Positions 1 through 30,857 of a stretch of 30,857 nucleotides of DNA are shown piece after piece. The notes beneath the pieces were generated by a model. That model did not search any database and was not told the origin of the DNA. It saw only the letters and a list, made by a program, of their open reading frames with translations. Within the stretch, counting starts at the first letter, position 1. Each line of letters begins with the position of its first letter. The stretch is taken from the IMG/VR virus record IMGVR_UViG_3300011334_000236, positions 1-30,857 of that record; one strand, 5' to 3'. The stretch is from a virus (lineage: Duplodnaviria; Caudoviricetes). The position numbers were made by a program, and so were the translations under genes.

Positions 1-127
1 ATCCATTTGTACCACAAAAAGGAGCGGAAGGTGTTGCTCCAATTAACACACCCTCACGAGGTTCACTTAAATACTCATAAAAAATGGCACTACAACCCGA
101 AGTTCTACTCATTGACGAAAACTACAT
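1..127. repeat. Terminal direct repeat, copy 1 (circular assembly overlap)
   Basis: 1-127 is identical to 30731-30857. The portal ORF end and the adaptor ORF start read continuously across the join. Confidence 0.97.
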
Positions 128-656
128 AAAAAAATATACATGGATTAACGGCTCGGTTGATCCCTTGCTTCTTTATCCTGCTATCTATTTGTCGCAAGAC
201 AAGTACGCACAATTATATCTTGGAACTGATTTGTACAACCGCATCAAAGAAGATGTTGTGAACGATGATATTACAGGCGCATACGCAACCCTTCTTGACA
301 ATTACTTGCGTCGCATGATAATGTGGTGGACGATGTACGAAGTGTTGCCGCATTTGTACGTTAAAACGGACAACGGAAGTCTTGTTATTCGTACAAGCGA
401 AGATACTCAACCTATCTCACAAACCGATTTGCAGAACTATCGCGACCAAGCAAGACAACAAGCTATGTTTTACACTCAGCGTATGGTTGATTATTTGTGT
501 CATAACTCAAGCGACTTTCCTGAGTACATGACAAACACAACAAATCAGATTTGGTCGCAAACAAATGTTTATCCGTCTAACGCTTTTGAGATTAGTTCTG
601 GACGTGATAGACAACCATACGAATATAGAAGACCAGGACTTGGGTGGTTTAGATAA
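84..656 (+). CDS. Probable head-tail adaptor/connector protein
   Basis: 190 aa, helical, directly follows the portal on the circle, A-rich start. Function inferred from position. Confidence 0.55.
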   Translation: MALQPEVLLIDENYIKKYTWINGSVDPLLLYPAIYLSQDKYAQLYLGTDLYNRIKEDVVNDDITGAYATLLDNYLRRMIMWWTMYEVLPHLYVKTDNGSLVIRTSEDTQPISQTDLQNYRDQARQQAMFYTQRMVDYLCHNSSDFPEYMTNTTNQIWSQTNVYPSNAFEISSGRDRQPYEYRRPGLGWFR

Positions 657-671
657 CGAATAAAAAAACAC

Positions 672-788
672 ATGGCTACAAGGGGACGCAAGAAAGACAT
701 GGTTAAGCAAAAGATTTACGAGGAGAAATTCCGTAAGTATTTAATTCGAAAAGAGAAACAAATAAAAAGATTGGTGAATGAAAGTTAA
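672..788 (+). CDS. Small basic protein, 38 aa (MATRGRKKDMVKQKIYEEKFRKYLIRKEKQIKRLVNES)
   Basis: Translated by hand, not in ORF track. A-rich leader, fills the gap and overlaps the endolysin start. Confidence 0.6.
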   Translation: MATRGRKKDMVKQKIYEEKFRKYLIRKEKQIKRLVNES

Positions 789-1224
789 CGCAGAAGGATA
801 CGCTCTAATTAAGCGTTTTGAAGGTTGTAGATTGAAAGCGTATAAGTGTCCTGCTAACGTGTGGACTATTGGCTTTGGAAATACTTTCTACGAGAATGGC
901 GACAAGGTGAAAGAAGGCGACGTAATCACTCAGCAACGTGCTGACGAGTTGGCGAAGTTTATTATTGACCAGTTCGCCGTTTCAATCACTCCATTTATTT
1001 TGAAACCACTCAACGAAAACCAATTTAGTGCGTGTGTTTCGTTAGCTTACAACATCGGTACAGGTGGCTTCAAACGTTCTTCTGTATTCAAGAAATTAAA
1101 CGTCAATCCAACAGACGCAACGATAGCCGATTCATTCCGTTTGTGGAACAAGGGTGGTGGTAAAGTGTTAAAGGGTTTGGTTACACGCAGAGAGGCAGAA
1201 ATACAACTATACTTTAAGTCATGA
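778..1224 (+). CDS. Endolysin, GH24 phage lysozyme
   Basis: FEGCRLKAYKCPANVWTIGFG (E-x8-C-x5-T triad), NQFSACVSLAYNIG, WNKGGGKVLKGLVTRREAE. Confidence 0.95.
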   Translation: MKVNAEGYALIKRFEGCRLKAYKCPANVWTIGFGNTFYENGDKVKEGDVITQQRADELAKFIIDQFAVSITPFILKPLNENQFSACVSLAYNIGTGGFKRSSVFKKLNVNPTDATIADSFRLWNKGGGKVLKGLVTRREAEIQLYFKS

Positions 1225-1469
1225 ACACCGAAAACGAGATTGCTTTGATACACGAGGAATTGCAGAATATGAATAAGAAGATAGACCGTATCTATCACGT
1301 CTTAATCGGTGATGACGAAATGAAGATTGAAGGTCTTGTGAGCAAGGTTCAAAAGCACGACAAGTATATTCAGAATCAAAGGTTGCAGGTCGCTCGTTTT
1401 AGTGGTATTGCAACTGCTGCTGGTGTCGTTGGTGGTCTTATTGTTCAACTTGTCCTGCGTCTAATATGA
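1221..1469 (+). CDS. Coiled-coil protein with C-terminal TM helix (lysis cassette, holin/antiholin-like)
   Basis: ATGA-coupled to the endolysin. Hydrophobic C-terminus FSGIATAAGVVGGLIVQLVLRLI. Confidence 0.55.
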   Translation: MNTENEIALIHEELQNMNKKIDRIYHVLIGDDEMKIEGLVSKVQKHDKYIQNQRLQVARFSGIATAAGVVGGLIVQLVLRLI

Positions 1470-1729
1470 AAGAATGGTTAATATCTTTGTTAAGTTCGTG
1501 TTCAAAAGTTAGTTCGAAACGAATTGTTGCTATATTTGTTACAATTAACCTAATTGCTTTCACCTATGTTGCGACTTTTACAATCTACGTTTGTCCCATT
1601 GCAATGTTTGACACATTAGCATTGTTGACCGCAGGGTTGTTTGGTGGTACTGTAATTGAGAGATTCACAAAACAAGCAAAGAATGGCATCACAGACGGAA
1701 GCGAGAAAAATAGCAGCGGAGATTTGTAG
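1466..1729 (+). CDS. Putative holin (2 TM)
   Basis: SSKR followed by two hydrophobic segments and a hydrophilic tail, within the lysis cassette. Confidence 0.65.
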   Translation: MKEWLISLLSSCSKVSSKRIVAIFVTINLIAFTYVATFTIYVCPIAMFDTLALLTAGLFGGTVIERFTKQAKNGITDGSEKNSSGDL

Positions 1730-2681
1730 TAAATTTCCCGACGCTCCTTCACATTCTTTAGCAACAAAACTATTCACGGAATATCCAGAAGCGTTTGAAA
1801 CGCAAGAACACGCACGCAATTACGTTCGTCGTGTTCGTGGTAAACACGGAGAGAAAAGTCGTAAATTTAACACACAAAAAGAATTAATGGACACAGCACC
1901 TCGACCTTCCAACCCATACGCACTTCCGAAGTCGTACGCTAAAAAGCGCAGACACGTTGAGGTGAAAGGAACAAAGTTCTTAATTCTTTGCGATGTTCAT
2001 ATTCCTTATCAGGACAATGAAGCGTTAACCGTTGCAATTAACGAAGGTGTTCGTCAAGGGTGTGACGCGGTGATTCTAAATGGTGACGCGTTAGACTGTC
2101 ACATGATTAGCGACTTCGTCAAAGATCCACGCAAAAGAAAATTCAAGGACGAGTTGTACGCAATGCGTCAGTTTGTAGATACGTTACGCAAACAATTCCC
2201 AACCGCTCACATCTACTACAAAGAAGGCAACCACGAGGAACGTTACTGGCGTTACATGAGAGTGAAAGCACCTGAGTTGTTCGACATTGATGCGTTCGAC
2301 TTTGCCTCGCTTTGTCATTTAGATAAACACAACATCACTTGGATTGACGGAAAGAGTAAACTGAATATCGGTAAACTTTCAATCTTTCACGGACATGAGT
2401 TCGGAAAGCAATTCCTTCCTTCTGTCAACGTAGCGCGTGGTTTGTTCATGAAGACGAAGGTGTCCGCGCTTTGCGGACATCATCACCAGACAGCAGAACA
2501 CAACGAGAGAGACGCTAACGGCAAGTTCATCACTTGTTGGGGTGTTGGTTGCTTATCTGAATTATCTCCTGACTACAACCCTTATTCAAAGTATAATCAT
2601 GGCTTCGCAATAGTTGAGAAAGGAACGAACGGAAATTATAGCGTCAAAAATTTAAGAATACACGAAGGTCAGATATTATGA
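1683..2681 (+). CDS. Calcineurin-like metallophosphoesterase with N-terminal helical domain
   Basis: Motifs DVH, GDALD, GNHE, HGH, GHHH all intact. ATG at 1683 preferred over TTG at 1656. Confidence 0.85.
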   Translation: MASQTEARKIAAEICSKFPDAPSHSLATKLFTEYPEAFETQEHARNYVRRVRGKHGEKSRKFNTQKELMDTAPRPSNPYALPKSYAKKRRHVEVKGTKFLILCDVHIPYQDNEALTVAINEGVRQGCDAVILNGDALDCHMISDFVKDPRKRKFKDELYAMRQFVDTLRKQFPTAHIYYKEGNHEERYWRYMRVKAPELFDIDAFDFASLCHLDKHNITWIDGKSKLNIGKLSIFHGHEFGKQFLPSVNVARGLFMKTKVSALCGHHHQTAEHNERDANGKFITCWGVGCLSELSPDYNPYSKYNHGFAIVEKGTNGNYSVKNLRIHEGQIL

Positions 2682-3253
2682 AAAGGAATATACTCGCAGC
2701 ATTACTGCTATTTATTGGAACGTCTTTGCTTTGGTTGGTGTTGTGTTGGAACTTATGGGGAAAGAAAGATGCAAAAGACACATATTCCATTGTTCAAAAA
2801 CAAGATAGCATCATAAACTACAATGCTGGCGAATACGACCGCCTACTTCAAGAACAAATTGAACTTTATAAACAACTCAGGACGTATGAAGATGCTCAAC
2901 TTACAGCCAAAACCACCTATCAAAGAACTCGTTCTGCTATTATTATTCGAGATACTGTTAATATTGTGGATGTTATCCGTTTGGTGAACAGTTGCGATAG
3001 CGTTATTGCTTCTGATTCGTTGGTAATTAACAATTTGAAGGAACAAATAAACATCGAAGAACAAAAGATTGACAACTTACAAGAAGTCGTTGAGGCTTAT
3101 GAACAGAAAGAAGATGTGTTGACCGAAGAAATTAACAATCTTGCTGCTGATAAAAAGAAATTAGAGAAACAAAAAAAGCGCAGAAACCACGCTTTAGTCG
3201 TTACGTCAACCGTCGCTATTTTGTCGACGTTTGTTCTTTCAATTTTACTTTAG
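2678..3253 (+). CDS. Spanin-like membrane protein (N-terminal signal/TM, coiled coil, C-terminal TM)
   Basis: Hydrophobic N-terminus ending LWLVLC, long coiled coil, then KKQKKRRN and a C-terminal TM. Last gene of the lysis cassette. Confidence 0.5.
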   Translation: MKRNILAALLLFIGTSLLWLVLCWNLWGKKDAKDTYSIVQKQDSIINYNAGEYDRLLQEQIELYKQLRTYEDAQLTAKTTYQRTRSAIIIRDTVNIVDVIRLVNSCDSVIASDSLVINNLKEQINIEEQKIDNLQEVVEAYEQKEDVLTEEINNLAADKKKLEKQKKRRNHALVVTSTVAILSTFVLSILL

Positions 3254-3401
3254 ATTCAGGAATATAGAACTTCATTGAGAACTGGATTGCTTCGCTCAAA
3301 AAAGTGTTGCGACTATTCTCACCTCTTTTTTCGTCTATCTCGTTCCAAAGGTCTTTGTGTAAGTACACGCAGATACCTTTCTTAGTTTTGCTCTGCGCCA
3401 T
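3216..3401 (-). CDS. Ribbon-helix-helix (CopG/Arc-like) DNA-binding protein
   Basis: GICVYLHKDLWNEIDEKRGENSRNTFLSEAI fits the beta-alpha-alpha RHH pattern. Confidence 0.7.
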   Translation of the reverse strand: MAQSKTKKGICVYLHKDLWNEIDEKRGENSRNTFLSEAIQFSMKFYIPESKVKLKEQTSTK

Positions 3402-3606
3402 CTATTGTTTGTTTAGACATCATTGAACCTATCATAAGCGCTAAGTAGATTTTCTCTTTCGCGTTCATGTCCTTTCGTTGTGAAAGTTCAAGGAGAATAT
3501 CTCCGAGAATCTTTCCTTGCTGGAAGTAGGTTGCTATTGAGTTGACTATTTCGCGTTCTCTGTCGTGAGTCATTTTCAAAGACTCGTAAAGTGGTGTTTG
3601 TTTCAT
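3382..3606 (-). CDS. Hypothetical protein
   Basis: 74 aa ORF tiling the operon, with a promoter-like box just upstream. Confidence 0.7.
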   Translation of the reverse strand: MKQTPLYESLKMTHDREREIVNSIATYFQQGKILGDILLELSQRKDMNAKEKIYLALMIGSMMSKQTIDGAEQN

Positions 3607-3610
3607 TATG

Positions 3611-3618
3611 CTAATATA
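3611..3618 (-). promoter_or_regulatory. Bacteroidota -7-like box TATATTAG, 4 nt before ATG (possible leaderless transcript)
   Basis: Minus strand reads TATATTAG-cata-ATG. Same geometry as at 5499-5506. Confidence 0.5.
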
Positions 3619-3629
3619 TTTATTTATTT

Positions 3630-4931
3630 TTAACCTACAACATACTGTCCATAACTTGGATTAAGTTCGAAATACATTCGCATCATGATTGCGTCGGCAA
3701 CGTCAGGTGAAATACCTTCGCGGTTCTTGATTACGTCCTTCGGTGTAACCATAAGTTTTCCTTCCACGTCCGCGCGGTGTCGCTTAATCATTTCTAACTC
3801 TTTCACGATTTGTTCCTTGCGTCCGTTCACTAAAATAGTGAGCTTATTTTCCTCAACATATTGAGCCAATTTATAGTAACACTCGCTTTTGAGATTTTGG
3901 TATTGTGGTTGTTTGGGTTTAGATCCATTGACGAACCCCCGACATTTAAGAAAATCAACCACTCCACCACCAACACCGTCTTCATCTGCGACCACATCCT
4001 GTAACAAAATTGAGTGTTCTTTTGTTACGAGGCGAATCTTGTTCACGACCTCATCTAACGACGCTCTGCTCAACTCAATTATGTCAATGATAGTTAACCC
4101 GTGCCAAACGCAGATAATTGTTCTATCCTTTCCAAAACGCGCGATGTCAGCGGTGATATATTTCTTTCCTTCAATTAATTCATTGCGGAACATACGCAGT
4201 AGGTTATCGGTTGAGAACAACTTGTCGGAGTCGTCGTCAAACTCCCAGTTCCCTTCTAAAAGTCTTTTGCGGTCATACTCTGGAAGTTTCTGTAAGTTTT
4301 CAAGATAAGTCTGCGAGATATACGGGTTGTCCGTTGGAAGTGCTTGCACAAAGGCGCGGTCACTTCTTAAATTTCCTTTTTGGTGAGCAAAATAAAAGTC
4401 ATTATACAACCACCCCTTTGAAGGGTTACAAGTCATTAATCCCTTTGCTCTGTCATTAATCAATTTGTAACGTACACGCGACTGCAATATATCGATACAA
4501 CGCTTCGAAACTTCGGCTACCTCGTCAACGAAGTAGTCTGTGATTTCAATCGACCCAAATCTCTGAAAATCGGGATCTGAGGGCATATCTGCCAAATCCA
4601 TAAGTATCGTTTGGCTTCCGTTATACCACTTAATAACGTGGTCTTGTCCATTGTAGGTATAATGAACGTTCGGTTTTAGTCCGTGAAGCGTACAAAGTTC
4701 GAAGAAAGTTTGCATTGTAGATAAGCGTAACTTCTTTAATTCAGCACGACCGATTAAACCCTTCGTGCCAGGGTACTTCAACCGTCTTTTTATTTGCCAG
4801 TCGCAACCTAAAAAAGATTTTCCGCTGAATACACCGCCACCATAAAGAACCTGCGAAATAGGACTTTCATACGAAAGAAGTTCTAACGCTTGCTTTTGTT
4901 TGTCGTGGTAAATTATTTCACGTGCTTCCAT
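3630..4931 (-). CDS. terL: Terminase large subunit (with replacement N-terminus)
   Basis: Walker A GGVFSGKS, Walker B YFVDE, coupling motif TCNP, nuclease motifs ADIARFGKD and SPDVADA. Confidence 0.93.
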   Translation of the reverse strand: MEAREIIYHDKQKQALELLSYESPISQVLYGGGVFSGKSFLGCDWQIKRRLKYPGTKGLIGRAELKKLRLSTMQTFFELCTLHGLKPNVHYTYNGQDHVIKWYNGSQTILMDLADMPSDPDFQRFGSIEITDYFVDEVAEVSKRCIDILQSRVRYKLINDRAKGLMTCNPSKGWLYNDFYFAHQKGNLRSDRAFVQALPTDNPYISQTYLENLQKLPEYDRKRLLEGNWEFDDDSDKLFSTDNLLRMFRNELIEGKKYITADIARFGKDRTIICVWHGLTIIDIIELSRASLDEVVNKIRLVTKEHSILLQDVVADEDGVGGGVVDFLKCRGFVNGSKPKQPQYQNLKSECYYKLAQYVEENKLTILVNGRKEQIVKELEMIKRHRADVEGKLMVTPKDVIKNREGISPDVADAIMMRMYFELNPSYGQYVVG

Positions 4932-5494
4932 GACTTCTTCAAAATTATATCCTTAATTGTGGCTGCGGCAACACCGTATTCTTTGCCTAACATTTCACGC
5001 GTATAAACACGCGGTTTAAATTTCTCGCGTATCTCAACAATATCTTTTTCAGTTAGCTTTGAAGTTCCAATTTCTTCACCTTTTACAAAGTTTGTGCATA
5101 TTGGTTTCTTAATCCTTCCTGCGTTGTAAGAATGCAACGTGTTTTCCTTTGGTGTAACCCACTCCAAATTCTCTACTCGATTATCGTCGCGGTTAAAATT
5201 TATGTGATTGACTTGAATTTTATTTTCATTGTTTTCAATCCACGTTTGAGCAACAACTCGGTGTATTTTGATTGTTGAAAATTTTCCATTTATTAAAAGC
5301 ATTGTGCGATAATAACCTTTCGCATCTTTCGCAGGTTTCATTATTGAAGGTTTGCTTCCGCCTTTATATCCAGTTGTGAGCAAACGTCCTTCGTTACTAA
5401 TCAAATAACGGTTGTTTGTATTTGCAACATACCTCCAAAGTTCATTCGGCAATTCTTCAATGCAAATGTTTAGTTCCTTAAGTGTGTAATTCAT
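4913..5494 (-). CDS. NUMOD4-HNH homing endonuclease with C-terminal HTH
   Basis: NUMOD4 ELWRYVANTNNRYLISNEGRL, HNH HRVVAQTWI...VNHINFNRDDNRVENLEWVTPKEN. ATG at 5494 preferred over TTG at 5542. Confidence 0.92.
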   Translation of the reverse strand: MNYTLKELNICIEELPNELWRYVANTNNRYLISNEGRLLTTGYKGGSKPSIMKPAKDAKGYYRTMLLINGKFSTIKIHRVVAQTWIENNENKIQVNHINFNRDDNRVENLEWVTPKENTLHSYNAGRIKKPICTNFVKGEEIGTSKLTEKDIVEIREKFKPRVYTREMLGKEYGVAAATIKDIILKKSWKHVK

Positions 5495-5498
5495 ACCA

Positions 5499-5506
5499 CT
5501 AATATA
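5499..5506 (-). promoter_or_regulatory. -7-like box TATATTAG in front of the HNH gene
   Basis: Minus strand reads TATATTAG-tggt-ATG. Confidence 0.5.
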
Positions 5507-5529
5507 CACTTTTATTCTTTGGGTGTAAC

Positions 5530-5661
5530 CTACAAAGTACAAAAGATATTCACAGCCCCTGCCGCGCCACCGTATAACAACTGTTCAACGATACTATCGG
5601 TGTTCAGAAAGTTCAACGCTTCAATCTGACGCGGCAGGTATGTTGGTTTATAGGGTGTCAA
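5530..5661 (-). pseudogene. terL: Orphaned original terL N-terminus (43 aa, MTPYKPTYLPRQIEALNFLNTDSIVEQLLYGGAAG|AVNIFCTL)
   Basis: Translated by hand. The TTG start overlaps the upstream TGA. Aligns gap-free with the current terL N-terminus and breaks inside Walker A. Confidence 0.85.
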
Positions 5662-6005
5662 AATAATGATAATTGATTTTCTACAACTGGGTGAAGTTCG
5701 TCTTGAAGAATCTGAATAATACGATCGTATTTCTTCAAGTCATTGTTTTGCTTTACTTGGTGCAATAGCAATTCAAGACCTGCGTTGAACGCTTCGTCTT
5801 TCGTTGTGTATACGTTATGTTCAGCGTGGTAAATTAGCGGCTGCGACCAACCCTGCTCACGTCCTTGAAACCTTATTGCGTAACTCCACAAACCACGTTG
5901 AACAATAGCGGTACTAACCTGCGCTTCATATCCGTTAATGCACTTGTAAGTTTTCAAGATAGGATTCTCGCAGACACCTTGTTCGTTGTAAATGAACTGG
6001 CTCAT
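5658..6005 (-). CDS. Hypothetical protein (ends in QLSLF)
   Basis: 115 aa, ATGA-coupled. C-terminal QLSLF matches the beta-clamp-binding consensus QL[SD]LF. Confidence 0.75.
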   Translation of the reverse strand: MSQFIYNEQGVCENPILKTYKCINGYEAQVSTAIVQRGLWSYAIRFQGREQGWSQPLIYHAEHNVYTTKDEAFNAGLELLLHQVKQNNDLKKYDRIIQILQDELHPVVENQLSLF

Positions 6006-6757
6006 TGCTTTGACAAATAAAGTTTGTAAAGTTCTCTCATTCCTTCGAACCGTATTGATTCCTTCAACAACATTCTTTTGCGGTCGCTCATTCGGTCAAC
6101 CATTGACTGAACCAACTGTTGTTCGAAGTAGATGTTCTTCTTTGCGTTCGCTTTACAAAGGCGATATTCTTCTTCGGTGAAGGTGTCAGCGTTTATCTGT
6201 TTGCTTTCTTCGAGCCAACGCATAAGCGACACCGCACGAATCTCAATGACCGTGTACTTTCCTTTCTTAAAATTGTGCAAATCTTCCGCAAGCATCCTTC
6301 TCCAGCTGTCATCGTTTACCGCCATTTCGCTCTCCTTTAATTGTTTAGATTGTTCTTCTTTTGATTCCGCTATTTCTCTCTGAATTTGCAAGTTTGCCTT
6401 GTCGCGGTGTGGTTTGTAGTGCGTTAACACATCACCAATAAAAGACACACTCAACGCACCGAAGTGTTCGCATTTCTTTGACAGTTCATTCGCTGCGTTC
6501 AATTCGAAGGCGAGGTTGAAGTGTTCAAACGTAACCCACCGAAAGTTTTTGCCTATGAACTCGTGCAACATTTGAAGTAACTGCGCTTCTGGAAGGGCAA
6601 TACCATACATGGCGCACACCTTCGAGCAAAGTTTTACAAATGCAGGGAGTTCGTAGTCGGCAACAAATGCGCTTTCGCGCTCTGCACGATCAACCCTTTG
6701 TGTAATTGTGAGCGTCGTTGTAGATGCGTTGCGCAGCATCGGAGTCGAATTTTCCAT
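6002..6757 (-). CDS. Putative helicase-loader-like replication protein
   Basis: 251 aa helical protein directly after an initiator-like gene (lambda O-P-like order). Function inferred from position. Confidence 0.4.
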   Translation of the reverse strand: MENSTPMLRNASTTTLTITQRVDRAERESAFVADYELPAFVKLCSKVCAMYGIALPEAQLLQMLHEFIGKNFRWVTFEHFNLAFELNAANELSKKCEHFGALSVSFIGDVLTHYKPHRDKANLQIQREIAESKEEQSKQLKESEMAVNDDSWRRMLAEDLHNFKKGKYTVIEIRAVSLMRWLEESKQINADTFTEEEYRLCKANAKKNIYFEQQLVQSMVDRMSDRKRMLLKESIRFEGMRELYKLYLSKQ

Positions 6758-7112
6758 TTTTGATTTTAGTTTGTTGGTTTGTAGTTACAAAGGTAGACAA
6801 GTCCCATTTACGAACCGCTGCTTTCCAGTCTTTCATTTGATTGCGTCCGACCTTCCAACCATTCGCTTCGTAGTGTGCGTGGAATTTCTCGGTAAATTTA
6901 AGCGCGTCGTCGTTGCTTAATTTCTCACACGCGTAGTCGTAAATCTCAACGACCGTTGGTTTGACGAATTGCGCTTTCTTTTCCTTTGGTATAAGCGTTG
7001 GTGTTGTCTGATTAGATAACTTCGCAATTAGTTCAATCAGTTGATGTTCATGTTCCTGAACCTGCGCTTCGAGAATCTCAATTCTCTTTTTCAGTTGTAG
7101 TATTAGCATCAT
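6690..7112 (-). CDS. Replication-initiator C-terminal-domain protein with N-terminal coiled coil
   Basis: FVKPTVVEI...KFHAHYEANGWKVGRNQMKDWKAAVRKW is typical of phage replisome-organiser C-termini. Confidence 0.65.
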   Translation of the reverse strand: MMLILQLKKRIEILEAQVQEHEHQLIELIAKLSNQTTPTLIPKEKKAQFVKPTVVEIYDYACEKLSNDDALKFTEKFHAHYEANGWKVGRNQMKDWKAAVRKWDLSTFVTTNQQTKIKNGKFDSDAAQRIYNDAHNYTKG

Positions 7113-7125
7113 GTTTTATTTTTAG

Positions 7126-7329
7126 TTAGTCCCAACCTTCGCCTTTTGCGTCGTCGTCTGCGTCGTCCCAGTCTTGACAATCGAAACATACTTTAATTTC
7201 TCCCTCGTCGTCGACAAATTCGTAGGCGGTGTCCCAATCTTCAAGTTGTTGGTCACGCAAGATTTCGTCAACTCGTTCTGCGAGTTCTTTGCTTTCGCAG
7301 TTTGGACAGAATGTCAATTCACTTTTCAT
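7126..7329 (-). CDS. Small acidic Zn-finger protein
   Basis: CPNC...CFDC, strongly D/E-rich. Confidence 0.7.
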   Translation of the reverse strand: MKSELTFCPNCESKELAERVDEILRDQQLEDWDTAYEFVDDEGEIKVCFDCQDWDDADDDAKGEGWD

Positions 7330-7337
7330 AGTTTTAG

Positions 7338-7871
7338 TTATTTGATTTTAGATTTTCTTTTTGCGCTGAGTGTCTTTTGATGTTCAACGTGTTCGACAAA
7401 TTTAGTAAAAAAAGTCATAGGTTTAGCATAACCCATCTCATTTAGTATAAAACAAATGCGTTCAACGTTGCCTCGGTAGTATTTGTCCCACTCAACCTGA
7501 GCAGACGCTTGTTTGATTCCGTGCAGAATAGTAGCGTGGTCTTTCTTGTAACGGTCACCTACGTTTTGAAGCGAGAGAACGTAACAGGGACGAATGATAA
7601 AAAAAATGATTTGTCGTGCGTTTACTATCTCACGCTTCCTTGTCGGTGTGTATAGCGCTTGCGAAGGTACTCCCAAGACCGAACACGTTACATCTTCCAG
7701 AGCCGACCAAAACATATCTCGTTCGTTTTCCATTTGTTTCTGCATTTCTATTTGCTCACTCGTTAGACGTTCGTAGCGTGGTGTAATCATCGTCCACAAT
7801 AACTCGAAGCGTTCCATGTGTCTAAATGGTATCATGTCAAGCACTTCATTTCTTATCTGTTCGTTAGTCAT
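7338..7871 (-). CDS. DnaA C-terminal (domain IV) HTH-containing protein
   Basis: TRKREIVNARQI...SLQNVGDRYKKDHATILHG matches the DnaA domain IV signature (RDHTTVxH). No AAA+ domain. Confidence 0.85.
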   Translation of the reverse strand: MTNEQIRNEVLDMIPFRHMERFELLWTMITPRYERLTSEQIEMQKQMENERDMFWSALEDVTCSVLGVPSQALYTPTRKREIVNARQIIFFIIRPCYVLSLQNVGDRYKKDHATILHGIKQASAQVEWDKYYRGNVERICFILNEMGYAKPMTFFTKFVEHVEHQKTLSAKRKSKIK

Positions 7872-8103
7872 TTTCTTCGTTGATTAGTTTGGTAGGTGTA
7901 AAGGTGCTAAATACTTCTTCGCGTGACAACCCTGTGTGTAAACAAATGTTGTTGAAGTCTTTGATTCTCATTCGCTCTGGGTGTGTGACGTAAAGACGTG
8001 CCGTTGGATCGCTGATTCTCAAAGCTGCTTTAAATTTCGTCAGCGTCTTGAAGTTAATCTTGACTAAGCGACCGAATGGTGTTGAATACATTTGCTTGTT
8101 CAT
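7864..8103 (-). CDS. Putative HTH (Cro/XRE-like) protein
   Basis: TLTKFKAALRISDPTARLYVTHPERMRIKD resembles an XRE-type HTH. Confidence 0.5.
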   Translation of the reverse strand: MNKQMYSTPFGRLVKINFKTLTKFKAALRISDPTARLYVTHPERMRIKDFNNICLHTGLSREEVFSTFTPTKLINEEND

Positions 8104-8393
8104 TTTCTTAATAGTGGTTTGATTAGTTGCGCTTTCTTCTTATTGTCTTTGTCGTTTGTTCCGCGCAGTTCTGGATTGTATTGCTTAACCAATCGCGCTA
8201 TGCGTGTAATGTTGTCAGCGCTGACGTACTTGCCGCTTTCGTACATGGCGAAGAAGTTGCTTGTTATGTCTTTGCGTTCGTCGAACTGTTGTTCCCAAAC
8301 CTTTACACAAAGTGCTTTGTTGTTGTTGCGAAGAAATTTATACTTCTTAAGTAGTTTCTCAACGCGGTTTTCAAGTGATACTAATTTTTTCAT
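8100..8393 (-). CDS. Hypothetical basic protein
   Basis: 97 aa, A-rich start region, ATGA-coupled to the next gene. Confidence 0.7.
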   Translation of the reverse strand: MKKLVSLENRVEKLLKKYKFLRNNNKALCVKVWEQQFDERKDITSNFFAMYESGKYVSADNITRIARLVKQYNPELRGTNDKDNKKKAQLIKPLLRK

Positions 8394-8418
8394 TTTGTTG
8401 GTTTTGATTTATTAAGTT

Positions 8419-8449
8419 AAAATTAGAGAGGGTATATTTCAACCCTCTC
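8419..8449 (-). terminator. Intergenic hairpin / probable weak terminator after SSB
   Basis: Minus strand GAGAGGGT-tgaaatat-ACCCTCTC (8449-8426) followed by TAATTTT. Confidence 0.6.
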
Positions 8450-8456
8450 GTATTAT

Positions 8457-9110
8457 TTAGAATGGCATGTCGTCTGTTTCGTCAGTAGAAACTAAACCGC
8501 TTTTTTCAAGCATTGCTTTCGCCTTGTTCATTTGATCCGCAGCCTTATCCAATCGGTTGCTAAATTCAGCCGATGTGCTAACTTTGTTTTGCAACCACTC
8601 TGGTAACATCTTAAAGCGCAAGTCAAAATCTTCGCTGTCGTAGTCTAAAAGAAACGCGCTGTTCACTAATGGTGGACAAGTCATTCCCTTAACAAGTGGA
8701 CTTGCGCCTTTAATGTCTGCGTAGGTGCGTCCTGTGTTTGCGGTGCGGTGCATGACGTTAATCATTCCTTCCTTGCCTAATAGCGTTGCGATGTCGAACT
8801 TGTTAGCTTCTGCGTCTGTGAATGCTTTGCCTAGCCAACCCTGAACGAACGCTCTCAGTCCGCTCTTTTCGTGCATAGACAAAGTGAAGTCACGACCGAT
8901 TGAAAATGGTTGTTCACCTTTGCCGAAGTCTGCTAACTCTAAAGGTAGTTCAAATACCAAGCGAACTTTGTTCACTAACTTTTCTTCGCCTTGAAAAGTG
9001 TCAAGGATTGTTCCAATGTGGATGATTTGGTAGCAACGTGCTACGTGTGTTCCAGCAGGTACTGTCTGTCCTCCGCTGTTGTTGTTTGTTTGTTGTGCAA
9101 TGATGCTCAT
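8457..9110 (-). CDS. Single-stranded DNA-binding protein (phage OB-fold type)
   Basis: Acidic-aromatic tail DETDDMPF, PAGTHVARCY...KVRLVFEL core. The frame is open up to 9251. Confidence 0.65.
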   Translation of the reverse strand: MSIIAQQTNNNSGGQTVPAGTHVARCYQIIHIGTILDTFQGEEKLVNKVRLVFELPLELADFGKGEQPFSIGRDFTLSMHEKSGLRAFVQGWLGKAFTDAEANKFDIATLLGKEGMINVMHRTANTGRTYADIKGASPLVKGMTCPPLVNSAFLLDYDSEDFDLRFKMLPEWLQNKVSTSAEFSNRLDKAADQMNKAKAMLEKSGLVSTDETDDMPF

Positions 9111-9250
9111 GTTGTTGTTGTTTATTTTGTTGTTATTGAATTGATTTAAGTATTCTTCGAACTTTATAGCCAGTTCGTAGTCGGCTTGAATGTGTCTTTC
9201 CTGACTTTCGTGAAGGTCAGACTGCTCATTGATTCGTTTGAAATAACCCA

Positions 9251-9541
9251 TTACACGTGGTCGTCAAAGATGTTAATGTCAAAGCTGAAAGTGATTCCGT
9301 CTTTTTCGAGTGTGACAAAGTCCAAGTCAAACTCAGGATCGTCGCTGCGGAAGAAACGACCTCGCAAATGGATCGTGAACATATTGTCTTGTTCGTCTAT
9401 GAAAACCAAGTGTTGTTTTTCGTCTACTTCAAACCAACCTGTTTGGTCATCGTTGTAGTTGTTAGCGATTACTTTGATTCTTTCGTTCAACGTGCGTATG
9501 TCGTCTTCGTTGAAGCAGTAAGTGATTTTTGGACAGTACAT
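9251..9541 (-). CDS. Hypothetical acidic protein
   Basis: 96 aa, A-rich start region. Confidence 0.7.
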   Translation of the reverse strand: MYCPKITYCFNEDDIRTLNERIKVIANNYNDDQTGWFEVDEKQHLVFIDEQDNMFTIHLRGRFFRSDDPEFDLDFVTLEKDGITFSFDINIFDDHV

Positions 9542-9552
9542 ATTTTTGATTT

Positions 9553-9909
9553 TTAGTGGTTACAAATGTATTCAATTAAGTTGTCGTTCCAACGTGCTTC
9601 CGAAAGTTTTTGATGTTTCTCAATGTTGGCTGCGACTTCGTTGTGCGTTAGGTTGTACGCTGACGCTGACGAAGAAACGCAAATAAAGTTAGATTTCTTG
9701 TGTTGGCTCTGGTAGTTCTTTCCAAGATGTTGAATCAAATTTGTTGAGTAGTGGTTCAAGTTCGTCAATTCTACTTTGACAAAACGTATCCCAAGCCAGT
9801 GTTCCATTTCTCTTGCTACCCCAATAATCTTGGGTTTGCATGATTGAATCCATAATGAGTTTAACGTCGTTTTCAAATAAGAACGGAGTTGTGTAAAGAT
9901 GTTTTTCAT
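9553..9909 (-). CDS. Hypothetical protein overlapping the 9689-9916 ORF
   Basis: 118 aa. The only ORF covering 9553-9688. Start uncertain. Confidence 0.4.
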   Translation of the reverse strand: MKNIFTQLRSYLKTTLNSLWIQSCKPKIIGVAREMEHWLGIRFVKVELTNLNHYSTNLIQHLGKNYQSQHKKSNFICVSSSASAYNLTHNEVAANIEKHQKLSEARWNDNLIEYICNH

Positions 9910-9916
9910 TGTTCAT
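9689..9916 (-). CDS. Hypothetical protein (MNNEKHLYTTPF..., 75 aa)
   Basis: ATG at 9916 follows AAAACCAAAAATCAA. Preferred over the track start at 9994. Confidence 0.65.
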   Translation of the reverse strand: MNNEKHLYTTPFLFENDVKLIMDSIMQTQDYWGSKRNGTLAWDTFCQSRIDELEPLLNKFDSTSWKELPEPTQEI

Positions 9917-9929
9917 TTGATTTTTGGTT

Positions 9930-10100
9930 TTAAATTTCTTTTGATAAGATGATTTCTTCGCGTGGAATGGCTGACTTGATTTTGTCGTAAGCACGTACCG
10001 CTTCGTCGTAGTCGTTGTACGACATATGAAACTCTCCGTTGACTACAATCTTATAGTACATATCAGTCAACGTTGTTTTTTGAATTAGTTCTACTTTCAT
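9930..10100 (-). CDS. Small early protein, 56 aa (MKVELIQKTTLTDMYYKIVVNGEF...)
   Basis: Translated by hand. ATGA-coupled to the upstream ORF. Confidence 0.75.
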   Translation of the reverse strand: MKVELIQKTTLTDMYYKIVVNGEFHMSYNDYDEAVRAYDKIKSAIPREEIILSKEI

Positions 10101-10210
10101 TTTGTTGTGTGGTTTGGGGTTTGTTCTAATTGTCTTGTTTGTTCGTCAATCGTTCCTGCGATTAACATTGCTCCGAAAAGAAGCGCGATGTAGAGTAGTT
10201 GTTTTTTCAT
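10097..10210 (-). CDS. Small early membrane peptide, 37 aa (MKKQLLYIALLFGAMLIAGTIDEQTRQLEQTPNHTTK)
   Basis: Translated by hand. Basic N-terminus plus hydrophobic helix, tiles between neighbours. Confidence 0.7.
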   Translation of the reverse strand: MKKQLLYIALLFGAMLIAGTIDEQTRQLEQTPNHTTK

Positions 10211-10211
10211 T

Positions 10212-10400
10212 TTAGATTTGATTTACAATTATAAGTGTTTCAGGTTTGTTTCCTTCTGAATATGCTTCGCTGTAATGGTCGTTAATTTCAAGACCTTTTG
10301 CGTCAGCGTGGCGAACCATACAATCAACCGCTTCTTTCTCAGTAGCGAATGTAAATTGTTGAACTTGAATGTTGTTGTGGTAAAATGTTACTGTGTTCAT
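10212..10400 (-). CDS. Hypothetical protein, first gene of the early operon
   Basis: 62 aa, follows the consensus promoter and a CAA-rich leader. Confidence 0.75.
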   Translation of the reverse strand: MNTVTFYHNNIQVQQFTFATEKEAVDCMVRHADAKGLEINDHYSEAYSEGNKPETLIIVNQI

Positions 10401-10445
10401 GTTGTTTGTTTTTGTTTATCTTTGGTGTTGTTGTTAATTGTTTGA

Positions 10446-10475
10446 CAAATATATGCTAAACTTTTGAATACACAA
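10446..10475 (-). promoter_or_regulatory. Bacteroidota primary-sigma promoter driving the early operon
   Basis: Minus strand TTG-N19-TATATTTG, an exact match to the -33/-7 (TTG...TAnnTTTG) consensus. Confidence 0.85.
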
Positions 10476-10520
10476 CAAAAAAATGAAAATAAATTGAAAA
10501 TAATTTATAACTGATTGAAA

Positions 10521-10925
10521 ATGAATGTCAAGACATATAAAAAAAGTTACAAAAAAACTACTGCGAAGCGTAAAATTGCACCTGAAAGCGAAGCGAACCA
10601 ACAAGAGATAGTAATAAAGTACATTCGTTTAGCATATCCTCACGTTCTTTATTGCGCTTCAGCAGGTGGAATGCGTACAAGTTACTTGCAAGCTATTAAG
10701 ATGAAGCGTACTGGATATGTGAAAGGATTTCCTGACCTATTCATCTATGAACCAAACGCAGACTATCACGGTCTTGCTATTGAAATGAAGAAAGAAAAGG
10801 GTGGTGTTGCGTCGCCTGAACAAAAGTCATGGCAGGAACAATTAAGAAACAGAGGATACGCTTCGTATATTTGTAAAGGTAGCGAGGAAGCAATTAAGAT
10901 AATAGACGAATACTTTAATGAGTGA
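10521..10925 (+). CDS. VRR-NUC domain nuclease (resolvase-like)
   Basis: SEANQQ, KGFPDLFI, AIEMKKEKGGVASPEQKSW (PD-(D/E)xK). Confidence 0.9.
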   Translation: MNVKTYKKSYKKTTAKRKIAPESEANQQEIVIKYIRLAYPHVLYCASAGGMRTSYLQAIKMKRTGYVKGFPDLFIYEPNADYHGLAIEMKKEKGGVASPEQKSWQEQLRNRGYASYICKGSEEAIKIIDEYFNE

Positions 10926-11425
10926 AACTTGACCATTACATAGAAGGGCGATATAAGCACTTCAAAGAGTTAGCGTATAACATCGCTCGGAAAGAACCAT
11001 TCTTCGAGGATCTATTGCACGACTCTTTGCTTTCTATGTTCGGTTCGAAGCACATTGAAAAATTAATTGACACAGGTGACTTTGAGTTCTACTTAATCCG
11101 CGTAATGTATTTGTCGGTTAACAGTCCAACGTCGCCTTTCTACAAACAGACTATTGCGTGGAACAGAAACCGACGTGACTTCAAAGACTACGCGCACGAA
11201 GTTGATAAGACTTGGTTAGGCGCACGAATGACAAACGAACAACTGGACATTCTAATTAGTCGACTGAGTGAGTTTGAACGGTTAATCTTTCAGGAATACA
11301 TATTGGAAGACTTCACCTATCGAGAACTTTCAAAACAAACGGGAATACCCGTTACCTTCCTTTACAAAACAATTGATAGTATCAAACAAAAAATAAGAGC
11401 CAATGTTATTCGCAAAACACAATGA
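10922..11425 (+). CDS. ECF sigma-70-like factor (probable late-transcription regulator)
   Basis: Region 2-like EDLLHDSLL, region 4 LSEFERLIF...TYRELSKQTGIPVTFLYKTI. Confidence 0.75.
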   Translation: MKLDHYIEGRYKHFKELAYNIARKEPFFEDLLHDSLLSMFGSKHIEKLIDTGDFEFYLIRVMYLSVNSPTSPFYKQTIAWNRNRRDFKDYAHEVDKTWLGARMTNEQLDILISRLSEFERLIFQEYILEDFTYRELSKQTGIPVTFLYKTIDSIKQKIRANVIRKTQ

Positions 11426-11843
11426 GTACAAACGCAGGTTAGATATATGCCGAGCGTGTAAATTCTTCGAAGCGTCAACGCAAAGTTGCGGTACTTTAAT
11501 AGTAGGTGACGAAGTAGAAACCGAAGTCCTATTCCGTCGCAAGTCAATTAAGTTATGCGGCTGCGTTATGCCAGTCAAAGCAAAACTCGCCTTCGCTTCC
11601 TGTCCTGCATCTAAATGGGACGGTGTTCTTTCACTTGAAGAACAAATAGAGTTCAAACGTTTCTTGCTTGATATGAAAGCGCAGGGTAAGTTGGAGCAAA
11701 ATGATATGTTGAAGTTCTATTCGTTCAAGGACAAAGCCACAGGAGCGTTCAACGAGCGTTCAACGTGTCCACCTTGTGTGAAGAAAGACATCAACAGCTT
11801 TCTTGAATCAATGAAAGACGTGAATGTTGATTTGAACAATTAA
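11403..11843 (+). CDS. Cys-rich (Zn-binding) hypothetical protein
   Basis: RRLDICRAC, LCGCVMPVKAKLAFASCPASKW, TCPPCV. Confidence 0.75.
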   Translation: MLFAKHNEYKRRLDICRACKFFEASTQSCGTLIVGDEVETEVLFRRKSIKLCGCVMPVKAKLAFASCPASKWDGVLSLEEQIEFKRFLLDMKAQGKLEQNDMLKFYSFKDKATGAFNERSTCPPCVKKDINSFLESMKDVNVDLNN

Positions 11844-11882
11844 GAACTTAAAACTATTTTACGGTTTTAATAAAGTTCACTT

Positions 11883-11967
11883 TATATTCGTGAAGTCAAA
11901 TGGTATAAAGTATTAACCCTCTTTTGTTTCCGTTTGACGACAAGAAACAATTGGGGGTTATTTTTTT
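11883..11967 (+). ncRNA. Putative promoter + structured short RNA/attenuator ending in an intrinsic terminator
   Basis: TATATTCG box, stem 11914-11930/11944-11960 plus T7. The 5' segment GTCAAATG pairs with loop CGTTTGAC. Confidence 0.55.
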
Positions 11968-12114
11968 AAAGTAAATGAACAACACTGAATAAACAACGTA
12001 AAAGCCTTCGTAAGTCAAAGCGAAGTAACCAATGACTACACTTGCAATATATCAATGCTTGGATCGAGCAACTGCCCTTTTAAGGGCAAAGACAGTTTGT
12101 TTTTCTTGGGGGGA

Positions 12115-12172
12115 CTTTTTCTTTTCTTTCTTTTTCTTTTACCTTTTTCTTTTTCTTTCTTTTCTTTTCTTT
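12115..12172. repeat. Polypyrimidine (CTTTT-like) tract in the largest non-coding region
   Basis: 58 nt of C/T with a single A. Confidence 0.9.
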
Positions 12173-12218
12173 ACACATTTAGTGACAGTCAATAAATTTA
12201 GTGTTATTAAAGACAGAC

Positions 12219-12248
12219 TTGAAGTAAATTAGCACAATAATATATTTA
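12219..12248 (+). promoter_or_regulatory. Promoter for ParB-N/mom
   Basis: TTG-N19-TATATTTA, 6 nt before the ATG at 12255. Confidence 0.7.
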
Positions 12249-12254
12249 ACTAAT

Positions 12255-12860
12255 ATGAAGACACAAACTGTTCCAATAAACGAAGTAAAGTCCAACCCTA
12301 ATAATCCACGAATAATTAAGGACGATAAATTCAAGAAACTTGTTGCTTCAATAAAAGAACTTCCACAAATGTTGGAGCTACGTCCAATAGTCGTGAATGA
12401 AGATATGGTTGTTCTTGGTGGTAACATGAGATTGAAAGCGTGTAAGGAAGCAGGACTAAAAGAAATACCAATTATCAAAGCATCTGAATTGAATGAAGAA
12501 CAACAACGCGCTTTTATCATTAAAGATAACGTTGGTTTTGGTGAATGGGACTGGGACGCGTTAGCCAACGAATGGGACGCGGAACAATTAGAAGAATGGG
12601 GTTTAGACGTTTGGAAAGGACAAGACGTAGATTTAGATTCTTTAAGTGATGAATTTAGTTTGCCAGAAGGTGATAAAGCACCATTTCAACAAATGACTTT
12701 TACTCTTGCAGACGAACAAGCAACGCAAATAAAAAACGCAATAGCAGATATAAAGCAAACAGAAGAATATAAGTATTGCGAAACAATGGGAAATGAAAAT
12801 TCAAATGGCAACGCACTTTATTTAATAGTAATGCAATGGGCAGAGCAAAAGAGATCATAG
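12255..12860 (+). CDS. ParB/Srx N-terminal domain protein (DNA-modification associated)
   Basis: NPNNPRII, LRPIVVNEDMVVLGGNMRLKAC, IIKDNVGFGEWD. Confidence 0.9.
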   Translation: MKTQTVPINEVKSNPNNPRIIKDDKFKKLVASIKELPQMLELRPIVVNEDMVVLGGNMRLKACKEAGLKEIPIIKASELNEEQQRAFIIKDNVGFGEWDWDALANEWDAEQLEEWGLDVWKGQDVDLDSLSDEFSLPEGDKAPFQQMTFTLADEQATQIKNAIADIKQTEEYKYCETMGNENSNGNALYLIVMQWAEQKRS

Positions 12861-13609
12861 TAAAAGTTATACCTGCAAAAATTGCAAATGAATTTGTAAA
12901 AAAACATCATTATAGCGGCAAAATTGTAAACAATAGTTCTTTACACTTTGGTTGTTTTTTAGATAACAATTTACACGGTGTAATGAGTTACGGCAGCCCT
13001 TTTGATAAAAGCAGAGTTCTTGGAATGGTTCAACCTTGTTTGTGGAATGAAATGCTTGAACTTAACCGTATGGCTTTTGATGATTACTTGCCTAAAAATA
13101 GCGAAAGCAGATGCCTTGCAATAAGTATTAAACTAATCAAAAAAAATGCGCCGCATATTAAATGGCTTCTTTCTTTTAGCGACGGAACACAAAGTGGTGA
13201 CGGAACTATTTATAGGGCAAGTGGTTTTTATTTAACATCAGTAAAACCTAATTCAAGTATAATTGAATTGCCAAACGGAAAGAGAGTTGCAAGTATGACT
13301 TTTACAAAAGGCAAACACATATTATCACAAAATGGCAGAGCAGGTGTTCCAGAAGGAAGTAAGAAAGTTGCAGGGTTTCAACTTCGTTATATTTACTTAA
13401 TAGACAAATCTTGTCAAATTACCGTTCCAATTTTACCATTTAGCAAAATAGACGAAATGGGAGCAGGAATGTATAAGGGCAAAAAAATAACCCTGCAAGA
13501 ACGCAAGGTTATCAATTTGAGCGAAGTGGTCGAATCGAACGCCGACTCTGTTCTGGAAGAACAGCATGTTGCCACTACACTAACTCCGCGTAGTAAAAGT
13601 AAAAAATAA
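12836..13609 (+). CDS. mom: Mom-family adenine modification (GNAT-fold) enzyme
   Basis: FVKKHHYSG, ELNRM...PKNSESR, LLSFSDGTQ.GDGTIYRASGF are Mom-family motifs. Confidence 0.85.
   Translation: MGRAKEIIVKVIPAKIANEFVKKHHYSGKIVNNSSLHFGCFLDNNLHGVMSYGSPFDKSRVLGMVQPCLWNEMLELNRMAFDDYLPKNSESRCLAISIKLIKKNAPHIKWLLSFSDGTQSGDGTIYRASGFYLTSVKPNSSIIELPNGKRVASMTFTKGKHILSQNGRAGVPEGSKKVAGFQLRYIYLIDKSCQITVPILPFSKIDEMGAGMYKGKKITLQERKVINLSEVVESNADSVLEEQHVATTLTPRSKSKK
13520..13589 (-). tRNA. tRNA-Gly(TCC)-like gene with a one-nucleotide T-stem deletion; CCA not encoded
   Basis: GCGGAGU UA GUGU AGUGGCA ACAU G CUGUU CU-UCC-AG AACAG AGUC GGCG UUCGAUU CGACC ACUUCGC U folds as a cloverleaf. Confidence 0.85.
13594..13601 (-). 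promoter_or_regulatory. -7-like box TACTTTTA, 4 nt upstream of tRNA G1
   Basis: TAnnTTTA variant. No clear -33 element. Confidence 0.4.
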
Positions 13610-13639
13610 ACGTGAGAGAATCGTGAAAAATTATTAACA

Positions 13640-13999
13640 ATGGCAAACGAACAAAACCTTAAACCCTTTCCAAAAGGAAACAACGCAAACCCCAACGGAC
13701 GACCGAAAAAATACGTTTCGTTGTTGAAGGAAAGCGGCTACAAGTTGAGCGAAATAAACGATACTATTCAAGTAATGATGGCTATGGATATGGACGAACT
13801 CAAAAGCGTTTGGGACAATTCAAAAGCAACGATACTTGAAAAGACAATCGCAAACGCCATGATGACCTCGTTGAAAAAAGGCAATTTGTATTCTCTCGAA
13901 ACATTATTGAGCCGTGCGTTTGGTAATCCAAAACAAATGACCGAACTTACAGGCGCAAACAGCGAACCGATACAAATCATAATCAATGACAAATTATAA
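13640..13999 (+). CDS. terS: Terminase small subunit (putative)
   Basis: MANEQNLKPFPKGNNANPNGRPK N-terminus, LLSRAFGNPKQ, ELTGANSEPIQI tail. Confidence 0.75.
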   Translation: MANEQNLKPFPKGNNANPNGRPKKYVSLLKESGYKLSEINDTIQVMMAMDMDELKSVWDNSKATILEKTIANAMMTSLKKGNLYSLETLLSRAFGNPKQMTELTGANSEPIQIIINDKL

Positions 14000-14022
14000 C
14001 AACCAATTCGACAAATTACCGA

Positions 14023-14268
14023 ATGAGCACAGCTACTTTGACATTTGACTTAAGTGACGGAGACGATCGTTTTGAATTTAACAGAGCAACGAAGGCGCGC
14101 GATATGGCAATGATGTTATGGGAACTCGATATGAACGGTTACCGCAAGTTCACGAAGTACAACGAACGACAGGAAGCCGCATATCAGGAAGGTATCGAAG
14201 AAGTCTTTGAATACATTCGCAAGCTGCTCAAAGAACACCAGATAGACGTTGAACAATTAATCGTATAA
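14023..14268 (+). CDS. Hypothetical protein
   Basis: 81 aa, MSTATLTFDL...EF..A.KA.DM pattern seen in small phage proteins. Confidence 0.7.
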   Translation: MSTATLTFDLSDGDDRFEFNRATKARDMAMMLWELDMNGYRKFTKYNERQEAAYQEGIEEVFEYIRKLLKEHQIDVEQLIV

Positions 14269-14276
14269 TGTGATTC

Positions 14277-14370
14277 TGTCGCAAAAATCTACTATACTTG
14301 CGACAAACAAAAGACAGAACAAGACAATTAGTGGCAAATGTTTGTCACAATTATTTGAAAATTTGTGACA
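14277..14370. repeat. Two related spaced palindromes
   Basis: TGTCGCAA-N13-TTGCGACA (14277-14305) and TGTCACAA-N12-TTGTGACA (14343-14370). Confidence 0.85.
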
Positions 14371-14385
14371 TAAAAAATAAAATAA

Positions 14386-14529
14386 ATGCCAATACCAATA
14401 CCAACACCCATAGAACCAAAAGAAGATTTTATCTATCGTTGCATGAGTGACGACAAGATGACTTCTGAATATCCAGACACAACCCAACGTTATGCTGTTT
14501 GCATAGCTTCATACACCGAAAACAAATGA
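14386..14529 (+). CDS. Small protein, 47 aa (MPIPIPTPIEPKEDFIYRCMSDDKMTSEYPDTTQRYAVCIASYTENK)
   Basis: Translated by hand. FI.RCM...EYPD..QRYAVC two-Cys motif, ATGA-coupled downstream. Confidence 0.8.
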   Translation: MPIPIPTPIEPKEDFIYRCMSDDKMTSEYPDTTQRYAVCIASYTENK

Positions 14530-14882
14530 ACTACTTAGACAGAGTAAGACGCAACCTAAACGCGCAAGAACGTATCTCGTTTGACTTCGACGGTACTCTT
14601 TCCACTCCACAAGGCAAAGCGTTAGCAAAGCGCTTTATCTCGAAGGGTTACACGGTCTATATCGTAACTGCACGCAGTCCACGATTGAGCAAAGCAGTTT
14701 ATGAAGTAGCGGATGAGTTAGGTATTTCACACAACCGTGTGGAACTTACAGGAAGCAACAGCGCAAAGATTGACTTCATTGTGAACAACCGCATCCGTAA
14801 GCATTACGACAACAACCCAGACGTTGTGAACGAATTGAAGGACAAAGGAATTGAAGCAACACTTGTTAACTACGAATCATGA
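14526..14882 (+). CDS. Minimal HAD-superfamily hydrolase-like protein
   Basis: ISFDFDGTL (motif I), IVTAR (II), K (III), HYDNN (IV). Confidence 0.8.
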   Translation: MNYLDRVRRNLNAQERISFDFDGTLSTPQGKALAKRFISKGYTVYIVTARSPRLSKAVYEVADELGISHNRVELTGSNSAKIDFIVNNRIRKHYDNNPDVVNELKDKGIEATLVNYES

Positions 14883-15034
14883 GCGAAAACAAATTAAACT
14901 TTCTCAAATCACAAATCAGCGTGTTCAACCCAACGTGGACGAAAGAACAGATTGAAATGGAAGCAATCAGAATATACAACGAAGCAAACACAATAGACGA
15001 CGATGAAGAAGGTTGTTTGTATTGTGGATCTTAA
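14879..15034 (+). CDS. Small protein, 51 aa, ending DDDEEGCLYCGS
   Basis: Translated by hand. ATGA-coupled. Confidence 0.75.
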   Translation: MSENKLNFLKSQISVFNPTWTKEQIEMEAIRIYNEANTIDDDEEGCLYCGS

Positions 15035-15045
15035 ACAACAAAAAT

Positions 15046-15627
15046 ATGAGCATCAAAGTAAGCATACCAGCTGACTATTCAAGCATAAGCGTCAAGCAAT
15101 ACGTTGACTACCACGCAGCAAAGAACGACATTGACAAGTTGGTTAGCATTAGTAACCTACTGAAAAAACAAGCGGAACAAATTCCCTTCCAACACTTGCC
15201 GACACTACTCGGAGCGTTCGAGGACACACTCGCTAACGAATCAGCAAAATTCTTTGAAACGATTACAATCAAAGACAAAGACTTCGGGTTTATTCCCGAC
15301 CTGTATTCTATCTCAATGGGTGAGTACGCGGACATTTCTACGTGGGCTTCTGACGTTGCTGCAAACATGGTCAAGATTATGGGAACGCTTTACCGACCTA
15401 TTGACAAACGAGTAGGTCAGAAGTATACTATCGTACCACACAGCAAGGCAGCACGTGAGCAGGTGCAAGAGTACGTTGAGCAGATGACGCTTGAACAATT
15501 CAACGGTGCGCTGCTTTTTTTTTCGACTTTGCTCAACGAACTAAACAACACTTCGCTAGATTATTTGGAGAACGAAGTACAGAAGTTGACGAAGGAGATG
15601 GAACAATTGACGACAGAGAAGGGTTAA
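15046..15627 (+). CDS. Tail assembly chaperone (gpG-like)
   Basis: DFGFIPDL..ISMGEYADI and GALLFF over a T9 slippery run. ATG at 15046. Confidence 0.7.
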   Translation: MSIKVSIPADYSSISVKQYVDYHAAKNDIDKLVSISNLLKKQAEQIPFQHLPTLLGAFEDTLANESAKFFETITIKDKDFGFIPDLYSISMGEYADISTWASDVAANMVKIMGTLYRPIDKRVGQKYTIVPHSKAAREQVQEYVEQMTLEQFNGALLFFSTLLNELNNTSLDYLENEVQKLTKEMEQLTTEKG

Positions 15628-15803
15628 ATCAGGTACTCGGAAGGTACGGTTGGTATCACCTTTTTATGGAAGCATGCGGTCGTGACATAACTAAATTAGA
15701 TTTAATTACGGAAAAAAGTGCTTGGGAGATATTTACATATTTGACTTACCTAATAGACTACAATTATGTCGAACGTACAAAGCTACAACGCGCTTATAGA
15801 TAG
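15515..15803 (+). CDS. -1 frameshift extension of the tail chaperone (gpGT-like)
   Basis: T9 at 15515-15523. The -1 frame is open to TAG at 15803 (FDFAQRTKQHFARLF...RYGWYHLFMEACGRDITKLDLITEKSAWEIFTYLTYL...). Confidence 0.8.
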
Positions 15804-17676
15804 ATTCAAGGCATTTGCCTCTGGACACTTTATTCTTAAGACCTTTTCACATGGTCAGATTGATACGGCAGACTTGGAAAAGTTTACCGAATATCCATTC
15901 ATGCACGTTGTCCCTTCAAACGTTACTTACGCGAAAGGTACTAAGACGTTTAGTTTTCAGATTGTCCTTGCGGATCTTCCACGCGACAAAGACGACAAAG
16001 TTGAGTTTCAAAAGGAAGTGTTGTCCGACCTTCAAAGAATAGCAGAAGATTTGGTTGCCGAAATAACAAACCACCGCGTTTTGTTTGGTGACTTAATCAC
16101 CGTGCAAAATGTCACGTTAGAACCCTTCCTTGAAGAATTTCACAACACGTTAACAGGTTGGACAGTTAGTTTAGAACTTCTTGTTCCTTACTATTGGGAC
16201 GCGTGCAGCATACCAGCTGAATGGAATACATATTTTGAAGGTGGTTCAAGTGGCGGAGAAAGTAACATCTTCAACTTCGCAATGTCTATTCAAGACACAA
16301 ACGGACAGGTTACGCTTGTCAACGATGAGGAAACACCAGCAGCAAACCACTACTACGGAACGAACGCGGAAGGGGTGCGTGGTTGGTACTTGACAACGGA
16401 CAACATCGGGTTGACGTGCGAAACGATAGGAGATTGTCAAACCATTATTGACATCGAAGCGGCTATTGATTTGCTTCAACAAGATGTAATTGACTTGAAT
16501 GCAGATGTTGCATTAAAAGCAAATACTGCCGACATAAGCGCGGTAGGTTTCTCAAATGATTATAACGACCTCGACAACAAGCCAACTATTCCTGCTGCTC
16601 AAGTTAATTCAGATTGGAACGCAACGAGCGGAGTGGCTGAGATATTAAACAAACCGACCATTCCAACAGCAACAAGCGACCTAACGAATGACGGAGAGGA
16701 CGGTGTCAATCCGTTTATAACCGCGCAAGACTTGCCTTCGTTGACAGGTTACGTTCCATACACAGGAGCAACGCAAAATGTTGACTTGGGAACGCACAAC
16801 CTAACCGCTGACCACATAGCGTTAAACGTTAGTCCTTCGGGAGCAGGTTATGTAGTTGGTGCAACGCAATGGAACAACACGATTGGTAGTTCTGAAACGC
16901 TGTTAAAAGGCGGTACTGTTTCTTTGAAAAATGGTGTTGACCTTGTTGCAAGAGTAGTAAACAAAGTAACTCCAAACACAACGCTTACGAAGGCGGCTTA
17001 CCAAGCAGTACGCGTAAGCGGAGCGCAAGGGCAAAGGTTAGCGGTAGCGTTAGCACAAGCCAACAACGATAACAACTCAGCCGACACAATAGGTATCGTT
17101 TGCGAAACGATAGCAACGAATCAAGAAGGCTTCATTCAAACGGTAGGACAACTTGAGGACATCAATACAACGGGTTCACTTCAAGGTGAAACGTGGGTTG
17201 ACGGTGACGTTTTGTACCTTTCTCCGACAACGGCAGGAAGGTTGACTAACATTAAGCCAACAGGCGCAACAGGACACATCGTTGTGATAGGTTACGTTGA
17301 ATACGCTCACGCGAATAACGGTAAAATCTATGTTAAGATAATGAACGGTTGGGAGTTGGACGAACTACACAATGTGAGCATCACAACACCTGCAAACAAC
17401 GACATTTTACAATACCAATCTTCCACGTCATTGTGGAAAAATAACCCTGTTACATATATGTGGACAGTAGACTTTTTGGACTATCAATCCGCTATCTTTA
17501 TAGCACCATACGCGTGTAGTATCAATAGCGTTGCAAACGTGCAGAACTCACCGACAATAACAATAACAAAGAACGGAAGCGCATATACTTTAGGTACTTC
17601 AATCGCGTTAGGTGACGATCTTGTAATAACGGCAAATATTGCGTCAGTAGTTAACTTAAACATATCTCAATTATGA
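15766..17676 (+). CDS. Tail terminator-like N-domain fused to fibre-type domains
   Basis: First ~150 aa (YPFMHV, LEPF.E.FHNTLTGW) resemble tail-completion proteins. Then fibre motifs DYNDLDNKPTIP, QVNSDWNATSG, NGWELDELHNV. Confidence 0.6.
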   Translation: MSNVQSYNALIDRFKAFASGHFILKTFSHGQIDTADLEKFTEYPFMHVVPSNVTYAKGTKTFSFQIVLADLPRDKDDKVEFQKEVLSDLQRIAEDLVAEITNHRVLFGDLITVQNVTLEPFLEEFHNTLTGWTVSLELLVPYYWDACSIPAEWNTYFEGGSSGGESNIFNFAMSIQDTNGQVTLVNDEETPAANHYYGTNAEGVRGWYLTTDNIGLTCETIGDCQTIIDIEAAIDLLQQDVIDLNADVALKANTADISAVGFSNDYNDLDNKPTIPAAQVNSDWNATSGVAEILNKPTIPTATSDLTNDGEDGVNPFITAQDLPSLTGYVPYTGATQNVDLGTHNLTADHIALNVSPSGAGYVVGATQWNNTIGSSETLLKGGTVSLKNGVDLVARVVNKVTPNTTLTKAAYQAVRVSGAQGQRLAVALAQANNDNNSADTIGIVCETIATNQEGFIQTVGQLEDINTTGSLQGETWVDGDVLYLSPTTAGRLTNIKPTGATGHIVVIGYVEYAHANNGKIYVKIMNGWELDELHNVSITTPANNDILQYQSSTSLWKNNPVTYMWTVDFLDYQSAIFIAPYACSINSVANVQNSPTITITKNGSAYTLGTSIALGDDLVITANIASVVNLNISQL

Positions 17677-18506
17677 TAAACAACCTATACATAAAGGCAA
17701 CACCTACAACCGCTGCGGTAACGTGGGGAAGCATAACAGGAACGCTCTCCGCACAAACCGATTTGCAAAGTGCTTTGAACGCTAAACAAGCAACGCTTGT
17801 TAGTGGTACTAACATTAAGACTATCAATAGCACTTCGCTTTTAGGTAGTGGTAATGTTGCAGTTCAACCAACGCTTGTAAGTGGAACTAACATCGTAACT
17901 ATCAACTCTACATCTTTATTAGGTAGTGGAAATATAGCTGTTCAACCAACACTCGTTAGCGGCACTAACATTAAGACTATTAACGGCAACTCGTTGCTGG
18001 GTAGTGGGGATTTAGTAGTAGGAGGAGGTGGAAGCAGTAATCCCTCAACAGTTTATATAAATACAACAGGTGGTGCAACTGTTGGTACTCCATTGACTCA
18101 AACAATTAGTTTGTCAGTTTTAATACCTGCAAACACATTAACAAGTAATTCTATGTTACAAGTTATTTATAAAGTAAAAAGAATTACAGGTGCTGCAAGT
18201 GGTATTACTGGTTCTGCTTTTCTAAACACATCAAATAGTTTATCAGGAGCAATTATAGTAGCAGCTTGTCCCTCAATAGGCACGACTCAAACTTATACAA
18301 CTCTTACACGAAATTTTCATTTAACAGGTGGTAATTTATGTTACTTATCGACTACAGGAGCTCAACTTACAGATTTTGTTACAGATCAAATGATGACAAC
18401 ACCATTCGATATAACTATTGATAATTATTTGTTGTTTTGTATAAGAACAGTGGGTGGAGGTGATACCGCAAGAACTGAAGCAGCTTTATTAACAAAATAC
18501 TTTTAA
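17673..18506 (+). CDS. Tail fibre / receptor-binding protein
   Basis: WGSITGTLSAQTDLQSAL, three 26-aa repeats, G/T/S-rich beta C-domain. Confidence 0.75.
   Translation: MINNLYIKATPTTAAVTWGSITGTLSAQTDLQSALNAKQATLVSGTNIKTINSTSLLGSGNVAVQPTLVSGTNIVTINSTSLLGSGNIAVQPTLVSGTNIKTINGNSLLGSGDLVVGGGGSSNPSTVYINTTGGATVGTPLTQTISLSVLIPANTLTSNSMLQVIYKVKRITGAASGITGSAFLNTSNSLSGAIIVAACPSIGTTQTYTTLTRNFHLTGGNLCYLSTTGAQLTDFVTDQMMTTPFDITIDNYLLFCIRTVGGGDTARTEAALLTKYF
17787..18020 (+). repeat. Three 78-bp tandem coding repeats (Q.TLVSGTNI.TIN..SLLGSG...V)
   Basis: Units start at 17787, 17865 and 17943. Confidence 0.9.
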
Positions 18507-18507
18507 A

Positions 18508-18807
18508 ATGAATATACTAATTAAACCAAACAATATTATTTTCTTCAAAGAAAATAATTATATTTTAAGTTCAGTTGAAATCTTAAATAGCACACAAATA
18601 TTGGCATACACTGACAAAGGTAATGTGTTATTAGATTTGTCTTGTACAATTCAAGATGTATCATTTACCGATATTAATAATTTTATTAGTGCGTTAGGAA
18701 TTGTTGAAATAATTCAAGAACCAACGCAAGAAGAAATAATTGCGCAAAAAGAAGCGCAACTTCTTGAAATGTTTGAGGAATTGAAGCGACTGAAAGGCGA
18801 TGCCTAA
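18508..18807 (+). CDS. Hypothetical protein (possible fibre chaperone)
   Basis: 99 aa, AT-rich, immediately after the fibre gene. Confidence 0.6.
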   Translation: MNILIKPNNIIFFKENNYILSSVEILNSTQILAYTDKGNVLLDLSCTIQDVSFTDINNFISALGIVEIIQEPTQEEIIAQKEAQLLEMFEELKRLKGDA

Positions 18808-19339
18808 CGAACAGAGCGCACCCAACTTCTTCGCTGTGGTCAATGACATGGCGAAACGCTTTGTTGAGTTGATGCAGTCCGACTACCGATTGAAGCGGAA
18901 GGTGGGACGCAACTACACGAACGCGGTGTCAAGTGGTACGCTCGTAAAGTCGTTAGCTTATAGGTTGAAGATAAAAGGAAAGTCAATAGACATTTCAATC
19001 TACGCAAAGGGCAAAGCGTCGCAATACTTTCTTACACGTGAGAATGGACGCAGAGCAGGAGCGACACCGCCACCAGTAAGCGCAATTCTTGATTGGATGC
19101 GATTGAAGCCTATCAAGTTACGCGACAAGGAAAGCGGTAAGTTTAAGAAGCCAACGGAAGCACTCAAAAGACAAGTGGCTTTTTTAATTGCTCGTAAAAT
19201 AGGCAAGGAAGGAATAAAAGGGTGGCACGCGTTCGACTACGCTATGGAAAACATTTGGGACGAATACGAAGCGAAGGTGGTCGAAGCATACGGAAAAGAC
19301 TTCAACGCAGTTTTAGAAAACCAACTAAAAGACATTTAA
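18800..19339 (+). CDS. Neck/tail-completion protein (HK97 gp10-like)
   Basis: SSGTLVKSL, ENGRRAG..PP..AILDW, AFLIARKI..EGIK. Confidence 0.65.
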   Translation: MPNEQSAPNFFAVVNDMAKRFVELMQSDYRLKRKVGRNYTNAVSSGTLVKSLAYRLKIKGKSIDISIYAKGKASQYFLTRENGRRAGATPPPVSAILDWMRLKPIKLRDKESGKFKKPTEALKRQVAFLIARKIGKEGIKGWHAFDYAMENIWDEYEAKVVEAYGKDFNAVLENQLKDI

Positions 19340-19344
19340 TAAAT

Positions 19345-20580
19345 ATGGCAATTACAATAGACGACCAACCTTACCAATACACACCTATCGGTCAACGGCT
19401 GATGATCGTGTGCAGTTCAACCAACGTGACAAACGCAGGCTTTCGTTTCGTGTTTGACTTCGGTGCTTTCCAAGTCAACGTACAACCCAACGCTTCGAAC
19501 AAAGGAATACTTGACCTTGCACCGATATTTAGAGAGCAGTTGAAGCACGAGGCAGGCGCAGCAAACGAAGGCATTAACGACGAATATAAAAGTGTTGCGA
19601 ATATTAGTTGCACGATAAAAGAAGGTTGGTTGATTGACGGAGTATTCACGGTAAGCGGTAGCGGAATGGCTGACATTGACGATGTGTACGCTTTCCTCGC
19701 TGAATACCAAGTAAGCGACGGTTACAAACCTAATCCAAACACACGATACGGAACAAATAGCATAGGCAAATACTTGTTAAGTGAGCGTACGACTGACACG
19801 CACAAATGGAGCGAAGCACCTGCACGCGGATTGTCTAACGACTGGGTGTACATACCAACACGATTAGCTGACTTTGGACAGTTGTATTCATTAAACAACA
19901 ACGGACTTTTAGTTGACAACGACGCGACTGATTTATTTGTGTCTACTTACGACAACAGCAACACTTTGATTGAAGCGACAAACTACACTTTGTTCACCGA
20001 CTTAAACGGTGTTTCTCGTTTGGGTGCATATCCACAAAACTTAATCATTGACGGAGCAGACTTTACAAATGTCAAATACTACACGATACAAGCAGGAGCA
20101 TCTATTGCACCGCCCATTTACACACCTTCCTCACGCGTGTATTGTTTTTACCTTGTCGCTGACGATTGCCGTTTTGACAATGTGCGTTTGGGTTGGACAA
20201 ATACTTGCGGCGGTGTGGATTACTTCAACTTTACGAAGAAGTCGGAACTATCCTACAACTACGACAGAAAGCAATACCAAAAAGTAGTTGGTCAATACAA
20301 CACCGCAGCATTCTCATTTAACACATGGGACAGAGGAACAACCGACCGCTATGTGAACACGACCAAAGGATTACAAATAAATAGCGACTGGATAAGCGTT
20401 GGAGAATTTGAACTATTGCAAACGCTTTGTCGTTCTAACGACGTGTTCATAATTGGTGACGATACAACAATGACACCTGTTCTTGTGGACACACAGAACT
20501 TTGTTATCAAGGACGAAAGATATTCAAAACTTTACAACGTTACTTTGAACCTTAAATACTCACAACCTGTTGGCTTATGA
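19345..20580 (+). CDS. Distal tail / baseplate-type protein
   Basis: W.N..GG.DYFNF and INSDWI...E..LLQ.L..S motifs, precedes the hub. ATG at 19345. Confidence 0.6.
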   Translation: MAITIDDQPYQYTPIGQRLMIVCSSTNVTNAGFRFVFDFGAFQVNVQPNASNKGILDLAPIFREQLKHEAGAANEGINDEYKSVANISCTIKEGWLIDGVFTVSGSGMADIDDVYAFLAEYQVSDGYKPNPNTRYGTNSIGKYLLSERTTDTHKWSEAPARGLSNDWVYIPTRLADFGQLYSLNNNGLLVDNDATDLFVSTYDNSNTLIEATNYTLFTDLNGVSRLGAYPQNLIIDGADFTNVKYYTIQAGASIAPPIYTPSSRVYCFYLVADDCRFDNVRLGWTNTCGGVDYFNFTKKSELSYNYDRKQYQKVVGQYNTAAFSFNTWDRGTTDRYVNTTKGLQINSDWISVGEFELLQTLCRSNDVFIIGDDTTMTPVLVDTQNFVIKDERYSKLYNVTLNLKYSQPVGL

Positions 20581-23462
20581 TGAACGAAGTAATACTAACG
20601 TTAACCGATAGCAACGGCAACGCGTCAACGATTGACCTCTACGAAAATGAGAAGATGCACCTCAACTACAAGTTCACGGATCTCACGAACTTTAGTTCTG
20701 TCGGTAGCTACTCTCAGGAGTTTCGCATACCAGCAAGCGCAACGAATGTAGATTTCTTCGGTGCTATTTTCAACGTTAACTTCAACGGTTGGTTTGACTT
20801 CCGAAAGAAGGTGACGGCAAACTTAACGGTTAACACTATCCCAATAGCAAGTGGTCACATTCAGGTGAAGAAACTTTATTGGCAGAGTGGAAAGTTGTTC
20901 GAGTTTGAGGTTGTTTTCTTTGGTGAAGTTCCGAATCTTTCACGCTTACTAAACGAAAAGAAACTTCGAGATATTGAAAGTATCGTTGCAGGTGACTTGG
21001 ATTACGACTTGCTTCACGCTAACGTTGAGACACCACCTAACGACAATACTATTTTAACGCTTTGCGATAAGTGGAACTTAACAGCAACAAACATAGAGGG
21101 ACAAGTAATTTATTCTTCTGATATTCCTCATTCGCTTAAAGTAGGACACTTGACACCTGCGGTTAAGGCTTACTATTTGTTTGACCAGATACTTAAAGAC
21201 GCAGGTATTCAATGGGCAAGTGCGAACTTATTTGATATGCTCGACAACGTGTATGTTCCATTTGTCAATGGTCAGTATCTTGACGGAGAAAACGGAATGA
21301 ATAATATAACGTCAAACGTAGGTCTTGCGGCTAACGTAAACAACGTGCCTTCAACAGCTTCAAACAATACAATTTCACTTTACACATATTTTACTGAATA
21401 CGAAGATCAAGGTAATAATTGGAGCGGTGGAATTTATACTGTTCCGTATTCAGCACAATATACATTTCGCGTTTGGATAAACGGACAAGCAACACGCAAC
21501 AACACAAATACCGACCTTTCAAATACTATTCTAACGGTTTTATTTGAAGTTAACGGAAGCGGTTTAATAGAATTAGAACAAATAAATTTTATTTCACAAA
21601 CAGGAACACCAACAAGCACAAATATAACAGCCGATTTTCTAAATACACTAACACTTCAAGAAGGAGATGTATTGCGTATTAAATGCGCGTTGAGTACAAC
21701 TGCTGTTGGAATAGGTGCAGAACCTTCTATTGATATTGATTTTTACGGAAACGCAAACATTGATTATACAGGAACAGGTCTTGAACTTGTAAGCGTATCA
21801 ACGCAGTTATACGGAAACCAACCTGTTTACATGAGCTTCAACGCTCCAGACATGAAGCAAATAGATTTTATCACGTCTATTCAAAAGATGTTTAACCTTG
21901 CCTTTGTTCCCGACCGTACGCTTCCAAACACATTACGCATTGAACCATTAGTTGAATACATCGGAAGCGGAAATACTTTGGATTGGACTGAGAAACTTGA
22001 CCTTTCAAAAGACATAACGTACTACCCGACAACAGACCTTCAAAAAGCAAAGTTCACGTTCACATACACCGAAGATTCAGACTATTACAATAACGTCTAC
22101 AAAGACAACGGACACATCTTCGGAAGCTACGAAGTAACGGAGAACGATTTTGAAGTGATTAACGAGTTCGCAACTGGCGAGGAAAAGGTTGAGTTAGCAT
22201 TTGCACCAACACCTTCACGCGCAGTTGAAAATACCGATGTTGTCGTTCCTCGTTTTATCAATGGCGAAGGACAATTCGTGCAACCAAAACCACGCATACT
22301 TTACTACTTCGCAGACTTCTTTGTTAATATGTACGACGAAGTTTCCGATAGCGTAATTGTAACGGCTGTTAAATGTTTGAATAACTATTCGACAATGAAC
22401 GCAAGCGTAGGGGATTCAGACCTAAACTTTGCGCCCGAAGTACCGCTTCACACAATCATTGCACCGCCATACAACAACCTTTACAATCGTTGGTGGAGAA
22501 ACTACTACCGTGAACTTTACGATGGACAGGCGCGCATCTTAGAGGGTATGTTCGCACTAACGCTAAACGACATATTCACCTTTCAATGGTCAGACAAAAT
22601 ATGGATAGTTGATTCTTGGTGGCGCGTGTTGGACATTGAAGGTTACGTCGTAGGTGAGCAGGATATGACGAAGGTCAAGTTAATTCGTATTTTGGACATA
22701 GACAACGACTGCGACATCTTACCAATCACCGCCAACCTTGACCAAACAATAAATTGGGAAACACCGAACGGAGATCCTGCGGTAGTCACCGAAGACTGTT
22801 GTCGTCGCTTTGGCTACTATTGGAACTCTGCGAAGAACAATTGTTTCTCAGTACCAAACATTGGTACACGTTCATTCATTACATCGGAAGCACCAACGTT
22901 AGCACCAACACGCTTCGGTGCGCCTGTTAACTTCGGAGCGTCGGTATCACAACCAGTAAGGTCAATAAGTACCGATTATGTAGTGACTAATTTCGATAGA
23001 ACAATTTTACTTACTGACTTAGCCGCAGATATTGACGTTTACCTTCCGTCAGCACAGGCAACGAGAGGGACAATAATCAGCATAAAGTTAGCGAGTGACG
23101 ATTATGGCGCAACGCTTCACGCATACACAGGACAAAAGATTGAAAGCGCAATAACGTACACAATAAAAACAAGCGGTAGTGTAGTGACTTTGGTTAGCGA
23201 CGGCAGCAACTGGAAGATTGATAGCGAAAACGACAACACAATAACGTGGACTATTGACTTTATGAGCAGTTTAACGGCTACCGTTTTCGCTCCTTACGAC
23301 TTAATCATTAACAAGATTGACAACGTCAAGAACAGTCCTGTTGTAACCATTACAGACGACGGCAGTCCTTATACTTTGGGAACTAACATAGCGGTTGGAA
23401 GCGCTATTGCTTTCACCGCAAACACCGCATCTGTTGTTAATGCAATAATTGAAAGAGCATGA
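20577..23462 (+). CDS. Tail tip/hub protein
   Basis: IDLYENE, SYSQEFRIPA, PDMKQIDFITSIQKMFNL, DWTEKLD. 961 aa. Confidence 0.7.
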   Translation: MMNEVILTLTDSNGNASTIDLYENEKMHLNYKFTDLTNFSSVGSYSQEFRIPASATNVDFFGAIFNVNFNGWFDFRKKVTANLTVNTIPIASGHIQVKKLYWQSGKLFEFEVVFFGEVPNLSRLLNEKKLRDIESIVAGDLDYDLLHANVETPPNDNTILTLCDKWNLTATNIEGQVIYSSDIPHSLKVGHLTPAVKAYYLFDQILKDAGIQWASANLFDMLDNVYVPFVNGQYLDGENGMNNITSNVGLAANVNNVPSTASNNTISLYTYFTEYEDQGNNWSGGIYTVPYSAQYTFRVWINGQATRNNTNTDLSNTILTVLFEVNGSGLIELEQINFISQTGTPTSTNITADFLNTLTLQEGDVLRIKCALSTTAVGIGAEPSIDIDFYGNANIDYTGTGLELVSVSTQLYGNQPVYMSFNAPDMKQIDFITSIQKMFNLAFVPDRTLPNTLRIEPLVEYIGSGNTLDWTEKLDLSKDITYYPTTDLQKAKFTFTYTEDSDYYNNVYKDNGHIFGSYEVTENDFEVINEFATGEEKVELAFAPTPSRAVENTDVVVPRFINGEGQFVQPKPRILYYFADFFVNMYDEVSDSVIVTAVKCLNNYSTMNASVGDSDLNFAPEVPLHTIIAPPYNNLYNRWWRNYYRELYDGQARILEGMFALTLNDIFTFQWSDKIWIVDSWWRVLDIEGYVVGEQDMTKVKLIRILDIDNDCDILPITANLDQTINWETPNGDPAVVTEDCCRRFGYYWNSAKNNCFSVPNIGTRSFITSEAPTLAPTRFGAPVNFGASVSQPVRSISTDYVVTNFDRTILLTDLAADIDVYLPSAQATRGTIISIKLASDDYGATLHAYTGQKIESAITYTIKTSGSVVTLVSDGSNWKIDSENDNTITWTIDFMSSLTATVFAPYDLIINKIDNVKNSPVVTITDDGSPYTLGTNIAVGSAIAFTANTASVVNAIIERA

Positions 23463-23665
23463 TAAATAATTTTCAAAATAAAGCGCACTCAATGGTCGCT
23501 TGTTTAGAGTTCATTAAGTTGAATATCAAGACGAAAGGTAAGAGTGGAATAATGGCTAACGGCAAACGTAAGTTGGAAATGTGGAAGCACTACGCTTGGA
23601 AAGTTACTCGTATTTCGTTAAACGTAGCGTTTTGGATATTTATACTTTATAAACTACTCTCGTAA
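23459..23665 (+). CDS. Small protein with C-terminal TM
   Basis: 68 aa, coupled on both sides, just before the tape measure. Confidence 0.65.
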   Translation: MINNFQNKAHSMVACLEFIKLNIKTKGKSGIMANGKRKLEMWKHYAWKVTRISLNVAFWIFILYKLLS

Positions 23666-25695
23666 TGGCGAACAATATAGATTTTAACGTTAGCACCAAC
23701 GCGGTAACTGTCCTTAATCAGACGGCAGACGCAGCAGAAAATACAGCAAAAGGATTTACTTCTGCAAAAGCTGAACTTCGTGCGCTGAATAATCAGTTGC
23801 TTACAATGGATCAAACGAGCGACGCATTTAAGAAAGCGTCTGCACGTGCTGCCGAATTGAAGGACAACATTTCCGACTTAGGTGCAGAGATTAGCGCCAA
23901 CGCTGGTAACGCATTCGAAGGTCTTTCGAACAACGTTGGTTTGTTCGGTTCACGTCTTATGGACTTGGACTTGAAAGGTGCAGGTCAAGCGTTGAGCGGA
24001 ATGGGTGCAGCAGTTGGTCGCATTGATTTTAAGACAGTAAAAGACGAAGTAGGTGGTTTGGTTAAAGGATTAGGTAATCTTGCTTTATCGGTTGTTTCCA
24101 ATCCATTCTTTTTGATTGCAGGAACATTGGCGGCTATTGCTTACAACTACAAAGACATTGCAAAGTGGGCAACGCAAACATCACGTGAACAACAAAACCT
24201 TGCAAAGGTAACAGGTGAACTTAATGAAGCAACTCAACAAGAACTTGTAAAAGGAGCGCAGAAAATTACGCAAATTGAAGTCTTGACAGATAGAGTTAAA
24301 GACAATAATTTAACTGAGAAAGAAAGACGACAGGCGTTAAGTGATTTAGAAACAATGTACCCAGCGTACTTTGCAAATATCAATGGAGACATCAACGACA
24401 CGGAAGCGTTAAACGCGGCTAAAGAAAAGTTAATTTCAAACATTAAATCGGAAGCCAAAGCAAACGCTGCAAAGTCATTGCTTGAAGCGGAATATGCAAA
24501 GAAAATTGCTTTAGAAACAGAAATAAATAATAAAAAAGGCAAGTTTTCACAAGAGCAAATAAACGAAGCAATTGAAGCAGCTCGTTTTTCTCAACAAACA
24601 TTTTTCAAAGAAGCAAATCAAAACTTAAATGATTGGTGGGACGGAACAGAAGGAATAGGAAAGGCAAGTCTTGACCTTGAAGAAAGTATGCAACGTATTG
24701 CATATCTTGAAAATGAAGCAACATCAGCTGTTCTTGCTAACGTAAACACCGAAGTAAAAGCAATTCGTGAAAAAACAAAGGCGGCAAATACAGCAGCGGA
24801 AGCTGAAAGAGAAAAGAAAGAGCAAGAGAAAGAGAAAGAACTTGAAGCTAACGCAGTTAAAGCTGCAAAAGAAATAAAACAAGAACAAGACCTTGCAGCC
24901 GCTAAAATTAAAGTTCGTGAAGATTACATCAAAGCAAATCAAAGCGCGCAAGCAAATGAACTTTATGAATTAGAAAAGAAAAAAGAACTTGAACTTCAAA
25001 CGTATGAAGGTGACGAACAAGACAAGATTTTAATCATTGAGAAATATCGTCTTGCAGAAATTGACATAAATACTAAATACGACGATGCCGCACTTGAACA
25101 ACAACTTGCAGCAGACGAAAAGAAAAAAGCAGCAGACGAAAAGGCGAAGCAAGATGAACTCGAAAGACAAAAACAATTTGACGCTGACAAACTCGCAGCA
25201 GAACAAGCCTTAACAGACGCTAAATTCTCTCTTGCTTCTGCTTCGGTTGACTTGTTAGGTACGCTATTCGCAAAAAACAAGAAAGCGGCAGACATTGCGT
25301 TTGCACTTGACAAGGCTTTGGCTATTGCGCAAGTGGTTGTAAACACACAACGAGAAATTAGCGCATACAATGCAAACCCTGTTTGGTCTTTATCTCCAGA
25401 CGGTGGTGCTTCAATAAAGATTCCTGCAATTATTGGCGCAAAGATTCGCGCTGCTGCGTCCATTGCTACAATAGCAGGAACGGCAATAGGTCGCTTTGCA
25501 GGTAATGGCGGTGGAACTGGAGCAGGTAGTAATGGTGGCGGTGGAACAACTGCTCCTTCACCTGCAAACTTTGACTTTATCAGTCAGCAACCCAACCAAC
25601 AACCACCGCTACAAGCGTACGTCTTAGGCGGTCAAGTGAGTAGCAACTTAGAAGCACAACAGTTAATTCAAAACCAATCACGATTAGGAGGATAA
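23665..25695 (+). CDS. Tape measure protein
   Basis: 676 aa, A/K/E/L-rich helical, hydrophobic segments, C-terminal QAYV...VSS..EA. Confidence 0.85.
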   Translation: MANNIDFNVSTNAVTVLNQTADAAENTAKGFTSAKAELRALNNQLLTMDQTSDAFKKASARAAELKDNISDLGAEISANAGNAFEGLSNNVGLFGSRLMDLDLKGAGQALSGMGAAVGRIDFKTVKDEVGGLVKGLGNLALSVVSNPFFLIAGTLAAIAYNYKDIAKWATQTSREQQNLAKVTGELNEATQQELVKGAQKITQIEVLTDRVKDNNLTEKERRQALSDLETMYPAYFANINGDINDTEALNAAKEKLISNIKSEAKANAAKSLLEAEYAKKIALETEINNKKGKFSQEQINEAIEAARFSQQTFFKEANQNLNDWWDGTEGIGKASLDLEESMQRIAYLENEATSAVLANVNTEVKAIREKTKAANTAAEAEREKKEQEKEKELEANAVKAAKEIKQEQDLAAAKIKVREDYIKANQSAQANELYELEKKKELELQTYEGDEQDKILIIEKYRLAEIDINTKYDDAALEQQLAADEKKKAADEKAKQDELERQKQFDADKLAAEQALTDAKFSLASASVDLLGTLFAKNKKAADIAFALDKALAIAQVVVNTQREISAYNANPVWSLSPDGGASIKIPAIIGAKIRAAASIATIAGTAIGRFAGNGGGTGAGSNGGGGTTAPSPANFDFISQQPNQQPPLQAYVLGGQVSSNLEAQQLIQNQSRLGG

Positions 25696-25698
25696 AAC

Positions 25699-26283
25699 AT
25701 GAACAAAAAAATTAAAGTAATTGAGTACGGAGTAGACGACGAAGGTTTGCTCGGAGTATTCGCAATCAGCGTAGTAGAACAACCTGCAATAGGTGTCGAT
25801 TTCGTTGCGTTAAGCGAACAACACACGGTAAAGTTCAAAGAAGATTTCAGAGGTCTTTTATACGGCGCTTTGCTTATTCCTGACCAACTCATTTACAGAC
25901 GCAACGACAAGACCGAAGAAGAATACTACGTTAAGTATTCAAAGGACACCATTCGCTCAATTGCTTACAACTACTTAAAGCAAAACATGACGAACAACGC
26001 GACAGTTGAACACGCGAAAGTTGTCGACGGTGTTTCGTTGGTGGAAACGTGGATCATTGAAGGCGAAAACGACAAGTCTAAGAACTTCGGGTTTGACCTT
26101 CCAGAAGGCACTTGGTTCGGTTGCATGAAAGTGGACAACGAAGAAGTGAAGCAACAGATTCAAAACAAAGAAGTATTAGGTTTCTCTATTGAAGGGAACT
26201 TCCTTGCCGAGAAAGAAATGTATTTAAGCGAACACGTTAGCACTTTGCTCGAAGAATTAGACGCAATACTCAAAGGCGAGTAA
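25699..26283 (+). CDS. Prohead protease (XkdF-like serine protease)
   Basis: AISVVEQPAI, GALLIPD..IYR, ATVEH, PEGTWF, GFSIEG. Confidence 0.85.
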   Translation: MNKKIKVIEYGVDDEGLLGVFAISVVEQPAIGVDFVALSEQHTVKFKEDFRGLLYGALLIPDQLIYRRNDKTEEEYYVKYSKDTIRSIAYNYLKQNMTNNATVEHAKVVDGVSLVETWIIEGENDKSKNFGFDLPEGTWFGCMKVDNEEVKQQIQNKEVLGFSIEGNFLAEKEMYLSEHVSTLLEELDAILKGE

Positions 26284-26459
26284 TGAACATCGAAGCAGGG
26301 GGGTTCTTAAAGGTCGAGCTATTCAACGACGACGCTACCCTGTTTCTCAACGCACTCACCAAGATAACGAACGAGAGCGGTAAAATGGGGTTCAAGTCTT
26401 ATGGATTGAGCGAAGACGAAATGAAGACGCTAAACACGATATTGGATTCATTAGGATAA
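26283..26459 (+). CDS. Small hypothetical protein, 58 aa (MNIEAGGFLKVELFNDDATLFL...)
   Basis: Translated by hand. TAATG coupling to the protease. Confidence 0.7.
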   Translation: MNIEAGGFLKVELFNDDATLFLNALTKITNESGKMGFKSYGLSEDEMKTLNTILDSLG

Positions 26460-26542
26460 AAAAAACGAGGGGTAACTACTCCCCTCGTCAAACCTAAAAA
26501 TCAAAATCAACCTATGAAAAGCCGAATTGTGAAACAAATATA
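26458..26542 (-). ncRNA. Putative antisense sRNA with own promoter and terminator
   Basis: TATATTTG box (26542-26535), ~40 nt U-rich segment, hairpin ACGAGGGG-N8-CCCCUCGU, U-run. Confidence 0.65.
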
Positions 26543-26585
26543 CAGGTTTTTCTATTTAGGAACTAAACATTTAATAAACACTTAT

Positions 26586-27155
26586 ATGAACTTAAGAGAA
26601 AAAGTTAACGCTCTTTTCGCAAAGCACAATGTAAGCCTATCAGCTGAAGAAGTTGTTGAGGTGAAGCAAATGGTTGAAGCGATTTTAGAGGACGGAACAA
26701 GCATCTACTCGGACAGCGACACTTGGGCAGCTGGTGTTCGTGTATTCGCAAAGGACGCAGAAGGCAACGAGGTTGTTGTAGCGGACGGAGAGTACAAGAC
26801 AGCAGAAGGAATCATTGTTGTTGTAAGCGGTGGTCTTGTTGCTGAATTAAAGCCAATGGAAGAAGAAAGTCCAGAGGTTGAAGTAATCATCGAAGAAGAA
26901 CAAGCAACAGAGGTTGTTGCAGATTCTTTCAACGCAGAGGTTGAAGGTCTTTTGTCTTTGGTTGCTAAGTTAGAAAGCGAACTTGCTGACATCAAGAAGG
27001 CAAACACCGAACTTTCTGCAAACGTAGAGAAGTTGAGCGCACAACCTGCGGCAACATCAATCAAAGAAGTTAAACAATCAAAAGTAAGCGCACCTGCGAA
27101 GTCTTATAATAAGATGAGTGCAGAGGAGCGTTTCTTATTTCACTTAAAAAAATAA
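26586..27155 (+). CDS. Capsid scaffolding protein
   Basis: Acidic, ADGEY motif, C-terminal coiled coil, between protease and capsid. Frame open from 26514. Confidence 0.7.
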   Translation: MNLREKVNALFAKHNVSLSAEEVVEVKQMVEAILEDGTSIYSDSDTWAAGVRVFAKDAEGNEVVVADGEYKTAEGIIVVVSGGLVAELKPMEEESPEVEVIIEEEQATEVVADSFNAEVEGLLSLVAKLESELADIKKANTELSANVEKLSAQPAATSIKEVKQSKVSAPAKSYNKMSAEERFLFHLKK

Positions 27156-27171
27156 AAAAACACAATAAAAA

Positions 27172-28074
27172 ATGGCTACTACCACTTCATTAACTACTAC
27201 CTACGCAGGTAGAGAAGCAGCAGGATACATCCGCGCTGCATTTTTAAGCAACGAATCACTTGCTGCTGTTACTTTCAAAGAGAACATCGAGTACAAACAA
27301 GTAGTTCGCAAATTAGTTGATTCTATCACTTTCGCTAACGCAACTTGTGACTTCACACCAACTGGAACTGTTACTCTTACTGAGCGTATCTTGACTTTGG
27401 AGAAATTCCAAGTTCACAGACAAATGTGTAAGAAAGATTTCTTGGCTGATTGGGAAGCTAAGTCTGAGCAAAACGGAAACCTTCACGCTTCATTGACTGA
27501 CGCTATCATTGCTAACGTTTTAGCAGGTGTTGCAGCAAACAACGAAGTATTGATATGGCAGGGTGTTAACGCAACTGCTGGTCAGTACGACGGTTTCGAA
27601 ACTTTGTTTTTAGCTGACGCTACTGTTCTTGACGTTGCTACTCCAGAGGCTATCACTTCTGCAAACGTAATCGAAGAAATGGGACGTTTAGTATTGACTT
27701 TACCAACACGCGTTCGTCGTGCTACTGAGAAGCCTGTTATTGCAGTTTCTTCTAACGTTGCTGAAGCATACAGAAGCGCTATCTTAGGTCTTGGTGGTGG
27801 ATACTACCTTTATCAAGGAGAATCAGTTGTAATGAACTGGCAGGGACAGTATGACGTTATCGAATGTCCTGGTATGTCTGACGACACAATGGCTTTCTAT
27901 CAGAAGTCTAACCTTTGGTTCGGTACTAACTTACTTGACCAATGGAACAACGTAGCAGTTTTGGATATGTATGCACATGACCTTTCTGACAACGTTCGTT
28001 TTGCTGCTTCATTCTTCGCAGGTGTACAATACGGATTCGGAAACGAAATCGCATTCTACCAATATACTGCCTAA
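27172..28074 (+). CDS. Major capsid protein
   Basis: TTTYAG..A..YI.AA, TCDFTPTGTVTLTERIL, KSNLWFGT.LL. Follows the scaffold. Confidence 0.85.
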   Translation: MATTTSLTTTYAGREAAGYIRAAFLSNESLAAVTFKENIEYKQVVRKLVDSITFANATCDFTPTGTVTLTERILTLEKFQVHRQMCKKDFLADWEAKSEQNGNLHASLTDAIIANVLAGVAANNEVLIWQGVNATAGQYDGFETLFLADATVLDVATPEAITSANVIEEMGRLVLTLPTRVRRATEKPVIAVSSNVAEAYRSAILGLGGGYYLYQGESVVMNWQGQYDVIECPGMSDDTMAFYQKSNLWFGTNLLDQWNNVAVLDMYAHDLSDNVRFAASFFAGVQYGFGNEIAFYQYTA

Positions 28075-28102
28075 TCTCAACCATTCTAACCCTTGCATAT
28101 AT

Positions 28103-28134
28103 AGAGGTGGTGGCGTAAAATCCACCCCTCTTTT
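28103..28134 (+). terminator. Intrinsic terminator after the capsid gene
   Basis: AGAGG(T)GGTGG-cgtaaaat-CCACCCCTCT followed by TTT. Confidence 0.65.
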
Positions 28135-28157
28135 GTGCTAATAAAAAACATACAAAT

Positions 28158-28664
28158 ATGGCATGTGAATTAAGCACAGGTTTCACACTCGATTGCAAAG
28201 ACGGCATCGGTGGTATTAAGAAAATCATTCTTTGCGACACGGTTACTTCGTTGACTTTTGACGCAAACGAAATTGTTACTGCTATCGTTGGTCCAGTTGC
28301 AGGTGATTTGTACACATACGAATTGCCAACGCAAACAGGTTCTTTCGAAGAAACAATTAATTTCAACCGTGATGCAGGAACTATTTTCTACACGCAGACG
28401 GTAAACGTTATGTTAAACAAATTGAGCGCTCCAAAGCGTTTAGAGTTGCAAACAGTTGCACAAGGTCGCCCTGTTGTTTTCGTTAACGATTCCAACGACA
28501 ATTGGTGGGCTGTTGGTTACGAGTTCGGTGCTGACCTTTCAACAGGAACAGCAGCGACAGGAACAGCACTTGGAGACATGAATGGTTACACACTTGCATT
28601 TGTACACGAAACTCCAAAGAGAGCGTACAAATTGAGCGGTACTCCTTTGTCAATCCTTGACTAA
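28158..28664 (+). CDS. Major tail tube protein
   Basis: MACELSTGFTLDCKDGIGGIK, GTIFYTQTV, TGTALGDMNGYTL. Confidence 0.75.
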   Translation: MACELSTGFTLDCKDGIGGIKKIILCDTVTSLTFDANEIVTAIVGPVAGDLYTYELPTQTGSFEETINFNRDAGTIFYTQTVNVMLNKLSAPKRLELQTVAQGRPVVFVNDSNDNWWAVGYEFGADLSTGTAATGTALGDMNGYTLAFVHETPKRAYKLSGTPLSILD

Positions 28665-28679
28665 ACAAAAAACTTTTAC

Positions 28680-28708
28680 ACATGTAGGGACAAAACGTCC
28701 CTACGTGT
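28680..28708. terminator. 12-bp intergenic hairpin after the tail tube gene
   Basis: ACATGTAGGGAC-aaaac-GTCCCTACGTGT, one G-U pair, weak U-tract. Confidence 0.55.
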
Positions 28709-28739
28709 TGTAATTTTAGCAAACAAATAAAAGGATAGA

Positions 28740-29123
28740 ATGGTTTATTTGAATACAAATACTGCGAATCAATATGCGTGGCTTTCGTTAGACGAAGGTC
28801 GCCAATACTTCAACGTTGCATTCACTTACTACCTTCTTATTTTAACCTACGAAATGACGGGTGAACAACTTGCTCAGGTCGTAGAGGTGATAACAGAAAA
28901 CGAACGTGTTACTAAAATACGTTTGACAACAGTTGGTCTTGTTGACGCTGGTAAATACAAGTACGATGTGTACGGACAAAACAGCGCGGTGAATTTAGAT
29001 CCGACAGACGCTTCCGTAGTTGGTCTTGTTGAACGTGGTTCAATGATACTTCAAGACGGAACAATTTACTTCGACGTTTCTTCGCCAACGATTCCCGTTG
29101 ACGTAATTTATACAGGTGCATAA
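28740..29123 (+). CDS. Small beta-rich virion protein (possible head-closure)
   Basis: GKYKYDVYGQ.S..NLDP...GLVERG. Lies between tail tube and portal. Confidence 0.5.
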   Translation: MVYLNTNTANQYAWLSLDEGRQYFNVAFTYYLLILTYEMTGEQLAQVVEVITENERVTKIRLTTVGLVDAGKYKYDVYGQNSAVNLDPTDASVVGLVERGSMILQDGTIYFDVSSPTIPVDVIYTGA

Positions 29124-29124
29124 T

Positions 29125-30810
29125 ATGGAAAATAATATACAAGCAATAAACCTATCAATGTATCAGCCAGTTGAAGCGGTTGAAAAAGACAATCGTGCAG
29201 GTTGGATTGATTACGGTTACAACAACTTATTTCCACAACACCTAATCACGCTTTATTATAATAGTCCTATTCATAACGCATTGACAAACTCAATCGCGTA
29301 TATGATTGAAGGACAAGGTACAGGAACGATTCTCGACAACGCTTTGCAAGGTATTGCATTCGACTTAAAGCTACAAGGTGCATTTGTTGCCGAAGTAATT
29401 TGGTCAATGGACTTTACACGTGTTGTTAAAATCAATCACTTGCCTTTTGAGAACTGTCGTCTTGCATACGATAAAGAAGAAGACGACATCACAGGCATTT
29501 GGTACTCCAAAGATTGGGCAAATACACGAAGCAAGAAAGGAAAGCCTGAGTTTATTCCTGCGTTCAATCCTTCACAGGCGGAAGAACAACCGCGTCAAGT
29601 AATTTACGCACACGGAATGATGGCAGGAAGTTCGTACTACGCAAAACCCGACTACTTCGGTGCATTGAACTACGTTGAGTTGTCTTATCAAATGGGGTTA
29701 TACCACGTCAACAATATCTTGAATGGATTATTTCCTTCATTCATTATAAACTTCTTAAACGGCATACCTCAGAAAGAAGAACGTGAAGCAATACGTCGTG
29801 AATGGGAAGAAAGATTGAGCGGTGCAAGTAACGCAGGGAAGTTCTTGATGACGTTTAACGAAGATCCTACACGCGCACCACAAATACAAGACTTTCCTTT
29901 GTCGGACGCTGACAAACAATATCAATTTTTATCAGAAGAAACAGCGAAGCAAATTATGGTTGGACACCGCGTTGTTTCTCCATTGATTCATGGAATTAGA
30001 GATACAACAGGCTTCGGAAGTAACAAAGACGAAATGTTGGTTGGTATGGAGATATTCAACAACCAAGTTATTAAGCCATACCAACGTATTATTACAAACA
30101 CCTTTGCGCCTATTCTTGGAAGTGATTTAACAATTACAATGAATAGCGTTTTTGACGAAGTAGTTGTTGTACAACCAACTGTACAAACTGCTGAATTAAA
30201 AAAAAAAGTAGTTGCTGCTGAGAATGACTTTTCAGACGAACAAGGTCGTCTTTGGATTAACGCACTAAAAGAGAAAGCTGAATTAGTCGATTTAGACGAG
30301 TGGGAGTTGCTTAGTGAGGAAGATGTAACAGAACCCGAAAACGAAGCTAATTTCCGTCAGGAATACATGAGTGTTCGTAGTTACGCAAACGCTGACGAGA
30401 GGTCTGCATTTGGAGATACAGGACTTTATAAATTAAGATACGCTTACTCTCAAAACTTAAGCGAAAATAGTCGTGAGTTTTGTCAAGAAATGGTTGACCT
30501 ATCACAATCAGGTTTATCATTCCGTTTTGAAGATATTCAGGACATGAGTGACGCAGGAATAAACGGAGAGTTTGCTCCAGAAGGCAGTTCAACATACAAC
30601 ATTTTTGTTTGGAAAGGTGGCGCATTTTGTCATCACTTTTGGAAGCGTCAAATCTACATTCGTAAAAGAGATTCAAAAGGTCGTGTACTTCCTAACGACG
30701 GATTAAATAACGACAAGCGAGTTGGTAACAATCCATTTGTACCACAAAAAGGAGCGGAAGGTGTTGCTCCAATTAACACACCCTCACGAGGTTCACTTAA
30801 ATACTCATAA
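29125..30810 (+). CDS. Portal protein with C-terminal Cys/His extension
   Basis: WIDYGYNNLFPQHLI.LY..SPIH, NNILNG.FPS, SGASNAGKF, IMVGHRVVSP. The extension has SREFC...KGGAFCHHFW. Confidence 0.85.
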   Translation: MENNIQAINLSMYQPVEAVEKDNRAGWIDYGYNNLFPQHLITLYYNSPIHNALTNSIAYMIEGQGTGTILDNALQGIAFDLKLQGAFVAEVIWSMDFTRVVKINHLPFENCRLAYDKEEDDITGIWYSKDWANTRSKKGKPEFIPAFNPSQAEEQPRQVIYAHGMMAGSSYYAKPDYFGALNYVELSYQMGLYHVNNILNGLFPSFIINFLNGIPQKEEREAIRREWEERLSGASNAGKFLMTFNEDPTRAPQIQDFPLSDADKQYQFLSEETAKQIMVGHRVVSPLIHGIRDTTGFGSNKDEMLVGMEIFNNQVIKPYQRIITNTFAPILGSDLTITMNSVFDEVVVVQPTVQTAELKKKVVAAENDFSDEQGRLWINALKEKAELVDLDEWELLSEEDVTEPENEANFRQEYMSVRSYANADERSAFGDTGLYKLRYAYSQNLSENSREFCQEMVDLSQSGLSFRFEDIQDMSDAGINGEFAPEGSSTYNIFVWKGGAFCHHFWKRQIYIRKRDSKGRVLPNDGLNNDKRVGNNPFVPQKGAEGVAPINTPSRGSLKYS

Positions 30811-30857
30811 AAAATGGCACTACAACCCGAAGTTCTACTCATTGACGAAAACTACAT
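30731..30857. repeat. Terminal direct repeat, copy 2
   Basis: Identical to 1-127. Confidence 0.97.

Follow-up and report, generated by a model that had tools for sequence, protein, structure and literature searches.

Organization of the terL locus

The stretch of viral DNA analysed here, referred to as the window, is a complete phage genome of 30,857 bases with direct terminal repeats, and matches to it were found mostly in sequencing runs from rivers, lakes and other freshwater sources. Its large terminase gene, terL, is nearest to those of Flavobacterium, Bacteroides, Cellulophaga and Polaribacter phages (34-44%), which makes a Bacteroidota host likely. The terL region (3630-6005, minus strand) ends a replication-side gene block, the portal and structural genes (15766-30810) run in the opposite direction, and no terS gene was recognized adjoining terL. 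Elsewhere in the window, positions 12255-13609 carry a ParB-like gene followed by a gene of the Mom DNA modification family, and in relatives DNA methyltransferase-like genes are swapped in and out just upstream of terL.

All features of the locus lie on the minus strand. The gene preceding terL (5658..6005, 115 aa, function not assigned) is one among several interchangeable genes of a variable region, and its TGA overlaps the TTG start of a 43-codon open reading frame (5661-5530), a coupling already noted in a preliminary description of this DNA. Most of that frame (5553..5661) is the 5′ end of the resident terL allele, termed A, up to its Walker A codons (YGGAAG-G); we refer to it as the stub. 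A read-through tail (5530..5552) runs to a stop codon and encodes a peptide that is not conserved, the corresponding tail in locus L086 stopping earlier. Behind the break lie a leader of ~60 nt (5495..5552), a gene for a free-standing, I-HmuI-like HNH endonuclease of 193 aa with an intact HNH motif (4913..5494), and the working terL (4931-3630, 433 aa), whose first bases overlap the HNH gene by 19 nt (4931-4913), as described previously. The working gene is itself composite. Its codons 1-215 (4287..4931), comprising the whole ATPase domain, constitute a replacement 5′ half, termed allele B, with an altered Walker A motif, YGGGVFSGKS (4815..4844), in which GxxxxGKS is kept and the Ala-Gly codons of native loops are absent; its 3′ half, the nuclease domain (3630..4286), is resident and common to allele A. 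A river DNA run provided one independent 933-nt contig that spans 4692-5624 with 0 differences, showing that the cassette junctions are not an assembly artefact.

The HNH endonuclease gene

The HNH gene is its own open reading frame, with its own start and stop, outside any intron or intein. It matches Pfam HNH_3 (E 2.5e-7), PHROG 59 (E 2e-40) and PDB 1u3e (E 1.7e-10), which we take to be the homing HNH I-HmuI, and by the tests that can be run on sequence it appears to belong with the free-standing HNH homing endonucleases of the I-HmuI type. The gene is optional at this site, as close relatives carry empty terL alleles, and it is under purifying selection: dN/dS is 0.05 over 11 copies, a set from which a frameshifted twelfth (L025/L087) was left out. 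The HNH was not encountered in any cultured phage, the best matches being below 60%, and a GTDB scan returned 30 loci, of which the best match (L535) is an intein-nested copy. When relatives were drawn from the best 80 of 220 viral and the best 80 of 367 metagenome matches, the closest among them were all at terL, and the 114 of 161 HNH loci with no terL match are nearly all less than 50% identical.

Extent of the replaced terL segment

Allele B (YGGGVFSGKS) is present in 45 of the best-matching 80 (of 595) related viral loci and allele A (YGGAAGGGKT) in 34, the remaining locus being incomplete. Through residue 216 the two alleles are ~50% identical, and beyond it most bins are at 75-100%; all 146 diagnostic nucleotides fall within codons 1-215, the last of them at codon 215, and three loci (L043-L045) switch between alleles earlier, near codon 170-180. 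In a tree of 45 rows the ATPase half of the window terL is placed in the B clade (99/97), beside a sister lineage described below as lineage 2 and far from allele A. Its nuclease half is 99% identical in amino acids to that of the A-locus L047 over 197 columns, with 92-100% in bins from residue 217, and in a nuclease-half tree of the same 45 rows (a quick version, midpoint rooted) the window mixes with A alleles. The two trees conflict, and together with the confinement of diagnostic sites to codons 1-215 this identifies the replaced part as the whole ATPase domain. The preliminary description had envisaged a recoded start of 35 N-terminal residues; at the window locus a swap of that size is rejected, and the recoded-start model survives in lineage 2, where the swap is the first ~35 residues. 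It had also named an entirely foreign terL as evidence against its reading, and half of that is found here, the ATPase half being foreign and the nuclease half resident.

The composite gene appears to be functional. It is 92-97% identical to stub-free alleles and has its own start and a complete Walker A motif, and strong purifying selection on allele B (dN/dS 0.025) indicates that B works as a terminase. A gene in pieces of the Aeh1 nrdA type was considered and rejected, because the downstream frame is a full terL and the two fragments are not both needed. In sequence, allele B resembles the native terL of lineage 2 with SAG changed to GVF.

The stub and its break point

The first 30 codons of the stub match the N-termini of 34 intact terL alleles (77-97% in amino acids, among the best 80 of 595 loci), and 93 nt are 96% identical to the best of these, L064 and L053, so that the likeness to terL is not due to chance. 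A recount from the sequence likewise reproduces the reported 11 of 25 identities between the stub and the working N-terminus up to YGG. Relatives that lack the HNH and begin (M/L)TPYKP...YGGAAGGGK were predicted and do occur, two of them (L048 and L050) directly behind the same upstream gene. Deletion of 4826-5555, said to regenerate the canonical motif, does yield YGGAAGGGKS, but this product is chimeric. The intact allele has YGGAAGGGKTKF instead, and the motif of the chimera is found in 0 of 534 loci.

In the window, allele-A homology extends to about 5553, and the break point is identical in 12 of 12 HNH-bearing copies, A homology ending each time at YGGAAG-G. The stubs themselves are varied. 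Their best-matching A alleles differ from copy to copy (89-100%, the L084 stub being identical to L077), mean identity is 84.6% among stubs and 82.1% among A alleles, and no stub of an HNH-bearing copy has a frameshift before the break. Varied stubs with a fixed break are as expected if homing renews the stub from the intact alleles of recipients; ordinary recombination could also suffice to produce this diversity. The genes before terL differ from phage to phage, and with the upstream DNA so variable the stub is the sole dependable homology on that side, from which we infer a role as the left homology arm.

Stubs also occur without the endonuclease. In five HNH-free loci (L018, L019, L029, L031 and L033) an allele-A stub of 16 codons is followed by a small gene and then allele B, an arrangement shared with the HNH-free stub of L199. 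L080, also HNH-free, has 31 allele-A stub codons fused in frame to the 3′ part of the upstream gene.

Leader sequences and the question of splicing

The insert was previously described as almost wholly coding. With the HNH ATG correctly placed at 5494, ~60 non-coding nt follow the break. A motif within this leader, ATCTTTT.T ... GTATATT[AT]G (window 5495-5552), is kept in all three cassette lineages and is possibly an operator or promoter element. The promoter box of the earlier account is present as TATATTAG at 5506-5499 and is likely a promoter; its reading as a Bacteroidota -7 element follows a consensus that we assume.

The earlier conclusion that the locus carries no intron or intein signal stands. 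Rfam returned 2 chance matches over 4500-6000 (E 7.5-8.2), and the leader RNA shows no significant hairpin (z -0.27, with 75 of 200 shuffles folding equally well); on these grounds a group I intron or other structured RNA was rejected. A group I intron with an HNH open reading frame was rejected for the lack both of a ribozyme core and of exons that rejoin to an intact gene. Intein models TIGR01445 and TIGR01443 had no match in the window terL or HNH and did match L101, L103, L106 and L108; an intein or split intein was rejected because the splicing regions are absent from both genes and the tail of the stub measures just ~10 codons. No stub-terL joint was seen in contigs of 4 out of 24 sequencing runs, contigs being a weak test, and one contig from an RNA library, of uncertain RNA status, spans 4831-5574 without a joint.

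Linkage of the endonuclease to allele B and probable scars of its loss

The preliminary description asked whether GGVFSGKS always accompanies the HNH, and had named common occurrence of this loop without the HNH as a finding that would refute its reading. Such occurrence is plainly the case: an exact scan for the B loop found 53 loci, 7 with HNH and stub and 46 without the HNH. The converse holds, as the cassette HNH is absent from all allele-A loci. The replacement terL start codon is written inside the tail of the HNH gene: the B start, MEAREII, corresponds to the HNH tail WKHVK* read in a shifted frame. Comparable WKH tails also close free HNHs that have no linkage to terL. Among the 46 HNH-free B alleles, 5 retain the exact HNH stop-tail KHVK* and 9 a decayed form, and the other 32 have no scar beyond the last codon. 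For the 14 scarred alleles, and for those only, the scars suggest secondary loss of the HNH rather than independent origin, and loss would be the simplest reading. B alleles with and without the HNH are equally diverse (dS about 0.7-0.8) and thus give no sign of a recent sweep; a co-conversion-like tract and varied stubs are observed, and a sweep signature is absent. Cassette, allele A and HNH-free B co-occur in one sample, X6.

Sister lineages, altered loops and inteins

Related cassettes are found in two further lineages. In lineage 2 the stub ends YGGS, the new gene reads YGGAASGGKS and empty alleles read YGGSAGSGKS, and the new terL differs from empty alleles only in aa 1-35. The break in this lineage (YGGS|) is independent and lies 3-4 codons from that of the window lineage. 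Lineage 3 has the HNH in front of a swapped ATPase whose loop is YGGGVYGGKT, compared with the native FGGAAGGSKS, and the stub is absent, so a stub is not required.

Across the three lineages, with duplicates removed, the cassette HNH precedes 0 of 30, 0 of 17 and 0 of 41 Ala-Gly loops and 9 of 44, 7 of 11 and 14 of 20 altered loops. The claim that the HNH accompanies only altered P-loops is borne out by these totals (0 of 88 and 30 of 75), from which HNH-negative loci with less than 400 nt of upstream sequence were also left out. Among the native loops counted for lineage 3 are 7 from a neighbouring lineage and 2 that read FGGGAGPGKS. The counts carry no p values, since related rows are involved, pooled from searches that were directed at the HNH and at terL. 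The association is consistent with immunity of the altered loops to the endonuclease and is not an independent proof of it, since low homology alone would keep an HNH and its P-loop linked. Three altered P-loops point to the Ala-Gly codons as a testable target.

More distant HNHs (44-57%) lie in another frame inside inteins at GGSAG|, GGAAGG| and GGSKG|. The cassette HNHs make up a single clade (99/98), nested in a group (90/96) that also contains the intein-nested HNHs. A possible origin of the cassette from an intein-nested HNH was examined through the monophyly of the latter, which 0% of bootstrap trees recover and which an AU test did not reject (p 0.167). The offset between the HNH and terL frames is the same in inteins and cassettes, which we do not count as evidence because ordinary translational coupling gives the same offset.

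Several other arrangements were observed in these searches. L101, L102-L108, L113, L227, L229, L230 and L535 have Walker A inteins whose middle is a stop-free shifted frame of an intact HNH; one terL Walker A intein with an overprinted HNH is in a Flavobacterium MAG, and L103 (terL of 1081 aa) appears to have a second intein. A Flavobacterium-phage-like family, represented by 80 terL loci, includes 7 (L109:3525-3585, L463, L475, L476, L481, L496 and L506) in which an insert of ~35-40 nt, containing a stop codon and a C-run/G-run hairpin, interrupts the Walker A codons, mostly between matching Ala or Gly codons. These are candidate ribosome-bypass elements, and L109 is the only one of the seven with an adjoining HNH. 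L406-L408 carry the altered loop FGGGAGPGKS without the cassette HNH, and L402, likewise without it, has the loop YGGGVYSGKT behind a MEAQ start, possibly a further scar of an HNH tail. In L335-L337, L503 and L232, native-loop terL or terS has an unrelated or distant HNH (about 35%) upstream, that of L232 being overprinted inside another long open reading frame.

Discussion

We propose that the leader, HNH gene and replacement ATPase half constitute a homing cassette whose junction with the resident terL lies at the Walker A codons, and which would cut native Walker A DNA and bring with it a resistant 5′ half, the stub acting as a left homology arm. From sequence comparison we put the probability of this reading at roughly 70%. 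According to the model, the HNH would nick GG-x-AG Walker A DNA of a co-infecting phage, and the linked allele B, having no GG-x-AG, would escape cutting. The HNH and an altered 5′ terL may have originated in a lineage-2-like phage. At first entry the right end would have recombined at the first shared stretch, after codon 215, and the left end would have been joined without homology at the cut site, so that a stub remained; entry with homology on the right only would account both for the position of the break, which is that of the presumed cut, and for the long swapped tract. In later rounds repair would copy the cassette, with the stub as the left arm and the nuclease half as the right, and the HNH would then often be deleted, leaving a resistant allele B with a scar. 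The phage would keep a working terminase, as the 5′ half that comes with the cassette is complete and has a start codon of its own, and the replacement half likely lets a selfish HNH spread without disabling the phage. In a broader form of the proposal, which we hold to be about evenly balanced between right and wrong, a single clade of Walker A HNHs would have two means of rescue, lying out of frame in an intein or travelling with a resistant duplicate. The latter would make the element a vehicle for ATPase domains, moved between lineages and left behind after HNH loss, and the stub a portable arm.

Could the locus be a neutral mosaic? An HNH-terL module might have been joined by illegitimate recombination at a shuffling hotspot, with an incidental stub and no targeting of Walker A. 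The hypervariability of the region before terL, the occurrence of HNH-free stubs and the absence of a sweep signature would all fit, and low homology by itself can yield linkage. We nevertheless consider this unlikely, as two independent breaks, one in lineage 1 and one in lineage 2, lie no more than four codons apart at Walker A, inteins with related HNHs insert at those same codons, three different altered loops are all without Ala-Gly, and the HNH is under purifying selection. It is also conceivable, if improbable, that allele B is an old standing variant, shaped either by motor function or by a different nuclease, and that the HNH was attached later, homing itself being real. The absence of the HNH from 46 of 53 B loci, 32 of them without a clear scar, agrees with such a history, and so does synonymous diversity that is deep and equal in both B classes. 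However, 14 of the 46 HNH-free B alleles, including the divergent L043-type, begin as a shifted-frame WKHV tail of the kind that ends free HNHs unlinked to terL, and the B ATPase is nearest to lineage 2, which has the same cassette.

We think it very improbable that the HNH is a domesticated terminase helper of the HK97 gp74 type travelling with its ATPase partner. Helpers of this type are described (PMC10448857), and the HNH here lies directly before terL, shows translational coupling with that gene and evolves under purifying selection, but nearly identical ATPases do without it in 46 of 53 loci, and it resembles I-HmuI and has relatives that sit within inteins. Constant presence beside terL, the mark of a helper, is contradicted by these 46 B loci and by all A loci. 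Least credible to us is a chimeric terminase made by joining the stub to the downstream gene through RNA splicing or ribosome bypassing. A break in a conserved motif of the kind favoured by introns and inteins would suit it, and an in-frame join is formally possible; yet Rfam gave nothing beyond its two chance matches (E 7.5-8.2), the ~60 non-coding nt have no significant fold, and the downstream gene comes with a start of its own and an entire Walker A motif. None of 534 loci contained the chimera, and the contigs of 4 runs, like the unjoined RNA-library contig (4831-5574), weakly point the same way.

If the homing cassette is confirmed, a rescue route of the fungal-mitochondrial kind would exist in phages, by which a selfish nuclease invades an essential motif, unspliced, by means of a replacement gene end. 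The population contains, side by side, the empty allele, the cassette with a stub, the cassette without a stub, and the resistant allele with a scar. Such elements offer a possible mechanism for the mosaicism of ATPase and nuclease domains in terL. As terL is a common marker gene for phages, it is also of practical concern that its halves can differ in history, with ~50% identity in one and 99% in the other within one phage group.

Comparison with known systems

Intronless homing with co-conversion, genes split by homing endonuclease genes (HEGs), terL P-loop inteins, out-of-frame intein endonucleases and fungal gene-end duplication have all been described (PMC2988022, PMC10448857, PMC12724721, PMC8393795, PMC7315562, PMC6279837; see also PMC2677866, PMC5050341, PMC10732093, PMC7344957 and bioRxiv 10.1101/2025.01.02.630785). 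In the literature searched, which covered few subscription papers, we found no case in a phage of an HEG that both leaves a stub behind and brings in a substitute for the 5′ part of the gene.

The segF/gene 56, segG/gene 32 and mobE/nrdB pairs of T4 resemble the window in that a free-standing HEG lies by a conserved essential gene, and in intronless homing of this kind flanking sequence co-converts, as in the window cassette (PMC2988022). The T4 HEGs are intergenic and cut hundreds to thousands of bases away (PMC2988022), whereas the window cassette lies inside a gene at its presumed target, with a stub and a duplicate 5′ half from another lineage.

The preliminary description drew a parallel with gene-end duplication in fungal mitochondria, and it is a sound one, as the window carries a diverged copy of the displaced terL end in working position. 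Allomyces atp6 is reportedly a case of this kind, additional to those cited below. In Tremella fuciformis mitochondria, as in the window, a foreign copy of a gene end replaces the resident one (PMC7315562), and later loss of such elements leaves the swapped gene behind (PMC7315562, PMC6279837). The duplications in Endoconidiophora atp6 and cob are C-terminal and organellar and lie beside LAGLIDADG or GIY-YIG HEG open reading frames (PMC6279837); the window differs in being a phage, in its HNH, in the involvement of the 5′ end, and in a swap that can equal a whole enzyme domain.

In genes in pieces such as Aeh1 mobE/nrdA and T4 mobA/gene 60-39, and in fractured genes, an HEG occupies a critical coding region and is not spliced (PMC2988022, PMC2677866), and the 3′ end of the HEG writes the downstream start codon, as it does here (PMC2677866). 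Both pieces of such genes are needed and reassemble as proteins (PMC2988022, PMC2677866); in the window, by contrast, nothing is missing from the downstream gene, and the upstream piece is redundant. The target motif is shared with terL Walker A inteins and with inteins that have out-of-frame endonucleases (PMC5050341; bioRxiv 10.1101/2025.01.02.630785), and the nearest relatives of the window HNH lie out of frame in terL P-loop inteins. Unlike these inteins, the window element has no splicing domains, and function is restored by duplication.

Follow-up and report, generated by a model that had tools for sequence, protein, structure and literature searches.

A bulged tRNA-Gly-like RNA encoded beside phage mom genes, a candidate glycyl donor for DNA modification

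The Mom protein of phage Mu takes glycine from Gly-tRNA-Gly and transfers it to the N6 of adenine, where the adduct rearranges to 6-NcmdA on double-stranded DNA (PMC13219725, accessible text). The same text describes R151 as essential and Mom as thought to read the acceptor end of the tRNA. It also reports that all three E. coli isoacceptors work with Mu Mom, so that a private donor is not chemically needed (PMC13219725). Work on staphylococcal tRNA-Gly, in the part of the article accessible to us, gives the GlyRS identity set as it is kept in the RNAs described below. It further states that the grip of EF-Tu on the tRNA body is set by the first three T-stem pairs, glycine adding little, and that EF-Tu inhibits the glycyl transferase FmhB by sequestering its Gly-tRNA donor (PMC7826273). 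U73, in turn, protects Gly-tRNA-Gly from DTD (PMC6097841, accessible text). An earlier, sequence-only reading of the phage locus studied here had leaned on two of these points. Its statement that Mom uses Gly-tRNA-Gly as donor is correct for Mu Mom (PMC13219725), and the bases that it took for the bacterial GlyRS identity set match the published one (PMC7826273).

The mom gene and an antisense tRNA-like gene

The window, i.e. the whole stretch of DNA analysed here, is a virus record of 30,857 nt, with genes for terminase, portal and lysozyme among its content. The promoter motif, together with the genome bins in which close relatives of its Mom occur, leads us to infer a host among the Bacteroidota. 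The features that matter for what follows are these:

12255..12860, plus strand: ParB-N-domain protein (PF02195); overlaps the start of mom and is its usual upstream neighbour
12836..13609, plus strand: mom, 257 aa (PF25680, E 8.4e-50); homolog of the GNAT-fold DNA adenine glycyltransferase
13520..13589, minus strand: tRNA-Gly-like RNA gene, from G1 (13589) to U73 (13520); found by ARAGORN, RF00005 and model R1
13528..13543, minus strand: T-arm; its stem has 4 bp (GGCG/CG-A-CC), and the A that bulges out is 13530, separated by two pairs from the acceptor-stem junction
13555..13557, minus strand: UCC anticodon; its loop has 7 nt and U33, and C35 and C36 belong to the GlyRS identity set
13601-13594, minus strand: -7-like promoter box TACTTTTA, 4 nt before G1; the last G of TAnnTTTG is mismatched
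13608-13601, minus strand: second box with one mismatch, 11 nt before G1
13640..13999, plus strand: DUF5681 protein (PF18932), likely the small terminase from its position in relatives; served as a control marker

The identification of the overlapping reading frame as mom is borne out by the profile match (169.7 bits to PF25680, curated cut-off 27.1). The protein also matches the structure of Mu Mom (PDB 8bv8, E 1.8e-19), and in that alignment the Mu residues H58, Y59, R111, S124, D149 and Y159 are all present. Of 191 Mom sequences linked to the RNA, nearly all have the catalytic R111 and S124 as well as the other four. The position of R151 is occupied by Thr in the window. Since R151 is conserved neither in RNA-linked Moms nor in most RNA-less homologs, it appears to be a feature of Mu and not of the family. 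No residue separating RNA-linked from RNA-less Moms was seen at the 12 positions checked. The tail of the mom reading frame varies freely in length among relatives, for which reason a function for this C-terminal extension was rejected; its overlap with the RNA gene looks incidental.

The RNA is the sole tRNA-like element of the window, as had been claimed: over the whole sequence ARAGORN finds one tRNA only, a tRNA-Gly(TCC) at 13519-13589 (minus strand). It forms a 70-nt cloverleaf antisense to the last codons of mom (13589-13520, minus strand) and lies wholly within the last 30 codons of that frame. With RF00005, the only Rfam family matching at the site, it scores 40.7 bits (E 1.8e-05; gathering 29), one base of the T-stem being gapped; our model R1 gives 79 bits. 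All the bases named earlier are there: G1-C72, C2-G71, G3-C70, U73, the UCC anticodon, GG in the D-loop and the T-loop UUCGAUU. The window RNA thus has the cloverleaf and the GlyRS identity set (G1-C72, C2-G71, U73, C35, C36), and in place of the unbroken 5-bp T-stem and 12-bp acceptor branch of a canonical tRNA-Gly it has 4 bp and a bulge. U73 is followed by C, A and A, so that CCA is not encoded in this copy. Folded alone, the RNA strand is no stabler than its shuffles (z -1.03), and its minimum-energy fold differs from the cloverleaf T-arm. Single-strand thermodynamic folding being uninformative here, the structure rests on covariation.

Putative expression signals are found upstream of G1. 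TAnnTTTG is the -7 consensus of Bacteroidota. The box proposed 4 nt before G1 exists at that spacing, with one mismatch to this consensus; the site in the window holds no perfect TAnnTTTG box, and the closest relatives have one at the identical 4-nt spacing. More generally, such a box lies 4-12 nt upstream in 44/51 antisense copies, against 1.6% of random 30-nt windows. Related sequence occurs in two metatranscriptomes, as assembled contigs only. One of them, a 185-nt contig of a relative (run X2), spans 13455-13638; it tells neither strand nor ends nor level and may stem from carried-over DNA, and we count it neither for nor against expression.

Some observations concern the neighbourhood. 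Relatives of the ParB-N protein with more than ~175 aligned residues nearly always precede mom and shorter matches do not. The large terminase gene (3630-4931, minus strand), with an adjoining HNH/NUMOD4 gene, is ~9 kb away from the likely small terminase gene (13640-13999). A weak Rfam match to GEBRO at 6391-6561 (23 bits, gathering 284.7) is probably due to chance.

Co-occurrence of the RNA with mom

For the 80 best of the 584 relatives of Mom that were confirmed in viral contigs (identity 65-92%), the structure parser placed the element at most 190 nt from the Mom C-terminal motif in 80/80, as in the window. The RNA is antisense in 52 of these 81 Mom-picked loci and sense in 29. Controls picked by neighbouring genes ask whether the RNA follows mom or the packaging module. 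Among the 80 loci listed for DUF5681 (small terminase), it is present in 10/10 with mom and in 0/70 without, one of the latter having a weak 20-bit match elsewhere. Among the 80 listed for the ParB-like protein, the corresponding values are 59/62 and 0/18; of the three exceptions two are cut by contig ends, and one (L302) lacks the RNA. Taken together, the loci listed in the two sets give 69/72 with mom against 0/88 in mom-less sister loci, counts that are not all independent events because the two sets were not deduplicated against each other; in 3 of the 88, the flank that matters is short. These controls led us to reject a tie to the packaging module instead of to mom. The sequence-only reading had predicted that a scan of mom flanks would turn up tRNA-Gly with T-stem defects, and the RNA does track mom tightly.

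The association is also recovered in reverse. A scan of viral contigs with the T-arm motif, made without reference to Mom, has a Mom gene in 117 of the 119 loci listed according to a local profile whose seeds included nine of these loci, Pfam-confirmed as Mom. Many of the 119 belong to a second Mom clade, ~30% identical to the Mom of the window. With a second motif describing a 5-bp stem plus bulge, 110/120 of the viral matches listed adjoin Mom (69/70 of those with long flanks). The metagenome scan is less clean, with 95/120 of the matches listed beside Mom; of the other 25, inspection by eye puts 18 down to chance matching in GC-rich DNA.

The RNA is not a fixed companion of Mom. In bacterial genomes it lies beside 29/45 Mom loci and is missing beside 16/45, and in 1,200 newly drawn genomes it accompanies 1/15 Mom loci above the Pfam cut-off, some of which end near contig edges. 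None was found beside the Mom of the cultured phages Mu, TCUEAP3, PX29, Melnitz-1 and Q69. As Mu-type and other distant Moms lack it, the RNA must be optional for the family. Two copies are orphans (L455:1201 and L581:1155-1224), mom being absent from the 1200 nt to either side of them, and that of L581 sits just ahead of a terminase-like module.

Copies occur in a cultured phage as well. Psychrobacter phage Y8A has two in tandem, D-armless and ending in CCA (L245:3162-3300; OQ059336.1, ~7786-7924), which directly follow an unannotated, ParB-linked mom. Its second, annotated Mom gene (ORF69; L676:1394-2158) lies elsewhere with no RNA match beside it. Such RNA genes are easily overlooked: ARAGORN with default settings called a tRNA in 46/80 of the Mom-picked loci, and the Y8A paper reports, in its accessible text, no tRNA despite the two copies (PMC10434257).

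Conserved structure and drifting ribosomal features

In 61 aligned copies, 99.2% of cells are paired and 18/20 pairs, spread over all four helices, show compensatory change. Related sequences can beat pairing shuffles without any structure, but slid controls fall to 37-56%. Pairing in the T-stem reaches 98.8% when the A is left bulged and 60.3% when the stem is read canonically, and a canonical register with mismatches was therefore rejected. G1-C72, C2-G71, C36, U73 and the bulged A are invariant in these copies, and C35 is nearly so. Figures for the family come from 123 distinct copies in protein-picked loci, with a parser that demands G1, C2 and CC in the loop; this set was preferred because a looser parser admitted a few false cloverleaves and motif-picked loci are biased towards bulges. 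The T-stem has 4 bp plus bulge in 93 of the 123, 5 bp plus bulge in 25, and is plain in five, all of them clostridial; the bulged base is A in 117/123. Hence, what stays invariant in the family is the bulged A, set two pairs away from the acceptor junction; lack of base 51 is no more than its common form. The lesion described earlier in the T-stem holds as regards the bulge, not as regards an obligatory loss of base 51. A sequencing error, named at the time as what could undo the idea, is rejected as the cause of the missing base, the 4-bp-plus-bulge stem being shared by 93/123 distinct relatives. The first two T-stem pairs are both G-C in the window and mostly so in the family (99/123). The tRNA-Gly genes of five host MAGs have canonical T-stems only.

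These patterns bear on whether the element might be a tRNA in decay or what is left of an integration site. Integration often takes place at tRNA-Gly genes, and the promoter box of the window is imperfect, as decay would have it. Yet, the cloverleaf of the copies is complete and each of its four helices shows compensatory change, the identical lesion recurs across deep Mom clades, and a scan of 44 ORFs of the window showed no integrase. Covariation thus largely refutes this reading, to which we give almost no credence, and the view that the lesion was selected rather than decayed has stood up. Judging from the alignments, the bulged T-stem and the identity bases are under selection.

Features that matter for the ribosome have instead drifted. 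The anticodon loop has 8 nt in 51 of the 123 copies and 6 nt in 7, and the form with 7 nt and U33 is found in only 33. U8 is kept in 83/123 and the T-loop TTC in 84/123; the GG of the D-loop is also lost across the family, and some lineages have lost the D-arm. This drift speaks to another explanation, that of an ordinary phage tRNA-Gly which tops up GGA translation or refills a pool cut by anticodon nucleases of the host. The window copy is canonical except in its T-stem, and a 4-bp T-stem can serve in translation if combined with an 8-bp acceptor stem (PMC5389517, accessible text). GGA makes up 181/481 of the Gly codons of the window, and 33% in mom-bearing against 27% in mom-less sister loci, a difference so small that a codon-usage supplement was rejected. 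Moreover, the RNA is absent from 88/88 mom-less sister loci among those listed, most copies have no 7-nt loop with U33 and some no D-arm. The acceptor stem having only 7 bp, the branch amounts to 11 bp plus bulge and not to the 12-bp 8/4 form. We regard a role in translation as very improbable.

The layout of the locus varies. The RNA is sense at the mom 3' end in 72 of the 123 copies and antisense at the 3' end in 51, and a 5' sense layout exists in another, distant Mom clade, where the RNA directly precedes the mom start on the same strand (L447, L462, L467, L472, L474, L475, L483, L486, L494, L679). Strand and position vary even between near-identical Moms. In a quick tree of 161 Mom proteins, unrooted and with uncertain long branches, the RNA spans several deep clades. 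Such variation in strand and side with respect to mom makes action in trans likely. One might still think of a cis element, be it an RNase P/Z cutting signal, a terminator or an antisense regulator of the mom message: in 91/123 copies the reading frame of mom ends within the element or past it, so that cutting or antisense pairing would touch that message. But no single role of this kind fits the 3' sense, 3' antisense and 5' sense layouts, and none needs C35, C36 or U73. A cis function is very improbable in our view, and regulation of the mom message may be a side effect.

Other arrangements are seen in a few loci. Six clostridial ones (L229, L230, L232, L234, L237, L240) have two tandem mom paralogs followed by one or two RNAs, several of which have 6-nt anticodon loops and unbulged T-stems. 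Elsewhere a second, highly divergent Mom-like gene with its own long tree branch lies directly upstream of the usual mom (L225:2233, L296:3034, L305:1144).

A putative glycyl donor and its described relatives

The RNA gene is real, structurally conserved and co-occurs with mom. We think that it probably encodes Mom's own private glycyl donor. The RNA would be transcribed from its own promoter when antisense, or released from the mom message in sense copies, and then matured and given its CCA by host enzymes. Host GlyRS would charge it with glycine, and U73 would guard the charged RNA from DTD. The bulge, placed at the T-stem contact, would weaken binding to EF-Tu, keeping the RNA from EF-Tu and the ribosome and leaving a free charged pool; our literature search found no paper measuring the effect of such a bulge on EF-Tu. 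Mom would preferentially use this RNA, passing its glycine on to adenine of the phage DNA. Recognition by Mom may be a further role of the bulge, or its role in place of the first.

The main rival is that the RNA mimics a tRNA so as to bind and restrain Mom, an antitoxin-like brake and no donor. In Mu, where Mom harms the host and is kept under tight control, the regulator Com is annotated beside mom. The strict link with mom, the trans-acting layout and a conserved bulge serving as binding handle would all suit a brake, which shares most of the genomic evidence with the donor reading. Yet, C35 and C36 lie far from the acceptor end and persist while their loop changes greatly in size, a pattern that speaks for GlyRS. 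Proteobacterial copies and most firmicute ones encode CCA and Bacteroidota-type ones do not, matching the host tRNA-Gly genes seen. A brake explains the kept C35 and C36 less well than a donor does, and we consider it unlikely.

If the RNA is indeed a private donor, a DNA-modifying enzyme would bring its own RNA co-substrate, a possible answer to the competition between Mom and EF-Tu for Gly-tRNA late in infection. The T-stem bulge would then be a natural device for holding charged tRNAs outside translation, useful for orthogonal aminoacyl donors. Phage Y8A, being cultured, makes the donor idea directly testable. A broader picture, on which we are evenly divided, is that of a widespread two-part anti-restriction system made of Mom and a family of tRNA-derived cofactor RNAs. 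Their bulged A would both exclude EF-Tu and be read by Mom, opening a translation-independent channel of glycine to DNA, and some lineages would have pared them down to D-armless mini-tRNAs.

How does this compare with known systems? Mu Mom (PF25680, 8bv8) belongs to the same family, keeps the same six residues and has Gly-tRNA-Gly as published donor. In contrast to the window, Mu has no such RNA adjoining its mom; its Mom uses host tRNAs and requires the arginine that is Thr here (R151; PMC13219725, accessible text). The cassette order ParB-like protein, mom, RNA, small terminase also sets the window apart from Mu. Canonical bacterial tRNA-Gly (RF00005) shares with the window RNA the cloverleaf, the acceptor identity set, U73, a 4-nt variable loop and a score above gathering. 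It differs from the mom-linked RNA by the latter's bulged T-stem and by the drift of the family in U33, loop size, D-loop GG, T-loop TTC and D-arm. Allo-tRNAs and 8/4 tRNAs, found in bacteria and phages, likewise have irregular 4-bp T-stems, some of them bulged, and some are charged yet unused in translation (PMC5389517). But they have a 12-bp branch (8/4 or 9/3) with the bulge at 51a on the 5' strand, and are of Ser, His, Cys or Sec type, with no Mom link reported in the accessible text (PMC5389517). The mom-linked RNAs do not form such a branch; they combine a 7-bp acceptor stem with 4 or 5 bp and a bulge on the 3' strand.

In the literature searched, mostly outside subscription journals, we found no description of a mom-linked tRNA; the family tied to phage Mom is real, conserved and apparently undescribed. 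Closest in proposed role are the non-proteinogenic tRNA-Gly NP1-3 of S. aureus. Their GlyRS identity bases are kept, their T and D arms are altered, and they are proposed to be glycyl donors for a GNAT-fold transferase outside the ribosome (PMC7826273, accessible text). They differ in that their T-stem is a regular one of 5 bp with weak A49-U65, U50-A64 and A51-U63 pairs, and in being chromosomal, restricted to staphylococci and devoted to cell-wall synthesis (PMC7826273). The mom-linked RNAs have G-C pairs in these first positions (99/123) and the bulged A as their device, are phage-borne, and likely have DNA as acceptor. By this comparison they would work like the staphylococcal RNAs without being members of that group, the weak-pair signature being absent. 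If so, dedicated non-ribosomal tRNAs would extend from staphylococcal cell-wall synthesis to phage counter-defence.

Follow-up and report, generated by a model that had tools for sequence, protein, structure and literature searches.

The DNA analysed here (30,857 bp, hereafter the window) is the complete record of a freshwater phage and carries terminal repeats. Among the 46 proteins scanned, an endolysin, a terminase, a portal protein, an XkdF-type protease, a capsid-like protein and a sigma factor were recognisable, and none was an integrase. The structural genes lie on the plus strand, and the minus strand from 10400 downward carries a run of small genes behind a host-type promoter box at 10453, which we took to be the early genes. 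A-rich leaders, TAnnTTTG boxes and the closest cultured relative, the Nonlabens phage P12024 (capsid identity 30%), point to a Bacteroidota host. In GTDB genomes, no prophage was found with a relative of the capsid, nor one with a relative of a distant small-ORF homologue. An Rfam scan of the whole window returned a tRNA-Gly, a GEBRO match far below the cut-off and nothing else. The tRNA-Gly(TCC) gene (13519-13589, minus strand) overlaps the end of a Mom-like gene on the opposite strand. The gene for the terminase large subunit (3382-5542, minus strand) belongs to the minus-strand block, where it follows an HNH gene and is separated from the head genes, and a long intergenic T/C-rich tract (12100-12180) lies ahead of a ParB-like gene.

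In the head-gene region, between the gene for a 58-aa protein and a scaffold-like gene, the minus strand carries a compact unit consisting of a predicted host promoter, a short body and an intrinsic terminator (Table 1). A sequence-only reading of the window had proposed a perfect promoter box on the minus strand of the head operon, driving an RNA of about 70 nt that contains an anti-AUG and ends in an 8-bp hairpin and a U-run. The box (TATATTTG at 26542-26535), the body (predicted to be 73 nt, 26530-26458) and the anti-AUG (opposite the ATG at 26514) were all confirmed; the terminal hairpin and an eight-U run are also present, with the stem (26489-26464) now counted as seven G-C-rich pairs, or nine with the flanking pairs. 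The unit has in addition a 5' hairpin, and its box sits inside a likely late promoter of the plus strand; this interlocking, and a resemblance to the Bacteroidota RNAs FopS and GibS, had no place in the sequence-only reading.

Table 1. Predicted features of the small-RNA unit, its surroundings and its putative targets in the window
Feature	Position	Strand	Remarks
Predicted small RNA, 73 nt	26458..26530	minus	ends inferred; +1 predicted at 26530
Host primary-sigma (sigma-ABfr) -7 box TATATTTG	26535..26542	minus	predicted promoter of the RNA
Possible -33 element	26564..26567	minus	21 nt from the box; reads TTTA in the window and TTTG in many relatives
5' hairpin, 7 pairs (3 G-U)	26507..26525	minus	loop UUCAU = anti-AUGAA
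U-rich linker, 18 nt, single-stranded	26489..26506	minus	predicted seed; complementary to AAAAUCAAA-type early leaders
Intrinsic terminator, hairpin and U-run	26458..26489	minus	8-U run at 26465-26458
58-aa gene	26283..26459	plus	convergent with the RNA; adjoins the unit in both lineage 1 and lineage 2
Likely phage late promoter AATT..GAAACA, 13-nt spacer, TTCTATTT	26525..26557	plus	interlocked with the promoter of the RNA
Scaffold-like gene	26589..27155	plus	weak match to phrog_24921; position before capsid
Phage sigma factor gene	10922-11425		
Likely early-operon promoter box TATATTTG	10446..10453	minus	+1 context ACAATT
Best predicted target, 67-aa acidic early gene (7126-7329), start region	7316..7355	minus	-18.7 kcal/mol
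Predicted target, gene 8100-8393, start region	8388..8418	minus	-13.3 kcal/mol
Predicted target, gene 9553-9909, start region	9904..9930	minus	-11.9 kcal/mol
Predicted target, gene 9251-9541, leader	9544..9556	minus	-10.6 kcal/mol; 13-nt perfect complement
Predicted target, 251-aa gene (6002-6757), start region	6746..6781	minus	-10.1 kcal/mol

The U-run of the terminator and the stop codon of the 58-aa gene overlap. The 5' hairpin has a folding energy of -5.0 kcal/mol on the minus strand versus 0.0 on the plus strand, and the fold of the whole RNA has a z-score of -3.9, with none of 200 shuffles as good. The TAnnTTTG box alone is common, with 38 matches in the window; a blind scan for a box, a short body and a terminator (hairpin and U-run) returned this unit as the only one, with 0.15 expected. 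Both the box and its ACAATT +1 context are identical to those of the likely early-operon promoter. The -33 element belongs to a class described as weak (PMC6847099). Of 17 RNA runs listed, all of them as assembled contigs, none contained half of the words searched for. In the contigs from four of these runs, which cannot reveal a 73-nt RNA or its strand, the unit was bridged in one and had almost no cover in three. We regard the unit as very probably a real RNA gene.

The 58-aa protein, which has a conserved (I/M)GFK motif, gave 23 matches at E<=0.001 among 50% representatives, its distant homologues there being 57-62 aa long. No family match was obtained for it, and its predicted fold was of low confidence. 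Some relatives (L108, L112, L118, L121 and G033) have about 320 additional nucleotides where the protease gene ends, ahead of the 58-aa gene; their unit is intact.

We analysed the conservation of the unit in 141 loci collected by capsid and scaffold searches. There were 109 non-redundant loci with a scaffold match, 15 of which were dropped as too short upstream, and the remaining 94 together with the window gave 89 distinct sequences. Left out were G016 and G017, which are without the region, and seven of the 30 members of one set of relatives; G047, L416, L426, L428 and L497 were not scored as units. The unit was kept in all 89 sequences (88 relatives and the window). Promoter positions G-13, T-12, A-11, T-8 and T-7 were invariant in 111/111 distinct units, a count in which the search pattern itself dictated positions -6 to +1, although all 89 unselected sequences fit that pattern as well; both n positions of the box vary. 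In the upstream element, T stands at -37 and -36 in 111/111 units and at -35 in 102, and -34 is A or G in 110. The box numbering fits T-12 to G-5 of the F. johnsoniae promoter, as does the G at -5, and the G found at -10 in 24 of the 111 units departs from the published TAHHTTTG and is rare in F. johnsoniae promoters (PMC6847099). Judged by its sequence match and its invariance, the putative promoter would be a canonical sigma-ABfr promoter of the kind described for FopS.

The predicted transcript is similarly maintained. In lineage 1, that of the window, its predicted length is 71-75 nt, and the terminator stem occurs in four variants with compensatory swaps and is perfectly paired in 72/73 RNAs. 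A fold of -3 kcal/mol or better was predicted for the first 28 nt in 19/26 haplotypes versus 9/150 control antisense leaders; the 5' hairpin is maintained through different pairings, with the minus strand always folding better than the plus strand, and one sub-group (L083 type) has a weak 5' fold. UUUCAU is present in 64/73 lineage-1 RNAs, and the anti-AUG is absent from nine of the 73 and from 6/8 lineage-2 RNAs. In lineage 2, whose scaffold is about 60% identical, the layout is kept, and the hairpin and body differ. As related genomes are not independent, these counts represent in effect about four lineages.

The plus strand of the unit contains the AATT..GAAACA motif, which is likely to be a phage late promoter because a similar motif stands directly before the scaffold genes of distant phages that have no unit there; such a late-type motif precedes the scaffold in L319-L327 and in lineage 4. 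The sigma factor gene of the phage (10922-11425) is in keeping with this assignment. The two promoters are fully interlocked over 26525-26567 in lineages 1 and 2. This arrangement is what would be expected if the promoter mattered and the RNA were a by-product, that is, if host polymerase at the minus-strand box occluded the late promoter early and the terminator merely ended the transcript. However, occlusion leaves the conserved 5' hairpin and the leader complementarity described below unexplained, and the unit lies far from the late-type motif in lineage 3 and usually about 250 nt from it in lineage 4. We therefore consider occlusion alone improbable.

The plus strand could also be functional by itself: hairpin, A-rich leader and the ATG at 26514 would then start a scaffold that is 25 codons longer on a read-through mRNA, the minus-strand RNA being at most cis-antisense, an alternative that the sequence-only reading had raised. 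Gene callers annotate this long form, and the interval upstream of the scaffold gene contains some in-frame ATG or GTG in 87/89 sequences, an in-frame stop in only 1/89 and a fixed 57-nt spacing. The last of these can, however, follow from two interlocked promoters. The ATG at 26514 is in frame in 59/89 sequences and absent or out of frame in 30/89, and it lies upstream of the likely late promoter, both of which weaken the cis-antisense proposal. Furthermore, Ile/Met to Asn changes in lineage 2 keep the box, and the plus strand of the unit resembles early, not late, leaders. The true scaffold start is likely to be 26589, and the chance that the longer scaffold is what the locus encodes appears slim, the more so as the units of sister phages are flipped or lie elsewhere.

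The search of related phages for promoter-terminator units that the sequence-only reading had suggested found them in lineages 1-4, in G036 and in the cultured Nonlabens phage P12024L. The blind scan gave exactly one unit each in the window, in two lineage-2 genomes, in G036 and in P12024L. In G036, a distant relative (capsid 42%), the unit precedes the early genes and is on the same strand as them. A pattern search of IMG/VR returned 120 matches, 17 with a terminator, and led to lineage 4 (capsid 48%), in which the unit occupies the same protease-scaffold gap but is flipped. Despite inversion of the unit in lineage 4 and its relocation in lineage 3, the U-rich strand remains the one behind the promoter, and at the three lineage-4 loci examined the opposite, A-rich strand opens only 16-34 codons, which again argues against a longer scaffold. 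With a relaxed box, a head-region unit was flagged in 12 of 14 near-complete lineage-4 genomes, a second unit on the minus strand in 11 of the 14 and a third in three; the second unit follows the last early gene, a position checked in G049 and G050. In a version of the scan that missed G033, 13 genomes yielded 16 units versus 2.1 expected; most of these genomes, though not G036 and P12024L, had been selected because they carry a unit.

In G049-G062 of lineage 4, the head-region unit is convergent with a minus-strand gene of 43-44 aa, with one terminator common to both; by eye, the product of this gene looks like a ribbon-helix-helix protein. In P12024L (NC_018272.1, L385), the promoter, U-rich body and terminator lie at 9826-9900 (from about 9838) on the plus strand, between holin and gp16, and the first 8 nt are identical to the 5' end of FopS. 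Three P12024L leaders directly behind TAnnTTTG boxes contain 9-mer complements of this unit.

We next consider the pairing of the RNA with early-gene start regions. All four early-gene matches given by the sequence-only reading are present (7322-7331, about 8385-8412, 9544-9556 and 9914-9932), and a fifth, at 6752-6772, had been missed. When opening costs were included, the five best of the 45 start regions in the window all belonged to early genes. The best non-self site genome-wide was 7316-7355; duplex scans of the whole body that ignored opening costs gave noisy results. An internal host-type box at 9570 immediately precedes the site at 9544-9556. The leader motif is kept in 21/22 relatives at the gene starting at 9541 and in 21/21 at the gene starting at 6757, where it overlaps an upstream reading frame. 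The 251-aa product of the latter gene had no match in Pfam, PDB or named viral folds, and its assignment as a lambda P-like loader was unsupported.

For a quantitative comparison, the 18-nt linker was scored on the five best early leaders against mononucleotide shuffles, with at most 4/100 shuffles as good counted as a pass and gene starts taken from heuristic calls. The window linker reached -12.2 kcal/mol versus -9.2 kcal/mol for shuffles (2/100 as good), so that the comparison with composition-matched shuffles called for by the sequence-only reading came out in favour of targeting, whereas on plus-strand leaders it was no better than shuffles (99/100). Kinship ignored, the linker beat shuffles on early leaders in 17/22 lineage-1 genomes (the exceptions being G002, G003, G005, G014 and G015) and in 3/3 lineage-2 genomes, versus 0/25 genomes on plus-strand leaders. 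In both lineages it paired better with leaders of its own lineage than with those of the other; covariation between RNA and leaders was not evident inside lineage 1. The motif AAAATCAAA occurred in 52/308 early versus 2/551 plus-strand leaders of lineage 1, and in 1/40 early leaders of lineage 2. A count of perfect 10-mer complements gave 59 versus 8.4 with shuffled bodies for the early leaders of lineage 1 (0/200) and 8 versus 2.2 for those of lineage 2 (2/200), compared with 11 versus 10.2 for plus-strand leaders. A 9-mer test was marginal for the window RNA (15/300), specific in lineage 1 (0-15/300) and weak elsewhere. As natural controls, pseudo-sRNAs taken from plus-strand leaders of this genome reached the score of the linker in 0/32 cases and those from early leaders in 1/14. 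Leaders directly behind host-type boxes outranked the shuffled-body result in the window (2/40) and in G036 and P12024L (1/40 each), but not in G034.

Outside lineages 1 and 2 the results were mixed. In lineage 4, pairing with the phage's own early leaders was better than that of shuffles in 6/6 cases for the second units (0-4/60) and in 2/5 only for the head-region units; the lineage-3 linker was borderline (5/60, twice), the P12024L linker was no better than shuffles (25/60), and the early-versus-late difference was significant in none of 14 tests. Complementarity to several start regions is therefore above chance in this lineage and mixed in the distant units. The sequence-only reading had cautioned that low-complexity matches inflate significance, and in the extreme the linker would be a U-rich stretch that separates the terminator from the late promoter and pairs by coincidence with any A-rich leader. 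The modest energies, and the several genomes and distant units that fail against shuffles, would fit this. Coincidence does not, however, account for the early-only asymmetry, the lineage matching and the natural pseudo-sRNA controls, nor for the excess of units in the 13 genomes, most of them picked for having a unit, and we regard it as highly improbable. What stands of the multi-target repressor proposed by the sequence-only reading is thus the complementarity to several early start regions, backed by conservation, composition-matched shuffles, pseudo-sRNA controls and lineage-matched pairing; repression is its predicted consequence.

The unit resembles a known family of Bacteroidota RNAs. 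FopS/GibS of B. thetaiotaomicron has a sigma-ABfr promoter, a length of about 65-70 nt, a terminator and a seed that pairs at start codons (PMC11697453, PMC7366714); its block of translation was shown in vitro with compensatory mutants, the tested targets being SusC mRNAs, and one copy was noted in a Caudovirales phage (PMC11697453). Like FopS (RF04319), the window RNA has a host sigma-ABfr promoter, about 70 nt, an intrinsic terminator and a U-rich seed predicted to act around several start codons. The two have sequence blocks in common in the same order, UUUUCAU(A/G)G in 45/73 and GAUUU..AGGUU in 61/73 lineage-1 RNAs; both blocks together occurred in 0/200,000 shuffles and 0/1,047 antisense leaders, the blocks having been chosen after seeing both sequences. 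The 9-nt core UUUUCAUAG of the FopS seed R1/R1' is present from nt 11, with different flanks. The RF04319 covariance model, however, scored the window unit at 14.2 bits and the best relative (L164) at 31.9, below the cut-off of 56, which was passed by 0/20 genomes and by the B. thetaiotaomicron control. Whereas FopS has a single-stranded 5' region, the window RNA has a predicted 5' hairpin that holds the anti-AUG in its loop. FopS has 12-15 paralogues per genome, whereas the window has one unit and lineage 4 up to three. The window RNA further differs in being phage-encoded, in having the phage's own early genes rather than PUL/SusC genes as predicted targets, and in its promoter being interlocked with a likely late promoter. 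By analogy, it is likely to work like FopS without being a FopS member, and is likely a variant of the FopS-like kind, set apart by its 5' hairpin, phage early targets and interlocked promoter. Common ancestry and convergence on the same leader consensus would give the same likeness here.

Short phage regulatory RNAs that act by base-pairing include P1 c4 and P4 CI. Similarly short are the phage antisense RNAs P22 sar, lambda OOP and aQ, BTP1 STnc6030 and Phi24B 24B_1, which use base-pairing to dampen phage genes or to shut out superinfecting phage and, in the available part of the review, act on one gene each, mostly in cis, in temperate proteobacterial phages (PMC12197685). In contrast with these, the window RNA lies far from its target set and would mask A-rich leaders that are free of Shine-Dalgarno sequences. 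No description of such a phage RNA was found in the literature searched, a coverage outside which most subscription journals fall. The unit could be among the unnamed candidates of the Fremin 2023 catalogue (PMC10690425).

The likeness to FopS raises the question of whose mRNAs are bound. A real RNA might have foreign main targets, either host mRNAs with like leaders (notably AUGAAA envelope genes such as those for SusC-type transporters, which are possible receptors) or the early mRNAs of superinfecting relatives, and would then serve host takeover or superinfection exclusion. This would fit the blocks in common with FopS, whose tested targets are SusC mRNAs, the poor match of lineage-4 head-region units to their own early leaders, a similar unit in a Crocinitomicaceae MAG contig, and the occurrence of the leader pattern before chromosomal genes at 49 loci in GTDB genomes, mostly of Bacteroidota. 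The signal-peptide bias of these 49 loci is, however, built into the pattern (ATGAAAA), and in lineages 1 and 2 the linker tracks the early-leader motif of the phage itself while plus-strand leaders are spared. Foreign main targets seem to us unlikely, with a chance worth bearing in mind.

The explanation we favour, with a modest degree of confidence and on sequence evidence, is that the RNA acts in trans mainly to damp the phage's own early translation. Since initiation by Bacteroidota ribosomes takes place on A-rich leaders that lack structure and involves no Shine-Dalgarno pairing (PMC6847099), a single U-rich RNA could hold down an entire class of genes. Host RNA polymerase would make the RNA from the start of infection, and its level would rise over time and as genome copies increase. 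Pairing would be nucleated by the linker and the UUCAU loop, the weak 5' stem would open, and the RNA would cover the A-rich leaders and AUG of several early mRNAs, blocking ribosome loading; early translation would thus be damped as negative feedback ahead of the late phase. Because the promoter of the RNA and the likely late promoter are interlocked, their use would be mutually exclusive: the late promoter would be kept quiet until the takeover by the phage sigma factor, at which point synthesis of the RNA would cease. A bolder version, which we offer as speculation and think rather unlikely, is that small Bacteroidota phages widely carry one to three stand-alone FopS-like anti-leader RNAs and that, in this lineage, the RNA forms part of a two-state switch. 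Host polymerase, while producing the RNA, would keep the late promoter shielded in a quiescent or carrier, kin-immune state with early translation damped and the head genes off, until the phage sigma factor flips it off. This would amount to a repressor-free control of lifestyle, and could be the source of chromosomal FopS-type RNAs. To our knowledge, early/late timing and kin exclusion in small Bacteroidota phages are poorly known. The idea can be tested, given a defined unit of 73 nt, a ranking of its predicted targets, natural variants with compensatory changes and the similar unit of cultured P12024L. The finding also bears on the suggestion, made in the FopS report, that phages spread FopS (PMC11697453).

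Units of this kind were also observed in other settings. The Crocinitomicaceae MAG contig (JBILNH010000024.1, L677) carries its unit between cellular-looking genes, named by eye as a ZIP-type transporter-like gene and a gene for a secreted-looking protein; it is possibly a chromosomal FopS-like RNA and a lead to the host. In unrelated viral contigs (L484/G046, L491/G044, G045 and L480), further units with a terminator contain CAU and, after it, UUUAGG or UUAAGG.
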